From an uncultured Actinomycetes bacterium (GTDB lineage Bacteria; Actinomycetota; Thermoleophilia; Gaiellales; F1-60-MAGs149): 64,000 nucleotides of DNA. Positions within the stretch are counted from its first letter, which is position 1; the number at the start of each line of letters is the position of its first letter. Position numbers and translations under genes: made by a program. The notes beneath the pieces are model-generated. The model worked only from the letters and a program-made list of their open reading frames with translations, made no database searches and had not been told where the DNA came from. Positions 1 through 64,000 of the stretch are shown here, piece after piece. The stretch spans positions 1,025,673 to 1,089,672 of the forward strand of contig CAVZZG010000003.1 in the NCBI GenBank assembly GCA_963779685.1, written 5' to 3'.

Positions 1-1072
1 GCAGGCGCCGCTTCTCGCCCCGCGCCGGCACCCGCAGCTCGACCGGCGCGCCGCGCCACTCGGACAGCAGCTCGGCGACCACCCCGGGCTCCTCGAGCCC
101 CTCGGGGACGCAGACCAGCGGTGGCACGGCCCCGGCCGGACCGGCGTAGCGAGCCTCGGCGGCGGTCAGCAGCACCTCGTCCAGCGACGACTCGCCCGCG
201 TTCTCGAGCATGAACGAGAAGCGATCGCCCAGCCGGCCGCCGCGCACCGGGAAGATCAGCACGGCGGCCAGCTCGCCGTCACGCGCCACCCCGAACACGT
301 CGACGTCGCCGGTCGCCGCCTGCGCGACGAGTTGGCGCTCGCGCAGGTGCTGCACCGCGCTCAGGCGGTTGCGCGCCCGGGCCGCCTCCTCGAAGCGCAG
401 CCCGGCGGCGGCCTCGCGCATGTCGCGCTCCAGCTGCCGCTCGATCGGCCGGGTGCGGCCCTGCAGGAACTCGATCACGCCCTCGATGATCTCGCCGTAG
501 CCGGCCTCCGAGACGTAGCCGACACAGGGCGCGAGGCAGCGGCCGATGTGGTAATCGAGACACGGGACGCCGCTGCGACGACCCGGCTCGGGCCCCTCGC
601 AGGGCCGGTACGGGAACACGCGGTTCAGCACGTCCAGGGTCTCGCGCACCTTGGAGGCGCTGGCGTACGGCCCGAAGTAGCGGACGCCCCGCCGGTGCTG
701 CTCGCGGGTGAAGATCACGCGCGGGTAGCGGTCGCCGACCGTGACGGCGATGTACGGGTAGCTCTTGTCGTCCCGCAGGCGGACGTTGAACGGGGGCCGG
801 TGGCGCTTGATCAGGTTCTGCTCGAGGAACAGCGCCTCGGTCTCGCTCTGGGCCAGCACGGTGTCGACCGACGCGACGCGCAGCACCAGATCGGTGGTCT
901 TGCGGTCGAGCGCGCGGTCGGCCCGCGCGTAGGAGGCGACCCGCTTGCGCAGCGACTTGGCCTTGCCGACGTAGAGGATCTCGCCCGCGTCGTCGTGGAA
1001 CAGGTACACGCCGGGCTGGTCGGGAAGCTCCCGGGCTCGCTCGCGGATCACGTCGACGCCGGATGGCACCAC
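1..1072 (-). CDS. uvrC: Excinuclease ABC subunit C, N-terminal ~357 codons (3' end lies beyond window start)
   Basis: Absent from the ORF track because it has no stop in the window. Minus-strand translation from GTG at 1072 (or 1069) gives VVPSGVDVIRERARELPDQPGVYLFHDDAGEILYVGKAKSLRKRVASY (GIY-YIG motif). Further on come RPCEGPEPGRRSGVPCLDYHIGRCLAPC and the UVR-like LRFEEAARARNRL. Confidence 0.93.
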   Translation of the reverse strand, partial: MVPSGVDVIRERARELPDQPGVYLFHDDAGEILYVGKAKSLRKRVASYARADRALDRKTTDLVLRVASVDTVLAQSETEALFLEQNLIKRHRPPFNVRLRDDKSYPYIAVTVGDRYPRVIFTREQHRRGVRYFGPYASASKVRETLDVLNRVFPYRPCEGPEPGRRSGVPCLDYHIGRCLAPCVGYVSEAGYGEIIEGVIEFLQGRTRPIERQLERDMREAAAGLRFEEAARARNRLSAVQHLRERQLVAQAATGDVDVFGVARDGELAAVLIFPVRGGRLGDRFSFMLENAGESSLDEVLLTAAEARYAGPAGAVPPLVCVPEGLEEPGVVAELLSEWRGAPVELRVPARGEKRRL

Positions 1073-1091
1073 CGCATGCTACTGGCGAGCG

Positions 1092-1895
1092 TCAGCCGAC
1101 CAGTTGGGCCAGGCCGAAGGCGCCCGGAGGCGCCGTCTCGCCGCGCGCCAGGGCGAGGACCGCCGGCACGTAGGCCCGGGTCTCCGCCGGCCACGAGGCC
1201 GGTGTGCGACGGGCCCGTCCGACCCCGGCGTTGTACGCCGCCAGCGCCCGCACGAGGTCGCCGTGGAAGAGGGCCAGTAATCGCGCCAGGTAGCGGGCCT
1301 GGGCCCGGATAGCCGAAACCGGGTCGAACGGGCTGGAACGCCGCCAGGGATTCCAGGCGCCGGCCCACGTGCCGGGGAGGAACTGCGCCAGGCCCCGCGC
1401 GCCGGCGGGCGAGACGGCGCCCGGCCGGAACCCCGACTCGCGGGCGATCTGCGCCGCGAGCACCGCCACCGGCAGGCGCTCGGCACGCGCGGCGGCCAGC
1501 ATCGGTGCGCGATACGCCTGCGGCACCCAACCCGGGATGCCGAGCCCGCCGGGCACGGCCGCCACCCCCGGCGCGGCGGCGGCCGATGCCTCCGGCGTGA
1601 CCGGCACCGGCCCGCCGGCCAGCTTCGGGAGCAGCGCCCGGTACGTCGGCAGGCGGACGCGGACGGTGACGCCGGCCGGCCCCCACGAGAGGCGATCGAG
1701 CGCTGCGCCCTCCGCCGCTGCCAGCCGGCGAGCCGCGCCCGGGCCGTGCTGTGCGGCCAGGAGCGCGACCTCGTCGGCCACGCGCTGGGCGTGCGCGCGC
1801 TCGACGGCTGCTCGCGACATCGCCGCCAGCACCGCCGTCACGGCGGCGATCACGGCCGCGCCGATCACCACCAGCACGGTCGCCTGCCCTCTCAC
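1092..1895 (-). CDS. TadE/Rv3654c-like pseudopilin N-terminus fused to an SLT lytic transglycosylase domain
   Basis: The GTG at 1895 overlaps the upstream stop (GTGA). The N-terminus VRGQATVLVVIGAAVIAAVTAVLAAM is a TadE-type hydrophobic segment. The C-terminus has AQIARESGFRPG, GLAQFLPGTW and LAAYNAG (SLT motifs). Track ORF 1092..2408 is over-extended. Confidence 0.75.
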   Translation of the reverse strand: MRGQATVLVVIGAAVIAAVTAVLAAMSRAAVERAHAQRVADEVALLAAQHGPGAARRLAAAEGAALDRLSWGPAGVTVRVRLPTYRALLPKLAGGPVPVTPEASAAAAPGVAAVPGGLGIPGWVPQAYRAPMLAAARAERLPVAVLAAQIARESGFRPGAVSPAGARGLAQFLPGTWAGAWNPWRRSSPFDPVSAIRAQARYLARLLALFHGDLVRALAAYNAGVGRARRTPASWPAETRAYVPAVLALARGETAPPGAFGLAQLVG

Positions 1896-2204
1896 GGCGC
1901 GGCCACCCTCGCCGAGCCCGCCAGCGTTCCGAACGGTCCCGGCAGGTGCACGACGATCAGCACCCGCCCACGGCCGGCACGCACACTCGCGCCGCCGGCG
2001 AGCGCGGCCGGCAGGGTCTCCCGGGCCGCCGCGAGCGGATCCTCGCCGGCGGCCGCCGCGATCACGGCGCGGTCGAGCGCACGCTCGACCGGAAACGCCC
2101 GCCGAGGCCGCCAGCAGGCCCTGGGCGGCAAGCAGCACCGCCGTGCAGACCACCGGCAGAGCCACGCAGATCTCGACCACCGCCTGCCCGCACCGGGCCC
2201 TCAC
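1892..2204 (-). pseudogene. TadE-like protein, reading frame disrupted near 2093-2103 (or assembly indel)
   Basis: The GTG at 2204 overlaps the stop of 2201..2506 (GTGA). The N-terminus VRARCGQAVVEICVALPVVCTAVLLAAQGLLAA is in one frame. The C-terminus FPVERALDRAVIAAAAGEDPLAAARETLPAALAGGASVRAGRGRVLIVVHLPGPFG is in another frame and ends at TGA 1892, which overlaps the next GTG. Third-position G/C bias switches frame at about 2100. Confidence 0.55.
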
Positions 2205-2506
2205 CGGCCGGCCACCACGTGCAGGTCGAGACCGGGGACCACGGCGGGCGGCTCGACCCTGACGACCACGCCGCCACCGGCGCCGGCCGTCACCCGGCCG
2301 CGCAGCGCCGCCGGCAGCGCCTTCAGCGCGGCCGCGCGCGGATCGGCGCCGACCCGGCCCGCTCGATCGCCGGCGCGGGCGGCGTCCGCCGCCTCGACCT
2401 GCGCCCACGCGACCAGCACCACCTGCAGGCAGCCGAGCAGCACCGCCACGACGAAGGGCGCGACGAGCACGACCTCCGATGCTGCCTGCCCTCTCCGTCG
2501 ATCCAT
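2201..2506 (-). CDS. TadE-like protein
   Basis: 101-aa ORF with N-terminus MDRRRGQAASEVVLVAPFVVAVLLGCLQVV, matching the TadE pattern G-Q/S-A-x-V-E followed by a hydrophobic helix. Its stop overlaps the next start. Confidence 0.7.
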   Translation of the reverse strand: MDRRRGQAASEVVLVAPFVVAVLLGCLQVVLVAWAQVEAADAARAGDRAGRVGADPRAAALKALPAALRGRVTAGAGGGVVVRVEPPAVVPGLDLHVVAGR

Positions 2507-2573
2507 GACCGGATCGTCGCCGGCATGCGGCGCACGGAAGTCGCGCGACCCGGCGCGTCAGGCGAGCGTATCG

Positions 2574-3869
2574 CTACGGAACGTACAGGAAGGAGAAGCG
2601 TGACGACTTGTTCTGCGCCTGATCCACGCACTGCACCTCGACGGTGAAGAACCCGTGTCCGACGGGACGACGCGAGGTCCAGGAACCGCGGAACCGCGTG
2701 CTCGAGAGCCGTCGGAGCGTGATGCTGCCAGACTTGCCGCCGCGGAGTCTGCCGTTCCCATCGCGTATCTCGACGTGCATGAACCCAGCCTCGCTGCACA
2801 GCGCCGTCACGTGCCCGCGAGCGCCGGAGTACGGCACGGCCCGCACCGACCACACGGTCGGCGCCTTCCGGTCGCGGATGTGAAGGGTGTAGCCCGCCGT
2901 ACTGACGTTGCCGGCCCGGTCGGCGGCGATCACTGAGACGGTGCCGTTCCCGGGGACGTTCGGCCAGCCAACGCTGACGCCGGTGAGTTCGCCATTGGCG
3001 TTGGTCGTCTTGCAGAACGTGCCCCGCCCGGGATCCGCGCCACTGCACGCACCTGCGTCGGTCAGCGGCTGACCTGAAGCAGCGGGGGTGAGCCGCTTGA
3101 ACGTCACCGCGACGTCTGCCGGACGCGCTGCGAGCAGGCCGGCGTCCGAGGCCGTCACGGTGAACCGCGTGACATCGCCCAGGCCCGGCAGGAGCGAGTT
3201 GACGCCCACGTTGAGCTTCGGCGCCTGGACATCGGTCTCGCGGATGTTGAGGTAGAACGTGCCGCCGCTCGTGAGTGACCCGACCAGCGCGTAGTAGGTC
3301 ACGCCCGGCAGGGCGATGAACGAGACGTAGGCCGGCGCGGTCGAGGTCGGGCCGAGCCCGCAGGCGACTATGTTGCCCGGCGCCGGATCGCCGGCGGTCC
3401 ACGGTGCGGGCGGCGAGTTGAAGACCTCGATCGCCCCCTGGAACGCGGTCTGGGCGGTATCCAGGCTGACCTCGGTCCGTTCCGGGAACGTGATGGCGGT
3501 CATGGTCGGCACGATCTGGTACCAGAGCGTGCGGGTGACTTGCTGCCCGCTCTGGTAGCTGGCAACGTCGGCGGCGCAGTTGGATGCCGTCGTGTCCGGC
3601 GGCCGGACGAACGGCGGGTCGCCGGTGTCGTCGTAGAGCGTGGCCGGCACCGTGAGCCCGACGATTGACGCCCCCAGGTCGATGTCGTAGGCGTTGACGC
3701 GCAGGCCGTCGACCGCGCGGCTCGTGACCTTGTGGATGCCCGCCGGCGTGTCGTTGGGCTGGCCGGCGAACGCCGGCGCCACGCCGAAAACGAGAACCAG
3801 CGCCGCGAGCAGGCCGATTCTGATGCTACCCGCCGGAACCCCCATCGCGCTAATAGTAGCGTCGGCCAT
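2574..3869 (-). CDS. Secreted beta-rich/Ig-like protein of unknown function
   Basis: 431-aa ORF with a signal-like MGVPAGSIRIGLLAALVLVFGVAPAFA (alternative ATG at 3845, 4 nt after the upstream stop). Normal amino-acid composition. I recognise no catalytic motif. Confidence 0.6.
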   Translation of the reverse strand: MADATISAMGVPAGSIRIGLLAALVLVFGVAPAFAGQPNDTPAGIHKVTSRAVDGLRVNAYDIDLGASIVGLTVPATLYDDTGDPPFVRPPDTTASNCAADVASYQSGQQVTRTLWYQIVPTMTAITFPERTEVSLDTAQTAFQGAIEVFNSPPAPWTAGDPAPGNIVACGLGPTSTAPAYVSFIALPGVTYYALVGSLTSGGTFYLNIRETDVQAPKLNVGVNSLLPGLGDVTRFTVTASDAGLLAARPADVAVTFKRLTPAASGQPLTDAGACSGADPGRGTFCKTTNANGELTGVSVGWPNVPGNGTVSVIAADRAGNVSTAGYTLHIRDRKAPTVWSVRAVPYSGARGHVTALCSEAGFMHVEIRDGNGRLRGGKSGSITLRRLSSTRFRGSWTSRRPVGHGFFTVEVQCVDQAQNKSSRFSFLYVP

Positions 3870-4209
3870 CGGTCCAGACCTTCCATAGGACGAGGCCGAG
3901 GCCGATCGTTACCACCAGGAACAGGAGGCTTTGCAGGCCATTCGCCGTCGGCAGCAGGAGCCCGCCGACCACCAGGACGGCGAGGGCGATCCCGCCGACG
4001 CGGATGATGTTGCGCTGCCGGGACGGCATCCACTCCAGCTCGTGCCGGTGCTCCCTGTACAGCACCCACATCACGTAGAGGATGGCCGCCGTCATCAGGA
4101 TCCGCAGGGCGAAGCCGACGATCGCGCCGGCGACCGCGCCCGTCGCGGTCATCACGAACAGCGCCAGCGCTACGACGATGCAGACGTTGCGGATCGTCTC
4201 CTTGCTCAT
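3850..4209 (-). CDS. Small integral membrane protein (about 4 TM), unknown function
   Basis: ATG at 4209 (MSKETIRNVCIVVALALFVMTATGAVAGAIVGF...). This is the C-terminal 119 aa of track ORF 3850..4788, whose N-terminal part is R/P-rich shadow. Confidence 0.6.
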   Translation of the reverse strand: MSKETIRNVCIVVALALFVMTATGAVAGAIVGFALRILMTAAILYVMWVLYREHRHELEWMPSRQRNIIRVGGIALAVLVVGGLLLPTANGLQSLLFLVVTIGLGLVLWKVWTDGRRYY

Positions 4210-4268
4210 GTGTCCCAGTGTAGTCAGCGCCTCGCGCGGGACCGCCGCCGCGACCGGTGGCGCACCGG

Positions 4269-4652
4269 TTAGCCCCAGCCCATGCCGGTCATGAAGGCCC
4301 GGATCGAGAACAGGGTCGCCACCAGCGCGACGATCGCGAACACCAACGTGTTGCGGCGCACGTCCTCGGTGCGTGCCGAGTAGCCGAAGAGGACCGCGAT
4401 GGCCGGCGCGAAGCCGTACAGGTAGTGGAGCTGGACGGGCGCCCGGTGCTGGGAGGAGAGCAGCAGCAGGCCGAGCACCGCCTGCCCGACGATGACGGTG
4501 TGGGACAGGGCCAGCACCTGGGCGAAGACCCGGCCGGCCGTGGTGGTGCCGCGGTAGACGAGGAAGGCCCAGACGCACGCGACCAGGTTGAGCCCGACCA
4601 CGAGGCCGCCGAGGAACTGGTGGACGTGGGCCACGCGGGGATTCTGGCGCAT
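4269..4652 (-). CDS. Small integral membrane protein (about 4 TM), unknown function
   Basis: ATG at 4652 (MRQNPRVAHVHQFLGGLVVGLNLVACVWAFLVY...). Hydrophobic helices run throughout. Confidence 0.55.
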   Translation of the reverse strand: MRQNPRVAHVHQFLGGLVVGLNLVACVWAFLVYRGTTTAGRVFAQVLALSHTVIVGQAVLGLLLLSSQHRAPVQLHYLYGFAPAIAVLFGYSARTEDVRRNTLVFAIVALVATLFSIRAFMTGMGWG

Positions 4653-4699
4653 GCAGCAGACGCCCCGCTCGGGCGCCGAACGGCTGCATACTCCGGGGC

Positions 4700-5137
4700 A
4701 TGGCTCCCAACCCCGGCGATACGGCACCCGACTTCGCACTCGAATCCGACCGCGGCGACACGGTGCGCCTCAGCGACCTGCGTGGCACGCGGGTGGTCCT
4801 CTACTTCTACCCCCGTGACGACACGCCCGGCTGCACGCGCCAGGCCTGCGCGCTGCGCGACCACTGGACGGACGTCGAGGCCACGGGCGCGTACGTGTTC
4901 GGCGTGTCGCCGGACGACGTGGCGTCGCACGTGCAGTTCCGCGACAAGTTCTCGCTCCCCTTCGTGCTGCTGGCCGACACCGATCGGGCGGTCGCCGAGG
5001 CGTACGGCGTCATGGACGGCGACCGGCTGATCCGCTCGACGTTCCTGATCGACGAGCAGGGCACCATCGCCAACGCCTGGCGGAAGGTGGACGCCGACGC
5101 GCACCTCGACATCATCATGGACGCCCTGGCGTCGTGA
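4700..5137 (+). CDS. bcp: Thiol peroxidase, Bcp-type peroxiredoxin
   Basis: 145 aa. Contains GDTAPDFAL, VVLYFYPRDDTPGCTRQAC (peroxidatic Cys motif) and RSTFLID. Confidence 0.92.
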   Translation: MAPNPGDTAPDFALESDRGDTVRLSDLRGTRVVLYFYPRDDTPGCTRQACALRDHWTDVEATGAYVFGVSPDDVASHVQFRDKFSLPFVLLADTDRAVAEAYGVMDGDRLIRSTFLIDEQGTIANAWRKVDADAHLDIIMDALAS

Positions 5138-6318
5138 CCGGCCCGCTGGCGGGCGTCCGCGTCCTCGACCTGTCGCGCGTGCTCGCCGGCCCGTACTGCA
5201 CGATGATGCTGGCCGATCTGGGCGCCGAGGTCGTGAAGGTCGAGCGGCCCGGCGTGGGCGACCAGTCGCGGGCCTGGGGGCCGCCGTTCGTGGGTGACGA
5301 GTCGGCGTACTTCATGTCGGCCAACCGCGGCAAGCGGTCGGTCGCGGCCGATGTCACGGACCCGCGCGGGCACGAGGTCGTGCGGCGGCTCGCCCGCAGC
5401 GCGGACGTGATCGTGGAGAACTTCGTCCCGGGGGGCGCGGCCAGGCTCGGCCTCGACCGGGCATCGCTGGTGGGCGACCGGCCGGAGGTCGTCTACTGCT
5501 CGATCCGCGGCTATCCGGCGGAGAGCCCCGACGCCGATCGCCCAGGGTTCGACTTCGCGATCCAGGGCGACGCCGGGATCATGTCCGTGACCGGCGATCC
5601 GGACGGCGCGCCCATGAAGGTGGGCGTGGCGATCGCCGACATCACGACCGGCATGCTGGCCGCCAGCGGCGTGCTGGCGGCACTGGTCGAGGCCCGCGCC
5701 ACCGGCCGGGCCAGGGCGGTGGAACTGTCGCTCTTCGACGCCCAGGTCGCCTGGCTCGGCAACCGTGGCGCGGAGGTGCTGATCGCCGGCGTCGATCCGG
5801 GGCGTTTCGGCAACGCCCACCCGTCGCTGTGCCCCTACGAGACGTTCCGCGCGGCGGACGGCTACGTCAACCTCGCGGTGGGCACCGATGGCCAGTTCCG
5901 CGCCTTCTGCAACGCCGCGGGCGCCCCGGAGCTCGCCACCGACCCCCGGTTCACGACCAACGCCGACCGCGTCGGCAACCGCCACGAGCTGGTGCCCGCG
6001 CTGGCGGCGGTGTTCGAAGGCCGGACGGTGGAGGCATGGCTTGTGGTGCTCGCCGAGTCCGGCGTTCCCGGCGGGCCGATCCGCACGATCCCGCAGGTCG
6101 CGGCCACGTCGCCGTGGGCGATCGTCGAGCACGCCCACGCCACGTGCGGCACCGTGCGCACGTTCCGGTCGCCGATCTCGCTCGATGGCGACCACCTCAC
6201 GGCGTCGGCAGCACCCCCCACGCTCGGCCAGCACACCGAGGAGGTGCTGCGCGAGCTCGGCTACGACGGTGACGAGCTGAGCGTCCTGCTCGCGGGCCCC
6301 TGCCGGCCCGGCGGCTGA
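5134..6318 (+). CDS. Class III CoA-transferase (CaiB/BaiF family)
   Basis: 394 aa. Contains LAGVRVLDLSRVLAGPYCTMMLADLGAEVVKVE, SAYFMSANRGKRS, VENF and PGFDF. The start GTG overlaps the bcp stop (GTGA). Confidence 0.9.
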   Translation: MTGPLAGVRVLDLSRVLAGPYCTMMLADLGAEVVKVERPGVGDQSRAWGPPFVGDESAYFMSANRGKRSVAADVTDPRGHEVVRRLARSADVIVENFVPGGAARLGLDRASLVGDRPEVVYCSIRGYPAESPDADRPGFDFAIQGDAGIMSVTGDPDGAPMKVGVAIADITTGMLAASGVLAALVEARATGRARAVELSLFDAQVAWLGNRGAEVLIAGVDPGRFGNAHPSLCPYETFRAADGYVNLAVGTDGQFRAFCNAAGAPELATDPRFTTNADRVGNRHELVPALAAVFEGRTVEAWLVVLAESGVPGGPIRTIPQVAATSPWAIVEHAHATCGTVRTFRSPISLDGDHLTASAAPPTLGQHTEEVLRELGYDGDELSVLLAGPCRPGG

Positions 6319-6325
6319 CGCCCTG

Positions 6326-7702
6326 GTGCAGCCGATGCGGCACCATGACCGGGTGCCCGACACCTGGACCCCGACGAGCTGGCGCGAACGCCCGGCCCGC
6401 CAGCAGCCGGACTGGCCCGACGAGGCCGCGCTGGAGGCCGCCCTGGCCGAGGTCGCTGGCTTCCCGCCGCTGGTCTTCGCCGGGGAGGCGCGCGCGCTGA
6501 CGGCCGGGCTCGCCCAGGTCGCGTCGGGTCGCGCGTTCCTGTTGCAGGCCGGCGACTGCGCCGAGTCGTTCGACGCGTTCTCGGCCCCCAAGATCCGCGA
6601 GCAGTTGCGGGTGATCCTTCAGATGGCGGTGGTGCTGACCTACTCGAGTGGCGTGCCGACGGTGAAGGTCGGCCGCATCGCGGGTCAGTTCGGCAAGCCG
6701 CGATCCTCGTCCACCGAGCTGATCGGCGGCGTCGAGCTGCCCTCCTTCCGCGGGCACAACGTGAACGACCCGGCACCGACCGCCGAGGCCCGGACACCCG
6801 ACCCGCAGCGGCTCGTGCGCGCCTACCACCAGTCGGCCTCGACCCTCAACCTGCTGCGGGCCTTCACCAAGGGCGGCTTCGCCGACCTCTCGCGCGTGCA
6901 CGCCTGGACGCAGGAGTTCGTCTCCACCAGCCGCGAGGGGCGACGCTACGAGGCGCTGGCGGCCGAGATCGAGCGGGCGCTGCAGTTCATGCGCGCCTGC
7001 GGCATCGACACGCAGGCCACGCCGCAGCTGCACGAGACCGATCTCTACACCAGCCACGAGGCCCTCTTCCTCGGCTACGAGCAGGCCCTGAGCCGCGTCG
7101 ACTCCACCACCGGCGAGTGGTACGACTGCTCGGCGCACATGCTCTGGATCGGCGACCGCACCCGGCAGCTGGACGGCGCCCACGTCGAGTTCCTGCGCGG
7201 GGTCGGCAATCCGATCGGGGTCAAGCTCGGCCCGACGACCACCCCGGACGAGGCGCTGTCGCTCTGCGAGGCGCTCAACCCGGACCGGATCCCGGGACGG
7301 CTGACGCTGATCTCCCGGATGGGCGCCGACCACGTCGAGGGGCTGCTGCGCCCGATCCTGCGTGCCGTCACCGACGCCGGTCACCCGGTGGTGTGGTGCT
7401 GCGACCCCATGCACGGCAACACCTTCACGTCCGGCACCGGACGCAAGACGCGGCACTTCGACGACGCGCTGCAGGAGATCGGCGGGTTCTTCGACGCCCA
7501 TGCAGCGGAGGGCACGTGGCCCGGCGGCGTCCACGTCGAGCTCACCGGCGACGATGTCACGGAGTGCCTCGGCGGGGCCGAGGAGATCCTCGACCACCAG
7601 CTCGACGACCGCTACGAGACCGTCTGCGACCCCCGCCTGAACGGGCGGCAGTCGATCGACCTCGCCTTCCGCCTCGCCGAGCTCGTCCGCAGCGAGCCGT
7701 GA
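6326..7702 (+). CDS. 3-deoxy-7-phosphoheptulonate (DAHP) synthase, class II
   Basis: Contains SWRERPARQQPDWPD, AFLLQAGDCAESF, KVGRIAGQFGKPRS, WIGDRTRQ, VWCCDPMHGNT and GGVHVELTGDDVTEC. The start is ambiguous (GTG 6326 or ATG 6335). Confidence 0.93.
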   Translation: MQPMRHHDRVPDTWTPTSWRERPARQQPDWPDEAALEAALAEVAGFPPLVFAGEARALTAGLAQVASGRAFLLQAGDCAESFDAFSAPKIREQLRVILQMAVVLTYSSGVPTVKVGRIAGQFGKPRSSSTELIGGVELPSFRGHNVNDPAPTAEARTPDPQRLVRAYHQSASTLNLLRAFTKGGFADLSRVHAWTQEFVSTSREGRRYEALAAEIERALQFMRACGIDTQATPQLHETDLYTSHEALFLGYEQALSRVDSTTGEWYDCSAHMLWIGDRTRQLDGAHVEFLRGVGNPIGVKLGPTTTPDEALSLCEALNPDRIPGRLTLISRMGADHVEGLLRPILRAVTDAGHPVVWCCDPMHGNTFTSGTGRKTRHFDDALQEIGGFFDAHAAEGTWPGGVHVELTGDDVTECLGGAEEILDHQLDDRYETVCDPRLNGRQSIDLAFRLAELVRSEP

Positions 7703-8934
7703 GCGCGGCCCTCGACGCCCTCGATCGGCGCACCGACGAGCTGGTGGCGTTCACCGCCGACCTCGTGCGCCGTCCCAGCCCGAACCCGCCGGGCGACACG
7801 CGCGCCGTCGCCGATGCCGTCGCCGCGCGCCTCGCCGAGCACGGCATCGTGGTCGAGGAGATCTCCGACCAGGTGCACACGCCGAACCTCGTCGCCAGCG
7901 TCACGGGCGACCGGCCCGGCCCCCACCTCGTGCTGTGCGGCCACATGGACGTGTACCCGCCCGGCCCGGGACACGCCTGGTCGGGCGATCCGTGGCGCGG
8001 CGAGATCGCCGGCGGACGCCTCCACGGACGTGGCGCGGGCGACATGAAGAGCGGCCTGGCGACCCTCGTCGCGACGCTCCTCGCCCATGCCGAGACCCGG
8101 ACGTTCGGCGGCCGCCTGACGCTGCTGGCGGTCTCCGACGAGATGAGCTTCTCGCCGCACGGCGCACCGCTGGTGCTCGAGCGTCGGCCCGATCTGGTCG
8201 GCGACGCCGTGATCGGTGCCGAGCCGACATCGCCGGACTTCGTGCTCTTCGGGGAGAAGGGCATGGCCTGGATCGAGCTGGAGGCCGAGGGCGGCAGCGG
8301 CGCCGGCGCCTACGCGGTCGGCGTGCCGAACGCCATCGAGCGCCTGGCGGCGGCGCTCGGCGATCTGGCTGCATTGCGCGACTGGCAGATCCCGATGCCG
8401 GACGACGTCGTGCAGGCGCTTCGGTCAGGCGGTGGCACGGACGGCCTGCCGCCCGAGGCGCTCACCTACGCCGACGACCGCGTGCTGCCGCTGGTCACCG
8501 TGAATGCCGGTGTGATCGCCGGGGGCCGCAAGATCAACCTGGTCGCCGACGCCGCCCGCTGCGAGCTCGACCTGCGCCTCCCGCCGGGCGGCGCGCTCGC
8601 CGACCTCCACGACCGCCTGCGCGGCATCCTCATCCGCCATCCCGGCGTCACGTACCGCGTCATCCAGGAGATGGCGCCCAACTACACCGACCCCGCCGAT
8701 CCGCTGGTCGCAGGGCTGGTGACGGCCGGTGCGGCCGTGCGGGGCGTCGCCCCCCGCCCCGAGCTCGGCATCACGGCCTCCGACACCCGGCTCTGGCGGG
8801 CACGGGGCGTGCCGGCGGCCATGGTCGGCCCGCGCATCGCCGGGCAGGGCATGCCCGACGAGTCGATCGCCGTCGCCGACCTCGTGGACTGCGCGCGCAT
8901 CGTCACCCGCGCGACCGCCGACCTTCTCGGCTAG
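7699..8934 (+). CDS. M20 family metallopeptidase (ArgE/DapE/ACY1-like)
   Basis: GTG 7699 overlaps the DAHP synthase stop (GTGA). Contains LVLCGHMDVYPPG, GRGAGDMKSGLA, SDEMS and EPT. Track ORF 7117..8934 is over-extended upstream. Confidence 0.88.
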   Translation: MSAALDALDRRTDELVAFTADLVRRPSPNPPGDTRAVADAVAARLAEHGIVVEEISDQVHTPNLVASVTGDRPGPHLVLCGHMDVYPPGPGHAWSGDPWRGEIAGGRLHGRGAGDMKSGLATLVATLLAHAETRTFGGRLTLLAVSDEMSFSPHGAPLVLERRPDLVGDAVIGAEPTSPDFVLFGEKGMAWIELEAEGGSGAGAYAVGVPNAIERLAAALGDLAALRDWQIPMPDDVVQALRSGGGTDGLPPEALTYADDRVLPLVTVNAGVIAGGRKINLVADAARCELDLRLPPGGALADLHDRLRGILIRHPGVTYRVIQEMAPNYTDPADPLVAGLVTAGAAVRGVAPRPELGITASDTRLWRARGVPAAMVGPRIAGQGMPDESIAVADLVDCARIVTRATADLLG

Positions 8935-8941
8935 AGGACCG

Positions 8942-9208
8942 TCAGAGAACTTCCGCGCCGAGGCGGTCGCGGATCAGCGGCAGGACGTCCTCGGGGTCCG
9001 GGTAGCGCCCGAGCATCTTCTTGGTGAAGACCAGCTCACCGTCGATGTGGACGTCGAAGATGCCGCCGGTGCCCGGAACCACCTCGAGCCGCTCGAGCAC
9101 CGGGCCCCACCCGGCGAGGATGCGCGCGACCAGACCGGCCGCGTTCGGGGCCGCCCCTCAGGGGACGCAGTATTCGATCCTGATGGAGTACGTCGGATTG
9201 AGTACCAC
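8942..9208 (-). CDS. Rdx family (SelW/SelT-like) selenoprotein, 88 aa, with Sec encoded by in-frame TGA at 9158-9160
   Basis: Not in the ORF track. From GTG 9208: MVLNPTYSIRIEYCVP-U-GAAPNAAGLVARILAGWGPVLERLEVVPGTGGIFDVHIDGELVFTKKMLGRYPDPEDVLPLIRDRLGAEVL, with stop TGA at 8942-8944. The TGA sits at the second position of the family CxxC/CxxU motif. G/C third-position bias continues on both sides, and a SECIS-like hairpin lies 14 nt downstream. Confidence 0.8.
9125..9143 (-). promoter_or_regulatory. Putative bacterial SECIS hairpin (Sec recoding signal)
   Basis: Minus-strand RNA is CGCGGCC-GGUCU-GGUCGCG: a 7-bp stem (one G-U pair) and a 5-nt loop, starting 14 nt after the UGA. The apical GGUCUG is identical to the apex of the E. 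coli fdhF SECIS as I recall it. Confidence 0.6.
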
Positions 9209-9229
9209 GGCGCGAAGCGTAGACGCTGC

Positions 9230-9257
9230 GGGCGGAGCCGGTCACCCGGCCCCGCCC
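9230..9257 (-). terminator. GC-rich hairpin downstream of the giant repeat-protein gene (terminator-like, no U tract)
   Basis: GGGCGGAGCCGG-TCAC-CCGGCCCCGCCC has 12-nt arms. The single mismatch is A-C on the plus strand but G-U on the minus-strand RNA. It starts 18 nt after the stop at 9275. Confidence 0.35.
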
Positions 9258-9274
9258 GATGCGCTGACTTCAGA

Positions 9275-12200
9275 TCACGAGGGCTGCGTCTTCGGCGCGG
9301 CGGCCGAGATGGCGTCGGTCGAGCCGGCCGCGTTGGCGGCGGTGACGACGCAGCGCAGGTAGAGGTCGATGTCGCCGGCGACGGCGTGGTACGAAGCTGA
9401 CGTCGCACCGACGATCGGCCCTGGCATGTTCCCCTGCGGCCCTGCTCCCGCGCCGGCGAGGCAACTCGAGAACGCGGTGTTGTTGAGACAGCGATACCAC
9501 TGGTAGGAGTAGGTGGTCGGGGTGTTCGACCAGGTGCCGTTGGTGATGCTGCCCGTGGTGCCCGCCGTGCCGGAGCGCGGCTTCCAGGTGGACGGCGAGA
9601 ACACCGGCAGCGTCAGGTTGACCGGCGGCGTGCCGCCGCCGCCTGCGGTCACCGTCCACGAGGCCGTCTGGCTCGCGGAGCCGCCGGTGTTCGTGACCGT
9701 GACGACGAAGGTGTGCGCGCCGACCGCGACGCCGGAGAGGTTCACCGGCGTGGTGCACGGGGTGTAGGCCACGCCGTCGTAGGTGCAGGTGGTGGACGAG
9801 ATGGTGCCGGTGGTCGTCCACGCGATCGTGGCCGTGGTTGCCGTCGTGGTCGGCGTCGGGGCCTGGCTGAGCGAGATCGTGGGCGGACTCACGGCCGCTG
9901 CCACCGACCAGGTGTAGCTCGCCGTCGCCGAGCCGCCCGAGTTCGCGACCGTGACCGAGAACGTGTGGGAACCGACCGCGAGGCTGGAGTAGCTCTGGCC
10001 GGAGGCGCAGGCCACGCCCGGAGCGGCGTCGAGCGAGCAGGTCGTGCTCGTCGGGGCGCCGCCGCCCGTCGTCCAGGCGAAGGTCGCCGTCGGCGGGGCA
10101 TTGGTGGCGACCGGCGTCGAGGTCAGGGTGACCGTCGGGGCGACCGCGACGACCGTCCAGGCAGCCGTGGCGGTGCCCGAGCCGGTGGCGTTGGTCGCCG
10201 TGATGACGTAGGTGTGGGCTCCCAGTGCGAGCCCGCTGAGGGACGCCGGGGAGGTGCATGCCACCGCGGTGCCGGCGTCGAGCTTGCAGGTGGTCGAGGT
10301 CGGGCTGTTGGTGGCCGTCCAGGCGATGGAGGCCGTGGTCGCGGTCACCGACCCGGTCGGGGCGCTGGTGATCGTGACGACCGGCGCCGGTGCCTGCACC
10401 GTCCACGGGGTCGTCGTGGCCGTGCCCGTGCCGGCGATGTTGGTGGCGGAGACCGTCACCGAGTGCGAGCCGACCGAGAGACCCGACACGCTGTACGGGC
10501 TGGTGCAGGCCGTGGCCGTGCCGCCGTCGAGCGAGCAGGTGACCGTGGTCGGGCTGTTGGTGGTGGTGAAGGCGACGGCGCCCGAGGTCGCGGTGCCCGT
10601 GGCGGGCTGCGACGTGATGGTGACGGTCGGGGTGCCGACGATCGTCCAGGCGGCCGTGGCCGAGCCGGTGCCGGTGGCGTTGGTGGCGGCGACGACCACC
10701 GTGTGGGCGCCGACGGCGAGGGCCGAGTAGGCCTTCGGCGAGGTGCACGCCGTCGCCGCGCCACCGTCGATCGCGCAGGTGGTGGAGGTCGGGCTGTTGG
10801 TGGCAGTCCAGGCGATGGAGGCGCTGGTCGTGGCCACGGAGCCCGACGGCGCCGAGGTGATCGTCACGACCGGGGCCCCGACCGCGGGCGGCTGCACCGT
10901 CCATGCGGTGGTGGTGGCCGAGCCGGTGCCCGCGATGTTGGTCGCGGCGACCGTGACCGAGTGCGAGCCGACGGAGAGCGACGACATACTGTACGGGCTG
11001 GTGCAGGCCGTGGCCGTGCCGCCGTCGAGCGAGCAGGTGACCGTGGTCGGGCTGTTCGTGGCCGTGAAGGCCACGGCGCCGGAGGTCGAGGTTCCGGTCG
11101 ACGGCTGCGAGGTGATGGTGACGACGGGAGCCGCGATGATCGTCCAGGCGGCGGTGGCCGAGCCGGAGCCGCCCGCGTTGGTGGCCGTCACGACCACCGA
11201 GTGGGAGCCCGCGGACAGGCTCGAGTACGCCTGCGGCGAGGTGCATGCCGTCGCGCTGCCGCCATCCAGGGCGCAGGTCGTCGAGGTCGGGCTGTTCGTC
11301 GCCGTCCAGGCGATGGAGGCGGTGGTCGCAGCCACCGTGCCCGTCGGCGCGCTGGTGATGGTGACGACCGGGGGCTGCGGCAGCACCGACCACGCGGTGG
11401 TCGAGGCCGAGCCGGTGCCACCGGAGTTCGACGCCGTCACGGTGACGGAGTGCGAGCCCACCGAGAGCGCCGACATGCTGTACGGGCTGGTGCACGCGGT
11501 GGCGGTGCCACCGTCGAGCGAGCAGGTCACGGTGGTCGGGCTGTTGGTCGCGGAGAACGCGACCGCGCCCGACGTGGACAGGCCGGTGGACGGCTGCGAG
11601 GTGATGGTGACGACCGGTGCCTGCACCGGTGCGACGACCGTCCAGGTGTAGGGCGTGACGGCTGCCAGGTCAGTCGTGTTCGAAACGTAGAGGCCGAACA
11701 CGTGCGGGGCCTGGGCGAGCCCGGAATAGGACTTCGTGTACGTACCGGCGGTGCCGCCGGGGGTCGCCGAGCAGGCCGCGTAGGCCGCGCCGTCGATCGA
11801 GCACATGATGTTCGTGGCCTCACCGACGATCGTGAACCCGAACGAGGCCGAGGTGGCCGTCGTGGTCGCACCCGGCGTCGAGGTCAGCTGGACGGTCACG
11901 GGATCGGTGATGGTCCACGCCAGGTCGGCGGGCGCCGACCAGCCGCGCACGTTCATGACCGCGACCCGGAAGATGTGCGATCCGGGATTCAGCGCGTTGG
12001 CGGTGTACGGCGGCGCGGTGCAGGGAACGTCGGTCGAGTCGAGGTAGCAGACGGTGTCGGTGCCGGGGACGTCGGTCGACCAGTCGAAGATGGCGGTGCG
12101 AGCGGTGGTCGTCGCAGGCGGAGCGGCGATGTAGGTCACGGTCGGCTTGACGGCCGCGACGGCCTTCACCAGCAGCACGATGTGATCGGCGATCCGGTTG

Positions 12201-13057
12201 GCGCCGCTGGTGTGGCTGTCGACGATGACGGTGTCGTCGCGGCCGATGGTGCCGAGGGCGGCCGTCGAGCCGACGACGAAGTCGACCGGGTTGCTCCCGA
12301 CCTGGCGTACCGAGATGTGCTGACCGCTGGCGGCGGTGACGACGCCCTGCACCTCGGACTTCTTGGAGTTGGCGAACTTGTCGCGGCCGGCCAGGAGGGC
12401 CCAGCGGACGGTCGTGAAGCTCGCGCTCGCGCCCGAGCCGCTGAGCGTGCTGTCGACCAGCACCGAGTCGCCGATCGCGACGGTCGAGAAGTCGACACCG
12501 CCGGGATCGACGCCGAGGTTGATGCCACCGGGGAGCCGAAGTGCGATACCGCTGCCACCGGCGGCCGAAACCACGCCGGCGATGCGGACGCTGCGCACGT
12601 TGGGGAGCGCGGTGGTGGTGACCATGGAGAGCTTCGTGGTGCTCACGGCGGCCAGGACGAGCTGCGTCGTACCGAGCACCGATGGCCGCGCGCCCAGCAC
12701 GCCGACGGCCGCGCCGCCGCTCGCGAGCACCTCGATGCCGCGATCGACCCCGATGACGGTGCCGCGCACCTTGACTCGCTTGACCCGGGTCGAGAAGGTC
12801 GCCTTGGTGGCGACGAAGACGCCGATGGCGTTCCAGGAGCCGGACACCTTGATGCGACGGCCGAAGACCTTGCCGGGCCGCTTCGCGAGGCGAACCCGCG
12901 CGAGCGTGCCGTTGGAGCGGGCGACCACGGCCGTGGTGGAGGACGGCTGCGCCACGACGACACCGACCACGGCGCTGGCCGACGAATGGGCGGGCACGGC
13001 AAGACCGAGCGACGCCACCGCCATCAAGCCCAATGCACGCAATCGAATTCGTCGCAC
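9275..13057 (-). CDS. Giant secreted repeat protein (about 1260 aa): N-terminal beta-domains, about 10 Cys-pair Ig-like repeats, C-terminal W-x-R-C module
   Basis: Track ORF 9275..13177. The likely start is GTG 13057 (VRRIRLRALGLMAVASLGLAVPAHSSASA, a signal peptide). Repeat consensus: VVTITS.P......A.IAWTATNSPT..TC.LDGG.A.ACTSP..YS.L..GSH.V.V.ATN..G.GSA. The tail has YSYQWYRC....C....IVGATSASY....GDIDLYLRCVVTAANAAGS. Confidence 0.85.
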   Translation of the reverse strand: MRRIRLRALGLMAVASLGLAVPAHSSASAVVGVVVAQPSSTTAVVARSNGTLARVRLAKRPGKVFGRRIKVSGSWNAIGVFVATKATFSTRVKRVKVRGTVIGVDRGIEVLASGGAAVGVLGARPSVLGTTQLVLAAVSTTKLSMVTTTALPNVRSVRIAGVVSAAGGSGIALRLPGGINLGVDPGGVDFSTVAIGDSVLVDSTLSGSGASASFTTVRWALLAGRDKFANSKKSEVQGVVTAASGQHISVRQVGSNPVDFVVGSTAALGTIGRDDTVIVDSHTSGANRIADHIVLLVKAVAAVKPTVTYIAAPPATTTARTAIFDWSTDVPGTDTVCYLDSTDVPCTAPPYTANALNPGSHIFRVAVMNVRGWSAPADLAWTITDPVTVQLTSTPGATTTATSASFGFTIVGEATNIMCSIDGAAYAACSATPGGTAGTYTKSYSGLAQAPHVFGLYVSNTTDLAAVTPYTWTVVAPVQAPVVTITSQPSTGLSTSGAVAFSATNSPTTVTCSLDGGTATACTSPYSMSALSVGSHSVTVTASNSGGTGSASTTAWSVLPQPPVVTITSAPTGTVAATTASIAWTATNSPTSTTCALDGGSATACTSPQAYSSLSAGSHSVVVTATNAGGSGSATAAWTIIAAPVVTITSQPSTGTSTSGAVAFTATNSPTTVTCSLDGGTATACTSPYSMSSLSVGSHSVTVAATNIAGTGSATTTAWTVQPPAVGAPVVTITSAPSGSVATTSASIAWTATNSPTSTTCAIDGGAATACTSPKAYSALAVGAHTVVVAATNATGTGSATAAWTIVGTPTVTITSQPATGTATSGAVAFTTTNSPTTVTCSLDGGTATACTSPYSVSGLSVGSHSVTVSATNIAGTGTATTTPWTVQAPAPVVTITSAPTGSVTATTASIAWTATNSPTSTTCKLDAGTAVACTSPASLSGLALGAHTYVITATNATGSGTATAAWTVVAVAPTVTLTSTPVATNAPPTATFAWTTGGGAPTSTTCSLDAAPGVACASGQSYSSLAVGSHTFSVTVANSGGSATASYTWSVAAAVSPPTISLSQAPTPTTTATTATIAWTTTGTISSTTCTYDGVAYTPCTTPVNLSGVAVGAHTFVVTVTNTGGSASQTASWTVTAGGGGTPPVNLTLPVFSPSTWKPRSGTAGTTGSITNGTWSNTPTTYSYQWYRCLNNTAFSSCLAGAGAGPQGNMPGPIVGATSASYHAVAGDIDLYLRCVVTAANAAGSTDAISAAAPKTQPS
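10136..11617 (-). repeat. Three tandem copies of a two-domain (A-B) coding repeat with 489/498-bp period
   Basis: An exact 68-nt direct repeat lies at 10491-10558 and 10989-11056 (ctgtacgggctggtgcaggccgtggccgtgccgccgtcgagcgagcaggtgaccgtggtcgggctgtt). A near-copy lies at about 11478. Protein repeats A1/A2/A3 begin at aa 521/684/850 of the track ORF. Confidence 0.9.
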
Positions 13058-13313
13058 CGTCGCATTCCCCCTGTTTGCCGATCCGGTCTGGCCCACGTCG
13101 GTCGCGATCCGTCCAATGGGCGAAACCGCAGACCTGGTCTGCCGGTTCTGATTGAGCAATCGGACGTCCACGTTCAACGCAACACCCCCATGACGGGTAG
13201 TCGCTGGCCTCGTTTCATCAGGTTCACTCAGCCTCGGCCCCTACGGCGATCCCCCGGACGGGGGGATCACGGCCGCGGCACGGTGCCCGCCCGGCCGTCG
13301 ATAATTCCGCTCC

Positions 13314-13706
13314 ATGACGACCGAAACCCCCTCCTCGTCCGCCTTCGCGGTCGAGACGAACGGAATCAACACCATCACGCCGCTCGAGCGCCGAGGTGCG
13401 CCGCGCGACCTGTTCTGGCCGTGGTGCGCCGCGAACATCGCGGTGCTCGGCATCTCCTACGGCTCGGTCAACGCCGTCGCCGTCGGCCTGATGGTGGTCG
13501 GCGCCGTGGTCGGCTGGGGGCTCGTGACCAACTCGTTCGCGAGCTGGCTGTCGTGGCAGGGCTACCTGCTCGAGCCGTTCGGGCTCGGCGGCAAGGACGG
13601 GGCGTGGGCCTACGCCAACCTGGGCGTGCTGGCCGCCCTCGCCATCGGCTTCGCCGGCTACCTCCTGCTGGGTGCCCGGCACGTGCGGGCGCAGGTCACG
13701 GTCTAG
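13314..13706 (+). pseudogene. Remnant of an NCS1 purine/cytosine permease (in-frame internal deletion, 130 aa left)
   Basis: The N-terminus VETNGINTITPLERRGAPRDLFWPWCAANIAVLGISYG and the C-terminus SWLSWQGYLLEPFGLGGKDGAWAYANLGVLAALAIGFAGYLLLGARHVRAQ resemble the two ends of 450-500-aa cytosine/purine permeases. The middle transmembrane helices are absent. Confidence 0.6.
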
Positions 13707-14476
13707 GCCGGGTCGGGCGTCTTTTCGGCGACGAACGCGAACTTGCGGACCCGGCCTTCCCGCAACCAGTCGCTCCAGAGCCGGTGGGCTGCCAGCAGCT
13801 CGTCCAGCGCCCGGCGCCCGATCTGCGCGGTGATGTCCGTCGCATCGGCGGTGAACGCGTCGATCAGCGAATCCGCCATGGCCTGGTGCGACCGGCTGCA
13901 GTCGTCCTGCCGGCGAACCACCAGTCCGGCCCCTTTCAGGCACGCGAGCATCTCGGGAAGCGGCGTGAGCCAGACGGTGTCGGCATCGGGCATGATCCGA
14001 CGCTCTGCCTCGGTGAGAGGCAGACCCTCCTCCATGGTGAACGCGAAGCGACCGCCCGTCCCGAGTGCTCGGGATACCTCCTGCAGCAGCGTCTCCTTGT
14101 CGGAGAACGCGAGCATGGTCTCGAGCAGGAGCACGACGTCGAACGGGCCCGGCGGGACCGGCGGGATCGTCGAGTGCTCGAAGCGACAGGGAAGGTCGCC
14201 GGCGCTGGCACGTGCGATGCGAATGGCGCTGGAGCTGGCGTCCACCCCGAGGTAGGTGCACCGCAGCTCCCGGGTGATGAGCCGCCCGGGCCCGGCGATG
14301 CCGCAGCACAGGTCGAGCACGGAGACCCCGGGGCCGATGCCGGCCAGGCCCGCCAGTCGCCGGATCTCCCCCGCGCGCATGAAGCTCTCCTGCTCGACGA
14401 ACTCGCCGGGGGCGTACGCCGATTCCCGCGCTCGCCGGAGGGCCTGGACGAACGGGCCGCGCTCGTCCTGCTTCAT
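13703..14476 (-). CDS. Class I SAM-dependent methyltransferase
   Basis: Contains VLDLCCGIAGPGR (motif I), YLGVDAS and GGRFAFT. Starts at ATG 14476 (or GTG 14485). Its stop overlaps the stop of 13314..13706 (CTAG). Confidence 0.85.
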   Translation of the reverse strand: MKQDERGPFVQALRRARESAYAPGEFVEQESFMRAGEIRRLAGLAGIGPGVSVLDLCCGIAGPGRLITRELRCTYLGVDASSSAIRIARASAGDLPCRFEHSTIPPVPPGPFDVVLLLETMLAFSDKETLLQEVSRALGTGGRFAFTMEEGLPLTEAERRIMPDADTVWLTPLPEMLACLKGAGLVVRRQDDCSRSHQAMADSLIDAFTADATDITAQIGRRALDELLAAHRLWSDWLREGRVRKFAFVAEKTPDPA

Positions 14477-14550
14477 ACGCCCCACCCGCGAATGAACCCG
14501 ACCGCGGTGGTTCCCGTACTCCCCCGCGTACCCACGACCACGGAGGCGAG

Positions 14551-16902
14551 GTGCGAGCAGTCCAGGCCGGCCCGGTGACCGGGCTGATCGCGCAGGTGCT
14601 GCTGCTCGCCGCGCTCGCCGCGACCGTCGGTCTCGGCGCTGCCGGCTGGGTCGTGGGCGTCACCTGCGGCGTGATCGGCGACGCCGTCCTGGCGCGCGGC
14701 ATCGCGCGTCACCGCCCCGACCGGCTGGGCCCGGCCGCGTGGGTGACGCTTGCCCGCTTCACGCTCGCGGTCGGCGTGGCGGCACTGGTCGCCGACTCGT
14801 TCGCCGAGCCTGCGCCGGTCACGACGCTGGTCGCGCTCACCGTCGTCGCCCTCGCGCTCGACGCGGTCGACGGACGGGTCGCGCGACGCACGGGCACGAC
14901 GTCGGCGCTGGGTGCGCACTTCGACGGCGAGGTCGACGCGTTCCTGATCCTGGCCCTCAGCGTGTACGTCGCCCCCTCGACCGGCACCTGGGTGCTCGCG
15001 ATCGGCGCGGCCCGCTACGCCTTCCTCGCGGCCGGCTGGCTGCTGCCGTGGATGCGCCGGCCGCTGCCGCCGCGCCACTGGCGCAAGGTGGTCGCCGCGA
15101 CGCAGGGCATCGTGCTGACGATCGCGGCGGCAGCGGTCCTGCCGCCGGCCCTGACCCGGGCCGCGCTGGCCGGCGCGCTCGCCCTGCTGGCCGAGTCGTT
15201 CGGCCGCGACGTGTGGTGGCTGTGGAGCCACCGGCACGCGACGCAGCATCCGGCGGCCGCGGCGCAGGATGCCGTCGGGCCGGGGCGCGGCCGCGTGCGA
15301 ACGGGCGTCGCGGCGGTGCTGACGATCCTCGCCCTCGTGCTCGTGTGGGTCGCCCTCGTCGCGCCGAATCAGCCGGGCCGGCTGACGCCCGGCGCATTCG
15401 CGAGGCTCCCGCTCGAGGGCGTCGTCGTCATCGCGCTGGCTCTCGTCCTGCCGGCCACCACGCGCCGCCTCATGGCATCGGTCGTCGGACCGGTCCTCGG
15501 CCTGCTGGTGCTGCTGAAGATCCTCGACATCGGGTTCTTCACGGCCTTCGACCGGCCGTTCAACCCGGTCGACGACTGGAGCTACGCCGGCATCGGCGTC
15601 GAGACGCTGCGCGACTCGATCGGCCGGACCGACGCGAACCTGGCCGTCGTCGTCGCGGCGATGCTCGGCGTGGCCGTGGTCGCCCTCACCACCCTGGCGG
15701 TGCTTCGCCTGACCCGGGTCGCAGCCGGACATCGCCGGTGGTCGCTCCAGGCGGTCGCGGCGCTCGGCACGCTGTGGGTGGTCTGCTGGGTGCTCGGCGC
15801 CCCCGTCGTCTCGTCGAGCGCCGCCGGCCTGGCCGTGCACGAGGTCCGCGCGGTGCAGGCCGGTCTCGAAGGCCAGGCGGTCTTCGCCCACGAGATCGCC
15901 CACGACGGCTTCCGCTACCAGACCGGCGACCAGCTGCTGACCGGCCTGCGCGGCAAGGACGTCCTGCTCGTGTTCGTCGAGAGCTACGGCAGGGTCGCGA
16001 CCCAGGACTCCTCGTTCTCGCCACGGGTCGATGCCGTGCTCGACCGCGGGACCGAGCAGCTCCAGGCCGCCGGCTTCTCCGCCCGGAGCGCCTTCCTCAC
16101 CTCCCCCACCTTCGGCGGCATCAGCTGGCTGGCGCACTCCACCCTGCAGTCGGGGGTCTGGGTCGACAGCCCGCGGCGCTACGACCAGCTCGTCGCGAGC
16201 GACCGCTTCACGCTCAGCCAGGCATTCAGACGGGCCGGGTGGCGGACGGTCGACGACGTGCCGTCGGATAACCGGGACTGGGCGCAGGGGTCGTCGTTCT
16301 ACCACTTCGACAAGGTCTACGACCGGCGCGGCGTCGGGTATCGCGGCCCGGCCTTCGCGTACGCGTCCATGCCCGACCAGTACGTCCTCGCGGCCCTGCA
16401 ACGCCTCGAGCTGGCGAAGCCCGGCCGGCGTCCGGTCTTCGCGGAGGTCGATCTGGTGTCGAGCCACGAGCCGTGGACCCGCATCCCGCAGCTGATCGAC
16501 TGGAGCGCCGTCGGCGACGGCTCGGTCTTCAGGGGCATGCCGGTCGACCAGGTGACGCGGACCGCGCTCTTCAGCGACCCCGGGCGCGTGCGCGCGGCGT
16601 ACGGCCAGTCCATCGAGTACACCCTGAACACGCTGTTCTCGTTCGTGCAGCACTACGGCGACGACAACCTGGTGCTCGTCGTCCTGGGCGACCATCAGCC
16701 CGCGACGATCGTCACCGGGCAGGATGCGAGTCACGACGTGCCGATCTCGGTCATCGCCCACGACCCGGCGGTGCTGGACAGGATCGCCGGATGGGGCTGG
16801 CAGGCGGGCATGAGGCCCGGCCCGCAGGCGCCCGTCTGGCCGATGAACGCGTTTCGCGACCGCTTCCTGAGCGCGTTCGGCTCGCACCCGGCAACGCCGT
16901 AA
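14551..16902 (+). CDS. Fusion: CDP-alcohol phosphatidyltransferase (N-terminal, polytopic) plus sulfatase/LTA-synthase-like alkaline-phosphatase-superfamily domain (C-terminal)
   Basis: 783 aa. The N-terminal part has ALDAVDGRVARRTGTTSALGAHFDGEVDAFLILAL, matching the signature D-G-x2-A-R-x8-G-x3-D-x3-D. More TM helices follow. The C-terminal part has GKDVLLVFVESYG, TSPTFGGISWLAHSTLQSG, MPDQY, DLVSSHEPW and VLGDHQP. Confidence 0.8.
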   Translation: MRAVQAGPVTGLIAQVLLLAALAATVGLGAAGWVVGVTCGVIGDAVLARGIARHRPDRLGPAAWVTLARFTLAVGVAALVADSFAEPAPVTTLVALTVVALALDAVDGRVARRTGTTSALGAHFDGEVDAFLILALSVYVAPSTGTWVLAIGAARYAFLAAGWLLPWMRRPLPPRHWRKVVAATQGIVLTIAAAAVLPPALTRAALAGALALLAESFGRDVWWLWSHRHATQHPAAAAQDAVGPGRGRVRTGVAAVLTILALVLVWVALVAPNQPGRLTPGAFARLPLEGVVVIALALVLPATTRRLMASVVGPVLGLLVLLKILDIGFFTAFDRPFNPVDDWSYAGIGVETLRDSIGRTDANLAVVVAAMLGVAVVALTTLAVLRLTRVAAGHRRWSLQAVAALGTLWVVCWVLGAPVVSSSAAGLAVHEVRAVQAGLEGQAVFAHEIAHDGFRYQTGDQLLTGLRGKDVLLVFVESYGRVATQDSSFSPRVDAVLDRGTEQLQAAGFSARSAFLTSPTFGGISWLAHSTLQSGVWVDSPRRYDQLVASDRFTLSQAFRRAGWRTVDDVPSDNRDWAQGSSFYHFDKVYDRRGVGYRGPAFAYASMPDQYVLAALQRLELAKPGRRPVFAEVDLVSSHEPWTRIPQLIDWSAVGDGSVFRGMPVDQVTRTALFSDPGRVRAAYGQSIEYTLNTLFSFVQHYGDDNLVLVVLGDHQPATIVTGQDASHDVPISVIAHDPAVLDRIAGWGWQAGMRPGPQAPVWPMNAFRDRFLSAFGSHPATP

Positions 16903-16907
16903 CCCGG

Positions 16908-17597
16908 TCAGTCCGTCCGGAACCGCGGCGAGAGGGCGTAGCGCAGCAGCACCACGTCGCCGATCTCGCGCACCTCGGCGAGCGTCGCCCGCCGTTCCGG
17001 GTTCCAGGGGAAGCTGCCGTTGCTCACGAACCGCGGGGCGCGGGAGTCGCCGACGAAGAACGGAGCGACGACGAGCTGCAGCTCGTCGGCGAGGTTGTCG
17101 GTCAGGAACTGGGTGTGGACCTTGCCGCCACCCTCGACCATCAGCCGCCGCACGCCGCGGTCGCCGAGGTCCTCGCTGATCCTGCGCATGTGCACCGGCT
17201 GGCCACCGTCGACGACGGTCGCGACCGGTCCCAGTCGCGAGCGTGCGTCGGCCACCTGCGGGCTCGCGCAGTAGACGAGCTTCTCGGCGTCGCCGGTGGT
17301 GAAGAACTCGGCGCAGGCATCCAGCTGCGCCCGTTCCGTCACGGTGACCTTGATGGGCGATGGCGCGAGCCCGCGAGCCGTCCGCTCGTCGCGGCGGATC
17401 TGCGAGCGCACCAGCAGCCGCGGATTGTCGTTGCGCACCGTGGCGGCACCCACGAGGATGGCGTCGCAGGACGCGCGCACCGCGTCGACCCTGTCGAAGT
17501 CGGCCTCGTTCGACAGGGCGAGACGCGGCGACGCGTTGCCGAGATAGCCGTCGATCGACATGCTGCAACTCAACAGGGTGTACGGGCGGTCAGTCAT
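16908..17597 (-). CDS. RibD C-terminal domain / dihydrofolate-reductase-like reductase
   Basis: ATG 17597: MTDRPYTLLSCSMSIDGYLG, followed by DAILVGAATVRNDNPRL, RLMVEGGGKVHTQFL and DELQLVVAPFFVG. It overlaps the upstream gene by 8 nt. Confidence 0.85.
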   Translation of the reverse strand: MTDRPYTLLSCSMSIDGYLGNASPRLALSNEADFDRVDAVRASCDAILVGAATVRNDNPRLLVRSQIRRDERTARGLAPSPIKVTVTERAQLDACAEFFTTGDAEKLVYCASPQVADARSRLGPVATVVDGGQPVHMRRISEDLGDRGVRRLMVEGGGKVHTQFLTDNLADELQLVVAPFFVGDSRAPRFVSNGSFPWNPERRATLAEVREIGDVVLLRYALSPRFRTD

Positions 17598-18639
17598 CTG
17601 CGGCTCCGTCCGCCGCCGCGACCCGGGCACGGTCGGCCAGCGGCGGTTCCAGCCAGGCTGGAAGTCGGGTGCGACGGAACCATCCCACAAAGAGGATCAC
17701 GGCACCGGGCAGGCTGGCGACGAGCGCCATGACGCCGTAGACCACGGCAGTGGCGACCCCGTGCTGGGCACCCAGGCCGGCCGCGGCGAACACCCAGGCC
17801 GCCACGCCCTCGCGTGGCCCCCAGCCGCCGACGCTGGGCAGCACCATGGCCAGCATCACGAGCAGCGCCAGCGGAAGCATCCGGGCGAACGACGCGGTGG
17901 TGCCCGCGGTCCGCGCGGCGATCAGGAAGGTGACCGCGTGGCCGGCGACGACCAAGGCGGAGGCGAGCGCGATGCCCAGCCATGCCCGGCGGGCCAGCAG
18001 CCCGTCGCGGATGTCGCCGGCCACCGCGCTGCGGATGCGCGCCCACCGCGACCGAACGCCACGGGGGCGAGGCCGCGCCGCGATCAGGATGCCGAGCACG
18101 GCCGCGACGATCGCGATCGCGACCAGCGGCATCGACGACTGCACGGGCGACGGCAGCACCAGGAGCACGACGACGGTCACGATCGCCTGCACCAGTTGCC
18201 CGGCGGAACGCTCCCACACGACGGCTCGCAACCCGCGGCCGACGTCGCTCACCTGATGGCCGTGGCTGAGTCCGCGGTGGACGTCGCCAACGACCCCGCC
18301 GGGCAGCGTGACGTTCAGGAACAGCGACCGGTAGTACGCCGCCACCGCAGCCGGCAGCGACAGCTCGACGCCGAGACCGCGGGCGACGAGCTTCCACCGC
18401 CAGGCACAGCACACGGTGGTCACCACCGCGAGCCCGGCGGCCGCCGCCAGCGCCCGGCCGTCGACCGTTCGCAGACCGTCGAGGAACGGGCCTGCGCCCA
18501 GGCGCCAGACGAGGACGGCGAACGTCACGGCGGCGCCCACGAAGCGGGCCCGCGCCCATACCGTCCGGCTCATCCTGTGCCCGATCTGCTCGACGACGCC
18601 TCCGACCCGGGATACGCGCCAGCGGGCAGCCGCGTTCAT
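17590..18639 (-). CDS. UPF0104 / lysylphosphatidylglycerol-synthase-TM-region (flippase-like) membrane protein
   Basis: ATG 18639 overlaps the upstream stop (ATGA). About 8 TM helices. Contains WRWKLVARGLGVELS, YYRSLFLNVTLPGGVVGDVHR, WERSAGQLV and GGWGPREGV. Confidence 0.75.
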   Translation of the reverse strand: MNAAARWRVSRVGGVVEQIGHRMSRTVWARARFVGAAVTFAVLVWRLGAGPFLDGLRTVDGRALAAAAGLAVVTTVCCAWRWKLVARGLGVELSLPAAVAAYYRSLFLNVTLPGGVVGDVHRGLSHGHQVSDVGRGLRAVVWERSAGQLVQAIVTVVVLLVLPSPVQSSMPLVAIAIVAAVLGILIAARPRPRGVRSRWARIRSAVAGDIRDGLLARRAWLGIALASALVVAGHAVTFLIAARTAGTTASFARMLPLALLVMLAMVLPSVGGWGPREGVAAWVFAAAGLGAQHGVATAVVYGVMALVASLPGAVILFVGWFRRTRLPAWLEPPLADRARVAAADGAADD

Positions 18640-19461
18640 CCGGGCAGGATCAGCAGGTCGGCGTGGTCGACGGTGACGGCGAGCCGTCCCGCCGCTGCCT
18701 GCGCCAGGCGCCGGCGGGCGTAGGCGTCGGCTTCGGCGGCCAGCCCGGCCTGCTGTTCGCAGGCGGCACCAACCCACCCGGTGAACCACTCGGCCGTCAG
18801 GCCGGCCTCGGATGCGCCGAGTCGCCAGGGGCTGGGCCGGACGAGCACCTCGGCCCCGAGCCGGCCAAACCCTTCGACGGCGACCGCGACGGCGTCCGGG
18901 CCGAGCAGGCGGCCTGCCGGCCGTCGTACGGCGCTGGTGGGCGTCGAAGGCGGCAGCCACGCGGGCGTCGAGCGGATCCGCCGGGCTCAGGTCGACGCGA
19001 CCGACGACCGACAGGGTCAGCAGCACCGGACACCCGGCGGCGCCGCAGATCGCGATCAGCCCGGCCATCTCATCCCCGGTCAGCAGGTCGAGCAGCGCCG
19101 AGGCGGTGACGAGGGTTGCGCCGGCGAGATCGTCCGGGCCCAGCCCGGTGACGTCGGACCGCCTGGCCTCGACCGTGACGGCCGATCCGTCGGCGGCCGG
19201 GCCGGGGAGGTCGGCGGTGGCGACCGCCAGCAGGTCGGCGTCGCGGTCGTGCACCACCCAGTGCTGGCGGCCGGACAGTCGTGGCGCGAGCCATCGGCCC
19301 ATCGCCCCGGTGCCGCAGCCGAGGTCGTGGATCGTACGGCGGCCGGTTGCCGGGAGGTGTCGTCGAAGGTGGTCGACGAGGTCGGGCGCGCGGGCCGCGG
19401 CGTCCGCCCGCTCGCGCAGGGCGAGCCACGCCCGGCTGACCCGGATGCCCTCGACGGTCAT
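18636..19461 (-). pseudogene. SAM-dependent methyltransferase, frame disrupted near 18912-18920 (or assembly indel)
   Basis: ATG 19461 overlaps the GT4 stop (ATGA). The N-terminal frame reads [22 protein letters not shown]...IHDLGCGTGAMGRWL...AAFDAHQRRTTAG. The C-terminal frame reads GRLLGPDAVAVAVEGFGRLGAEVLVRPSPWRLG...VDHADLLILPG and ends at TGA 18636. Codon bias switches between the frames. Confidence 0.65.
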
Positions 19462-20492
19462 CGCGACACGCCGGCCAGGACGCCTGCGAGGACGGACGTG
19501 GTGGCCGGCCATCCGGCGAGCGACCCCCGCCGCTCGCGGGCGGCGAGGCGAAGCCGCCGCCGCAAGCCCGGGTCGCCGAGCCAGGCGCGGAGGGCTGCGC
19601 CGAGCGCCGCGCCGTCGCCGGGCGGCACCAGCAGCCCCGGCCGGATCCCGTCCGCGCCGTGGCCAAGGGCCTCCGGCACCCCGCCGACCTCGGTTGCCAG
19701 CACCGGCAGGCCACGGGCCAGGGCCTCGGTGACGACCATCCCGTACGTCTCTGCGCGCGACGCCAGCAACAAGACGTCGGCGGCCGCGTAGCTGCGGTCG
19801 AGCTCGGGACTGGTCTGCGGGCCCGGGAAGCACACCCGGCCGCTCAGCGCGCCGTCGAGTGCCCGGCTGCGGAGATGTTCCACGAACGCCGGCTCGCGGT
19901 CAACGCTGCCGACGCACACGCAGTGCCAGTGCAGGTCCGCGGTCGCCGAAAGCGCATCGAGTAGGACGTCGTGTCCCTTGTCGGGTGTCACCGCCGCGAC
20001 GCAGAGCAGCGCCCCGGCGGACGGGGTGCCCGGTGCGATGTCGGCAGCGTCCACGCCGGGCTCGGCGACGCGCACCCGCTCGGCCGGCAGGGAGTACAGC
20101 TCCAGCAGCAGGCCCCGGGCCCACGCGCTGGTCGTGACGACGGCAGCGGCGGCGGCGAGGACCGCGTGTTCCGACGGCTGGCGGAGCGGCATGTGCACGA
20201 GCACGACCAGCCGCAACCGGCCGGACTGCGGCACCAGCACCTCGGGGGCCGTGCAGGCGACCAGTCCATCGAGCAGCACGACGGCGTCGTCGGGGATTCG
20301 CCGGACGACGTCGTTGAGAGCGGCCCGTGACGCCGCGTCGGGTCGCGGCCAGCAGCCGGGTACGGCGTGCTCGTGCACCGTCCAGCCGATCGCGGCGAGC
20401 CCGCGGCAGACATGGCGGTCGTAGGCGTTGCCGCCGCTCGGCCGGGCCGGGTCGTCGATGCCGTCGGGTACGACGACGTGCACCGCCGTCAC
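19458..20492 (-). CDS. GT4-family (GT-B) glycosyltransferase
   Basis: GTG 20492 overlaps the PTPS-like stop (GTGA). Contains [37 protein letters not shown] and [34 protein letters not shown] (E-x7-E region). Confidence 0.85.
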
Positions 20493-20887
20493 AGCGAACG
20501 CTCGTAGGTCGCCCACGCGACGTGCGACTCGTGCAGCGTGACGACCAGCCCGACGATCTCCCGGGCGGCCTCGCCCAGGGCCCCCGCGTGCACACGGTCG
20601 GCGAGCCGGTCCGCGACCACCCGCGCGAGCGCCTCGGTGGAGGTGTTCGTGCCTGCGAAGGCGGCCTCGTCGTCGAGGTTCCGGAAGCTGAGCTCGGCCA
20701 GCACCGCACGCAACTCCGTGGCCGCTCGACCGATGTCGACCACGATGTTGTCGGCGTCGAGGGTCGCGCGCCGGAACGTGGCATCGACGATGTACGTCGC
20801 GCCGTGCAGGCGCTGCGCCGGCCCGAACACCTCGCCGCGGAAGCTGTGGGCGATCATCATGTGGTCGCGAACCGTCACGCTGAACAC
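20489..20887 (-). CDS. 6-pyruvoyl-tetrahydropterin synthase / QueD-like protein, non-canonical active site
   Basis: 132 aa: [38 protein letters not shown]. This has the T-fold family layout, but the C-x3-H-G-H stretch reads A-Q-R-L-H-G-A. Confidence 0.75.
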
Positions 20888-20890
20888 GAT

Positions 20891-21943
20891 CTACCCCTCG
20901 CCGTAGGTGATGGTGTGGCAGAGCGCCGGCAGGCTCCCCGCCGCCAGCCGGGCCATGACGTCGGGCAACTCGTCAAAGTGTGACTGCCCGGTGATGAGCG
21001 CGTCGAAGGCCGGGTCGCGCAGCAGGTCGAGTGCGAGTTCCAGCCGTTCGGCCGTCGTGCGACGCCCGCGCCGGGCCGGCGAGAGCGCGCCGACCTGGCT
21101 GGCGCGGATGCCGAGGCGGCCCGAGTGGAACGCCCCACCCAGCGAGAGCCGCACCTCGACGTCGCCGTACCAGCTGAGGTCGATGACGGTGCCCTCCGGC
21201 GCAAGCAGATCGAGCGACCGCTGGAGTCCGGCCGACGTCGCGCTGGCATGCACGACCAGGTCACGGTCGCCGGCGGCGTCGGCCGGCAGCGCGAAGCCCA
21301 CGCCGAGCGCGGCCGCCACCTGGGCCCGCCCGGCATCGACATCGACGAGCGTGACCTCCACGGCCGGAAACCGGCTCAGCAGGCGGGCGACGCAGCAGCC
21401 GACCATGCCCGCGCCGACGACCGTGACCCGGTCTCCCACCAGTGGTGCGGCATCCCACAGGGCGTTGACCGCGGTCTCGACCGTGCCGGCGAGCACGGCC
21501 CGGGCGGGTGGCACGCCCTCGGGCACGACCGTCACGGCGGCGGCCGGTACCACGTAGGCGGTCTGGTGCGGGTGCAGGCAGAAGACCGTGCGGCCGTGCA
21601 GCGCCGGCGGCCCCTCGGCCACGAGGCCGACGCTGAGATAGCCGTACTTGACCGGCGCCGGGAAGTCGCCCTCCTGGAATGGCGCCCGCATCGCGGCGTA
21701 CTGACCCGGCGGCACACCGCCCCGGAACACCAGCGTCTCGGTGCCGCGGCTGATCCCTGACCGCAGGGTGCGCACCAGCACGTCGTCGCGCCCCGCCTCG
21801 GGCAGCGCGACCGGCCGGATCTCACCGCAGCCGGGCGCACGCAGCCAGAACGCCCGTGCGTCGTCCGGCAGGGGCCTCAGCTTGCTCGACCTCGCATCGG
21901 TGAACAACGATACCGCCGGCGCCTCACCGGTGCCGCTCGCCAC
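20891..21943 (-). CDS. Zinc-binding alcohol dehydrogenase family (MDR) protein
   Basis: 350 aa. Contains VLVRTLRSGISRGTE, PVKYGYLSVG and VTVVGAGMVGCCVARLL (Rossmann motif). Starts at GTG 21943, the first gene of the coupled operon. Confidence 0.8.
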   Translation of the reverse strand: MASGTGEAPAVSLFTDARSSKLRPLPDDARAFWLRAPGCGEIRPVALPEAGRDDVLVRTLRSGISRGTETLVFRGGVPPGQYAAMRAPFQEGDFPAPVKYGYLSVGLVAEGPPALHGRTVFCLHPHQTAYVVPAAAVTVVPEGVPPARAVLAGTVETAVNALWDAAPLVGDRVTVVGAGMVGCCVARLLSRFPAVEVTLVDVDAGRAQVAAALGVGFALPADAAGDRDLVVHASATSAGLQRSLDLLAPEGTVIDLSWYGDVEVRLSLGGAFHSGRLGIRASQVGALSPARRGRRTTAERLELALDLLRDPAFDALITGQSHFDELPDVMARLAAGSLPALCHTITYGEG

Positions 21944-22079
21944 GATCGGGCACGACCGGTAATGACACGCTCACGCCCGACTCACGACGCCATCACCGTC
22001 GGCTGGCATGCTCGAAGCCATTGCGCTCAGCGGCCCGCCGGACTCCGGCCCACCGCGGCGCCAACTGGAGGAGGTCGTC

Positions 22080-22463
22080 ATGACGCTACCTCGATCAAGC
22101 GCCGCTGCGCTGGGCTTCGCCCTGCTCGTGATCGCGGCGCCCGCGGCAAACGCCGCGGTCGATTGGAGCGCGGCGCTCAGGCCCGCCGCGGCGCTCCCAC
22201 GGGCGGGCGGCACCGCCCAGTATCAGGCCCAGCCGGGCCAACGCGAGTTGCAGGTCGAGGTCGAGCACCTCGCGAAGTTCGCCGGCCGGCGGCTGACGAT
22301 CTACGTCGACCGAAACGCCGTCGGCACCGCCGTCGTCACCCGCCGCGGAATCGCACAGTGGAGCCGCAACACCGAACTCGGCCAGCCCGTGCCGCGGATC
22401 GTGCTCGGCACGCGCATCGTCATCCGCCTCGGCGGCCATCCGATCCTGACCGGCCGCTTCTGA
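22080..22463 (+). CDS. Small secreted protein, unknown function
   Basis: ATG 22080 is preceded by GGAGGAGG 6 nt upstream. Signal peptide MTLPRSSAAALGFALLVIAAPAANA. Confidence 0.6.
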   Translation: MTLPRSSAAALGFALLVIAAPAANAAVDWSAALRPAAALPRAGGTAQYQAQPGQRELQVEVEHLAKFAGRRLTIYVDRNAVGTAVVTRRGIAQWSRNTELGQPVPRIVLGTRIVIRLGGHPILTGRF

Positions 22464-22531
22464 GATGCTCCCCGCATGCAGCCGGGGGCGCCGGCCGCTG
22501 AGGGCACGCCGGTTCGCGAAGTGCAGCGGGG

Positions 22532-22599
22532 GGACGGTCCTCCCATGGGAAATACATGCGAGCCGCAGGCGAGCGTGCGTTTCCTGTGGGAGGCGGTCC
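22532..22599. repeat. Long imperfect inverted repeat (extended hairpin) in a 325-bp non-coding gap
   Basis: GGACGGTCCTCCCATGGGAAA, then a 27-nt loop, then TTTCCTGTGGGAGGCGGTCC. This gives a 14-bp inner stem (2 G-U pairs), a small internal loop and a 4-bp outer stem. The loop region is locally AT-richer (GGAAATACATGCG). Confidence 0.5.
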
Positions 22600-22788
22600 T
22601 CCTGGCAAACGCCGACGGCAGACGGGACACGGCAGCTTCGCCCGCCGCGGCTCCGAACCATGACGGCCGCAGTAGGCGAGTTGGCGGTCGCTCAACGGCC
22701 GCGATGCGCGGGTGGCGTTCGCTCGGAGGCCGCGAAGACGGGCCGCCCACCGCCGCGCGGGCCGTTGCCCGTGAGCGGGTTAGAGAGG

Positions 22789-22872
22789 TGCGGATGAGAG
22801 GACTTGAACCTCCACGCCCTTACGGGCACACGGACCTGAACCGTGCGCGTCTACCAATTCCGCCACATCCGC
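22789..22872 (-). tRNA. tRNA-Leu (anticodon CAG), class II with long variable arm
   Basis: Minus strand: GCGGATGTGGCGGAATTGGTAGACGCGCACGGTTCAGGTCCGTGTGCCCGTAAGGGCGTGGAGGTTCAAGTCCTCTCATCCGCA. Acceptor stem is GCGGATG/CATCCGC. The anticodon stem CACGG/CCGTG carries the loop TTCAGGT. The T-loop is TTCAAGT. CCA is not fully encoded. Confidence 0.93.
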
Positions 22873-22906
22873 ATGCGGCGCCGCGCAGTGTAGCGAAGCC
22901 CCGCAG

Positions 22907-24181
22907 TTAGCCGATGCGCGTCGCGATCGCCTCGAGGGCGTCGCAGAGCCGGTCGACCTCGTCCGTCGTCGTGTAGTGCAGGAAGCCGGCGCGGACGGCG
23001 CCGCCGCGGTCCTCGAGTCCGAGTGCGAGCATCACGTTCAGCGCGTAGTAGTTGCCATCCCAGACGAAGATGCCCGCGCGTCCGAGCTCCTCGGCGATGG
23101 CGCGTGGGTGGACGCCGTCGATCGTGATCGCGAAGGTGGGCGTGCGTTCGGCCACGCGGGCCGGATCCGCGATGCCGTGCAGGGCGAGCCCGGGGATGTC
23201 GGCCAGCCGGCCCATGGCCTGCCGGGAGAGGGCCTCCTCGTGGGCCGTGATGCGGGCGTAGGCGCTGTCGAGGCGCGCCCGTCGGGTGCCACCCTCGCCG
23301 AGCTCGGCGAGGTAGTCGACGGCCGCGACGAAGCCGGCCAGCGCCTCGTGGCTCTGCGTGCCGGTCTCGAACCGGTGCGCGGCCGGCGTCTCGGCGGCGG
23401 GCCGGACGCGATCGGCGGGCCAGTGCTGGGCGAGGTCGTGCCGGATCGCCGCCATGCCGAGGTGCGGCCCGAAGTACTTGTACGGCGAGCAGACGACGAC
23501 GTCGAGGCCCATGCCCCGGCGGTCGATGCGGCCGTGCGGGGCGTAGTGCACGGCATCTGCCCACGCCAGAGCGCCTACCCGATGCGCCGCGTCGGCGATC
23601 CGGCGGGCGTCGGGCTTCGAGCCGACCGCGTTCGAAGCCAGGGTGAAGGCGACCACCTTCGTGCGCTCCGACAGCAGCGACTCCAGCACGTCGACGTCGA
23701 GCGTCACGTCCGCCGACCGGATGGGGGCGGTGTGCACGGTGAGCTGGTGATCGTCGGCGACGCGCAGCCAGGGGCTGACGTTGCCGTCGTGATCGAGCTG
23801 CGTGACGACGATCTCGTCGCCCGGCTGCAGCGTCCTTGCGACGGCGTGGGCCAGCTGGAAGTTCAGCGTGGTCATGTTGGCCCCGAACGCGATCTCGTCC
23901 GGATCCGAGCCGGTGAAGTCGGCGCCGGCCTGGCGCGCACGGTCGTAGAGCGCGTCGGACTCCGCGCTGGTGACGAAGGCGCCGTCGAGGTTCGCGTTCG
24001 ACCCGCGCAGGTACGCGGTGATGGCGTCGATGACGGTATCCGGGGCCTGCGATCCTCCCGGACCGTCGAGGAAGGCGGCGGGCCTGCCCGCCACCTGGCG
24101 CTGCAGGGCGGGGAAGCGGCGCCGGAGCGCCGCGACGTCGAGCGGGGGCGTTTCGATCGCGGTCACGGCGGCAGCGTACAC
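22907..24181 (-). CDS. Cysteine desulfurase-like class V aminotransferase (PLP-dependent)
   Basis: 424 aa. Contains RRRFPAL, AFLDGPGGSQAP, VVTQLDHDGNVSPW, ADAVHYAPH and VCSPYKYFGPHLG (PLP Lys region). Confidence 0.85.
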   Translation of the reverse strand: MYAAAVTAIETPPLDVAALRRRFPALQRQVAGRPAAFLDGPGGSQAPDTVIDAITAYLRGSNANLDGAFVTSAESDALYDRARQAGADFTGSDPDEIAFGANMTTLNFQLAHAVARTLQPGDEIVVTQLDHDGNVSPWLRVADDHQLTVHTAPIRSADVTLDVDVLESLLSERTKVVAFTLASNAVGSKPDARRIADAAHRVGALAWADAVHYAPHGRIDRRGMGLDVVVCSPYKYFGPHLGMAAIRHDLAQHWPADRVRPAAETPAAHRFETGTQSHEALAGFVAAVDYLAELGEGGTRRARLDSAYARITAHEEALSRQAMGRLADIPGLALHGIADPARVAERTPTFAITIDGVHPRAIAEELGRAGIFVWDGNYYALNVMLALGLEDRGGAVRAGFLHYTTTDEVDRLCDALEAIATRIG

Positions 24182-24189
24182 TCACGCCG

Positions 24190-25020
24190 ATGTCGATCGT
24201 GGTCGTGGTGGGATCGGTGAACGTCGACCTGGTCGTGACCGTCGACCGCCTGCCCGCGCCGGGCGAGACCGTCACCGGCGGGACGTTCGCGATCCACCAT
24301 GGCGGCAAGGGCGCCAACCAGGCGGTCGCCGCCGCCCGGGCCGGCGCCGCGGTGACGATGGTCGGCGCCGTCGGCGACGACGACAACGGGGCGTCGGCGC
24401 GCGCGGCGCTGGCTGCCGAGGGCGTCGATACGTCACTGGTCCGGGTCCTGCCGGGTGAGATGACCGGCGTGGCCCTCATCGCCGTCGACCGCGCCGGCGC
24501 GAACCAGATCGCGGTCGCCTCCGGTGCGAACCATCGCTTCGATGGCCTGCCTCAGCTCCCTCAGGGCGAGGGCGTGCTGCTGGTCGGGTTCGAGGTCGTC
24601 GACGCGGTCGTAGCAGAGGCCGTCGCCGTCGCACGCGGGCGGGGCTGGCCGATCATCGTGAACCCCGCCCCGGCCCGCGAGCTCCCCGCCGCCCTGCGCG
24701 CGAGCGGCGCCATCCTGGTGCCGAACGACGGCGAGGCGGCGCTGCTGGGCGGCGACGCCCGGGCCCTGGCTGCGGTCATCGGCGGGCCGGTGGTGGTGAC
24801 GATGGGGGCGGACGGCGCGCGCCTGATCGACGGCGATCGCGATGTCCGCGTCGCGGCGCCGGAGGTGGTCGCGGTCGACACCACGGGCGCGGGCGACGTG
24901 TTCGCGGGCGTGCTGGCGGCGTCGCTGGCGGACCGTCTGGAGCTCGAGGCCGCCGTGCGCCGCGCCGTCGCGGCGGCGTCGCGCGCCGTCACCGTCCCGG
25001 GCGCACGAGGGGATCGGTAG
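24190..25020 (+). CDS. rbsK: Ribokinase
   Basis: MSIVVVVGSVNVDLVVTVDRLPAPGETV, then HHGGKGANQAVAAAR, NPAP and VDTTGAGDVFAGVLAASL. Confidence 0.85.
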   Translation: MSIVVVVGSVNVDLVVTVDRLPAPGETVTGGTFAIHHGGKGANQAVAAARAGAAVTMVGAVGDDDNGASARAALAAEGVDTSLVRVLPGEMTGVALIAVDRAGANQIAVASGANHRFDGLPQLPQGEGVLLVGFEVVDAVVAEAVAVARGRGWPIIVNPAPARELPAALRASGAILVPNDGEAALLGGDARALAAVIGGPVVVTMGADGARLIDGDRDVRVAAPEVVAVDTTGAGDVFAGVLAASLADRLELEAAVRRAVAAASRAVTVPGARGDR

Positions 25021-25029
25021 ACTCGCACG

Positions 25030-26016
25030 ATGAGCTCCACGCCACTTGATCGCAACCTCGCGCTCGAGCTCGTCCGGGTGACCGAGGCGGCCGCGCTGAA
25101 CGCGGCCCACTGGATCGGGCGCGGCGACAAGAACGCAGCCGACCAGGCCGCGGTCGACGCGATGCGCTCGATGATGTCCTCGGTGTCGATGGACGGTCTG
25201 GTCGTGATCGGCGAGGGCGAGAAGGACGAGGCACCCATGCTCTACAACGGCGAGCGCATCGGCGACGGCTCGCCACCGGCCGTCGACATCGCCGTCGACC
25301 CGCTGGAGGGCACCACCCTGACCGCAAAGGGCCAGCCCAACGCGCTCTGCGTGGTCGCCCTGTCGGAGCGCGGCACCATGTTCGACCCCGGGCCGTGCGT
25401 CTACATGGAGAAGATCGCCGGCGGGCCGGACATCGCCGACCTGCTGTCGCTCACCGACCCGATCGAGGACGTCCTCGCCCGGATCGCCGAGCGTCGTCGC
25501 TGTGCCATCAACGACCTGATGGTAGTGATTCTCGACCGCCCGCGGCACGAGGAGCAGATCCGGCGGATCCGCGCGTGCGGCGGCCGGATCCGGCTGATCA
25601 CGGACGGCGACGTGGCCGGGTCGCTGATGGCCGTGTCGCCGGAGACCGGCATCGACCTGCTGTGGGGCGTCGGCGGTACACCGGAGGGCGTCCTGTCGGC
25701 CTGCGCCATCAAGGCCATCGGCGGCGCGCTGCTGGGACGCATGTGGCCACGCGACGACGACGAGCGCGCACGCACGATCGCCGCGGGTATCGATCCCGAC
25801 CGCGTGCTGGCGGCCGACGACCTGGTGGCCGGCGACAACGCGTTCTTCGCCGCCACGGGCGTCACCGACGGCGACATCCTACGCGGCGTCCGCTTCACGG
25901 GCGGCCGCGCCACCACCCAGTCGATCGTGATGCGGAGCCGCACCGGCACCGTCCGCTTCGTCGAGGGCCGTCACAAGCGCGATCGCGGCATGCTCGCCCA
26001 CTTCGAGGTCGGCTAA
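25030..26016 (+). CDS. glpX: Class II fructose-1,6-bisphosphatase
   Basis: Contains LALELVRVTEAAALNAAHWIGRGDKNAADQAAVDAMR, VIGEGEKDEAPML, DIAVDPLEGTT, DGDVAG and GGTPEGVLSA. Confidence 0.95.
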   Translation: MSSTPLDRNLALELVRVTEAAALNAAHWIGRGDKNAADQAAVDAMRSMMSSVSMDGLVVIGEGEKDEAPMLYNGERIGDGSPPAVDIAVDPLEGTTLTAKGQPNALCVVALSERGTMFDPGPCVYMEKIAGGPDIADLLSLTDPIEDVLARIAERRRCAINDLMVVILDRPRHEEQIRRIRACGGRIRLITDGDVAGSLMAVSPETGIDLLWGVGGTPEGVLSACAIKAIGGALLGRMWPRDDDERARTIAAGIDPDRVLAADDLVAGDNAFFAATGVTDGDILRGVRFTGGRATTQSIVMRSRTGTVRFVEGRHKRDRGMLAHFEVG

Positions 26017-26026
26017 CTTCCAGCCC

Positions 26027-28077
26027 ATGACCAGCGCGGCCGGTGGCACGCACCGGACGATGTGCCCGATGAACTGCCATCCGACCCTGTGCGGGATGCT
26101 GGTCGACGTCGACGGCTCTGGACGGGTTACGGTGCGCGGCGATCCCGACAACCCCGACAGCCGCGGCTTCCTCTGCGTCCGCGGCCAGGCCAGCCGCGAG
26201 ATCATCGGCAACCCGCTGCGGCTGTTGCAGCCTCGCATCCGGGAGGGCCGCGGCACCGACCGGTGGCGCGAGGCTGACTGGGATGAGGCGCTCGGGCTGA
26301 TCGCCGATCGGATGGGCGAGGTCGGGCCGGCCGCCGTCGGGCTGTGGGTGGGGCACGGCGCCATGGCGAACAACTACGGCACGCGGGTCTCGGCCCAGCT
26401 CGTCCGGCGGTTCGCGAACCTCCACGGCAGCCAGACCTGGAGCCCGACGAGCATCTGCTGGGGCCTCGGCGGGTTCGGCCTCGGCCTGACCGGCGTGCTC
26501 GAGGCGAACACCAAGGAGGACCTCGGCGACAACGCCGGGATGGTGATGATGTGGGGCGCGACGATCGCGAGCCAGCCGAACACCGCGCGGCACCTGGTGC
26601 GGGCGCGCAAACGGGGCGCCTTCGTCGTCACCATCGACGTGCGCGAGACCGAGGCGACCGCGCGCTCCGACGAGATGATCCTGATCCGCCCCGGCACCGA
26701 CGCGGCGCTCGCGCTCGGCCTGATGCACGTCATCGTCCGCGACGGTCTCCACGACCGCGAGTTCGTGGCCGCGCACACGGTCGGGTTCGAGGAGCTGCGC
26801 GCGCACCTCGTCGGTCACTCGCCCGAGTGGGCGGAGGCGGCCTGCGGCGTCCCCGCCGCCACGATCGAGGCGCTGGCGCGCCGCTACGCGACCACCCGCC
26901 CGGCGATGATCGTGCTCGGCGGCAGCTCGATGCACAAGGGCGCGGCCGGCTGGGAAGGCGGCCCGGGCGATCGGCTGCCTGCCGGCGCTGACGGGCAACG
27001 TCGGCATACCCGGCGGCGGGTTCGGCCCGCGTCACGGCGCGCACAGCCACGGCCAGGCGCTGACCGACATCGCAGCAGCCGGGCGACGGCCGCCCGGCGA
27101 CTGGGTGCCGAACCAGATGGAGCGGATCACGGAGGCGCTGCTCGCCCGCCGGGTGCGCGCGATGCTCCTGTTCGGCACCAACATGGTCTCGTCGTTCGCG
27201 GACGCCCGGCAGGTCATGGAGGGGCTCCGCCGGACCGACCTCGTGGTCGCCCACGACCTCTTCATGTCGGAGACGGCGCGCACGTTCGCCGACGTCGTGC
27301 TCCCGGCGACGTCGTGGCTCGAGGAGACGGGCTGCAAGAGCACGAACACCCACCTGTACCTGATGCCGCAGGTGCTCGACCCGCCGGGCGAGACGCGGTC
27401 CGTCGCCCGCGTGCTGCGCGACCTCGCCGACCGTCGCGGCCTCGTCGACTTCTGGCCCTGGGAGGACGATGCCGGGGCCCTGAACGCGATCCTCGACCAC
27501 CCCTCGACCGGTCACGCCACGACGGCGGCGCTCGCGGCCGAAGGCGGTATCCGGGCGCTCGAGATCTCCCACGTGGCTCACCCGGAGCTCGAGTTCCCGA
27601 CGCCGTCCGGCAAGATCGAGTTCCTCTCCGAACGCGCCGTCGAGCTCGGGTTGCCGGCGCTGCCGGTGCACACCCCGCAGGCGCCGACCACCGTTGCCGC
27701 TGACGCTGCGCAGCGGGCGCACGCTCACCCACTTCCACGGCTTCTACGACCACGGGCGGGCACTGCCGTCGCTCGCCAGGGCCGACCCCGAGCCCGTGGT
27801 GTGGATCTCGCCGGCGGACGCCGTCCCGCGTGGCGTCGACGACGGCGCCCCGGTGAGGATCCACAACGAGCGCGGCGAGCGCCACGCCCGCGCGCTCGTC
27901 ACCGACAAGGTGCCCGCGGGCGTCGTCTGGATGCGCTCCGGCTGGGCCGGCACCAACACCCTCACGTCGGGCCGATCCTGCCTTCCCGACGCGGCCGTCG
28001 ACCTGTTCTCGTTCTCCGCCGGCCAGGCCGCCTTCGACGCAGACGTCGAGGTGGAGGCCGCACCGGAGGCCCCATAG
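26027..28077 (+). pseudogene. Molybdopterin (MopB-family) oxidoreductase split into three frames (breaks near 26957-26962 and 27684-27694)
   Basis: Segment 1: MCPMNCHPTLCGM...FLCVRG (4Fe-4S motif)...SSMHKGAAGWEG. Segment 2, next frame: ARAIGCLPALTGNVGIPGGGFGPRHG...LLFGTNMVSS...GKIEF...LPVHTPQAP. Segment 3, third frame: PLTLRSGRTLTHFHGFYDHG...PVRIHNERGE...VWMRSGW. Confidence 0.8.
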
Positions 28078-28144
28078 GCGTCCGGCGGTGGGAGTAACGT
28101 CCGGCGGTGACGGCCATCCGATTCCCCGCCGAAGGAGCACGTCC

Positions 28145-28516
28145 ATGAACGGCGTCTACTGGTTGATCTACATCGCGGTGATCGTGCTGGTGATCGCCGG
28201 GTTCTGGCAGGTGTTCACCAAGGCCGGCGAGGAGGGCTGGAAGAGCATCATCCCGGTCTACAACACCATCGTCGAGCTCAAGATCGTGGGCCGTCCGTGG
28301 TGGTGGCTGCTGCTCCTGTTCATCCCGTTCGTGGGCTTGATCATCTACATCATCGTGATGAACGACCTGGCGAAGAGCTTCGGCAAGGGAGCCGGCTTCA
28401 CGGTCGGACTGGTCCTGCTGCCGTTCGTCTTCGTCGTGATCCTGGGTTTCGGCGCGGCGACGTACGTCGGGCCGGGCGGCGTGGCGCCGAGCGGCACCCA
28501 GGTCCAGTCCTGGTAA
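28145..28516 (+). CDS. DUF5684-like small membrane protein
   Basis: ATG 28145 is preceded by AAGGAG. Sequence runs MNGVYWLIYIAVIVLVIAGFWQVFTKAGEEGWKSIIPVYNTIVELKIVGRPWWWLLLLFIPFVGLIIYIIV...GLVLLPFVF. GC is visibly lower than the surroundings. Confidence 0.7.
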   Translation: MNGVYWLIYIAVIVLVIAGFWQVFTKAGEEGWKSIIPVYNTIVELKIVGRPWWWLLLLFIPFVGLIIYIIVMNDLAKSFGKGAGFTVGLVLLPFVFVVILGFGAATYVGPGGVAPSGTQVQSW

Positions 28517-28522
28517 CCCGAG

Positions 28523-29119
28523 CTAGAGCCGCCGGCGGAACACCCTCACGTCGGCGCGCTGCCAGTCGCTGTGGTCGTTGCGCCAGCCCTCGAGATCATG
28601 GAAGCGCCGGTGGGTGTTGGCCATGGCGTGGCCGATCACGTCGCCGGTGCCGATGTGGTAGCGGGCCTGGAGCCAGCGCACGAGACGCAGGGCGGCGTTG
28701 ATCTGCCGCGGGCGGTTCAGGATCTGCTGATCGGCCCAGTGGGCGCCCTGCCCGGTCTCCTGCACCATCTCGATCCCGATCGCGGAGTCGTTCAGGCCGA
28801 TGGTGTGCCGGCAGCGGAGCCGCAGGCTGACGAGCTGGTGGATGACGCCGTCCTTCGAGATGACGAAGTGCGCGCAGGTGCCGGGGAGCTCACCGAGGTT
28901 GGGCGAGTCGCTCGCGAAGGTGTTCCAGGTTGCGCTGTAGGAGTTGTTGGCCGTGAAGTGCAGGACGATCACGTGCGGCGTGAGCCGGTAGCTACGGCTG
29001 CCGTAGTGTCGCAGCGAGTAGGCGGCCATCTCGCGCTTGCGTGCCCGCGGGAACGGCACGGGATCCTGGACGATGGCCGGCGAGACGAGGGTCGTGACGG
29101 CGAGTGCGAGGGCGAGCAT
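28523..29119 (-). CDS. N-acetylmuramoyl-L-alanine amidase (amidase_2 / PGRP fold)
   Basis: ATG 29119: MLALALAVTTLVSPAIV. Further motifs are HVIVLHFTANNSY, CAHFVISKDGVIHQLV, HTIGLNDSAIGIEMV and VIGHAMAN. Confidence 0.8.
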   Translation of the reverse strand: MLALALAVTTLVSPAIVQDPVPFPRARKREMAAYSLRHYGSRSYRLTPHVIVLHFTANNSYSATWNTFASDSPNLGELPGTCAHFVISKDGVIHQLVSLRLRCRHTIGLNDSAIGIEMVQETGQGAHWADQQILNRPRQINAALRLVRWLQARYHIGTGDVIGHAMANTHRRFHDLEGWRNDHSDWQRADVRVFRRRL

Positions 29120-29150
29120 GCCCGGAGGGTAGCCCGCCCGGGTCTTACGG

Positions 29151-29746
29151 CTACCCGCCGCGGACGCGGAAGCGGTCCTCGTTCTCCCAGTGATGGCGAC
29201 GCGGCTTGGGCCTCGTGCGCCCGGGCTCGCCCGTGCCGTCGCGGAACCCGTTCTGCTGCCGGGCCTCGCGCTCGCGCTCACGCTGCTCGCTGCGCGGCAG
29301 GGGCTCGGTGCCGTCCACCCAGCGGGCTTCGCGGGCACCAGCGGCGTCGTGTTCGGGGCCAGCGGTCGCAGCTGCTCGGTGCCGGACGCGCCGAGGATCT
29401 TGAAGGCGTCCGGGTGGGCCTCGGCGTACTCCACGACCCGCTCCCGGAACCCGGCCCGGGCGATCGTCTCGGCGGCGCCACTCTGCAGCTCGGTCACCGC
29501 GACGACGACGACCAGCTCCCGCCGGCCGTGATCCTGGGCATGGGTGATCTCCTCGACGTGCCCGTAACCACGGGCCGGAGCCCCGGCGATGAGCACCTCG
29601 AACGCGACCTCATCGCCGGCATCGGGCATCGGCTGGTCGTCGGGCACGGCCACGACCATGCGGCCCGCATCGAGCTCACGGGTGGTCGACCGCATCGCCG
29701 ACCGCCCGAACACCATCGTCACTGGCAGCACCTGACGGGGAGTCAT
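29151..29746 (-). pseudogene. Hypothetical protein, frame disrupted near 29315-29325 (or assembly indel)
   Basis: The N-terminal frame from ATG 29746 runs MTPRQVLPVTMVFGRSAMRSTTRELDAGRMVVAVPDD...AHPDAFKILGASGTEQLRPLAPNTTPLVPAKPAG. The C-terminal frame WVDGTEPLPRSEQREREREARQQNGFRDGTGEPGRTRPKPRRHHWENEDRFRVRGG ends at TAG 29151. It has near-uniform G/C third positions, whereas the continuing N-terminal frame loses that bias. Confidence 0.45.
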
Positions 29747-29787
29747 GGTGCTCTATGTATCGGCGTTCAGGGCGAAAAGGGAAAGCC

Positions 29788-31179
29788 TCAATGCCCTTTC
29801 TTGGGGATGATCCCGGATGGCGCGAAGCCCGCGAAGAACTCGTCGATCGCCCGGGGCGACTCGCCCCGGGCGTGCGCCCGCTCCATCCGCACGACCGCAG
29901 TGCGGACGAGGTGCGCACCGCCGTAGCGCACGGGATCGGGCGGGAACCGGCCCGACCGCTCGCCGACGAAGGGCGACCGCGTCCACTCGTCATCGTTGCC
30001 GAGCGCCATCGAGGCGAGGATCTTGCCGCCCAGCACCGAGGGGCCGACGCCGTTGCCGCTCCACCCCACCCCGTACAGCAGGTGATCGCGCCCGCCGAGA
30101 TGCCCGAAGATCGGCAGGCCGTGGTACGAGCGGTCGATCGGGCCCGACCAGTCGTACTCGACGGCCACGTCGGCCAGGTTCGGGTAGATGCGCCGGAAGT
30201 TGTCCTCGACCTCGGCCGCCCGGCCGGCATGCCGGTCGAAGCTGTCCGGGATGCGGCCCGCCATGGCGATGCCCCAGCCGCCCTTGCCGAACATGACCCG
30301 GCCCGCCTGGGTGCGCCGGTAGTAGTGGATCATCATCTGGGAGTCGGAGATGGCCGCGGCACTCGTCCAGCCGATCTCCGCGAGCCGCTCCGGGGCGGCC
30401 TCGGTGAGGATGATGTCGCTCGAGATGGCCACGAGCCGCGTGTGCAGCTCGCGCAGGCTCGCCGCCCAGGCGTTGGTCGCGATCACGACCTTCTCGGCCG
30501 TCAGGGCCCCGCCCTCGGTGCGGAGCAGCGCCGGGCTGCCGCGGTCGAGACCGGTCACACGGGAGTGCTCGTGCACCCGCACGCCGAGCTCGAGCGCCAC
30601 CCGGCGAAGGCCGCGCACGAGCTTCGCCGGCTGCACGGTTGCCGCGCTGGGGTCGAAGACTCCGGCGAGGTGCACCGGGGAGGCTGCCCGGCGGGCCACC
30701 TCGTCCGGCTCAAGCAGCTCGAAGGCGGGCGCACCGAGCTCGGCGAGCATGGCGACGGTCGAGTCCCATGCTCCCAGCTGCGCCGCGCTGGTCGCGGTCC
30801 AGAGATAGCCGCCGCGGCTGAACTCGGCGTCGATCGCGTGGTCGGTGCAGAACGCCTCGATCTCCGAGATCGCCTCCTGCGAGGCCCTCGCCAGCCGGAT
30901 CCCCTCCTCGCGCCCGCAGAGCTCGACGAGCGTGCCGGCCTTGGCCCACCACGACAGCACCTCGCCGCCGTTGCGGCCGCTGGCGCCGCCACCGCAGATG
31001 TCGCGCTCGAGCACCACGACGTCGCAGGCCGGGTCTGCCTGCTTGATGCGGATCGCCGTCCAGAGACCGACGAACCCACCGCCGATGATGGCCACGTCCG
31101 CGCGCTGCGCGCCCGCCAGAGCCGGGGCGTCCGGCGCGTCGCCGAGCACTTCCTGGAGCCAGAACGACCGGTGCGTCAC
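29788..31179 (-). CDS. FAD-dependent oxidoreductase (DAO family)
   Basis: GTG 31179 overlaps the MaoC stop (GTGA). Contains ADVAIIGGGFVGLWTAIRI (dinucleotide fold), GGGASGRNGG, VVIATNAW and GWSGNGVG. Confidence 0.85.
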   Translation of the reverse strand: MTHRSFWLQEVLGDAPDAPALAGAQRADVAIIGGGFVGLWTAIRIKQADPACDVVVLERDICGGGASGRNGGEVLSWWAKAGTLVELCGREEGIRLARASQEAISEIEAFCTDHAIDAEFSRGGYLWTATSAAQLGAWDSTVAMLAELGAPAFELLEPDEVARRAASPVHLAGVFDPSAATVQPAKLVRGLRRVALELGVRVHEHSRVTGLDRGSPALLRTEGGALTAEKVVIATNAWAASLRELHTRLVAISSDIILTEAAPERLAEIGWTSAAAISDSQMMIHYYRRTQAGRVMFGKGGWGIAMAGRIPDSFDRHAGRAAEVEDNFRRIYPNLADVAVEYDWSGPIDRSYHGLPIFGHLGGRDHLLYGVGWSGNGVGPSVLGGKILASMALGNDDEWTRSPFVGERSGRFPPDPVRYGGAHLVRTAVVRMERAHARGESPRAIDEFFAGFAPSGIIPKKGH

Positions 31180-31619
31180 GGGCGGCACGCGATCAGCATC
31201 GCATCGGTGCCCGACTGGACGACGACGTCGTCCTGATTGCGCACCTCGACCGTCGTGCGGAGCACGCCCATGCCCGGCCGCGAGGCGCTCTTGCGCGCTT
31301 CCTCGACGCGGGTGACGACCCGGATCGTGTCGCCAGGGTAGGTCGGCGCCGTGAACTTGCGCGTCTCCTCGAGGTAGGCGATCACCTCGAGGCCGAACAG
31401 GCCCTCCGTGCGCATGCCGCTCTGCATGGCGAGGATCAGGAGCCCGTGGGCGATCCGGCCCCGGAACGGGGTGTTCTCGAGCACCCACGGCTCGTTCACG
31501 TGCAGGAGGTTGTAGTCGCCGGACACGCCGGCGAAGGTCATGATGTCGGCCTCGGTGACGGTGCGGCCGACGCTCGTGAACTCCATGCCGGGCTCGAGAT
31601 CGTCGAGATAGACGGGCAT
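31176..31619 (-). CDS. MaoC-family (R)-hydratase/dehydratase
   Basis: 147 aa. Contains TVTEADIMTFAGVSGDYNLLHVNEPW and RIAHGLL. GAGGAG lies upstream of the ATG. Confidence 0.88.
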   Translation of the reverse strand: MPVYLDDLEPGMEFTSVGRTVTEADIMTFAGVSGDYNLLHVNEPWVLENTPFRGRIAHGLLILAMQSGMRTEGLFGLEVIAYLEETRKFTAPTYPGDTIRVVTRVEEARKSASRPGMGVLRTTVEVRNQDDVVVQSGTDAMLIACRP

Positions 31620-31642
31620 TCGGGGTCTCCTCTAGTGGTGTG

Positions 31643-32671
31643 TCATGTCCAGAGCGGCTCGTCGCGCAACCGGAGCTGCGTACCGAGGCCGCGGGTGCGG
31701 GCGTTGCGGAGTACGTAGGCGCCGGTCACGACGTCGTCCATGCCGAGGCCGACCGGCGAGCAGATGATGCGCTGCCCGGCGGAGGTGCGGCCAGGATGCG
31801 TGCCGGCGACCACCTCGCCGAGCTCGACGGCGTCCTCGAAGCTTGCCAGGCCCGCGTCGCGCAACCGCCGGAGGTAGCGGGTGTCGGCCGTGCCTTCGTG
31901 GTGCCGGTCGTCGACGACCAGCAGGTCGCTGACCTCGCTCAGGTCCTCGGGGCCGTCGAGACTCGAGACGAGCACCACGAGACCGCCCTCCGGCACCCAC
32001 TCCTTGCGGATCGTCGGCGTCGTGGCGAGCGTCGACGGCACCATGATGTCGGCGCCCTCGCAGGCTTCGCGCTCGGAGCCGACGACCTCGATCGGGAACG
32101 GCAGCTCGCCGCGCAACGACGCGACCAGTGCGTCCGCCCTGGCCCGGTCGGGGTCGTAGACGCGGGCGCACTCCAGACCGGGCCGGGTGACGGCCAGCGC
32201 CATCAGCTGCGTGCGGGTCAGCACGCCGGCGCCGAGCAGCCCGGCCGTACGGGCGTGCGGAGCCGCCAGGTGGCGGATCGCCACCCCGGTCACGGCACCG
32301 GTGCGCATGGCCGAGATGACGGTACCGTCCATGACGGCGACGGGAAGCCCGGTCTCGCGGTCGGACAGCACAACGAGCGCATTGGCCCGCGGCAGGCCGC
32401 GGGCGAGGTTGGCCGGCACGCTCGGGATCCACTTCAGGCCGGCGATGTCCCACTCCCCGCCGACCCAGGCGGGCATCGCCATGATCCGCCCGTGCAGCTC
32501 CTGGGTCCCGGGCTCGTCCGACCAGGTGAGCATCACCTTGTTGGGGTTGATGACCTGGCCCCCGGCCTTGAGCCGGAACGCCCCCTCGATGACGTCGATG
32601 ACTGCGGCCATGTCGGTGCCACCGGCCGCGACGACGTCGTCCTGGGAGAGGAACGTCAGCTCGACGGGCAT
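31643..32671 (-). CDS. Ornithine cyclodeaminase / mu-crystallin family protein
   Basis: ATG 32671: MPVELTFLSQDDV. Further motifs are TVISAMRTGAVTGVAIRHLA and GLLGAGVLTRTQLMAL. Confidence 0.85.
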   Translation of the reverse strand: MPVELTFLSQDDVVAAGGTDMAAVIDVIEGAFRLKAGGQVINPNKVMLTWSDEPGTQELHGRIMAMPAWVGGEWDIAGLKWIPSVPANLARGLPRANALVVLSDRETGLPVAVMDGTVISAMRTGAVTGVAIRHLAAPHARTAGLLGAGVLTRTQLMALAVTRPGLECARVYDPDRARADALVASLRGELPFPIEVVGSEREACEGADIMVPSTLATTPTIRKEWVPEGGLVVLVSSLDGPEDLSEVSDLLVVDDRHHEGTADTRYLRRLRDAGLASFEDAVELGEVVAGTHPGRTSAGQRIICSPVGLGMDDVVTGAYVLRNARTRGLGTQLRLRDEPLWT

Positions 32672-32678
32672 CCCTGGA

Positions 32679-34634
32679 TCATCGCCGCACCGCGAGCCCG
32701 ACCGTGTCATCAAGGACGGCGAGCACACCTTCCAGGATCGCCTCCTCGGCCGATCGCGGGCTCAGGACGTCGCCCACGCGCACCACTTCGGGCCGGCCTT
32801 CCAGCGCCTGCCAGAGGGCATCCTCCGGCACCCGGCCCTGAGCCAGCACGACCGTCGCGACCGGGCCGATCGCCTCCTGCCGGCCGGAGAACACGTGCCG
32901 CAGCCGCGACCCGTCCGGCACGAGCTCGAGGTGGTGGCGGATGCGCACACCGGCGGCGTCGAGCCGCGCCAGGTAGAGGTTGCGCTGGTACTGGTGCAGC
33001 TGCTCGCCGGGCACGGTCGCGGCGCAGGCCAGGGCGACGTCGACGCCGGCGGCCGCGAGCACCTCGGCGGCGTCGAGGCCGGCATACTCGCCGCCCCAGT
33101 CGGCGATCAGCACGGGCCCCATGACCGCCCCGGGGTCGGCGATCGCGTCCCAGGCCTGAACGACGCCGTAGGGCAGACCAGGTAGGAGCGGCGGCACGTA
33201 GGGCCGGGCGCCGGTGGCGACGACGACGAGGTCGCAGTCCTCCAGATCCGCCGGCCCGGCCTCGACGCCCAGCCGAATAAGGGCGCCGCACGCCGCGAGG
33301 TCGCGCTCGGCGTCGGCCACGTATCGCTCCCAGAGCTCCACGTGCGCCGGCGCCCGGCCCGCCAATCGCAGCTGACCGCCGATCGCGGGCCGCCGCTCGA
33401 AGAGCGTGACGGCATCCCCGCGGCGCGCCGCCTCGACGGCGGCGGCGATGCCGGCCGGTCCCGCGCCCACGACGGCGGTGCGCCTGCCCGTGGCGCGGTG
33501 CGCCGGACGCGGGAGGGTGCGCTCGCGGCCCGTGCGCGGGTTGACGATGCACGCGATCGGCGTGCCGGCGTGGTAGTGGCCGATGCAGCCCTGGTTGCAG
33601 GCGACGCAGTGGATCGTCTCCGCCTCGCGACCCTCGACGGCCTTGCGCACGAGGTCCGGGTCGGCGATCTGCGCGCGGGTCATGCCGACGACGTCCGCCA
33701 CGCCGTCGGCCACCAGCCGCTCGGCGTCGGCGAGGTCGAGCACCCGCGTGGTCGCGATCATGGGCAACGACCGCAGGAGCGCCCGCACGGCGCCGGCGGG
33801 CTCGGCGATCGCGACCCGCTCGACCGGGGCCGGCGGCACGATCCCGACCGAGCCGGCGTACGTCGCCGAGTTGCCGAGCGCGAGATCGACGAAGTCGACC
33901 AGCCCGTCCCCGCAGAGGTCCCGGGCGATGCGGGCGCACTCGGCCGGGCCGAGCCCGCCCGGCGTGCCCTCGTCGGCCGCCAGCCGCACGCCGACCGCCA
34001 TCTCGGGGCCGGCCTGGCGGCGCACCTCCTCCAGCACCTCGCGGGCGAATCGCAGGCGGCTGGCCGGCCCGTAGTCGTCGTCGCGACGGTTGGTGAGACG
34101 CGAGAAGAACTGGGCCGCCAGGTAGCCGTGCGACATCGACACCTCGAGGCCATCCACCCCGCCCTCACGGGCCCGCCCGGCCGATTCGCCGAAGGCCGTC
34201 ACGAGCTCGCGGATCTCGGCAACCGTCAGCGACCGCGGCTCCATGTGGAACCGGGGGGTCGGGACGGCGCTCGGGGCGACGGCGGCCATGCGAGGCGGCG
34301 AGGTGATCACCTCCCGCCCACCGTGGAACAGCTGCAGGAACAGCCGCGAGCCGTGCCCGCGCAGCACCTCGCCGAGGCGCCGGTACGCCGGCACCACCTC
34401 GGGCACGTAGCCGCAGATGGTGTGGGCGGTCAGCCGGCCGGACGGGTGCACGGCCGTGGCCTCGATGAAGATCGCCGCCGCCCCGCCCCGCGCCCGCGCC
34501 TCCTGGTAGGCGACGAAGTCGTCCGTCGGCACGTGGTCGTGCACCAGGTTCGTCTGGTGCGAGGTCGACACGATCCGGTTGCGCAGCTCGACCGGGCCCA
34601 GCCGGAAGGGCGTCAGGAGGTTCGGGTAGGTCAT
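32679..34634 (-). CDS. OYE-like NADH:flavin oxidoreductase fused to an FAD/NAD(P)-binding domain (2,4-dienoyl-CoA reductase / amine-demethylase type)
   Basis: ATG 34634: MTYPNLLTPFRLGPVELRNRIVSTSH. Further motifs are LQLFHGGR, GVDGLEVSMSHGYLAAQF, CVACNQGCIGH...C (4Fe-4S) and AVVGAGPAGIAAA. Confidence 0.88.
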   Translation of the reverse strand: MTYPNLLTPFRLGPVELRNRIVSTSHQTNLVHDHVPTDDFVAYQEARARGGAAAIFIEATAVHPSGRLTAHTICGYVPEVVPAYRRLGEVLRGHGSRLFLQLFHGGREVITSPPRMAAVAPSAVPTPRFHMEPRSLTVAEIRELVTAFGESAGRAREGGVDGLEVSMSHGYLAAQFFSRLTNRRDDDYGPASRLRFAREVLEEVRRQAGPEMAVGVRLAADEGTPGGLGPAECARIARDLCGDGLVDFVDLALGNSATYAGSVGIVPPAPVERVAIAEPAGAVRALLRSLPMIATTRVLDLADAERLVADGVADVVGMTRAQIADPDLVRKAVEGREAETIHCVACNQGCIGHYHAGTPIACIVNPRTGRERTLPRPAHRATGRRTAVVGAGPAGIAAAVEAARRGDAVTLFERRPAIGGQLRLAGRAPAHVELWERYVADAERDLAACGALIRLGVEAGPADLEDCDLVVVATGARPYVPPLLPGLPYGVVQAWDAIADPGAVMGPVLIADWGGEYAGLDAAEVLAAAGVDVALACAATVPGEQLHQYQRNLYLARLDAAGVRIRHHLELVPDGSRLRHVFSGRQEAIGPVATVVLAQGRVPEDALWQALEGRPEVVRVGDVLSPRSAEEAILEGVLAVLDDTVGLAVRR

Positions 34635-35032
34635 TGCGCGGGCGTGCGCGGCGATCCCTTGACGGCGACGGCGTCGATCTCCACCAGCATGCCCTCGATC
34701 AGGAGCGTGCTCGCAACTGCCGTGCTGGCGGGAAACGGCGCCCGGAAGAGGTCGGCGCGGACGCGCTTGAACACGGCGTAGTCCGCGACGTCGACGACGT
34801 ACGTGGTGAGCTTGACGATGGTGGCCAGCGACGCCCCGTGCACGGCCAGCGCGGCCTCCAGGTTCGCGAAGGCCTGCCGGCACTGCGCCTCGAAACCGCC
34901 GTCGACGATGTTGCCGTCGGCGTCGAAACCGCCCTGGCCGGACGTGAACACCAGGTCGCCCGCGGCGACCGACTGGCTGTACTGGAGACCTTCGGCCCAG
35001 GCGAAGGGCGGACGGCCGACGACGTTTTCCAT
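34631..35032 (-). CDS. RidA family (YjgF/L-PSP) enamine/imine deaminase
   Basis: ATG 35032: MENVVGRPPFAWAEGLQYSQSVAAGDLVFTSGQGG. Further motifs are IVKLTTYV, PASTAV and VEIDAVA. Its stop overlaps the next ATG (ATGA). Confidence 0.88.
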   Translation of the reverse strand: MENVVGRPPFAWAEGLQYSQSVAAGDLVFTSGQGGFDADGNIVDGGFEAQCRQAFANLEAALAVHGASLATIVKLTTYVVDVADYAVFKRVRADLFRAPFPASTAVASTLLIEGMLVEIDAVAVKGSPRTPAQ

Positions 35033-35050
35033 CGGGCTATCGTACGCGCC

Positions 35051-35830
35051 GTGACCGTTCCGTGGGACGCAGCCGACTACCGCGCCAACTCTTCCATGCA
35101 GCTCGTGCTGGGGAGCGAGTTCCTGTCCCGGCTGCCGCTGGCGGCGGACGCCGCCGTGCTCGACGTCGGCTGCGGCGACGGCAAGATCACCCAGTTGGTC
35201 GCCGATCGCATCCCGCGCGGCCGCGTCGTCGGGCTCGACCCTTCGCCGGTCATGATCGAACTGGCGCGCACGCACCATCCCGGTATCGAGTTCGTGGTCG
35301 GCGACGTCCGCGACCTGACCTTCGACAGCGCGTTCGACGCGGTGGTCTCGTTCACCGCGCTGCACTGGGTGATCGAGCGCCACGACGACGCGCTGCGGGC
35401 GATCCGCGCGGCGCTGCGCCCGGGCGGGCGGTTCCACGCCCAGCTGCCCGGGGCCGGCAATGCCGCGGCGCTGGTGGCCGCCGCCGAATCCGTCATGGCC
35501 GAGCCCGACTGGCTACCGCACTTCACCGGGTTCACGTTCCCGTGGCTGTTCCCGGACGCCGATCACTACCGGGCGCTGGTCGAGGCGGCGGGGCTCGTCC
35601 CGATCCGGGTCGAACTCGTGGCCCGCGACGTCACCCACGCCGGCGCGACCGCACTCGAGGGCTGGATCCGCACCACGTGGATGCCGTACACCCACCGGCT
35701 GCCGGCCGAGCGCCGCGAGCAGTGGATCGCCGCGGTCGTCGCCCGCTACGCCGCAGATGTGCCACCGGACGCCGACGGCACCCTGCACGTGCCATCGTTC
35801 CGGCTCGAAGTGGAGGCCCGAAGACCATGA
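35051..35830 (+). CDS. SAM-dependent methyltransferase (trans-aconitate methyltransferase-like)
   Basis: GTG 35051: VTVPWDAADYRANSSMQ. Further motifs are VLDVGCGDGKIT, VVGLDPSPVMIE, FTALHWV and LRPGGRF. Confidence 0.82.
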   Translation: MTVPWDAADYRANSSMQLVLGSEFLSRLPLAADAAVLDVGCGDGKITQLVADRIPRGRVVGLDPSPVMIELARTHHPGIEFVVGDVRDLTFDSAFDAVVSFTALHWVIERHDDALRAIRAALRPGGRFHAQLPGAGNAAALVAAAESVMAEPDWLPHFTGFTFPWLFPDADHYRALVEAAGLVPIRVELVARDVTHAGATALEGWIRTTWMPYTHRLPAERREQWIAAVVARYAADVPPDADGTLHVPSFRLEVEARRP

Positions 35831-36468
35831 ACGATCTCACTGCAGTCGAGGTACGGGTGCTCGGCGCCCTGCTCGAGAAGCAGCGCCTGACGCCGGACGT
35901 CTATCCGCTGACCCTCAACGCCCTGCGCCACGCCTGCAACCAGGTGACGAGCCGGGAGCCCCTGACGCACTACGACGACGCGACCATCCGCGAGGCGCTC
36001 GACCGTCTCCACGCCAGGAACTACACGCGGCTCGCGAGCGGTGCCGGCAGCCGCTCGCCCAAGTACCGCCACCTGCTGGCGGAGACGCTGGGGCTGAACG
36101 ACGGCGAACAGGCGCTGATCGCGGCACTGGCGCTGCGGGGGCCGCAGACCGCCGCCGAGCTGCGGGCGCGGACGGAGCGCATGTACCCGTTCCCGAGCCA
36201 GGGCGCGGTCGACGGGACGCTCGAGACGCTGGCCGGCAGCGGCTACGTCGTCCTCCACGATCGCCGGCCGGGCGAGAAGGCGGCCCGCTGGGGACACCTC
36301 CTGTCCGGCCGTGCGCCGGGTGAGCTGGGCCACGAGTTGCCGCCCCCGCCGCTGTCCGGACCGCCGGCCGATGGGGCCGATCGGATCGACCGCCTGGAGG
36401 CCGAGGTGGCGGCGATGCGCGCCGAACTCGCGGCCCTTCGCGAGCAGATCGGCGGCGACGCGGAGTGA
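35827..36468 (+). CDS. DUF480 (YceH-like) protein
   Basis: ATG overlaps the upstream stop (ATGA). N-terminus MNDLTAVEVRVLGALLEKQRLTPDVYPLTLNALRHACNQVTSREP, then a C-terminal coiled coil RIDRLEAEVAAMRAELAALREQ. Confidence 0.8.
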   Translation: MNDLTAVEVRVLGALLEKQRLTPDVYPLTLNALRHACNQVTSREPLTHYDDATIREALDRLHARNYTRLASGAGSRSPKYRHLLAETLGLNDGEQALIAALALRGPQTAAELRARTERMYPFPSQGAVDGTLETLAGSGYVVLHDRRPGEKAARWGHLLSGRAPGELGHELPPPPLSGPPADGADRIDRLEAEVAAMRAELAALREQIGGDAE

Positions 36469-37439
36469 TCCCCCTGCTCGAGGTGGCCGGGACGCCCGCC
36501 GCAGTCGGCGAGCAGATCGGCGAGGCCTGCCGCGGCCAGCTGATCGACGAGATCGCGGCCACCGCCGACCTGGCCCGGTTGCGCGAGCGCGTCAGGCCGT
36601 TCGACGCCGCCATGCGGACGTACCTTCCCCGGGTCGCCGACGAGGTGGACGGGTGCGCGAGGGGTGCCGGCGTGGACCCCGTCGACCTTGTGGTCTACGC
36701 CACCGAGGAGCTGTACGGCGGCTGCACGGACGTCGCCGCCCGCCCCCCGGCGACGGCCGGCGACGTGATCGTCGCCCACACCAACGATCTCCACTGGTCG
36801 GTCGAGGACCGGCTGGTGGCGATCCACCGGCGGGTCGAGGGCGAACCCGAGCTGTTCACCATCGGCGTCGGGCCGTTCCTGTCGGCCGGGATGAACGGGG
36901 CTGGGCTCGCGCTCGGCGGCAATCAGCTGGACGCGAACGACGAGCGCCCCGGCATCCCCCGCCTGCTCCTCGTCCGGGCGCTGCTGGCCGAGGAGACGAG
37001 CGCCGGCGCGCTGGCCGTCGCACTGCACCCGCAGCGGGCGTCGTCGTACAACAACCTCATCGCGCACCGCGACGGCACGCTGGTGAACGTGGAGGCCTCG
37101 GCGACGGCGGTGCGGCTGCTGGAAGCCGAGGATGGCACGACGGCGCACTCCAACCACTACACGGCACCCGAGATGGAGCGCTACGAGCTCGACCCGGAGG
37201 GCATCGCCGACTCGCGGGCCCGCCTCGAGTGCGGCCGGGCGAGGCTGGCCGCGGCCGACCGCCCGATCGGCGAGGACGCGCTCCTCGACATGCTCTGCGA
37301 CCCGGGCATCAGCCGAAGCGAGCCCGGCGACGGCGGCACCCGGACGGTCTTCTGGTGCGTCATGAACCCGTCCCAGGGCCGCATCCACTACGGAAAGGGC
37401 CGGCCATCAGGACGTCTCGTGCAGCAGTTCTGCTTCTAG
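36465..37439 (+). CDS. Peptidase C45 / acyl-CoA:6-aminopenicillanic-acid acyltransferase-like protein
   Basis: GTG overlaps the upstream stop (GTGA). 324 aa. Contains YGGCTDVAA (candidate N-terminal nucleophile Cys), VAHTNDL, GMNGAGLALGGN and SSYNNLIA. Confidence 0.7.
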   Translation: MIPLLEVAGTPAAVGEQIGEACRGQLIDEIAATADLARLRERVRPFDAAMRTYLPRVADEVDGCARGAGVDPVDLVVYATEELYGGCTDVAARPPATAGDVIVAHTNDLHWSVEDRLVAIHRRVEGEPELFTIGVGPFLSAGMNGAGLALGGNQLDANDERPGIPRLLLVRALLAEETSAGALAVALHPQRASSYNNLIAHRDGTLVNVEASATAVRLLEAEDGTTAHSNHYTAPEMERYELDPEGIADSRARLECGRARLAAADRPIGEDALLDMLCDPGISRSEPGDGGTRTVFWCVMNPSQGRIHYGKGRPSGRLVQQFCF

Positions 37440-37999
37440 CCGCCGCCGCGACGGCCTGCGGAGGAGGCGGCACCTCGACGTCGGCGACCTCGTCCGCGCC
37501 GCCCACCCAGCCCGCGGCGTCGTCGGCGAGCACCGGAGCGGGCCCGGTGGTGCTGCAGGCCGCCGGCCCGGCTGCGCCAGGCGGCAAACCCGTGCGCGGG
37601 ATCACGTGCGAGAACCAGGAGTTCGCCAAGATCCACATCCACACGGGCCTGGTGATCTTCCTCCACGGCCAGCAGGTCGTCGTGCCCGCCTACATCGGGA
37701 TCTTCGATGACAGCTGCCTCTACTGGCTGCACACCCACGACGACTCCGGCGCCATGCACATCGAGTCGCCCTCGAAGACGCGCGTCTTCACCCTCGGCGA
37801 CTTCTTCGCCGTGTGGGGCTACTCGCTCTCCTCGACGGACATCGCCGGCGTCTCCGCGACCGTGCACGCCTGGGTCGCAGGCACGCCCTTCACCGGCGAT
37901 CCGGCGACGATACCGCTCGTCAACGCCCAGACGATCGTCCTATCGGACACCGACATCCCCGTCGACCAGCTGCCGGTCGTCGACGTCTCGGGCCTCTAG
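37355..37999 (+). CDS. Lipoprotein with conserved His/Cys cluster, unknown function (start uncertain)
   Basis: Lipobox-like LLLAAAATACGG, followed by ITCENQEFAKIHIHTGLVIFLHG and DDSCLYWLHTHDDSGAMHIE. The only in-frame start upstream of the signal is GTG 37355, which overlaps the previous gene by 85 nt. Confidence 0.55.
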   Translation: MRHEPVPGPHPLRKGPAIRTSRAAVLLLAAAATACGGGGTSTSATSSAPPTQPAASSASTGAGPVVLQAAGPAAPGGKPVRGITCENQEFAKIHIHTGLVIFLHGQQVVVPAYIGIFDDSCLYWLHTHDDSGAMHIESPSKTRVFTLGDFFAVWGYSLSSTDIAGVSATVHAWVAGTPFTGDPATIPLVNAQTIVLSDTDIPVDQLPVVDVSGL

Positions 38000-38661
38000 C
38001 GGTTGCCGAGCAGGGCCATGAAGTAGGCGAGCTGGGCGATGGCTGCGAGTGCACCGGCGACGTACGTCATGGCCGCGGCCGTCAGCACGTTGCGCGAGCC
38101 CTCGGCGACCTGCGGGTTGGCGAAGAAGCCGAGCGCCTGGAGCTGCTTCCGGGCGCGGGCCGACGCGTTGAGCTCGATCGGCAGGGTGACGATCTGGAAC
38201 AGCACCGCCACCGAATACAGCGCCACGCCGACCGCGACCAGCCCCGTCGCGTGCAGGATGAACCCGCCGAACACGAGCGGCATGAACAGGTTCGAGACCA
38301 GGCCCACCGGGCGCGCGAGCGCGGTGCGCGCCCTGAAGAGCGCCATGCCCTTCGCGTGCTGGATGGCGTGGCCGACCTCGTGGGCGGAAACGGAGACGGC
38401 GGCCACTGAGCGTGAGTTCGCGACGTCGGCCGACAGCCGGATCACGCGATCGCGCGGGTCGTAGTGGTCGGACAGCTGGCCGGGGACGACCTCGATCGGG
38501 ACGCTCGAGAGGCCGTTGGCGTCGAGGATCTGGCGGGCGACGTGGGCACCGGTGTCGAAGCCCGAGTCGACCTGGCTCCAGCGGGAGAACGAGCGCTTCA
38601 CCCACGACTGCGCCGCCAGCCCGATCAGGAGCGGAATGACGAAGTAGTAGAGGTAATTCAT
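37996..38661 (-). CDS. Membrane zinc metallopeptidase (YugP/PF04298-like)
   Basis: 221 aa. Contains SDHYDPRDRVIRLS, AAVSVSAHEVGHAIQH (HExxH) and C-terminal TM helices. The ATG overlaps the upstream stop (ATGA). Confidence 0.82.
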   Translation of the reverse strand: MNYLYYFVIPLLIGLAAQSWVKRSFSRWSQVDSGFDTGAHVARQILDANGLSSVPIEVVPGQLSDHYDPRDRVIRLSADVANSRSVAAVSVSAHEVGHAIQHAKGMALFRARTALARPVGLVSNLFMPLVFGGFILHATGLVAVGVALYSVAVLFQIVTLPIELNASARARKQLQALGFFANPQVAEGSRNVLTAAAMTYVAGALAAIAQLAYFMALLGNR

Positions 38662-40727
38662 ACCTGCATGGTCGCACGAATAACGCGCGCATCAAGTGCC
38701 GTGACGCCCTCGGCGGTGGCACGGAGCGGGTTGACCTCCACCTCCGCGATGTCGGGCCGGCCGCACAGCAGATCGCCGACGGCGACGGCGACCCGGGCGA
38801 TGCCGTCGACGTCCACCGCCGCCGCCCCCCGCACGCCGGCCAGCAGCGGCCAGCAGCGCAGCTCGCGCAGGAGTCCGGCGACGTGGGACGGGTGCACGGG
38901 GGCCAGGGCGACGGCGACATCGTCGAGCACCTCGACGAAGATGCCGCCGGCTCCCACCAGCACCACGGGCCCGAAGCACGGGTCGCGGCGCGCGCCGACC
39001 ACGAGATCGACTCCGGGCCCGCTCATGGCCTCCACCCAGATGCCGTCCAGCGATCGTGCCAGTCGTTCTCGCATCTCCTCGGCCGCGGCCACGGCTTGCA
39101 GCGGCGTCGCCAGCCCGAGCACGACGCCCCCGGCCTCGGTCTTGTGGATGAGCTCCGGCGACACCGCCTTCAGCGCCACCGGCCCGCCGATCCGGGAGGC
39201 GATCGCGGCCACGTCGTCCTCGTCGGCGGCCAGCCCGCCCTCCGGGAACTCGACGCCCATCTCCTGCAGCAGGGCGCGCGCCTCCGGGTACGTGGCCCGC
39301 TCGAGCGGGGTCGCGGGTGCGGTCCCGGCCGCGCGAGCGGGCGCCGGCGGATGCGGCACGAGCGCCAGCATGGCATCGACGGCACGCTCGACATGCTCGA
39401 ACGCCGGCACGCGCAGGCGCCGGAGCTCGGCGATGGCGGGCATCCCGGCGATCACCTGCATCGACTGCACGATCACCGGCTTCGCCGATGCGTCGCGGAG
39501 CGCTGCGATGCGGCCGGCGACGTCGAGCTCGATCCGCCCCATCTCCTCTGTGTAGCCCGCGTAGCCGCCGAAGTAGCCGGTGTACAGCACGGCGTCGATA
39601 CCCGGATCGTCGATCAGGGCGGCGCCGATGCGCTCGAACACCTCGACGTCCTCCTCGGCCATGCCCGCCAGGTCGATCGGGTTGACCGGCTGGGAGTTGC
39701 GCAGCTCGGGGCGGATCCGCTCCGCCGTCTCCGCCGCCAGCGGCACCACCTCGAACCCCGCGTCTACGAGCAGATCGGCCGCCACGACCCCGTGCCCGCC
39801 GCCGTCGGCGACCACCGCCACCGAGCGCCGCGCGATGCGGCCCCCGCCCAGCAGGGCGCACGCGCGATCGACGATCTCGCCGGGCGATCGCACGAGGATG
39901 CCGCCGCCGTCCCGCACCGCCGCCGCGAACACCCGCGAGGAGCCTGCGAGCGACCCCGTGTGCGACAGCGCCGCGCGGGCGCCGATCTCCGACCGGCCCG
40001 CCTTGAGGACGAGCGCGGGCTTGCCGGCATCGCTGAGGCGCCGCAGCGCGGCGACGAACGCGTCGCCGTCGCCCGGGTCCTCCACGTAGGCAGCGGCGAC
40101 CATGGTGGCCTCGTGGTCGGCGAAGCTCGCGAGCACGTCGGCGACGCCGATGTCGGCCTGGTTCCCCACCGACACCAGGCGCGCGAAGCCGAGGCCGACG
40201 TGCTCGAGCTGCATCCCGATCTCGAGCGCCAGGTTGCCGCTCTGGCTGGCCAGCGAGAAGGGCCCGCGGGGCGCACGGGCGCCGCCGGAGGCGTTCAGCC
40301 CGCTGCCGGTGTCGATCAGGCCGAGGCAGTTGGGGCCGAGCAGGACCGCGCCCGCCTCCCGTACCTGCGCCGCCATCCGCCGCTCGATCTCGAGCCCCTC
40401 CTCGCCGCCCTCGCCGAATCCCGCCGCTATCACGACGATCGCCCGCGCCCCGACCGCGAGGGCGTCGGAGACGGACTGCGCGGCGGCGGCGGCGGGCACC
40501 GCCACCAGTACCAGCTCGGGCGCGACCGGCAGCTCCTCGAGCGAGGTGTAGGCGGTCTGCCCGTGGAGCTCGCCGCCGCGCCGGTTGATCAGGAAGATGT
40601 CGGGCCGGCGCTCCTCGGCGAGCAGCCCGATGGCCATCCAACCCCCCCACTTCGCCCGGTCCTCGGAGGCGCCCACGAGGGCCACGGTCCGCGGTGCGAA
40701 GAGGGGCTGGAGATCGCGCTCCGTCAC
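38658..40727 (-). CDS. ADP-forming acyl-CoA synthetase (acetate--CoA ligase family; CoA-binding plus ATP-grasp)
   Basis: GTG 40727 overlaps the ACAD stop (GTGA). Contains LFAPRTVALVGASED, LLGPNCLGLI, SQSGNL, SVGNQADI, SHTGSLAGS and PVALKAVSPELIHKTEAGGV. Confidence 0.85.
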   Translation of the reverse strand: MTERDLQPLFAPRTVALVGASEDRAKWGGWMAIGLLAEERRPDIFLINRRGGELHGQTAYTSLEELPVAPELVLVAVPAAAAAQSVSDALAVGARAIVVIAAGFGEGGEEGLEIERRMAAQVREAGAVLLGPNCLGLIDTGSGLNASGGARAPRGPFSLASQSGNLALEIGMQLEHVGLGFARLVSVGNQADIGVADVLASFADHEATMVAAAYVEDPGDGDAFVAALRRLSDAGKPALVLKAGRSEIGARAALSHTGSLAGSSRVFAAAVRDGGGILVRSPGEIVDRACALLGGGRIARRSVAVVADGGGHGVVAADLLVDAGFEVVPLAAETAERIRPELRNSQPVNPIDLAGMAEEDVEVFERIGAALIDDPGIDAVLYTGYFGGYAGYTEEMGRIELDVAGRIAALRDASAKPVIVQSMQVIAGMPAIAELRRLRVPAFEHVERAVDAMLALVPHPPAPARAAGTAPATPLERATYPEARALLQEMGVEFPEGGLAADEDDVAAIASRIGGPVALKAVSPELIHKTEAGGVVLGLATPLQAVAAAEEMRERLARSLDGIWVEAMSGPGVDLVVGARRDPCFGPVVLVGAGGIFVEVLDDVAVALAPVHPSHVAGLLRELRCWPLLAGVRGAAAVDVDGIARVAVAVGDLLCGRPDIAEVEVNPLRATAEGVTALDARVIRATMQV

Positions 40728-41902
40728 GGGCCGACCATCCGCTCGACGCCGCGCCGCTCGAGCCCCCGGGCCACGATCAGGCGCTGGATCTCGCTCGTCC
40801 CCTCCCAGATCCGGTCGACGCGGAGCTCGCGCCAGAGCCGCTCGGCGGCGGTGGTGCGCATGTAACCGCGACCGCCGTAGGCCTGGACGCAGCGGTCGGC
40901 GAGGCGGTTGGCGGCCTCCGAGCAGAACAACTTGGCCATCGCCGCCTTGCCATGGGCGAGCTTCGGGTCGGTGCCCTCGTCGATCAGCTGGGCGACGTTG
41001 TAGGTGAGCAGCCGCCCGGCCAGGCAGTCGGCGGCGGAGTCGGCCAGCGGGAAGCTGATGCCCTGGTGGTCGTAGATCCGCTGACCGCCCTGGACGCGGT
41101 CGATCGACCAGCCGACCGTATCGACCAGCAGGCGGCGCATGGCACCGACGCAACGGGCGGCGATGTGGATGCGCTCCTCGACGAACCACATGTTCTGCAG
41201 CTCGTTGCCACGACCGATCATGCCGGGCCCGCCGAGCACCTGCGATTCGGGCACCTCGCAGTCGAACAGGATCGTGGGATGGCCGTGCGGGTAGTTGTGG
41301 GTGAACGGCGGGTCATCGAGGAACGTGATGCCCGGGGTCGAGCGGTCGACCAGGAAGAGCGTGGGCAGGCGGTCGTCCCCGTCGAGGACGTTCACCATCA
41401 CGATGTAGAAGTCGGCGGCGTCACCGGTGGTGACGAACCACTTCTCGGTCTGGATGCGGAAGCCGCCGCCGGTCCGCACCGCAGTGCCGGCGATGCCCGA
41501 GGCGTCGGATCCGGCGTCGCGTTCCGTGACGGCGTACGCGTCGGCCCGCTCACCCCGCAGCGCGGGCTTGAGGTAGGTCTCGACCTGCTCGGGCGTGCCG
41601 AGTGCGAGCACGTTGTAGGCCCCGGCGGAGTTCCACGAGATGGCGTTGGTGTGGCGCCCGAGCTCCTCGTGGACGATGCACTGCTCGAGCATCGTCCAGC
41701 CCTGGCCGCCGACGTCGACGGCGTGGTTGCCACCGACCATCCCGAGCTCCACGGCGGTCTGCATGACGTGGCGGCGGTCGGCTTCCGGCAGCCGGCCGAG
41801 GGCGCGCTCGGCCTTCTCCTCGAGCGGTATCAGCACCTCGTCCACCCAGCGGGCGGCACGGGTTCGCAGCTCTGACTGGGCGGGTGTGAGCGCGAAGTCC
41901 AT
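40724..41902 (-). CDS. Acyl-CoA dehydrogenase
   Basis: 392 aa from ATG 41902: MDFALTPAQSELR. Further motifs are AYAVTERDAGSDASG, QAYGGRGY and RIWEGTSEIQ. Confidence 0.9.
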   Translation of the reverse strand: MDFALTPAQSELRTRAARWVDEVLIPLEEKAERALGRLPEADRRHVMQTAVELGMVGGNHAVDVGGQGWTMLEQCIVHEELGRHTNAISWNSAGAYNVLALGTPEQVETYLKPALRGERADAYAVTERDAGSDASGIAGTAVRTGGGFRIQTEKWFVTTGDAADFYIVMVNVLDGDDRLPTLFLVDRSTPGITFLDDPPFTHNYPHGHPTILFDCEVPESQVLGGPGMIGRGNELQNMWFVEERIHIAARCVGAMRRLLVDTVGWSIDRVQGGQRIYDHQGISFPLADSAADCLAGRLLTYNVAQLIDEGTDPKLAHGKAAMAKLFCSEAANRLADRCVQAYGGRGYMRTTAAERLWRELRVDRIWEGTSEIQRLIVARGLERRGVERMVGP

Positions 41903-42738
41903 CAGGCCGCCCCGTGCCCGAGGGTGCCGAGCACCTCGCCGTAGCGCTCGTCGCGCCAGGCCAGCGCGGCCTTCAGGCCGGCGGTGCGCACGAGGTCGTC
42001 GAAGGCGTTCTGCTCGGGCGTGCCGGCGCCGTTGAGGATCGCCGACAGGTCGAGGTTGGCCTCGACCGCCTCGGCGAGTCCCATGCACAGGTACGCGCGG
42101 TTGAGGGCGATCTTGGTCAGCTTCAGCACCGCCAGCGGCGTCGGCGCGATCCGCGCCACGAGCTTCGAGACCTCGGCATCGATCTCGTCGGCGGGGATCA
42201 CGCGGTTGACGAGGCCGATCCGGAGCGCCTCGTCGGCATCGACGGTGTCGCCCGTGAAGAGCAGCTCGCGGGTCTTGCGCTGGCCGAGCACGAACGGCAT
42301 CAGCAGCGCCACGGGCCCCGAGCCGTACCTGATCTCCGGCTCGCCGAAGCGCGCGTCGGGCGTGCAGACGAGTAGGTCGGCGGCCATCGCCACCTCCAGC
42401 CCTCCGGCGATGCACCAGCCCTGGGCGATGCAGATCGTCGGCTTCTCCAGCCGCCACAGCTTCATGGTCATGTCCACGTCGGCCGCCAGCTCGTCGCGCC
42501 ATGCGGGAACGCTCGAGATCGCCGCCGAGGCCTCCTCGGAGAGGTCGTAGCCCGCCGAGAACGCCCGCCCGTTCGCCCGCAGCACGACCACCCGGACCTC
42601 GTCGTCGGCGGCCGCGCGGTCGAAGCACGCCGACAGGGCATCGCGCAGTTCGTGGCTGATGGCATTCAGCTTGTCGGGCCGGTTCAGCGTGATCCACGCC
42701 GAGGGGCCGCGGATCTCGTAGAGCACGGAGTCGGTCAC
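41902..42738 (-). CDS. Enoyl-CoA hydratase/isomerase (crotonase family)
   Basis: 278 aa. Contains ITLNRPDKLNAIS, VVVLRANGRAFSAGYDL, AQGWCIAGGLEVAMAADL and FGEPEIRYG. Confidence 0.9.
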   Translation of the reverse strand: MTDSVLYEIRGPSAWITLNRPDKLNAISHELRDALSACFDRAAADDEVRVVVLRANGRAFSAGYDLSEEASAAISSVPAWRDELAADVDMTMKLWRLEKPTICIAQGWCIAGGLEVAMAADLLVCTPDARFGEPEIRYGSGPVALLMPFVLGQRKTRELLFTGDTVDADEALRIGLVNRVIPADEIDAEVSKLVARIAPTPLAVLKLTKIALNRAYLCMGLAEAVEANLDLSAILNGAGTPEQNAFDDLVRTAGLKAALAWRDERYGEVLGTLGHGAA

Positions 42739-44750
42739 GGGTCCTCCAGGACGAGCAGGGCGTCGAGCGCGACGGCCTCGCCGTCGTGGACGCGGAGCGG
42801 GTTGACATCGATCTCACGGATCCGGGGATGGCCGTCGGCGGCGTCGCCGAGCGCAACCACGACGCGCGCGACGGCGGCCACACCGGCGTCGTCGAGCCGG
42901 CGCGCCACGGGCGCCACGCTCCGCACCAGCGCTTCGGCGTCGGCCTGGGTGAGCGGCGCGAGCGCCGTGCGCGCGGACTCTCGCACGGCTTCGGCCCACG
43001 ATCCGCCCACCCCCACCAGCACGGTCGGGCCGTACTGGGGGTCGCGCACCATGCCGGCCAGCACCTCCACGCCGCCGCGCAGCTCGGCGGCGACCAGCAC
43101 GCGGCCGCCGCATGCCGCCGCCGCCCGCCGCACCGCCTCGGGCGTGGCGCAACCGAGGTGCACGCCACCTTCGCGCTCCTTGTGCGCCGGGCCGTCGACC
43201 TTGACCACCACCGGCAGGCCGATCGCAGCCGAGGCGGAGACGGCGGCCTCGACCGTCACCACCCGCCGCTCCTCGGGCGACGCGATCCCGTAGGCGGCCA
43301 GGAACGCCTTGGAGTCGGCCTCCGACAGCGCGCCGCCGCGGTGCGGAAGCCGCGCCACGCGCGACGTCTCGGGGCGCTCCCGCAGCCGCGGCGCCCAGCG
43401 CACGGCGGCAGCCACCGCCCGCAGCCCGGGGCCGTGGCCCTTCAACACCGGCACGCCGGCCTCGGCGCAGGTCTCGAGCACGTGGTCGGGCGGATCCGCG
43501 GTCGAGGTCGAGAGGATCGCGACGAAGGCGCCGGTCTCGCGTGAGACATCGCGAGCGAGCTCGGCCGAGAGCCGGCCGGTCTCCTCCTCGTTGTCCACGA
43601 ACCGCAGCGACTGGTCGATGTTGAGCAGCACGCCATCGATGTCGGGATGGGCGGCGCAGGCGCGCGTCACCGCCGGCAGGATCTCGGACTGGTCGGCGAC
43701 GGCGTAGTAGTCGAGCGGGTTGGCGGCGCCGTGGAACGGCCAGTCTGCGTCCAGCCGCGTGCGCAGGTCGTCCGGCAGCGGCGCCAGCGGGATCCCGGCG
43801 CGCTCCGCGAGGTCGGCGGCGTGCTCGCCCTCGCCGCCCGAGTTCGTGATCACGACCAGCCGCGGTCCGCGCGGTCGCCGCCCGGCCCCGAACACCTCGA
43901 GGGCCTCGAACCAGTCGCCCACATCGTCGCTGCGCACGACGCCGTAGGCACGGCACAGAGCGGTGAAGGCGGCGTCCGAGCCGGCGATGGCGCCGGAGTG
44001 GGCCATCGCCCGCTCGGCGCCGACAGCGCTCGTGCCGGTCTTGACGACCAGCACCGGCTTGCCGGCTTCCGCGGCCAGGCGGAGGGCCTCCTCGAACTCC
44101 GCGGGCCGGCGGACCGTCTCGAGCATCATCCCGATCACGCCGGTCTCCGGCTCGGCCGCGAAGTAGGCGAGCCAGTCGGCGGCGTCGGTCGCGATCTCGT
44201 TCCCGCTCGAGACGATGGCCCGCAGCCCGAACCGCGGCCCGACGCCGACCAGCGCCTCGCCGAACGACCCCGACTCGACGACCGTCGCCACCCTGCCCGC
44301 CCGGACGGTCGGGAGGACGGTACCGATCCACGATGAGGCACCGCCCGGCACGACGACGCCCATGCAGTTGGGGCCGACCATCGCCGCGTCGTGCTCGCGG
44401 CAGAGCTCGGCCAGCCGGTCGCGGGCGGCAGCCCCGGCAGGCCCCGTCTCCGGCCCGAGGCCGGGAACGACGAAATGCCGCACGCCGGCCGCGAGTGCGT
44501 CCTCCACGCCGGCCACGGCGTTGGCCGCCCCGAGCGCCACGCAGGCGAGGTGCGGCGCGAACGGCAGCTCCGCGACGGTCGCGGCCACCGGGACGCCGGC
44601 GAACTCCCGGTGCACGGGATGCGTGCCGGCGACCGGGCACGTGTCTCGCATGCCGCGCACGAACGCCCGCGCGACCCCGCTTCGCTCGGATGCGCCGAGC
44701 ACGACGGCGGACCGCGGCTCGAGGAACGCCCGCAGATCCGTCCGCAGCAT
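42735..44750 (-). CDS. ADP-forming acyl-CoA synthetase, second paralogue
   Basis: ATG 44750 shares 1 nt with the TetR stop. Contains FLEPRSAVVLGASERS, MVGPNCMGVV, SSGNE, AHSGAIAGS and PVVVKVDGPAHKEREGGV. Confidence 0.85.
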   Translation of the reverse strand: MLRTDLRAFLEPRSAVVLGASERSGVARAFVRGMRDTCPVAGTHPVHREFAGVPVAATVAELPFAPHLACVALGAANAVAGVEDALAAGVRHFVVPGLGPETGPAGAAARDRLAELCREHDAAMVGPNCMGVVVPGGASSWIGTVLPTVRAGRVATVVESGSFGEALVGVGPRFGLRAIVSSGNEIATDAADWLAYFAAEPETGVIGMMLETVRRPAEFEEALRLAAEAGKPVLVVKTGTSAVGAERAMAHSGAIAGSDAAFTALCRAYGVVRSDDVGDWFEALEVFGAGRRPRGPRLVVITNSGGEGEHAADLAERAGIPLAPLPDDLRTRLDADWPFHGAANPLDYYAVADQSEILPAVTRACAAHPDIDGVLLNIDQSLRFVDNEEETGRLSAELARDVSRETGAFVAILSTSTADPPDHVLETCAEAGVPVLKGHGPGLRAVAAAVRWAPRLRERPETSRVARLPHRGGALSEADSKAFLAAYGIASPEERRVVTVEAAVSASAAIGLPVVVKVDGPAHKEREGGVHLGCATPEAVRRAAAACGGRVLVAAELRGGVEVLAGMVRDPQYGPTVLVGVGGSWAEAVRESARTALAPLTQADAEALVRSVAPVARRLDDAGVAAVARVVVALGDAADGHPRIREIDVNPLRVHDGEAVALDALLVLEDP

Positions 44751-45331
44751 CAGCGCGTGACCTCGAGCCCCAGTTCGTTCGCCACGGACTCGCGGATCAT
44801 GACGGCGGCCGCGGCGTTGTCGATCATCTGCACGAGGATCTGCATCCCCAGTCCGTCGACGATCGCGGCGAGGCGCCGCGCGACGACGTCGGGGGCGGCG
44901 ACGGCGATGCCGCGCTCGGCCGCGACCTCCTGCAGGGCGTCGCCGATCTGGACGATCCAGTCGGCGTAGGAGGCCTTCAGGGTCTCGCGGAGCCGCTCGT
45001 CGAAGACCGCCTGATTCCACATCTGGTGCCAGAGGATGGCGTTCTCCACCGCCACGTCCTCCTCGAGCACGTAGAACGCCAGCAGCGCCGTCAGCCGGCC
45101 GACGGCGTCGGTGGCGGCGGCCATGTGCGCCGCGACGCGTTCATCGGCGCGCTCGTCGGCGTACCGGAACGTCTGGTCGAGCAGGTCGGCGCGGGTCGCG
45201 AAGTAGTAGTGGACCAGCGCGGTCGAGACGCCTGCCTCGCGCGCGACGTCGCTCATCCGAAGTCGTTCGGCACCCTGACTCGAGATCACGCGGCACGCGG
45301 CCTCGAGGAGAGCCACCATCCGATCGCTCAC
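44750..45331 (-). CDS. TetR/AcrR family transcriptional regulator
   Basis: HTH region is RLRMSDVAREAGVSTALVHYYFATRADLL. Starts at GTG 45331 (alternatives ATG 45319 or ATG 45367). The palindrome 45342-45361 favours the shorter forms. Confidence 0.88.
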   Translation of the reverse strand: MSDRMVALLEAACRVISSQGAERLRMSDVAREAGVSTALVHYYFATRADLLDQTFRYADERADERVAAHMAAATDAVGRLTALLAFYVLEEDVAVENAILWHQMWNQAVFDERLRETLKASYADWIVQIGDALQEVAAERGIAVAAPDVVARRLAAIVDGLGMQILVQMIDNAAAAVMIRESVANELGLEVTR

Positions 45332-45341
45332 CGCACCTCCA

Positions 45342-45361
45342 CTGACTGTTGGGACAGTCAG
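45342..45361. promoter_or_regulatory. Probable TetR operator: perfect 8-bp-arm palindrome CTGACTGT-TGGG-ACAGTCAG
   Basis: Read directly from the sequence. It lies 11 nt upstream of the TetR GTG (45331) and 61 nt upstream of the divergent decarboxylase ATG (45422). Confidence 0.6.
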
Positions 45362-45421
45362 CGCCATCGTACCGGACGGGTGCGACAGGGCGTGCCGCCG
45401 GGCCCGTACGCTGCCCGCCTG

Positions 45422-46813
45422 ATGCAGGACGACGCACCTCTCGCAGCTGCCAGCCAGGCCTTCCTGAAGGCCGGCGTGGCGTCGTTCACGACGCCGGGCC
45501 ACGGACGCCGGCCGGGGCTGGCCGACGCGCTGCTGTCGCTCGACATGCCGCTGTCCACGGGCGCGGACGACCTCCGCATGACGACCGACGTCCTCGGCCA
45601 GGCCCAGTCCCTGGCTGCCGAACTGTGGGGCGCGGAGCGCTGCTGGTTCCTGCTGAACGGCTCGACGCAGGGGAACCAGGCGATGGCGCTGGCCGCGGGC
45701 CGGCCGGGCGACCGGGTGCTCGTGTCGCGCACCGTCCACAAGTCGCTGTTCGCCGGGCTGGTGGTGGCCGGCCTCGATCCGGTGTACGTGCGGCCGCAGC
45801 TCGACGCCGTCACGGGGCTGCCGGGCAGGATGGACCCGGCCCGGATCCGCGAGGGGGTCGAGGCAGCGGACACCCGGGCCGTGTTCCTGACCGAGCCGTC
45901 CTACGTCGGGGCGTTCTCGGACGTTGCCGCCATCGCCGCCATCGCCCACGGGGCGGGCGCGGCGCTGCTGGTCGACGGCGCCTGGGGCGCGCACCTCGGC
46001 TTCCACCCCGGTCTGCCATCGCACGCGCTCGCCCAGGGTGCCGATGCGCTCGTCGTCTCGACCCACAAGACGCTGCCCGCATTCACGCAGAGCGCGCTGC
46101 TGCTGGCACGGGCGGGGTACCTCGACCTCGACCAGCTCGACCGCTCGTTCGGCCTGCTCGAGACGACCAGCCCCAGCTGCGCCATCCTCGCCTCGATCGA
46201 CCGCGCCCGTCACCTGATGGCCGCCGACGGGGAGCGGCTGCTGACGACGACGATCGCCCAGTCGGAGCGGATCCGGCGCGCGCTGGAGGCCGTCGAGGGG
46301 GTGCGCGTCGTCGTCGGTGACGACCCCACCAAGCTCGTGGTCCTGCTCGCCGGCGCCGGCGCGGACGGCTTCGCGGTCGAGGCCGACTGCGAGGCGGCCG
46401 GCATACGGTTCGAGATGCTCGACCGCAACCTCATCGTGCCCTTGCTGCACGTGGGGATCCATCCGGAATGGGTCGACCGCCTCTGCGAGACGCTCCCGGC
46501 GGCCATCGAGCGGCACCGCGGCACGCCGCGGCCGCCGGGCATCTCGATCGCGTTCCTGACCGAGCCGGAGACCGCCATGACGCCGCGCGAGGCGTTCTTC
46601 GCACCGCGCGAGACCGTGTCGTGGCGCCACGCCGCCGGCCGCGTCTCGGCCGAGACCGTGACGCCCTACCCGCCGGGCATCCCGGCGCTGGCTCCGGGCG
46701 AGGTCATCTCCGCCGAGGTCGTGGACGCGCTCCGCGGCGAGGCGGCGCACGGGTCGCGCATCAGCTACTGCGCCGACCCGACGCTGGACACGCTGGTCGT
46801 CGTCAGCCGCTGA
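45422..46813 (+). CDS. Orn/Lys/Arg decarboxylase family protein (PLP, fold type I)
   Basis: ATG 45422: MQDDAPLAAASQAFL. Further motifs are SFTTPGHGRRPG, LLNGSTQGNQAM, VVSTHKTLPAFTQSA (PLP Lys) and TPYPPGIP. Confidence 0.85.
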   Translation: MQDDAPLAAASQAFLKAGVASFTTPGHGRRPGLADALLSLDMPLSTGADDLRMTTDVLGQAQSLAAELWGAERCWFLLNGSTQGNQAMALAAGRPGDRVLVSRTVHKSLFAGLVVAGLDPVYVRPQLDAVTGLPGRMDPARIREGVEAADTRAVFLTEPSYVGAFSDVAAIAAIAHGAGAALLVDGAWGAHLGFHPGLPSHALAQGADALVVSTHKTLPAFTQSALLLARAGYLDLDQLDRSFGLLETTSPSCAILASIDRARHLMAADGERLLTTTIAQSERIRRALEAVEGVRVVVGDDPTKLVVLLAGAGADGFAVEADCEAAGIRFEMLDRNLIVPLLHVGIHPEWVDRLCETLPAAIERHRGTPRPPGISIAFLTEPETAMTPREAFFAPRETVSWRHAAGRVSAETVTPYPPGIPALAPGEVISAEVVDALRGEAAHGSRISYCADPTLDTLVVVSR

Positions 46814-47573
46814 CGGCGCGCGCCGACACGACGTACACGAGGTTGCGCTCGACGAACGCCCCGGACGGCTGGATGTCGCGCAGCCGCGTGTCGAGCAGCT
46901 CGAGCAGGTCGTCCCGGCGGTCACCCGCGATCTGGCGGATGCGGTCGCGAGACGAGACGAATCCCACGTAGCTCTCGCGCGTGTACGCGACGGGCTGCTC
47001 GAAGACGGCCCGCTCGTAGCCCTCCCAGCCCGGCATGAGCAGCTCGGGCACGGTGCCGACGGTGTACGACGTGCGGATCGGCTTGCCGGTGAGCTTCACC
47101 AGCAGCTCGTCGACGAGGTAGGTGTAGCGCGTCTCCGGAGCCGGGTACTTCCACAGGTAGACGGCGGCGCCACCGGGACGCAGGACGCGGTGGATCTCGC
47201 GGCTCGCCGCCGGCTCGCGGAACCAGTGGGCGCTCTGCGCGCAGACGACGAGATCGAGCGAGGCGTCCGCCAGCGGCAGATCCTCGGCACGCCCCATCAG
47301 CAGCTGCGCCCGCGACCCCACGTGGCGCTCGGCGGTCTGCAGCATGGTCTCGTCCGGGTCGACGGCGATGACGTTGGCCCCGCGCTCGAGCAACGGCGTC
47401 GTCGAGATGCCGGTGCCGCACCCCAGGTCGAGCACGTCGGCACCTGGTTGAAGCCCGCAACGGCGGGCCAGGTGCTCGTAGACGAGCGCCGTGTAGCCAA
47501 CCCGGAAGGCGTCGTAGGCCTCGGCGACCTCGCCGAATCGCGGCTCGCCCGCCGGCATGAAACCGTACGGCAT
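46803..47573 (-). CDS. Class I SAM-dependent methyltransferase
   Basis: 256 aa. Contains VLDLGCGTGIST, VIAVDPDETML, CAQSAHWF and LRPGGAAV. It overlaps the convergent decarboxylase gene by 11 nt. Confidence 0.85.
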   Translation of the reverse strand: MPYGFMPAGEPRFGEVAEAYDAFRVGYTALVYEHLARRCGLQPGADVLDLGCGTGISTTPLLERGANVIAVDPDETMLQTAERHVGSRAQLLMGRAEDLPLADASLDLVVCAQSAHWFREPAASREIHRVLRPGGAAVYLWKYPAPETRYTYLVDELLVKLTGKPIRTSYTVGTVPELLMPGWEGYERAVFEQPVAYTRESYVGFVSSRDRIRQIAGDRRDDLLELLDTRLRDIQPSGAFVERNLVYVVSARAVSG

Positions 47574-47618
47574 CGCCGCCAGCGTAGACCAATTCGCCGG
47601 TGACGGGCGCGGACGACG

Positions 47619-49436
47619 CTAGCGGCCGAGCCAGACGAACGACGCCTGGCCGATGATCCGGCCGTACACGGCCGCACTTCGCGGTCCGAAGCCCGGCCAG
47701 ACGTACCAGACGTAGCGCTTGCCCGCGGTCAGCTTGCGGGGCGCGATGCGCAGCGTCAACCCCGTCGGCCAGGCCTGGCTGACGAGCTTCGCGCCCCGGT
47801 AGACCTGAACGTTGTAGTAGGTGGCGTCGCGCACCTTCTGCCAGCGCAGGGTGGCCACGCCCCGGAGTTCCGATCCGTCCATCGGCGTAAGCTTCCCGGC
47901 CTTGGGTACCGTCGCCTTGATGCTCGCCACCCGGCTCTCGTTGCCCGCGCCGTCGACCGCGACCACGCCGTAGAAGACCGTCGTGCCGGGCGCCTGGTCG
48001 CGGGCGTACGTGATGAGGCCGCGGGCCGAGGCCAGCACCTTGCCGTCGTTGGCCCGGGTCGGGGCCGCGCCGGCGCGGCTCACGACCACGATGTGGTCGA
48101 CGTCGATGTCGGCCGGCTTGCGCCAGGTGAGGATGATCTTCGTTCCCGCGCGCCGCATCCTCAGCGTGCGCACGTGGCCGGGCGCGATCGTGTCGGGCGT
48201 CGTGGCCGAGGCCTGTGCGAGCGCGGAGACGTTGCCGGCGAGGTCGCGGGCGAAGACGGCGTAGGTGTAGGTGGTCTTCTGGGCGGCGGAGGTGTCGGTG
48301 CAGCCCTCGAAGGCCGGCGTGCAGACGGCGGTGCCGGCGGTTGGCGACGCGGGCGCCGTCGGGCCGACCGCGCGGCGGACGACGTAGGTGTCGAGGCCGC
48401 TGCCGCTGTCAGTGGGGGCCGTCCAGCCGAGGTCGACGCCGGTGCCGTCGCTGCGGACGGTGGCGGTGAACGCGGTCGGCGTCCCGGGCGCGACGGTGTC
48501 GAGGAGGATGTCGACCGTGTTCGAGTCGATCGACTCGTTGACGCCGTCGAAGGCCCGTACGACGTAGCTGTAGTGACCATCGGCCGAGCCGTCCAGCGGC
48601 AGCGAATCGGCAAAGGTCGTCCCGGTGACGGCGCCGACGCGGGTCCCGCCGCGATAGACGTGGTACCCGGCGATGTCGGTCGGCAGCGCCGCCGCCGGCC
48701 AGGTCAGTGCCGGAGCGCCGGCGGCGACGGCCGCCTGCGCCGCGGCGACGGGGGCGGCCGGCGGGTCGGTGTCGATCAGCACCGCCGTGGCTCCGGGCGA
48801 CTCGGCGCCGGCGTTCCCCAGCACGTCGGTGGCGTGCACCTGGATCGTCCACGTCGCCCTGGTGGCGGCGGGCGGCGACCACAGGTAGGTCCACTCGGTG
48901 CCGGTGCCGCCGTAGGCCGCCGTGCCGAGCAGGACCGGGCCGCTCCCGTCGTCGCCCCAGAACTCGACCGACTGGATGCCGGCGCCGTCGTCCGCGTTGG
49001 CGGTCAGCTGGACCGGGACGTCGGCTGCCCCGATGGCCACAGAGCTCGCCGGCGCGGTCGTCGTGCTCACGGGCGGGGTGTTGTCGACGGTGACGTCGAC
49101 GGTGTCGGGCGTCAGGTCGCCGGGCGGGAGCGGGGTGACGCGGTACGTGTAGCAGCCGTCGGCGAGCGGCCCGGGATCGTCGTAGGTGAAGTCACCGGTT
49201 GCGAACACCGCGCCCGCGAGCGTGCCGAGGTCGCTCCAGGCGCCTGCGCCGCAGGCGGATCGCTCGACCTGGAAATCGCGCGGCGCGGACAGGTCGCCGT
49301 CGTGCCACGCCAGCGAGACCGTGCGGACGTAGGGCGGGGTGGCGCCGAACCCGCCCCACGGCGCCGCGGCGCTCGCCACTGCCGGCACCGCCAGGAGCAC
49401 GGCCAGCAACGCGGCCACGACGCCCCAGCGGGTCAC
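47619..49436 (-). CDS. Secreted multi-FN3/Ig-like domain protein
   Basis: Likely starts at GTG 49436 (VTRWGVVAALLAVLLAVPAVASA); the track ORF extends to 49487. FN3-like strands include GYHVYRGGTRVG, YSYVVRAFDGVNES, YTYAVFARDLAGNVS and FYGVVAVDGAGNES. Confidence 0.8.
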   Translation of the reverse strand: MTRWGVVAALLAVLLAVPAVASAAAPWGGFGATPPYVRTVSLAWHDGDLSAPRDFQVERSACGAGAWSDLGTLAGAVFATGDFTYDDPGPLADGCYTYRVTPLPPGDLTPDTVDVTVDNTPPVSTTTAPASSVAIGAADVPVQLTANADDGAGIQSVEFWGDDGSGPVLLGTAAYGGTGTEWTYLWSPPAATRATWTIQVHATDVLGNAGAESPGATAVLIDTDPPAAPVAAAQAAVAAGAPALTWPAAALPTDIAGYHVYRGGTRVGAVTGTTFADSLPLDGSADGHYSYVVRAFDGVNESIDSNTVDILLDTVAPGTPTAFTATVRSDGTGVDLGWTAPTDSGSGLDTYVVRRAVGPTAPASPTAGTAVCTPAFEGCTDTSAAQKTTYTYAVFARDLAGNVSALAQASATTPDTIAPGHVRTLRMRRAGTKIILTWRKPADIDVDHIVVVSRAGAAPTRANDGKVLASARGLITYARDQAPGTTVFYGVVAVDGAGNESRVASIKATVPKAGKLTPMDGSELRGVATLRWQKVRDATYYNVQVYRGAKLVSQAWPTGLTLRIAPRKLTAGKRYVWYVWPGFGPRSAAVYGRIIGQASFVWLGR

Positions 49437-49546
49437 GGTTGCGTCGCGCCGGTGCCGGCCGGCCGCGGAGGGTCGTCCCGTTCCCACACTCGCAGTATGC
49501 GTCGGAGACGGCCCGAATCCTGTTGCCAGCGCCCCAGCGCGACCCC

Positions 49547-49574
49547 GCGATCCTGCGCGATCCTGGGCGATCCT
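49547..49574. promoter_or_regulatory. Three exact GCGATCCT 8-mers at 10-bp phasing (49547, 49557, 49567)
   Basis: Read directly: ccGCGATCCTgcGCGATCCTggGCGATCCTcc. The array lies upstream (on the minus strand) of the FN3 protein gene. Confidence 0.45.
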
Positions 49575-49582
49575 CCACGGTC

Positions 49583-49617
49583 GTGCGGAGTTCGCGGCAC
49601 GGCACGCAACTCCGCAC
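49583..49617. repeat. Perfect 10-bp-arm inverted repeat GTGCGGAGTT-N15-AACTCCGCAC
   Basis: Read directly. The 15-nt loop contains GCGGCACGGCACGC, whose exact complement GCGTGCCGTGCCGC recurs at 49740-49753. Confidence 0.5.
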
Positions 49618-49760
49618 TCCGCGGACCGCGCGGCCCCGTGCGCAGTTCACGCGCCTTCCCTGACGGCACCGCCGCAGGTCATGCCGGCGCCAACCCCAGG
49701 CCTGTCACGGAAGACGCACGAATGCACGGGTGCGAAGTGGCGTGCCGTGCCGCGAAATCC

Positions 49761-50921
49761 TCACCCGGCGCCCAGGCGGGCGAAGTCGGTGCGGTCGGCG
49801 AGGGTGAGGGGGAACATCGGGGCCAGGAGGATGGTGTCGCCTGGAGTGGCGAGGGTGCGGGCGAGCGCGAGGGCGTCGGCGAGCGTGGGAGTCTGCGGGG
49901 CGTCTGGCAGCAGGTCGGCGAGGCGCGCGGCGGCGGCGCCGAAGAGGACGGCGCGGCCGGCGGCTCGGCAGGCGGCGGCCAGGGCGTCCCGTTCCCCGGG
50001 CGAGCCGTGCACGCCGGGATCGTCCCCGCCGGCGAGGAGGATGGCGCCGGGGTAGCGGCGTAGCGCTGCCAGCGCCTTGGCGGGCGTCGCCGCCATGCCG
50101 TCGTCCACGATCGTCACGCCGTCGCCGGTGCCGAGGACACGCTGGCGATGCTCGAGTTCCGGCACGACGACCTCGTGCGGCTCCTGACCGAGCAGGATCG
50201 CCGCGCAGGCCGCGGCCGCTGCAGCCGCCCGCCAGGTCGGGGCGGCGGGTGCCGCGCCGACATCGCGCTCGCCGTCGATGCGGGCGACCAGACGGCCATC
50301 GCGCACGCCGACGCCCCCCTCCACCGGCCCGGCGACGCTGAACCACGCCCGCTGCGCGACCCCGACGCGATCGAACCGCCGCGAACCCGGATCATCCGCG
50401 TTCAGCACGGCCCAGCTGTCGCCGGCCTGGTGCTCCAGCAGGCGCTCCTTGGCAGCGGCGTACGCGCCCAGCGATCCGTGCAGCTCCACATGGTCGGGCC
50501 AGAAGCAGGTCACGACGGCGATCGCCGGAGCCACCTCCAGGTAGCACAGATGGGTGCTCGTCAGCTCGAGCACGAGCGGCGTTCCCGGCGCCCCGAACAG
50601 GCTCTCGTCCGGCCACGCGTTCCGGGCCCGGCCATCGGCGGCGATGGCGCACGTGGGCAGCAGGCCCGCGAGCGTCCAGGCGGTCGTGGTCTTGCCGGCC
50701 GTGCCGGTGATGCCGACGACCGGGACCCGGGCCTCGTCCACCACCAGCTGCGCGAGACACGTGACGGCGATGCCGCGATCACGGGCGGCGAGCACGACGG
50801 GTGCCGTCTCGGCCGTCCACTCGTCCACCACCAGCGCGTCGGCCCGGTCGAGATCGTCGACCAGCTCGTGGCCGCGCGCGAGCCAGGGCCCGGCCGGGCC
50901 GGCGGCGACGTGGACGCGCAT
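49761..50921 (-). CDS. Mur ligase family protein (MurD-like paralogue outside a dcw context)
   Basis: 386 aa. Contains VVGITGTAGKTTT (P-loop), LELTSTHL, VTCFWPDHVELHG and IVDDGMAATPAKALAAL. Confidence 0.7.
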   Translation of the reverse strand: MRVHVAAGPAGPWLARGHELVDDLDRADALVVDEWTAETAPVVLAARDRGIAVTCLAQLVVDEARVPVVGITGTAGKTTTAWTLAGLLPTCAIAADGRARNAWPDESLFGAPGTPLVLELTSTHLCYLEVAPAIAVVTCFWPDHVELHGSLGAYAAAKERLLEHQAGDSWAVLNADDPGSRRFDRVGVAQRAWFSVAGPVEGGVGVRDGRLVARIDGERDVGAAPAAPTWRAAAAAAACAAILLGQEPHEVVVPELEHRQRVLGTGDGVTIVDDGMAATPAKALAALRRYPGAILLAGGDDPGVHGSPGERDALAAACRAAGRAVLFGAAAARLADLLPDAPQTPTLADALALARTLATPGDTILLAPMFPLTLADRTDFARLGAG

Positions 50922-50924
50922 CGC

Positions 50925-51806
50925 TCAGGCGGCGAGGGCGGCGCGCATGGCCGCGATGTGCGCGGGCGTCGAGCCGCAGCACCCGCCGATCAGGTTCACA
51001 CCCAGCTCCCGCATCCGCAGGGCGTACCGGGCCATCACCTCGGGCGTGCCGTCGTACTCGAAGTGGTCGCCGACCGGCCGCGGCAGACCCGCGTTCGACT
51101 GGGCGATCAGGAACACCCCGGGCGGGCGCGCAGCCGCCATCTGGCTCATGATCTGCTCCATCTCATCGGGCCCGCGGCCGCAGTTGGCGCCGATCGCGCG
51201 CACGCCCATCTCGGCGATCCGCACCACGGCCTCCGCAGGTGACACGCCCATCATGGTGTGGAGGTTCGTGTCGAAGCTCATGGTCGCGGCGATCGGCATG
51301 CCCGGCGCAGCGGTCTTGCAGCCACGGACGGCCGCCTCGACCTCGGCCAGATCGCTCATCGTCTCGATCAGCAGGAAGTCCGCACCGCCCGCCACCAACC
51401 CGCGCACCTGGGCGGCGAACAGCACCACGGCATCGTCGGCCTCGAGCAGACCGAGGGGGAAGAGCAGCTCGCCGGTCGGGCCGATATCGCCGCCGACCAG
51501 CGCGTGGTCGCCGGCTGCCGCCCGGGCCACCTCGGCTCCGGCCCGGGAGAGCTCTTCGACCTGGTCCGCGAGATCATGCAGCTCCAGGCGCGGCGCGGTG
51601 CCACCGAACGTGTTGGTGGTGACGAGCTCCGACCCCGAACGGACGTAGCCCTCGAGGATCGCGACGACGTCCGGCCCGCGCTCGACGTTCCACAGCTCGG
51701 GCGCCGCCCCGGCCTCGAGGCCGGAGTCCTGCAGCATCGTGCCCATCGCGCCATCGCCGAGAACGAACTCCTGCATGGCCAGCAACTCGTACAGGTCGCG
51801 CGTCAT
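50925..51806 (-). CDS. Homocysteine S-methyltransferase domain protein
   Basis: 293 aa. Contains VLGDGAMGTML, VTTNTFGG, IETMSDL, IGANCGRGP and IGGCCGSTPAHI (Zn-binding Cys motifs). Confidence 0.88.
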   Translation of the reverse strand: MTRDLYELLAMQEFVLGDGAMGTMLQDSGLEAGAAPELWNVERGPDVVAILEGYVRSGSELVTTNTFGGTAPRLELHDLADQVEELSRAGAEVARAAAGDHALVGGDIGPTGELLFPLGLLEADDAVVLFAAQVRGLVAGGADFLLIETMSDLAEVEAAVRGCKTAAPGMPIAATMSFDTNLHTMMGVSPAEAVVRIAEMGVRAIGANCGRGPDEMEQIMSQMAAARPPGVFLIAQSNAGLPRPVGDHFEYDGTPEVMARYALRMRELGVNLIGGCCGSTPAHIAAMRAALAA

Positions 51807-52054
51807 CCCGCTGCCTCCAACTCGGCCGCGATCGCGGCGGCCACCCCGGCGGGGTCACCTTCGGCCTCGATCCACGGTCCCCTTCGCCATCCCTCCAGGT
51901 AGGCGTCGCTCGAGATGTCGCCAACCTGCATCGCGGCCTCGTCGATCGCCTCCTGGAACCTGGCCGGGAGCTCGACCTTCGCCACCAGCTCGCCGCTGCG
52001 GGCCGTGACGAGGCTCGGCAGCTCACGCCAGTAGGTGATCTGGTACTCGGCCAC
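51803..52054 (-). CDS. Small 'virulence factor' family (PF13769-like) protein
   Basis: From GTG 52054: VAEYQITYWRELPSLVTARSGELVAKVELPARFQEAIDEAAMQVGDISSDAYLEGW. The stop overlaps the next ATG (ATGA). The track ORF extends to 52117. Confidence 0.6.
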   Translation of the reverse strand: MAEYQITYWRELPSLVTARSGELVAKVELPARFQEAIDEAAMQVGDISSDAYLEGWRRGPWIEAEGDPAGVAAAIAAELEAAG

Positions 52055-52135
52055 GGGGCGGATAGTACCGACGGCGTTGACTCGGACCCGCGTTTGGTTC
52101 ACGATGGCGCGGTCCACTCAGGGGAGGGTGCGCAC

Positions 52136-53689
52136 GTGTCGGCTGTCCAAGATCAATTCATCGATCACACCACATCGGCGGCTTTGGAGGAGAAGGCGAA
52201 GCTGCAGAAGCACTTCACGCGCTTCGACATCTACTTCTTCCTCATCTGCACCATCGTCGGCCTCGACACCCTCGGTCAGGTCGCGTCCTACGGCGCCCAG
52301 GGCTTCACCTGGCTCATCTTCCTGGCGATCTTCTTCTTCATCCCGTACGCGCTGCTGACCGCCGAGCTCGGGGCGGCATTCACCGAGGAGGGCGGGGCGT
52401 ACGTCTGGACGAGACTCGCCTTCGGACGCCTGGTGGCCGCAGTCAACGCCGTCTTCTACTGGTTCTCGAACCCGATCTGGATCGGCGCGTCGCTCGCGCT
52501 GCTGACCATCGCCGTCGTCCAGGACTACCTCGTCTCGTTCTCCTACGGCGGCGTCGCCTGGTACATCATCGGCCTCATCTACATCTGGTTCTCGGTCTAC
52601 TCCGCGATCCTCTCCTTCGGCATCGGCAAGTGGATCCCCACGCTCGGCGCCTGGTGCCGGATGCTGGTCCTCGGCCTCTTCTCGATCACGGCCCTGATCT
52701 ACGCCATCAAACACGGTCTCAGCCTGCCGACGGGTCACGAGTTCTCCCCGAGCTACGCGATCTTCATCGGCCTGGTGCCGCTGCTGTTCTTCAACTACGT
52801 GGGATTCGAGCTTCCGAACGCCGCCGGCGACGAGATGAAGGACGCGCAGAAGGACGTTCCGGTCACGGTGCTCCGCGCGATGGTGACCGCGATCCTCATG
52901 TACGGTCTGCCGATCCTCGCGATCGTCTGCGTCCTGCCCAAGGACAAGATCACCGGCGTCTCGGGTCTGATGGACAGCGTCGCCCAGGTCTTCACCGTCT
53001 ACGGTGGCGCAACGAGCTTCATGATCAAGGTCGCCGCGGTCGGTGCGATCCTGGCCTACGTCTCCAGCGCCTGCACCTGGTTGATGGGCTCCGACCGCAG
53101 CCAGGCTGTCGCCTGCTACGACGGTGCAGGCCCGCGCATTCTCGGCAACTTCTCGGCCAAGCTCGGCACGCCCGTGAACGTGAACTTCCTGTCCGGCGTG
53201 TTCTCGACGCTCGTCTTCATCGCCTCGACGGAGATCAACCGCGGCACCGGCAGCGCCGCCGACACCTTCGCAGTGATGATCGGCGTGGTGCTCACCTTCA
53301 CCACGCTGTCCTACATCGTGATCTTCCCGTGCCTGATCAAGCTCCGCTACTCGCACCCGGACGTCCACCGGCCCTACAGGATTCCGGGCGGCATGGTCGG
53401 GGTCTGGGTCTGCGGCGTGCTGACGACGTTCTGGGCGGTGTTCGCGTCGCTGGTCGCGGTCTTCCCGGGGTTCCTCGACAGCGGCTCCAAGAGCTTCGGC
53501 AGCATCTGGCTCAACGACGGAGATCTCCCGGAGAACGTGTCCAGGATGAAGTACGAGACGATCTCGGTCGTCGCCATCCTCATCACGACGGCCGTCGGGT
53601 TCCTCTTCTACTGGCTCGGCACGGCAACCCGGTCGAAGATGGTTGACGTGCCCCTCGAGGGCAACGAAGACCTCGTCATGGGCGACTGA
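52136..53689 (+). CDS. APC-superfamily amino acid permease
   Basis: GTG 52136 is preceded by GGGGAGGG. About 12 TM helices. Contains YALLTAELGAAFTEEGGAYVW, FFNYVGFELPNAAGDEMKDAQKDVP and HRPYRIPGG. Confidence 0.85.
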   Translation: MSAVQDQFIDHTTSAALEEKAKLQKHFTRFDIYFFLICTIVGLDTLGQVASYGAQGFTWLIFLAIFFFIPYALLTAELGAAFTEEGGAYVWTRLAFGRLVAAVNAVFYWFSNPIWIGASLALLTIAVVQDYLVSFSYGGVAWYIIGLIYIWFSVYSAILSFGIGKWIPTLGAWCRMLVLGLFSITALIYAIKHGLSLPTGHEFSPSYAIFIGLVPLLFFNYVGFELPNAAGDEMKDAQKDVPVTVLRAMVTAILMYGLPILAIVCVLPKDKITGVSGLMDSVAQVFTVYGGATSFMIKVAAVGAILAYVSSACTWLMGSDRSQAVACYDGAGPRILGNFSAKLGTPVNVNFLSGVFSTLVFIASTEINRGTGSAADTFAVMIGVVLTFTTLSYIVIFPCLIKLRYSHPDVHRPYRIPGGMVGVWVCGVLTTFWAVFASLVAVFPGFLDSGSKSFGSIWLNDGDLPENVSRMKYETISVVAILITTAVGFLFYWLGTATRSKMVDVPLEGNEDLVMGD

Positions 53690-53707
53690 GCCCAACGGAG
53701 AGCTACC

Positions 53708-54706
53708 GTGCCGGTCGTGCCGGTGCCCAAGATCGAGCTGCACGTGCACATCGAGGGCACCGTCCGGCCGGCGCGGCTGCTCGAGATCGCGCGCCGCAAC
53801 GACTACGCGCTGCCGTGCGACACCGTCGAAGAGCTCGCGGAGCTCTACCGGTTCCGCAACTTCGACCACTTCATCCAGGTCTGGGTGCTGACGACCAACG
53901 CGCTCCAGCACGAGCGCGACTTCCGCGAGGTCCTGGTCGATTACGCGGAGGAGGCCGCCGGCCATGGCTGCGTCTACCTCGAGGCCATCTTCTCGCCGGC
54001 CGAGCGGGTGCGGCGGGGCGCCGACTGGGACGCGATCTTCACCGGCATGTGCGACGGCATCGCGGAGGCCCGCGAGCGGCACGGCGTCGAGGTGCGTCTC
54101 ACGCCCGACATCGTGCGCGGCTTCACGCCGGCCGAGGCGGAGGCCACGGTGCGGACGGCCGCGCGTTACCGCGACCGCGGCGTGGTCGCCGTCGGCCTCG
54201 GCGGCCGTGAGGCCGCGCACCCACCGGAGGAGTCACGCGCGGCTTTCGAGCTGGCGCGCGAACTCGGCCTCGGATCGGTGCCGCATGCGGGCGAGACGGC
54301 CGGGCCGGCGAGCGTGCGAGGCGCGCTGGAGGCCCTCCACGCCGATCGCATCCGCCACGGCATCCGCGCCATCGAGGATCCCGGGCTGGTAGCGGAACTG
54401 GCCGGGCGCGGCACCGTCCTGGACGTCTGCCCGCTGTCGAACCTGCGGACGGGCGTCGTGGCCTCCCTGCCGGATCATCCCCTCCCCGGCCTCCTGCAGG
54501 CGGGCGTGCGATGCTCGATCTCGACGGACGACCCCGCCATGTTCGACACCGACCTCGGCCGCGACTACGCCGCCGCCTGCCTGTGGGGGCACAACCCGTC
54601 GATCTTCTTCGATGCCGGCGTGGCCGGCGCACTCTGCGACGAGCCGACTCGCGCCCGCATCCGCGCCATCGGCGACGCGTACGACTGGTCGCTCACGCCG
54701 CGATGA
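53708..54706 (+). CDS. add: Adenosine deaminase
   Basis: Contains PKIELHVHIEGTVRP, VPHAGETAGP, RIRHGIRA and SISTDDPAMF. Confidence 0.92.
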   Translation: MPVVPVPKIELHVHIEGTVRPARLLEIARRNDYALPCDTVEELAELYRFRNFDHFIQVWVLTTNALQHERDFREVLVDYAEEAAGHGCVYLEAIFSPAERVRRGADWDAIFTGMCDGIAEARERHGVEVRLTPDIVRGFTPAEAEATVRTAARYRDRGVVAVGLGGREAAHPPEESRAAFELARELGLGSVPHAGETAGPASVRGALEALHADRIRHGIRAIEDPGLVAELAGRGTVLDVCPLSNLRTGVVASLPDHPLPGLLQAGVRCSISTDDPAMFDTDLGRDYAAACLWGHNPSIFFDAGVAGALCDEPTRARIRAIGDAYDWSLTPR

Positions 54707-55589
54707 CGACGGCGTCCGAGGCCGCGGTCGTCTCACCGAGGTCGTTCGTGGCCCGTACGGCCACGCGGATCGCGTGGCCGGCGTCCTCGGGCACCGGCGT
54801 GTAGGTCGGCGCAGTCGCGTCGGGGATGGCGCTGCAGACGTCGTCGTCGCAGCGCTCCCACTGCAGGGTGAGGATCGCGTCCGCCGGCGTCCACACGCCC
54901 GGATCGGCCGCCAGGTCGCTGCCGACCTCCGGGAAGCCCAGGATGGAGGGCTGCGTCGTCGCCACCGGCGCGGCGGGGGGCGGCGCCACGACGGCGGTCG
55001 CCGCAGACAGGCCGGTCGCGGAACGGCCCGCGACGGTGGCGGTGACGGCGACCCGGATCGTGTAGCCCACGTCGGCGGGCCCCAGTACGAGGCGGGAGCG
55101 GTCCGCGTCCGGGATCGTGTTGCAGCCACCGCCGGCCGCGTTGCACCGGAGCCACGCCCGCGAGACGCGAGCGCTGCTCGCATGCCGGAACCGGCCCGGG
55201 GTGGCCAGGAGCGAACGACCGGCCGTGGGCTGGCCGGCGATTCGTGGCGCGCGGGCGACGACCGGCACCTCAGGCGGTGCCGCGGCCCGCGTCGAAGCCG
55301 CCGGCACGACGGAGCGCACGATGACCCGATGGGGGTGCACGACGATCGGACGCAGCCGCAGACGGGGCGCGGCCCGGGCGACCCGGAAGGCCGGCAGTTC
55401 GAGCCGCACCTGGCGCGCCCGCAGGGCGTCACGCGGTATGCCGTGGGCCAGCAGCACCGTCTCGGGGCGGCTCCGTGCGACGGCAAGCGCGACGCCGGTG
55501 ACCACCGCGGCCATGGCGGCGCCGGCGACCAGGTGCAGGACGCGGGGCATCTCCCCCGATATCGGCATGCCGGGCCGCGGGGAAGTCAC
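54693..55589 (-). CDS. N-terminally membrane-anchored protein with two W-x-R-C modules
   Basis: TM helix is VLHLVAGAAMAAVVTGVALAVA. Start alternatives are GTG 55589, ATG 55568 and ATG 55550. Modules: AWLRCNAAGGGCNTIPDA...GYTIRVAVTATVAG and LQWERCDDDVCSAIPDATAPTYTP...GHAIRVAVRATNDLG. Confidence 0.7.
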   Translation of the reverse strand: MTSPRPGMPISGEMPRVLHLVAGAAMAAVVTGVALAVARSRPETVLLAHGIPRDALRARQVRLELPAFRVARAAPRLRLRPIVVHPHRVIVRSVVPAASTRAAAPPEVPVVARAPRIAGQPTAGRSLLATPGRFRHASSARVSRAWLRCNAAGGGCNTIPDADRSRLVLGPADVGYTIRVAVTATVAGRSATGLSAATAVVAPPPAAPVATTQPSILGFPEVGSDLAADPGVWTPADAILTLQWERCDDDVCSAIPDATAPTYTPVPEDAGHAIRVAVRATNDLGETTAASDAVVIAA

Positions 55590-55642
55590 GCGGAAGGTGG
55601 ATAAACCTCAGCATTCCGGCCCGTCCGTCGATCCGGAAGAGC

Positions 55643-58279
55643 ATGGCCCCAGCGCGTGCCCTCGTCGCCATGCTCGCCGCATCTTTGCTCGCGGCCGCAC
55701 CGGCACACGCAGCGACGGTCACGGGCGTCGTCGCAGCGGTCGAACCGGGCGCTCTGGTCGTGGCGAAGTCGAACGGCCACCTCGTGCGGGTCGTGACGCG
55801 CGGACGCGCGTCACTGGGCCAGAAGGTGACCATCGCCGGCGCGAAGGTGAAGGCCACCAGGGGGCCCGCGAAGTTCGTCGTGCTCGGCGTCGTCGTCACC
55901 CACGCCTGGCACCGGCTCGATCTCGCCGACGGCGGAGCCGGGATCGCCGTCACGTCCACCACGGCGCGCGCAGACGGGTCGGGCGTGAAGTTGACGGTCA
56001 AGGCGTCCCACGGGGCACTGGTCGCGATCACCGGAGCCGCGACTCGCCCCGCCGCCTCCGCCGGCGTGACAGGCGTCGTCACGGCGACGGCGCCGGGGCT
56101 CGTCGTGCTGCGCCTGGCAACGGGCGCCAACGTCGCCGTGGCGACCGCAAGCGCGGCCACGATCGGTCGCAACTACCAGTTGAGCGCCATCGCCGACCGT
56201 CACGCAGGCTTTGCCTGGCGCACGGCCAGGCTGGTCCTGAAGGGCTCGGGCAAGGGCGTTCCCGCCGGGCGGTTCGAGGTCCGGGGCACGCTGCTGGCGC
56301 TCTCGGCCGAATCCGCGGTCGTGCAGCACGGCGGCGTCTCGACCTCCTACGCCATCCCCGCCGGCGCCCAGGTCGGGAATGTGCAGTCGGGCGACATGGT
56401 GTTCACGGACGGACGCAAGACGTCGGCGATGCCGGAGGTCGACCACCTGCTCTTCCTCGTCCGGCCGCTGGTCGCGCCGACGATCAGCGTGCTCGCCGCC
56501 CCTCCGGCGTCGACCAGCTCGACCGACGCCACCATCGCCTGGGACACGGCCCCGGCCGGCGCCACCATCACCTGCTCCAAGGACGGCGGCGCGGCTGTCG
56601 GCTGCGCCTCACCGGTCACCTTCCACAACGTCGCGATCGGCTCGCACCAGCTCGTCATCACCGCCACGAACGCCGCCGGGATCGATCAGCAGACGACCTC
56701 CTGGGACGTGACCGCACCGCCACCCCAGGCGCCCACCGTCAGCTTCACGACCGGCCCGGCGGCGCAGACCACCCAGACCGGCGCGAGCCTCGCCTGGACG
56801 ACCGCCGGCACCGTCACGAGCATCGACTGCACGCTCGACTTCGTGGCGTACGCACCGTGCGTCTCCCCCGTGTCGCTGTCGGGTCTGACGACCGCCGATC
56901 ACGTCTTCACCGTCACCGTCGCCAACGGCGTCGGCTCGAACTACGCGACTGCGGCCTGGTCGATCGTGACGACGCCGACCGTGACCATCACCGGCGACCC
57001 CGGCGCCTCGACGGCCTCGACATCGGCCACGTTCGACTGGACGACGACCCAGCACCCGGCCCAGGAGCTCTGCTCGCTGGACGGCGGCACCGCCCAGGCG
57101 TGCACGACCGGCACGACCTACACCGGCCTGGCAGCCGGCGCCCACACGTTCCAGATCGACGTCTCGAACGTGGCCGGCTCGGGCTCGGCGTCGTTCAACT
57201 GGACGGTCACGGGCGGCGGCGGCACCCCGACCGTGACGATCTCGACCCACCCCGTCGCGGTGACGACGGCGACCACCGCGACGTTCGCCTGGTCGACCAC
57301 GGGCACCGTGACGAGCGAGCAGTGCACCTACGACGGCCTCGACTACGAGGCCTGCCCCACACCCATCACGCTGCCGAACTTCTCGGTCGGCACCCACGTG
57401 TTCACCGTGCAGGTGAGCGGCCCGGGCGGGGTGGCCAGCGACTCGGTGACGTGGAAGGTCACGTCGGGCGGCGCGGGAGCCCCGACCGTCACGCTCACCC
57501 AGACCGCCCCCAGCAACTGGGCCTTCACCCAGGCGAACTTCAACTGGACGGTCACCGGCGACGTCACCGACATCAGCTGCAGCCTCGATGCAGCGGCCCC
57601 GCAGCCGTGCTCGGGCGTGACGAGCTACAAGGGTCTGGCGGTGGGTGCCCACTCGTTCACCGTGACCGTGTCCGGAGGCAGCGGATCCGACTCCAAGACC
57701 TCCAACTGGACGATCGTCAGCCCGACGCCGCCGACCATCGCGCTCCAGACCAAGCCGGCGAACCCGACATCGTTGGTGGACGCGACGTTCACGTGGTCGA
57801 TCGGCATCAACCAGGTGCCGACGCTCGCCTGCACGCTGGACGGCGTCGTGCAGGCCGAGTGCTCGTCCCCGCAGACCTTCTTCGGCCTCGCCGCCGGGTC
57901 GCACACGTTGTCGGTCGCGATCACGACCGGCGGTGGGTCGAGCAGCGCCAGCTACACGTGGTCCGTCCAGGCGCCGGGCACCGCCTCTGCGCCGCCCGCG
58001 AACACGGCGTTGCCGACGATCAGCGGTACACCGAAGACGCACGGCACGCTCACGGCCGCCGCGGGCTCCTGGACGAACTCGCCCTACGCCTTCGCGTTCC
58101 TGTGGCGCCGGTGCGACGTGAACGGCGCCAACTGCGTGGACATCCCGGGCGCCACGTCCAACAAGTACACCGCGACGGCCTACGACATCGGCTACCGCCT
58201 GCGCGTGGTCGTCACCGCGACCAACTCGCAGGGCTCGGCCGCCGCCACGTCGGCGGCGGCGACCACGCAGGCCTCGTAG
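55643..58279 (+). CDS. Secreted repeat protein (878 aa), paralogue of 9275..13057
   Basis: Signal peptide MAPARALVAMLAASLLAAAPAHA. The architecture matches the paralogue: N-terminal beta-domains, about 8 Cys-pair Ig-like repeats (e.g. ATFAWSTTGTVTSEQCTYDGLDYEACPTPITLPNFSVGTHVFTV) and the tail FLWRRCDVNGANCVDIPGATSNKYTATAYDIGYRLRVVVTATNSQGS. Confidence 0.88.
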   Translation: MAPARALVAMLAASLLAAAPAHAATVTGVVAAVEPGALVVAKSNGHLVRVVTRGRASLGQKVTIAGAKVKATRGPAKFVVLGVVVTHAWHRLDLADGGAGIAVTSTTARADGSGVKLTVKASHGALVAITGAATRPAASAGVTGVVTATAPGLVVLRLATGANVAVATASAATIGRNYQLSAIADRHAGFAWRTARLVLKGSGKGVPAGRFEVRGTLLALSAESAVVQHGGVSTSYAIPAGAQVGNVQSGDMVFTDGRKTSAMPEVDHLLFLVRPLVAPTISVLAAPPASTSSTDATIAWDTAPAGATITCSKDGGAAVGCASPVTFHNVAIGSHQLVITATNAAGIDQQTTSWDVTAPPPQAPTVSFTTGPAAQTTQTGASLAWTTAGTVTSIDCTLDFVAYAPCVSPVSLSGLTTADHVFTVTVANGVGSNYATAAWSIVTTPTVTITGDPGASTASTSATFDWTTTQHPAQELCSLDGGTAQACTTGTTYTGLAAGAHTFQIDVSNVAGSGSASFNWTVTGGGGTPTVTISTHPVAVTTATTATFAWSTTGTVTSEQCTYDGLDYEACPTPITLPNFSVGTHVFTVQVSGPGGVASDSVTWKVTSGGAGAPTVTLTQTAPSNWAFTQANFNWTVTGDVTDISCSLDAAAPQPCSGVTSYKGLAVGAHSFTVTVSGGSGSDSKTSNWTIVSPTPPTIALQTKPANPTSLVDATFTWSIGINQVPTLACTLDGVVQAECSSPQTFFGLAAGSHTLSVAITTGGGSSSASYTWSVQAPGTASAPPANTALPTISGTPKTHGTLTAAAGSWTNSPYAFAFLWRRCDVNGANCVDIPGATSNKYTATAYDIGYRLRVVVTATNSQGSAAATSAAATTQAS

Positions 58280-58344
58280 AAGACCGCAGCCAGCTCTCGC
58301 GGGCGCGCGGATGCCACGCGCGTGCGGCGAGGTAGGTTCGAGGC

Positions 58345-59316
58345 ATGACCATCGCCATCGAGCGCGGGGAGTTCGTCGAGGCCTGCGATCACGCTGGCAT
58401 CGACCGCGCGAAATCGGCGGAGGCCTGGCGCGAGCTCGCACGCGAGCCGCGGCATCGCGATCTCGCGAGGACCCCGCTGGCTGCGCTCCTGGTCGGCATG
58501 GTCCTGCTCAGCGCCGCGAACATCTGGTGGGCGAGGCTGATCTACGACCGCGCAGGTGCCTCGGGCCTGGCGGTGTTCGGGTGCGCGTGGACGGCCGCGT
58601 TCATCGCGGTCGCGGAGTTGGGCAGACGGAGGGGCCGTGCGCAGATCGCCGCGGCCTTCGGCGCGATCGCGGTCGCCTACCTGCCGCTCGGGATCGGCGC
58701 GACGCTGGAACTCGCCGGCGTCGATCTCGGCGGGGGCTGGCTGGACGGGCGCGCGTGGGTCGAGCTGACCGTGTTCGCGGCCGCGCTCGCAGTGGTCTAC
58801 CGCTACCGCGAACCCATCCTGACCATGCTCCCCGCGACGCTCGCCGGGGTCGCCCTCGCGGGCGAGGCGATGCTGGCGCCGTCCGGCACCGACGACCCGC
58901 ACGGCGGCGCCGGCCTGTGCGCGCTGGCGATCGCCGCGATCGTGTCCGCGGCGGTGATGGTCGCCGACCGGCGGCGGCTGCGCGACTGGGCCTTCTGGCC
59001 GGCGCTGGCGGCGGACGTCTTCACGGTCGCCGGCGTCGCCGTGATCGTCGCGGACGTGCTGCCCGACCGAACGCTGGCAGGCGGCATCGCCTTCGCGCTG
59101 GCCGGGATCGTGATCATCACCCGCGGCCTCGTCGGGGGCCGCCTCGCACAGCTCGCGACGGGGACGGTGACCTTCTGGATCGGCGTGCTGATGGCAACCG
59201 CCGACCAGGGAGCGTTCGCCACCGCCGCGGTCCTGACGCTGGCCGGCGCGTCGCTGATCGGCGGCACCGTACTGCTCGTGCGCCGGCGCGACCTGCTCGA
59301 GCGCCAGCGCCGGTAG
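58345..59316 (+). CDS. Polytopic membrane protein, unknown function
   Basis: 323 aa with a soluble N-terminal ~45 aa followed by about 8 hydrophobic helices. I recognise no motif. Confidence 0.6.
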   Translation: MTIAIERGEFVEACDHAGIDRAKSAEAWRELAREPRHRDLARTPLAALLVGMVLLSAANIWWARLIYDRAGASGLAVFGCAWTAAFIAVAELGRRRGRAQIAAAFGAIAVAYLPLGIGATLELAGVDLGGGWLDGRAWVELTVFAAALAVVYRYREPILTMLPATLAGVALAGEAMLAPSGTDDPHGGAGLCALAIAAIVSAAVMVADRRRLRDWAFWPALAADVFTVAGVAVIVADVLPDRTLAGGIAFALAGIVIITRGLVGGRLAQLATGTVTFWIGVLMATADQGAFATAAVLTLAGASLIGGTVLLVRRRDLLERQRR

Positions 59317-59325
59317 ACTCGCGCC

Positions 59326-59835
59326 ATGGACGCAGAACAGCTGCGGGAGCTCCAGGCCCCGTTCAAGGAGCGCTACCGCGAGGACGCCGCATCCGCGGTG
59401 ATCCTCCTCAGGGCCGAGGGGACGCTCGGCGGCGACGGCATCGCGTGCCGGGTCGAGACCGGGCGGGCGATCGTGACGGCCGGCCTCCACCCGTCGACCG
59501 GTGGCACCGGCGAGCTCGCGTGCTCCGGCGACATGCTGCTGGAAGCGCTCGTCGCCTGCGCCGGCGTCACGCTGCGGGCGGTCGCCACCGCCCTCGACAT
59601 CGACGTACAGGGCGGGACGGTCAGCGCCGAGGGCGAGCTGGACGTGCGCGGCACGCTGGGCGTCGACCGCGAGGCGCCGGTCGGGTTCCGGGCCATCCGG
59701 CTCGACTTCGCGGTCGACTCCGAGGCCGATCAGCAGCAGCTGGCGACCCTCCTGAAGCTCACCGAACGCTACTGCGTGGTGCTGCAGACGATTCGCGGCG
59801 GCGTGACGGTGGACGCGGCGATCTTCACGACCTAG
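59326..59835 (+). CDS. OsmC family peroxiredoxin-like protein
   Basis: 169 aa. Contains GELACSGDMLLEALVACAGVTL and TERYCVVLQTI (the two conserved Cys regions). Confidence 0.8.
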   Translation: MDAEQLRELQAPFKERYREDAASAVILLRAEGTLGGDGIACRVETGRAIVTAGLHPSTGGTGELACSGDMLLEALVACAGVTLRAVATALDIDVQGGTVSAEGELDVRGTLGVDREAPVGFRAIRLDFAVDSEADQQQLATLLKLTERYCVVLQTIRGGVTVDAAIFTT

Positions 59836-59907
59836 AGGCCCGCCCTTGCAGTCCGGGGGCTGCGCGATCCATACTCTCCCCGTTCTCTTCGGGAGGGAGG
59901 AAGTGCC

Positions 59908-61494
59908 TTGACGGAAATGCACCATGAGGGTGCGGTCACGAACGTCGATGTCTCGATGCTCGAGGACGTCGACAAGCTGCGGCACTCCGCAGTGGGCCTC
60001 ACATCGGTCCTCTTCCTGTGCGTCACCGGGTCAGCGCCGCTGGCGGTGACGCTCTTCAACACGCCGTACGTCGGCCCGTGGGGGTCGGGCGAGGGTGGGC
60101 CCGGTGCCTTCTCGTTCGCCACCATCGTCCTCACGATCTTCTCGGTTGCGTACGTCCAGCTCTGCCTGAAGGTTCGTGCCGCAGGCGGCATGTACACGTT
60201 CGTCTCGTACGGCCTGGGAAGGCCGCTGGGCATGATGTCCGGCTTCTCGCTGATGATCGCCTACACGATCTTCGGCGCCGCGCTGATCGGCGGCTTCGCG
60301 ACCTTCACCCAGAACACGCTCTCGACCCATCTCGGCCTCGACGGCATCCCGTGGATCTGGCTCGCCCTGCTCGCGGTCGTGATCGTGATGCTGCTCGGTT
60401 ACTTCGACGTGCAGATATCAGCCAAGATCCTGGGCGTCGCCCTCATGGGCGAGCTGCTCGTGATCCTGGTCTTCATCGTGGGCGTGCTGATCCAGGGCGG
60501 CAACGATGGACTGCACCCGGCCCAGATGCTGCCGTGGAACTTCCACCTCGGCGTCGCACCGGGCATCGGCGTGTTCTTCGCGTTCTGGTCGTGGGTCGGC
60601 TTCGAGGCCGCCCCGAACTACGCCGAGGAGTCGAAGGACCCCGTCAAGACCATCCCGATCGCGGTCTACTTCTCCTGCATCGGCGTGGGCGTCCTCTACA
60701 CGCTCATGATGTGGGCGGTCGTGTCGGCGTACGGACCCGGCGACGCCATGGCCAAGGCGATGGACAGCGGCACCGCAGTGCTCAACGGCAAGACCATGAG
60801 CCCGATCGACGGCGTCCACTTCGTGACGCCGGCGATGTCGGCGTTCGTCGGCAACTTCTTCGCCGCCGCCATGGACTGGCTGATCGTCACCGGCTCGGTG
60901 GCATGCGCCTCGGCGCTCTCCAACGCCGGGCTGCGCTACTGGTACGCGATGGGCCGCGAGGGGATCCTGCCCCGGGCGCTGGGCAAGACTCACAAGAAAC
61001 ACAAGACGCCGCATATTGCGATCATCACGATCGGGGCCATCAACGCCGCCATCATCCTGACGTTCTGGTTCATCAACCACACCTCGCTCGACATGTACTA
61101 CTGGCTGTCGGTGCAGGGCGTGATCTGGATCGTGCTGGTGCAGGCGCTGACGGCGCTGTCGGCCTTCGCCTACTTCCGCCGGCACCACGAGGACGAAGTG
61201 CACATCTGGAAGACCGTCGCCGCCCCGTGGATCGGGTTCCTGGCCCAGGTGTACGTGCTGCTCCTGCTCTACGCCAACCTGTACGGCCTCTCGGGCGTCG
61301 GGGTCTGGTACATCAACCCGGTGTTCGAGATCAACGTGCCGGACGTCCTCTACTTGAAAGAGTTGCAGTTCTCGCCGATCGGGATCATCGGCGTGCTGGT
61401 ACCCGTCGGCGCGCTCCTCTACGCCTACTACCTGAAGAGCGCCAACCCGAAGAAGTACGAGGTCCTCGGGCGCTTCGTGAACCAGGGCACGTAA
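59908..61494 (+). CDS. APC-superfamily permease
   Basis: TTG 59908 is preceded by GGGAGGGAGGAAG (alternative ATG 59917). About 12 TM helices. Contains FAFWSWVGFEAAPNYAEESKDPVKTIP and HKKHKTPH. Confidence 0.82.
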   Translation: MTEMHHEGAVTNVDVSMLEDVDKLRHSAVGLTSVLFLCVTGSAPLAVTLFNTPYVGPWGSGEGGPGAFSFATIVLTIFSVAYVQLCLKVRAAGGMYTFVSYGLGRPLGMMSGFSLMIAYTIFGAALIGGFATFTQNTLSTHLGLDGIPWIWLALLAVVIVMLLGYFDVQISAKILGVALMGELLVILVFIVGVLIQGGNDGLHPAQMLPWNFHLGVAPGIGVFFAFWSWVGFEAAPNYAEESKDPVKTIPIAVYFSCIGVGVLYTLMMWAVVSAYGPGDAMAKAMDSGTAVLNGKTMSPIDGVHFVTPAMSAFVGNFFAAAMDWLIVTGSVACASALSNAGLRYWYAMGREGILPRALGKTHKKHKTPHIAIITIGAINAAIILTFWFINHTSLDMYYWLSVQGVIWIVLVQALTALSAFAYFRRHHEDEVHIWKTVAAPWIGFLAQVYVLLLLYANLYGLSGVGVWYINPVFEINVPDVLYLKELQFSPIGIIGVLVPVGALLYAYYLKSANPKKYEVLGRFVNQGT

Positions 61495-62331
61495 TCACTC
61501 GGCAGTGGAGCGGTGCGGATCCAATCCGTACCGCTCCACCAGCCCGCCGAGCTGCCGGTCGATGCTCTGGAGCTGGGCTCGAAGCGCGGCCACCTCTTCT
61601 GCCAACGGCTGCGCGGCCGTAACGGACGCAGCCTCCTCCGCGGCCTGGTCACCGAGGTGGAAGAGCTGCGAGAGCGAGCCGGCCAGAACGCCGAGCACCG
61701 CCACGCCCGTGAACATGATCGCCACGCCGGCGACCCGGCCGGCGTTGGTCTTCGGGACGATGTCCCCGTAGCCGACGGTCGTCAGGGTCACCACGCCCCA
61801 CCACAGCGCGTCGCGAAACGTCTTGAACCCGGGGTTGGAGCCGTGCTCGGCCTCGAACGCGGCGATCGAAGCGATCAGCACCACGCCGCCCGCGACCATC
61901 GCCACCTTCCCGAGCCGGGCTGCGAACTGGCGTAGGCCCGACGTCGCCATCAGCACGCGCGACACCCGCCCGAGGCGGGCGAGCAGCAGGATCGCGGATC
62001 CCCCATTCGTACCCGGGATCAGGTAGTACGGGAACGTCAGGAGCACGATCACCAGGTCGATCTTGCCGTTGCGACTGCGGAGGTAGCCGGGAACGATCCG
62101 AAGCTGCATGACGAGGTCGACGACGAAGATAGCCCACGAGCCCAGGCCGACGACCACCTCGATCACGCGGCTATCCGGCGACGTCACGAACAGGGGGATG
62201 AATGCAGCGAGCAGGATCGGCAGGTTCCACCGCCGCTGCCAGCGCTCACGCGCCTCGACCTGCTGCTCGGTCAGCGTGGCCCCGTGCGTGTGCCAGGCCC
62301 CGCGGAGGCGTTGGACGATGCGGCTGAACAT
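61495..62331 (-). CDS. Voltage-gated-type potassium channel (6TM, TVGYGD filter)
   Basis: Contains LLLARLGRVSRVL (S4-like) and WWGVVTLTTVGYGDIVP. Its stop abuts the convergent permease stop with 0-nt spacing. Confidence 0.88.
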   Translation of the reverse strand: MFSRIVQRLRGAWHTHGATLTEQQVEARERWQRRWNLPILLAAFIPLFVTSPDSRVIEVVVGLGSWAIFVVDLVMQLRIVPGYLRSRNGKIDLVIVLLTFPYYLIPGTNGGSAILLLARLGRVSRVLMATSGLRQFAARLGKVAMVAGGVVLIASIAAFEAEHGSNPGFKTFRDALWWGVVTLTTVGYGDIVPKTNAGRVAGVAIMFTGVAVLGVLAGSLSQLFHLGDQAAEEAASVTAAQPLAEEVAALRAQLQSIDRQLGGLVERYGLDPHRSTAE

Positions 62332-62374
62332 GGTTCCGCGAGCCGATTTCGCCTCGCGGCAGGGCGTCCCTCCG

Positions 62375-63715
62375 TCAGGCCACGACCCTGTAGAGGCGCC
62401 ACGCGTCGGGCACGCCCTTCAACTCGCGTTCGCCGACGTCCTCGAAGACCATCCCCGAGCCCGCCGTGAGGTCCTTGACGGTCTGGGAGGCAAGCACTTC
62501 GGACGGCCCGGCCCAGGCGCCGATGCGGGCACCGATCACCACCGCCATGCCGCCGGCCTTGCCGTCGATCGTCTCGACCTCGCCCGTGTGCACCCCGGCG
62601 CGCACTTCGATACCCAGCGGCTTCATGGCCTGGACGATCGCCGACGCGCACTTGGCGGCCCGGGCGGGACCGTCGAAGGTCGCGAAGAACCCATCGCCCG
62701 CGGTGTCGACCTCGGCGCCGCGGTACCGTCCCAGGAGGCCCCGGACGGTGGCGTTGTGACGCTCGGCCATCTCGCGCCATGCCCGGTCGCCGAGCCGTGC
62801 CGCCACCGCCGTCGAGCCGACGATGTCGGTGAACAGCACCGTCGCGAGCACCCGGTCGAGCACTGCCTCCTCGTCCCGCACGCCCCCCACGAACCGCTCG
62901 ATCTCATCGGTCACGGTGTCCTGGTCGCCGAGGTAGGGAATGTGCTCGCGGCCGGGCAGCGCGACGTGGGTCGCGCCGGGGATGTGCTGAGCCAGATAGC
63001 GGTTGTCCTCGGGAAGGTCGTGTTCACGGTGCAGGATCAGTGTCGGCACATGCACGGTCGGGAGGATGTCCCGGACATCGTCGCCATAGGTCATGCGCTC
63101 GTAGGCGGCGGCGGCCCCCGGGCTCATGGCGAACCGCATCAACGACGCGATCCAGCGCACGATCTCTCGGTCCGTCGCAAGGTCGGGGAACAACTCGGTC
63201 ACCAGGGACTCGGTGCCCCAGGATCGCTCGAAGCGAGCGACATCGATCTCATGCTTCTCCCGCGTCACGCCCCACGGGTAGTCCGGCGCCCACGCCATCC
63301 GCGCGAAGGACCCGTGCACCACGAGTGCGACCGTCCGGTCGGGATGCATGGCGGCGAACAGACAGGCGAGGCCACCCGACTCGGAGGCGCCGTAGATGAC
63401 GGCCCGCTTCGAGCCCACCGCATCCATCACTGCCCGCGCGTCGTCCATCCGGGTCTCCATGTCCGGGTGGCGGTCGACGGGTACGGGATCTGACATGCCG
63501 CACCCGCGCCGGTCGAAGATGATCAGTCGCGAGAAGGACGCGAACCGGTGGAGGAACCGCGCGTATCGTGGCTCCTCCCACACGTACTCGACATGCGAGA
63601 ACCATGGCTGCAGGTAGACGAGATCGACCGGGCCCTCGCCGATCACCTTGTAGGCGAGGTGCGTGCCGTCGAGTGCTCGCGCGTATCGCGTCTCCGGGAT
63701 GTCCACTGGGCGCAA
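62375..63715 (-). CDS. Alpha/beta-hydrolase fused to a class III adenylate/guanylate cyclase domain
   Basis: The N-terminal part has IIFDRRGCGMSD and IYGASESG (nucleophile elbow). The C-terminal part has ATVLFTDIVGSTA, KTAGDGFFATF and VRAGVHTGEVE. Confidence 0.88.
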   Translation of the reverse strand: MRPVDIPETRYARALDGTHLAYKVIGEGPVDLVYLQPWFSHVEYVWEEPRYARFLHRFASFSRLIIFDRRGCGMSDPVPVDRHPDMETRMDDARAVMDAVGSKRAVIYGASESGGLACLFAAMHPDRTVALVVHGSFARMAWAPDYPWGVTREKHEIDVARFERSWGTESLVTELFPDLATDREIVRWIASLMRFAMSPGAAAAYERMTYGDDVRDILPTVHVPTLILHREHDLPEDNRYLAQHIPGATHVALPGREHIPYLGDQDTVTDEIERFVGGVRDEEAVLDRVLATVLFTDIVGSTAVAARLGDRAWREMAERHNATVRGLLGRYRGAEVDTAGDGFFATFDGPARAAKCASAIVQAMKPLGIEVRAGVHTGEVETIDGKAGGMAVVIGARIGAWAGPSEVLASQTVKDLTAGSGMVFEDVGERELKGVPDAWRLYRVVA

Positions 63716-63790
63716 AGCCTAGCGTTCGGCGGCATCACACGGGAAGAACGCGATCGTGGTGGCGGACCGCCACCACGCCTGCCACGAGGG

Positions 63791-64000
63791 TCATGCAGGC
63801 GCCGGTCTGGGCTCCGGTTGGCGCATCAGCCGGCGCCGTCGCAGCCCGCAGGTGACGGCGATCGTCAGAGCCCAGACCCACCAGCCGAAGATGCCGATGA
63901 ACCAGACCATCGAGAGCGGCCGCCACGCGAGGGTGATGCCGACCGTGCCTACCGCTCCACCGGTTGCGAGGATCAGGCCGAGCCAACCCAACCAGCGGGC
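63791..64000 (-). CDS. Small membrane protein (possibly 5'-partial at window end)
   Basis: Sequence GWLGLILATGGAVGTVGITLAWRPLSMVWFIGIFGWWVWALTIAVTCGLRRRR. The frame stays open to position 64000. Confidence 0.35.
   Translation of the reverse strand, partial: ARWLGWLGLILATGGAVGTVGITLAWRPLSMVWFIGIFGWWVWALTIAVTCGLRRRRLMRQPEPRPAPA

Follow-up and report, generated by a model that had tools for sequence, protein, structure and literature searches.

Introduction

SelW-like proteins carrying a CxxU motif are an established family of bacterial selenoproteins, of which Zhang et al. 2006 list ten members (PMC1794560). Members have been recognised from the mid-2000s onward, and a curated model, TIGR02174, takes its name from the CxxU motif. 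In Sec-using bacteria, Cys homologues of the family are few or absent, suggesting that Sec is the original residue (PMC1794560). Eukaryotic SelW has a SECIS element in the 3'-UTR, bound by SBP2, whereas the bacterial element is a coding-region hairpin bound by SelB. In the SECIS of E. coli fdhF, the loop nucleotides G23 and U24 are, by the account of the Bock and Engelberg-Kulka laboratories, reportedly the contacts of SelB. The bSECISearch model of Zhang and Gladyshev is said to accept bacterial SECIS loops that lie ~16–37 nt from the UGA.

Another actinobacterial class is reported to possess the full Sec machinery (bioRxiv 10.64898/2026.04.03.716425), and the searchable literature contains no mention of Sec use in Thermoleophilia or Gaiellales. 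Here, we describe a small gene on a 64-kb stretch of actinobacterial DNA (the window, meaning the whole stretch that was analysed) in which a TGA interrupts an Rdx reading frame. With a rough probability of 0.9, we read it as a functional Sec-encoding gene of the Rdx (SelT/SelW/SelH) family, whose product would be an 88-residue thioredoxin-fold oxidoreductase with the redox motif Cys14-Val-Pro-Sec17.

Results

An in-frame TGA interrupts a minus-strand reading frame

The gene lies on the minus strand at 8942..9208 and comprises 88 codons and a terminal stop, as defined by translation, by the PF10262 and TIGR02174 profiles, and by homologues in the PDB. It begins with a GTG codon (9206..9208, minus strand), which is the sole in-frame start upstream of the in-frame TGA in the window, and translation places its terminal TGA stop at 8942..8944 on the same strand. 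Codon 14 is a TGC (9167..9169, minus strand) for the Cys that opens the C-V-P-U redox motif. Codon 17 is the in-frame TGA (9158..9160, minus strand), predicted to be read as selenocysteine from its conservation in orthologues and from its alignment to the second Cys of CxxC. Read through this codon, the minus strand from 9208 to 8942 gives VVLNPTYSIRIEYCVP before the TGA and GAAPNAAGLVARILAGWGPVLERLEVVPGTGGIFDVHIDGELVFTKKMLGRYPDPEDVLPLIRDRLGAEVL between the TGA and the terminal stop; the peptide upstream of the TGA is V-VLNPTYSIRIEYCVP. The original prediction, an 88-residue read-through protein with its TGA at 9158-9160, is reproduced exactly by this translation.

The only mechanical open reading frame in the frame of the Rdx gene is a 52-aa piece at 8942..9100, so that the length cutoff hides the gene. 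This agrees with the earlier observation that the supplied list of open reading frames leaves the stretch uncovered. Codon composition is similarly in line with what had been claimed, namely G/C-rich third positions on both sides of the TGA. GC3 amounts to 0.81 over the 16 codons upstream of the TGA and to 0.93 over the 71 downstream codons, and GC2 is 0.38 and 0.44, respectively. High GC3 together with low GC2 on both sides of the TGA is the coding signature of this window, whose GC content is 72.4%.

The encoded protein belongs to the Rdx family

With Cys put in place of the TGA, the protein matches the Pfam family Rdx (PF10262) with 61.0 bits (E = 1.3e-16; cutoff 22.6), covering positions 2-74 of the 74-position profile. 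The part after the TGA scores 39.5 bits by itself, and the N-terminal 16 residues with the Cys contribute the other 21.5 bits. The difference between 61.0 and 39.5 bits means that the 16 upstream residues represent real homology. TIGR02174 ("CXXU_selWTH") is matched with 45.2 bits against a cutoff of 34.2, and thus both models support Rdx membership above their curated thresholds. Against the NF041051 equivalog (SelTWH_Campy), the protein scores 61.9 bits, below the cutoff of 88; it is related to that group and is not a member of it.

A phmmer search of PDB sequences returned the solved bacterial proteins 3DEX, 2FA8, 2OJL, 2OKA, 2OBK, and 2P0G, with E values from 1e-13 to 4e-5, and also MIEN1. 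In these alignments, IEYCVP[TGA] matches IEYCTQC of 3DEX and IRYCTQC of 2FA8 column for column, and C14 and U17 of the query fall on the CxxC of solved bacterial SelW-related proteins. The alignment on CTQC identifies the TGA as the second position of CxxC. An offset between the TGA and the second redox position, which would have spoken against a selenoprotein, was looked for and is not seen; the TGA coincides with the second Cys in 3DEX and 2FA8, as originally proposed.

The fold was modelled on a proxy from the same clade, P0003, which is a natural variant with TGT at the site and shares 70% identity with the window protein. The AlphaFold model of P0003 has a pLDDT of 88.3 and the topology beta1, CxxC loop, alpha1, beta2, beta3, beta4, alpha2. 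Its redox motif is located in the loop between strand E5-11 and helix H18-32. The Rdx layout that had been read from the sequence (beta1, CxxU loop, helix, and PGxGGxFxV strands) is borne out by this model. Its best PDB matches are 2OKA, 2FA8, 3DEX, and 2OBK with TM-scores of 0.80-0.82, and the top 21 matches are all bacterial SelW-related structures with TM-scores of ~0.8, followed by MIEN1, thioredoxins, and mouse SelW. By way of this 70%-identical proxy, the product of the window gene is predicted to have the thioredoxin-like Rdx fold.

The TGA and the codons before it are conserved among orthologues

Genome and metagenome collections were scanned once each, yielding 22 loci, 21 of which cover the TGA site. 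Look-ups of truncated database proteins added loci L023 and L027-L030. Every one of these loci that covers the site has TGA at the homologous codon, among them L001-L020, L022, L023, L027, and L029. Counted as lineages other than that of the window, whether fetched by DNA search or through truncated protein calls, 22 of 22 keep the TGA. These 22 lineages show 39-75% identity, span three phyla, and were assembled independently in different projects and with different technologies. Most orthologues come from Gaiellales/Thermoleophilia-type MAGs, with one from Promineifilaceae (Chloroflexota) and one from Methylomirabilota. A sequencing or assembly error that turned TGC or TGT into TGA in the window might be considered, as a doubly frameshifted molybdopterin oxidoreductase gene elsewhere in the window may signal an error-prone assembly. 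Such an error would have to have struck the same codon in the 22 other independently assembled lineages, and we regard its probability as practically negligible.

The segment upstream of the TGA is conserved together with it. Eight codons before the TGA encode (I/V)RIEYCVP, and the codon changes within them are mostly synonymous (Arg CGC/CGG/CGA/AGG, Glu GAA/GAG, Val GTC/GTT, and Pro CCC/CCT). This mostly synonymous variation argues that the segment is translated in this frame. The Cys14 codon is TGC without exception (21/21 orthologues). In the orthologues, a start codon precedes the TGA by 13-16 codons (by 10 in the distant Methylomirabilota copy), and 14 of the 21 use ATG. Close relatives carrying an ordinary truncated fragment at this locus would have weakened the case for a selenoprotein; the relatives retain instead the TGA with its upstream segment.

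Rare relatives in the database have TGG, TGC/TGT, CGA, or GGA at the TGA codon, each as a singleton, and the few full-length entries have G, R, C, or W there, every one of which is a single base from TGA. Three such variants were fetched, with TGC, TGT, and CGA, and their downstream hairpin is intact (6-7 of 7 pairs). Since the hairpins are intact, the sense-codon variants are recent changes or read errors and do not form an established Cys lineage, and they offer no informative Sec-to-Cys control for decay of the hairpin.

A conserved hairpin follows the TGA

A SECIS-type hairpin is located at 9125..9143 of the minus strand, within the coding sequence. It begins 14 nt past the UGA and has the sequence CGCGGCC-GGUCU-GGUCGCG, in which a 7-bp stem is formed by 9143-9137 with 9131-9125 and the loop GGUCU spans 9136-9132. 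Across 20 aligned sequences, 96.4% of the stem cells are paired, versus 26-64% if the 3' arm is displaced by 1-3 columns. Double-sided changes occur at three of the seven stem pairs: the outer pair occurs as C-G, G-C, and U-A, pair 4 as C-G and G-C, and pair 5 as G-C, A-U, and U-A. The covariation score is 0.334 versus 0.164 for shuffled alignments, with none of 500 shuffles reaching the observed value, and RNAalifold independently recovers the stem. In the window copy, all seven pairs form, including a compensatory flip from C-G to G-C that is specific to its own lineage.

The hairpin overlaps the conserved codons N-A-A-G-L-A/V-A, and its conservation is partly at the protein level. For this reason, wobble positions and coupled replacements were examined. 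All 15 sequences with Gly in the loop use GGT for it, a codon that accounts for only 8% of the Gly codons in the window, and where Ser is found at the loop codon it is AGT (4/4). Leu is encoded by CTG in 20 of 21 sequences and never by CTC, which accounts for 43% of the Leu codons in the window. Codon +7 has C as its third base in every one of the 21. In addition, a replacement of Ala by Thr (GCC to ACC) in the 5' arm is coupled with a replacement of Ala by Val (GCG to GTG) in the 3' arm, and together they produce an A-U pair. The frozen wobble positions and the coupled replacements indicate selection on the RNA. The loop reads GGUCU, AGUCU, or AGGCU throughout, except in the distant Methylomirabilota copy (AGUUU).

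Folding energy is unremarkable for a sequence of 72% GC (z = 0.48 and 0.02 versus shuffles), and the significance of the hairpin is a matter of comparative evidence and not of thermodynamics. With its G-U at nucleotides 26-27, the geometry of the loop fits the bacterial SECIS range. The earlier proposal of a hairpin with an fdhF-like apex behind the TGA was accurate, as the GGUCU pentamer is shared with fdhF and lies 3 nt farther from the UGA. Rfam searches of the hairpin at gathering and at permissive thresholds gave no relevant family; the SECIS models of Rfam reportedly miss the bacterial elements (bioRxiv 10.64898/2026.04.03.716425).

The gene is probably a separate, leaderless transcription unit

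No Shine-Dalgarno motif precedes the GTG or the internal starts, and nearly all orthologues lack one as well. A -10-like hexamer of the TANNNT type, TACGCT, is found at 9216..9221 (minus strand), ending 7 nt before the GTG, and would mark the promoter. In most orthologues, a TANNNT hexamer or a near variant occurs at the same distance (TACGCT, TACGAT, TATACT, TAGCAT, xAGAAT, and TTGAAT). A scan for the strict sigma-70 consensus gave nothing. Because there is no Shine-Dalgarno motif and a -10-like hexamer lies 7 nt upstream, the Rdx mRNA is probably leaderless, with its 5' end at the GTG or within a base or two of it.

Upstream on the same strand is a gene for a secreted ~1,300-aa protein of Ig-like repeats (9275-13177). 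Between its stop and the Rdx promoter, a 12-bp GC-rich hairpin, GGGCGGGGCCGG-GUGA-CCGGCUCCGCCC, can be read from the sequence at 9230..9257 (minus strand). It has no T tract and is consequently absent from a consensus terminator scan. This hairpin probably terminates transcription of the upstream gene, in which case the Rdx gene would be its own transcription unit. Downstream, an M20 peptidase gene (about 7690-8934) is convergent with the Rdx gene. No conserved gene neighbourhood was found across the window, L023, L024, L026, and L027; as the neighbourhoods differ, synteny offers no clue to function. Elsewhere in the window, the named relatives of the DAHP synthase, at 75-79%, are Acidimicrobiales, and the relatives of the Rdx protein are Gaiellales/Thermoleophilia. 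The host is an uncultured high-GC member of the Actinomycetota.

Public databases hold truncated versions of the protein

Most of the near relatives in the protein database are 59-67 aa long and start at assorted positions past the TGA. Among them are records in RefSeq and GenBank under the name "Rdx family protein", for example RefSeq WP_348174956.1. The original prediction held that standard gene callers would miss this gene, and public pipelines indeed miss its relatives or truncate them to such fragments.

Taken at face value, these entries (52-67 aa) suggest that the locus makes two products, a 16-residue peptide for which the TGA is a genuine stop and an Rdx protein that starts internally and lacks its N-terminus, and the window copy does offer an in-frame GTG 20 codons past the TGA. 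Neither the positions nor the codons of such internal starts are conserved: in-frame starts after the TGA are scattered (+3, +9, +10, +11, +13, +20, +23, and so on) until an internal Met at +48. They lack a Shine-Dalgarno motif, and the arrangement of the gene looks leaderless. Moreover, the upstream segment holds the beta1 strand and first Cys of the Rdx domain, worth 21.5 bits, and the fragment would be missing its central strand (beta1) along with the entire redox motif. We consider two separate products to be very unlikely. The 59-67-aa relatives are artefacts of gene calling.

The TGA is probably a local exception to an ordinary genetic code

Among the 27 genes of the window that have Pfam support, 17 end in TGA, including the Rdx gene itself. 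As TGA is a normal stop in the window, the TGA at codon 17 would be a case of local recoding. The profile of a reassigned code, in which UGA is not a stop and the genome is reduced and low in GC, does not describe this DNA, which has 72.4% GC and comes from a contig of 2.47 Mb.

A reading of UGA as a standard amino acid, either by reassignment to Trp or Gly or by near-cognate read-through to Cys, Trp, or Arg, could draw on the report of UGA-to-Trp reassignment in some Actinomycetota (PMC13462651) and on the rare relatives with TGG, TGC/TGT, CGA, or GGA at the codon. However, the reassigned lineages are small, have 31-40% GC, and avoid UGA stops (PMC13462651), whereas here TGA is the majority stop (17/27) at 72% GC. 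At this position, that of the catalytic second Cys, a Trp, Gly, or Arg residue would leave the protein inactive. A conserved hairpin with a SelB-type loop would have no role in simple read-through, and the relatives with sense codons are singletons that retain the hairpin intact. Together, these observations make a standard amino acid at codon 17 extremely unlikely, and selenocysteine is the residue that we assign to it.

Sec machinery and further candidates

Neither the 64-kb window nor ~300 kb of related loci yielded selA, selB, selD, or a tRNA-Sec gene. The search used regular expressions for SelD, SelA, and SelB motifs on six-frame translations, a Pfam scan of 30 window ORFs, and ARAGORN for tRNA-Sec. 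A 96-nt "tRNA-Gly" in L020 was considered as a tRNA-Sec candidate and was rejected, having no Rfam support. In a scan of the window for a second selenoprotein, based on in-frame TGA codons with coding periodicity on both sides, only gene junctions emerged. What appeared to be a TGA-split fdhA at 26-28 kb is really a Cys-type molybdopterin oxidoreductase gene with two frameshifts. As a separate observation, this doubly frameshifted gene suggests that the assembly of the window may contain errors.

The Sec competence of the host is inferred from the conserved UGA and the SECIS, which is the standard in-silico criterion. The alternative is that the gene is a relic or pseudogene, whose host has lost the Sec machinery, so that translation would stop at the TGA with 16 residues completed and no Rdx domain would be produced. 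Sec traits are patchy and often lost (PMC1794560), and the missing sel genes and tRNA-Sec in the window, along with another window gene that looks frameshifted, would be compatible with such a loss. Against this, the window copy is intact, with a start at the conserved position, no frameshift, and a GC3 of 0.93 downstream of the TGA. Its stem retains 7 of 7 pairs with a compensatory flip, and its GGUCU loop is kept with the rare GGT codon. In a relic, decay or conversion of the TGA to TGC would be expected instead. We judge a relic to be unlikely, with a small chance of being correct, and continue with the functional selenoprotein gene.

Discussion

Our data suggest how the selenoprotein gene may be expressed. 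Transcription would start at or near the GTG and yield a leaderless mRNA, on which ribosomes would soon arrive at the UGA of codon 17, if the established scheme of bacterial Sec decoding applies. The hairpin 14 nt downstream would then offer its GGUCU loop to SelB carrying Sec-tRNA(Sec), and SelB, competing with RF2, would bring selenocysteine to the A site. Translation would run on to the ordinary TGA stop at 8944-8942. Judging from the fold and the position of the motif, the product may cycle between a selenolate/thiol form and a Cys14-Sec17 selenenylsulfide, and it may serve as a small thiol-dependent reductase or antioxidant.

The gene is a new, systematically mis-annotated member of the known SelW-like family, and it calls for no new mechanism or family. 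Its recognition corrects a recurring database error, in which hundreds of relatives are stored as 59-67-aa fragments without the active site. It also implies that selenocysteine decoding is kept up in the host and across a wide range of uncultured soil Actinomycetota. In addition, the hairpin provides a clean case of a bacterial SECIS shaping codon choice within an ORF, which makes it a useful benchmark for selenoprotein predictors.

A wider proposal can be made tentatively, at somewhat less than even odds. The C-V-P-U Rdx clade as a whole might represent an undocumented and apparently obligate use of Sec in abundant, aerobic, high-GC soil Actinomycetota (Gaiellales/Thermoleophilia-type and their relatives), with leaderless mRNAs and with public annotations that are all truncated artefacts. 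If this is true, the mRNA has just 16 codons ahead of the UGA, and its 5' end is a mere ~65 nt from the SECIS. SelB-dependent recoding would then have to work on 70S-initiated ribosomes translating a leaderless message.

Comparison with known systems

The window gene resembles the bacterial SelW-like selenoproteins in its domain, its length of ~80-90 aa, and the CxxU motif in the beta1-alpha1 loop. As in those proteins, an in-frame UGA is followed directly by a stem-loop in the coding region, and the site is almost exclusively Sec. Unlike the catalogued SelW-like selenoproteins, the window gene has a C-V-P-U motif and belongs to a distinct clade. Its members come mostly from uncultured high-GC soil Actinomycetota (Gaiellales/Thermoleophilia-type MAGs), while Chloroflexota and Methylomirabilota contribute outliers, and in public records the clade is annotated as truncated fragments.

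The Cys-type Rdx proteins of known structure, which include 3DEX (SAV_2001 of Streptomyces avermitilis), 2FA8 (Atu0228), 2OJL, 2OKA, 2OBK, and 2P0G, share the fold with TM-scores of 0.80-0.82 at 20-41% identity. The PGTGG-F-V motif and the position of the redox motif are common to them and the window protein. They differ in having Y-C-T-Q-C followed by a conserved Trp, a length of ~100-108 aa, and Cys instead of Sec, without a recoding signal. Mammalian selenoprotein W (2NPB) and MIEN1 (2LJK) likewise have the thioredoxin-like Rdx fold with CxxU or CxxC after beta1, but they are only distant relatives (TM-scores of 0.62-0.65 and 23-30% identity), and mouse SelW was not found by sequence search.

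The putative recoding element is most readily compared with the SECIS of E. coli fdhF, the sequence of which we confirmed against annotated genomes. In both, the hairpin lies in the ORF directly downstream of the UGA, and the apical GGUCU is identical and is read as Gly-Leu (GGU CUG). The loop G-U occupies nucleotides 26-27, counted from the U of the UGA, in the window gene and 23-24 in fdhF, and is thus one codon farther away. The upper stem of the window hairpin forms an uninterrupted 7-bp helix and lacks an equivalent of the bulged U17 of fdhF. Finally, the window hairpin has a loop of 5 nt closed by a C-G pair, whereas that of fdhF has a loop of 4 nt closed by an A-U pair.

Sense-codon variants and the 5' region of the Rdx genes

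The only full-length members of the C-V-P-U Rdx clade in the protein database (P0001-P0007 and P0009) have Gly, Arg, Cys or Trp in place of Sec, encoded by sense codons that each differ from TGA by one base. In the three variants examined at the DNA level (orthologous loci L024:1501-1752, L025:344-595 and L026:10001-10249), the codons are TGC, TGT and CGA, and the SECIS hairpin is intact. Therefore, the protein database is biased: the normal Sec form appears truncated, and rare variants or errors alone are entered at full length.

Upstream of almost all clade Rdx genes, a Shine-Dalgarno motif is absent (9209-9221 on the minus strand in the window, and the upstream regions of loci L001-L023). 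In almost all of the same genes, a -10-like hexamer ends 6-8 nt 5' of the start codon. Together, these sequence features suggest that the clade Rdx mRNAs are leaderless. If so, the UGA and the SECIS would both be no more than about 85 nt from the 5' end.

The nearest named relatives of the Rdx gene (8942-9208, minus strand), at 61-75%, belong to Gaiellales and Thermoleophilia, whereas those of the DAHP synthase (6326-7702, plus strand), at 75-79%, are Acidimicrobiales and Ilumatobacteraceae. The conflict between the two signals reflects either sparse naming or transfer of the Rdx gene between actinobacterial classes. The small Rdx gene is also found in Chloroflexota and Methylomirabilota.

tRNA genes

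ARAGORN called a 96-nt tRNA-Gly(GCC), about the length of tRNA-Sec, at 437-532 (minus strand) of the orthologous locus L020. The segment has no Rfam tRNA match and resembles GC-rich coding DNA, and the call is probably a false positive. The sole tRNA in the window, tRNA-Leu(CAG) (22787-22872, minus strand), adjoins the 3' side of a class-V aminotransferase gene (22907-24181, minus strand) whose product has a cysteine desulfurase / selenocysteine lyase-type fold; no evidence was found that ties this enzyme to selenium metabolism.

Other genes in the window

Three genes, at 9275-13177 (minus), 47619-49646 (minus) and 55502-58279 (plus), encode secreted proteins of very large size, rich in Thr, Ser and Ala and made up of ~90-aa tandem repeats with one conserved Cys pair each, as in 'VVTITSxPxG...TCxLDGGxAxACTSP...GSHxVxVxATN'. 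These repeat proteins are Ig-like, with a Big_7 match for 47619-49646. Because of their unusual composition, the genes are overlapped by very long shadow ORFs on the opposite strand.

On the minus strand (38658-41189, 41902-42738 and 42735-45020), an enoyl-CoA hydratase gene sits between two paralogous genes for proteins that resemble ADP-forming acyl-CoA synthetases (CoA_binding_2, Succ_CoA_lig and ATP-grasp_5 domains). The end of one synthetase-like gene is overlapped, on the opposite strand, by an Orn/Lys/Arg decarboxylase ORF called at 44333-46813, so the true start of the decarboxylase ORF is probably further downstream.

The molybdopterin oxidoreductase gene (26025-28400, plus strand) is spread over three successive reading frames. 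The N-terminal Fe4S4 part ('MCPMNCHPTLCG...') shares the frame of 25952; from about 27000, the middle part is read in that of 25950; and from about 27990, the C-terminal part follows in that of 25951. This arrangement implies two apparent frameshifts, reflecting either a pseudogene or indel errors in the assembly. We also considered this oxidoreductase as a selenoprotein and rejected it, since it has Cys ('SPTSICWG') at the position expected for Sec in FdhA.

Follow-up and report, generated by a model that had tools for sequence, protein, structure and literature searches.

The locus and its gene

The window, that is, the whole stretch of 64,000 nucleotides that was analyzed, carries on its minus strand a short gene of the SelW-like family whose reading frame contains a single in-frame UGA. 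The coordinates of the gene, of its parts and of the neighboring features are collected in Table 1. Translation across the UGA gives MVLNPTYSIRIEYCVP-U-GAAPNAAGLVARILAGWGPVLERLEVVPGTGGIFDVHIDGELVFTKKMLGRYPDPEDVLPLIRDRLGAEVL, with U at the position of the UGA. When Cys is put for U, this product matches the Pfam family Rdx (PF10262) over positions 2-74 of 74, a match that spans the UGA with E = 1.3e-16 and a score of 61 bits against a cut-off of 22.6. The NCBIfam model TIGR02174 (CXXU_selWTH) also recognizes the product (45.2 bits, cut-off 34.2). The score obtained with the Campylobacter equivalog NF041051 (61.9 bits) falls under the cut-off of 88, placing the gene outside that Campylobacter subfamily.

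The nearest solved structure is 3DEX, the Cys-type Rdx protein SAV_2001 (E = 1.1e-13), whose CTQC is aligned to CVP-U. The CxxU of the window protein follows the first beta-strand, with IEY-C-V-P-U lying against the C-T-Q-C of 3DEX. Taken together, the profile matches and this alignment indicate that the UGA occupies the second position of the CxxC/CxxU motif. The pattern of GC content over the three codon positions agrees with the frame on either side of the UGA. The sequence-only reading had placed the hairpin described below inside a coding sequence, and the 88-codon frame with an Rdx domain that is full-length across the UGA bears this out.

Reassignment of UGA in the genetic code of the host was considered and rejected. 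TGA serves as a normal stop here: 15 of 29 long open reading frames terminate with it, as does the SelW-like gene itself, so there is no genome-wide reassignment of UGA. A search of the window for further selenoprotein genes, in the form of an in-frame TGA flanked by coding-like GC3, returned only ordinary gene junctions. The SelW-like gene is convergent with an M20 peptidase gene, and a 1300-codon open reading frame lies upstream of it on the same strand.

Table 1. Features of the SelW-like gene, the candidate SECIS element and their surroundings in the window
Feature	Position	Strand	Basis or remark
SelW-like (Rdx / SelT-SelW-SelH) gene, 88 sense codons	8942..9208	minus	readthrough of the single UGA; profile matches
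Start codon GTG	9208-9206	minus	
CxxU redox motif TGC-GTC-CCC-TGA, predicted Cys-Val-Pro-Sec	9158..9169	minus	aligns with CTQC of SAV_2001
In-frame UGA, putatively read as selenocysteine	9160-9158	minus	TGA in 92/92 loci read
14-nt spacer from UGA to stem	9157-9144	minus	same length in all 70 distinct aligned sequences; gapless alignment
Candidate SECIS upper stem, 5' arm CGCGGCC	9143-9137	minus	97.1% of cells paired (columns 18-24 with 30-36)
Candidate SECIS apical loop GGUCU	9136-9132	minus	near-invariant columns; Gly GGT 66/66, Ser AGT 12/12
Candidate SECIS upper stem, 3' arm GGUCGCG	9131-9125	minus	pair counts; RNAalifold hairpin
Possible lower helix including the UGA (columns 2-9 with 37-45)	9116-9159	minus	window MFE fold
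True stop TGA	8944-8942	minus	
M20 peptidase gene	~7702-8934	plus	
Intergenic hairpin	9223-9264	minus	between the stop TGA of the upstream ORF (9277-9275) and the GTG start
1300-codon ORF	13177-9275	minus	
ORF	2574-3908	minus	coding-like GC3
ORF	4269-4769	minus	coding-like GC3
tRNA-Leu (CAG)	22787-22872	minus	

The hairpin downstream of the UGA

On the minus strand the region around the UGA reads ...GAA UAC UGC GUC CCC UGA GGG GCG GCC CCG AAC GCG GCC GGU CUG GUC GCG CGC... The sequence-only reading had described a stem of 7 bp with one G-U pair, closed by a 5-nt loop and beginning 14 nt after the UGA, and the sequence is exactly so. The distance of 21 nt from UGA to loop, for which that reading had claimed agreement with bacterial SECIS elements, lies inside the published range of 16-37 nt (PMC13188914). 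When positions 9160-9100 are folded, the stem is present in both the minimum-free-energy (MFE) and the centroid structures.

Results from randomization depend on the length of RNA that is considered. The isolated 19-nt hairpin has a folding energy of -11.3 kcal/mol (z = -3.35), and none of 200 shuffles was as good. The 61-nt context (9160-9100) is no stabler than its shuffles (z = +0.74), as 151 of 200 were at least as good. The GC content of the window is 72%, and at this composition folding energy was set aside as uninformative. A generic hairpin of the bacterial SECIS (bSECIS) type follows 114 of 540 UGA triplets on the plus strand of the window and 118 of 565 on the minus strand, or about 21%, and a stem of at least 7 bp follows about 11%. 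On its own, the hairpin is no more than chance gives in a GC-rich window. Statistical significance comes only from comparing the element with its orthologues.

The MFE fold of the window sequence also contains a lower helix that includes the UGA. This helix was rejected as a conserved feature, as only 66.4% of the orthologue cells pair at columns 2-9 with 37-45.

Conservation of the codon and of the helix

A protein search returned 313 homologues, and 22 sequences were read out of the best 120. At the DNA level, 10 loci were taken from species-representative genomes, 80 from metagenomes of soil and sediment, and 1 from a 4.17-Mb contig of a metagenome-assembled genome (MAG). The 10 loci come from MAGs labelled Gaiellales, Thermoleophilia, Actinomycetes, Promineifilaceae (Chloroflexota) and Methylomirabilota. 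All 92 loci read (91 related loci and the window) have TGA at the position of the proposed selenocysteine (Sec). In these loci the TGA is preceded by [IV]-x-[IV]-x-Y-C-x-x, conservation of the protein extends to either side of the codon, and 'IEYCVP*' is conserved among the orthologues.

Three rare contigs carry GGA (Gly), TGT (Cys) or CGA (Arg) at this position, each of which is one base away from TGA, and the hairpin is intact in each (L094 359-385, L095 356-382 and L096 356-382). These contigs may reflect sequencing errors, population variants, or very recent Sec-to-Cys or loss-of-function conversions. Translation with an alternative code was rejected as the source of homologues with Gly, Arg or Cys here, since the DNA truly reads GGA, CGA or TGT in single contigs. 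A form with Trp at the Sec position is also found in the database (P0006). Locus L009, from the Promineifilaceae (Chloroflexota) MAG, has a pair of tRNA-Ala genes (7616-7836) some 80 nt ahead of its SelW-like gene. The hairpin of this locus is GGCCGUC-GGUCU-GGCGGCC, in which the loop is kept and the first stem pair is flipped.

Conservation of the RNA was examined in an alignment of 70 distinct 66-nt segments that begin with the TGA and align without gaps. Columns 18-24 and 30-36 are paired in 97.1% of 490 cells, at the same offset in all sequences. Changes on both sides of a pair occur at 3 of the 7 pairs and account for 22 cells, and two of the three (18-36 and 21-33) join wobble positions, that is, third codon positions. 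Pair 18-36 is found as CG in 65 sequences, GC in 2, and AU, UA and GU in 1 each. Pair 21-33 is found as CG in 56, GC in 5, GU in 2 and UG in 2, and pair 22-32 as GC in 46, GU in 10, AU in 9 and UA in 1. The covariation at pair 22-32 (Ala to Thr together with Ala to Val) could in part be coupling at the protein level. Helix conservation and compensatory change, both of which the sequence-only reading had asked of the orthologues, are thus present.

When the columns were shuffled, 0 of 500 shuffles equalled the alignment in pairing, in covariation score or in the count of pair types; these statistics overstate independence because the orthologues are related to each other. Sliding the 3' arm by 1-3 columns lowers pairing to 27-66% of cells. 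The same hairpin is the only consensus structure that RNAalifold finds in the orthologues. The loop consensus across the family is R-G-K-Y-U, with an invariant second G and a U at the third position in at least 90% of the 70 orthologues.

Comparison with known SECIS elements

The specificity of the hairpin was probed with a sequence pattern and with a covariance model. The strict pattern requires a loop RGTYT, a stem of at least 6 bp, an in-frame TGA 16-30 nt upstream, and a frame that is open on both sides. Across about 516 kb (the window and all loci, both strands) it has 73 matches, all of which are in SelW-like genes. The covariance model was trained on the 27-nt core and gives 38-43 bits for four held-out sites. 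For the window site, itself part of the training set, the score is 39.9 bits. The runner-up in the window reaches 19.8 bits; it was rejected along with the four sites ranked below it, as none of the five has a suitably placed TGA.

The bSECIS consensus model (PMC13188914) calls for a loop of 3-9 nt, an upper stem of 4-16 bp, a UGA-to-loop distance of 16-37 nt, an MFE of -7.5 kcal/mol or lower, and a G at the first or second loop position or at both, as a rule with G or U after it. The window element has the 5-nt loop GGUCU, a 7-bp stem, a distance of 21 nt and an energy of -11.3 kcal/mol, all within these bounds, and scoring against a bSECIS model, which had been proposed as a check, thus places it inside all four constraints of the consensus (PMC13188914). 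No SECIS family was found with Rfam in the whole window at gathering thresholds or in 8900-9300 at E <=10; all that turned up were chance hits on miRNA and sRNA models. According to a preprint, bSECIS elements are poorly represented in Rfam.

The sequence-only reading had likened the apex of the hairpin to that of the fdhF SECIS, and the fdhF sequence it gave proves to be exact. A total of 5413 E. coli records contain the 46-nt TGACACGGCCCATCGGTTGCAGGTCTGCACCAATCGGTCGGTAATG at no less than 99% identity, with the listed matches lying in fdhF. At least 95% identity holds in all 5420 matching records and in 5419 of 5426 E. coli genomes. Consequently, the shared hexamer GGUCUG is real, although the likeness is limited to the loop. 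The E. coli fdhF SECIS (upper stem-loop GGUUGCAGGUCUGCACC) is also intragenic and lies just after the UGA, and its GGUCUG codes for Gly-Leu in the same codon phase. In fdhF, a minimal element of 17 nt begins 11 nt from the UGA, at a spacing that is itself essential, and contains an essential bulged U17, and G23/U24 of the apical loop are the contact for E. coli SelB (PMC8659212).

Compared with these features, the exposed G-U of the apical loop is present in the window element, whereas the dimensions and the bulge are not. The fdhF loop is a 4-nt GGUC closed by A-U, while that of the window element has 5 nt and is closed by C-G. The window element is 19 nt long rather than 17 nt and begins 14 nt rather than 11 nt after the UGA, and a continuous 7-bp helix, both in the window and in the orthologues, takes the place of a helix with a bulged U. 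The 5-nt loop, the missing bulge and the 14-nt spacer together put the conserved G-U one codon later than in fdhF (26-27 versus 23-24). The covariance model of the clade gives no match on the fdhF locus at E <=10. Judged by its sequence, the window element fits the general bSECIS definition and would work like the fdhF SECIS, yet it is not of the fdhF type.

SelW-like CxxU proteins encoded with a bSECIS are a known family of bacterial selenoproteins, and they are the most abundant family of the Sargasso Sea selenoproteome, with very few Cys homologues (PMC1088965, PMC1794560). The window gene shares with these proteins the Rdx/PF10262 and TIGR02174 family, the CxxU near the N-terminus, and an in-frame UGA with a small stem-loop, containing a G in its loop, immediately downstream. 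The window clade differs from the known SelW-like genes in its C-V-P-U motif, its near-invariant C-GGUCU-G apex, its GC-rich 7-bp stem and fixed 14-nt spacing, and in its occurrence in soil and sediment lineages of the Actinomycetota type. It also differs in that, among the matches listed, the public entries are almost all truncated and bear no selenoprotein annotation.

The Cys-type Rdx proteins (SAV_2001 of Streptomyces avermitilis, 3DEX; Atu0228, 2FA8) have the same fold family, length and motif position. These proteins contain CxxC (CTQC) followed by a conserved Trp and have no UGA, while the window clade has CVPU followed by G/S-A-x-P-N-A-A-G-L. Eukaryotic selenoprotein W (2NPB) is a homologous thioredoxin-like CxxU protein of the same Pfam family (E = 0.096). 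In eukaryotes the SECIS lies in the 3' UTR and is a kink-turn with SBP2 as its binding protein, not a SelB-bound hairpin inside a coding region.

Proposed decoding of the UGA and alternative explanations

The hairpin at 9143-9125 is, on the strength of the sequence comparisons, very probably the bacterial SECIS of a SelW-like CxxU selenoprotein gene. As such, it is an ordinary case of a known mechanism, conserved in about 90 related genes. A ribosome reaching the UGA would meet the stem-loop 14 nt downstream, and the G-U exposed in its loop would recruit the SelB-GTP-Sec-tRNA(Sec) complex. Selenocysteine would then be inserted in place of termination and would complete the Cys-Val-Pro-Sec motif of an 88-residue protein with a thioredoxin fold. 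Translation of the same mRNA would terminate at the ordinary UGA at its end, which has no such hairpin. SelB presumably binds the hairpin, and the inserted residue is presumably Sec and not another amino acid.

The machinery for this decoding was sought in the window and its relatives. ARAGORN found no tRNA-Sec in the window or in loci L001-L010. Neither motif searches nor tblastn with the E. coli proteins SelA, SelB and SelD detected selA, selB or selD in the window (64 kb) or the flanks of related loci (452 kb). This negative result weighs against a SECIS; the host is presumably competent for Sec, with selA, selB, selC and selD elsewhere in the source genome. The window comes from a contig of 2.47 Mb, and its DAHP synthase (6326-7702) is 75-79% identical to proteins labelled Acidimicrobiales and Ilumatobacteraceae. 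The use of Sec is documented in Actinobacteria, and in one order of Acidimicrobiia every one of the 84 complete genomes is reported, in a preprint of 2026, to carry selA, selC, selD and a divergent selB. Apart from Sec competence of the host, little would account for a TGA that is retained everywhere alongside a hairpin under selection.

An alternative in which the hairpin stimulates readthrough of the UGA independently of Sec, for example with Trp, Cys or Arg inserted by a near-cognate tRNA, is very improbable. The missing Sec machinery in the window and the 452 kb of flanks would suit this alternative, as would the rare contigs in which GGA, TGT or CGA stands before an intact hairpin. However, those variants are single contigs, each one base off TGA, and the codon is at the position of the catalytic residue in a family that is defined by CxxC/CxxU. 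The G-[G/U] signature of the loop and the spacing of the stem are also those of SelB-dependent elements, and the documented use of Sec in Actinobacteria and in one order of Acidimicrobiia further speaks against readthrough of this kind.

It is very improbable that the hairpin, instead of being a SECIS, is a by-product of coding for Asn-Ala-Ala-Gly-Leu-Ala/Val-Ala (GCN GCN GGN CUN GCN GCN) in a GC-rich genome. Such an origin has some plausibility, as Ala codons are partly self-complementary and generic hairpins are common in the DNA of the window. When codons for the window peptide were resampled, 7/7 pairs formed in 9.8% of trials and at least 6/7 in 43%. The orthologues provide the evidence against it, beginning with their choice of codons, for which the same genes downstream of the element served as the comparison. 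The Gly of the loop is encoded by GGT in every case (66/66), whereas Gly elsewhere is encoded by GGC in 69% and by GGT in 8.2%. Where the loop codes for Ser, the codon is AGT in 12/12, compared with 0.7% elsewhere, so that a rare GGT or AGT stands at the loop position in 78 of 78. The Leu that closes the loop is encoded by CTG in 79 of 81, while elsewhere CTC (56%) exceeds CTG (36%).

Synonymous resampling of each peptide from the family's own codon usage (2000 trials) gave perfect 7-bp stems in 8% of genes, with a maximum of 20% in any trial, against the 83% that is observed. At codons 5-11 after the UGA, synonymous entropy amounts to 0-0.9 bit, and in the rest of the gene to roughly 0.9-1.5 bits at the majority of conserved Gly, Val, Pro and Ala codons; the collapse is confined to nt 16-36 after the UGA. 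Codon choice, resampling and entropy therefore indicate selection on the RNA itself over nt 16-36. The covariation from one wobble position to another likewise runs against a coding by-product, and this explanation is largely refuted.

That the UGA is a true stop, ending a 16-residue peptide ahead of a separately initiated, truncated Rdx protein, or marking a pseudogene or a sequencing error, is extremely improbable: most database homologues are 59-67 aa long and start past the UGA, and a GTG at 9100 in the window could initiate a 52-aa product, but the called starts vary (MPNAAGL..., MARIL..., MLERL...) and arise from non-conserved codons, the truncated product would have neither the redox motif nor part of Rdx although Rdx matches at full length across the UGA, and TGA in 92/92 loci, with 'RIEYCVP' conserved in frame just upstream, rules out a sequencing error or a recent pseudogene.

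Annotation and wider significance

Reading of the UGA as Sec bears on how the family appears in public databases. Among the 22 homologues read from the best 120 of 313, 13 (59-72 aa) start past the UGA at non-conserved start positions, and, beginning after the UGA, they are without the catalytic motif. About 110 of the best 120 homologues resemble these in length (52-72 aa). 'Rdx family protein' and 'SelT/SelW/SelH family protein' are among the names given to the truncated entries (P0008-P0120). The pattern suggests a systematic mis-annotation of a selenoprotein in public entries, and the window gene itself encodes a putative 88-residue selenoprotein of the kind that standard gene callers miss.

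As the family is mostly truncated in databases, the practical value of the element lies in annotation. The fixed offset, invariant loop and wobble covariation form a specific signature that could be used to re-annotate the family in metagenomes, and the model of this signature separates true sites (38-43 bits) from background (<20 bits). The gene also implies that its source organism, an Acidimicrobiia-like actinobacterium by its DAHP synthase, decodes selenocysteine. Current understanding of Sec decoding is unchanged by these results. The element offers a very clean case of synonymous-site selection on an RNA element in a coding region.

A broader proposal can be made only tentatively and is somewhat doubtful as a whole. 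The hairpins may belong to a distinct, rigid class of SECIS (bulge-free 7-bp GC stem, C-GGUCU-G, fixed 14 nt) found across Acidimicrobiia-like, Thermoleophilia/Gaiellales, Chloroflexota and Methylomirabilota lineages, in a subfamily that is essentially Sec-only and is mis-annotated as proteins of 59-67 aa. If this is true, a shared rigid class would point either to a deeply conserved, non-enterobacterial code of SelB recognition or to horizontal spread in which gene and SECIS travelled together.

Other features of the window

Between the 1300-codon open reading frame and the SelW-like gene lies a very stable intergenic hairpin with a 13-bp GC stem, GGGCGGGGCCGGG-UGAC-CCGGCUCCGCCC. Its 61-nt context has a folding energy of -39.1 kcal/mol (z = -4.6). 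The hairpin looks like a terminator but is without a U tract, which is why a simple terminator scan misses it. The two smaller open reading frames on the minus strand listed in Table 1 have no Pfam match at E <=0.001. The 1300-codon open reading frame has an unusual composition (GC1 0.55, GC2 0.67, GC3 0.93). Its sole Pfam match is a weak one to an Ig-like domain of the phage tip attachment protein J, and it may encode a repetitive surface protein. The tRNA-Leu gene is the sole tRNA gene in the window.
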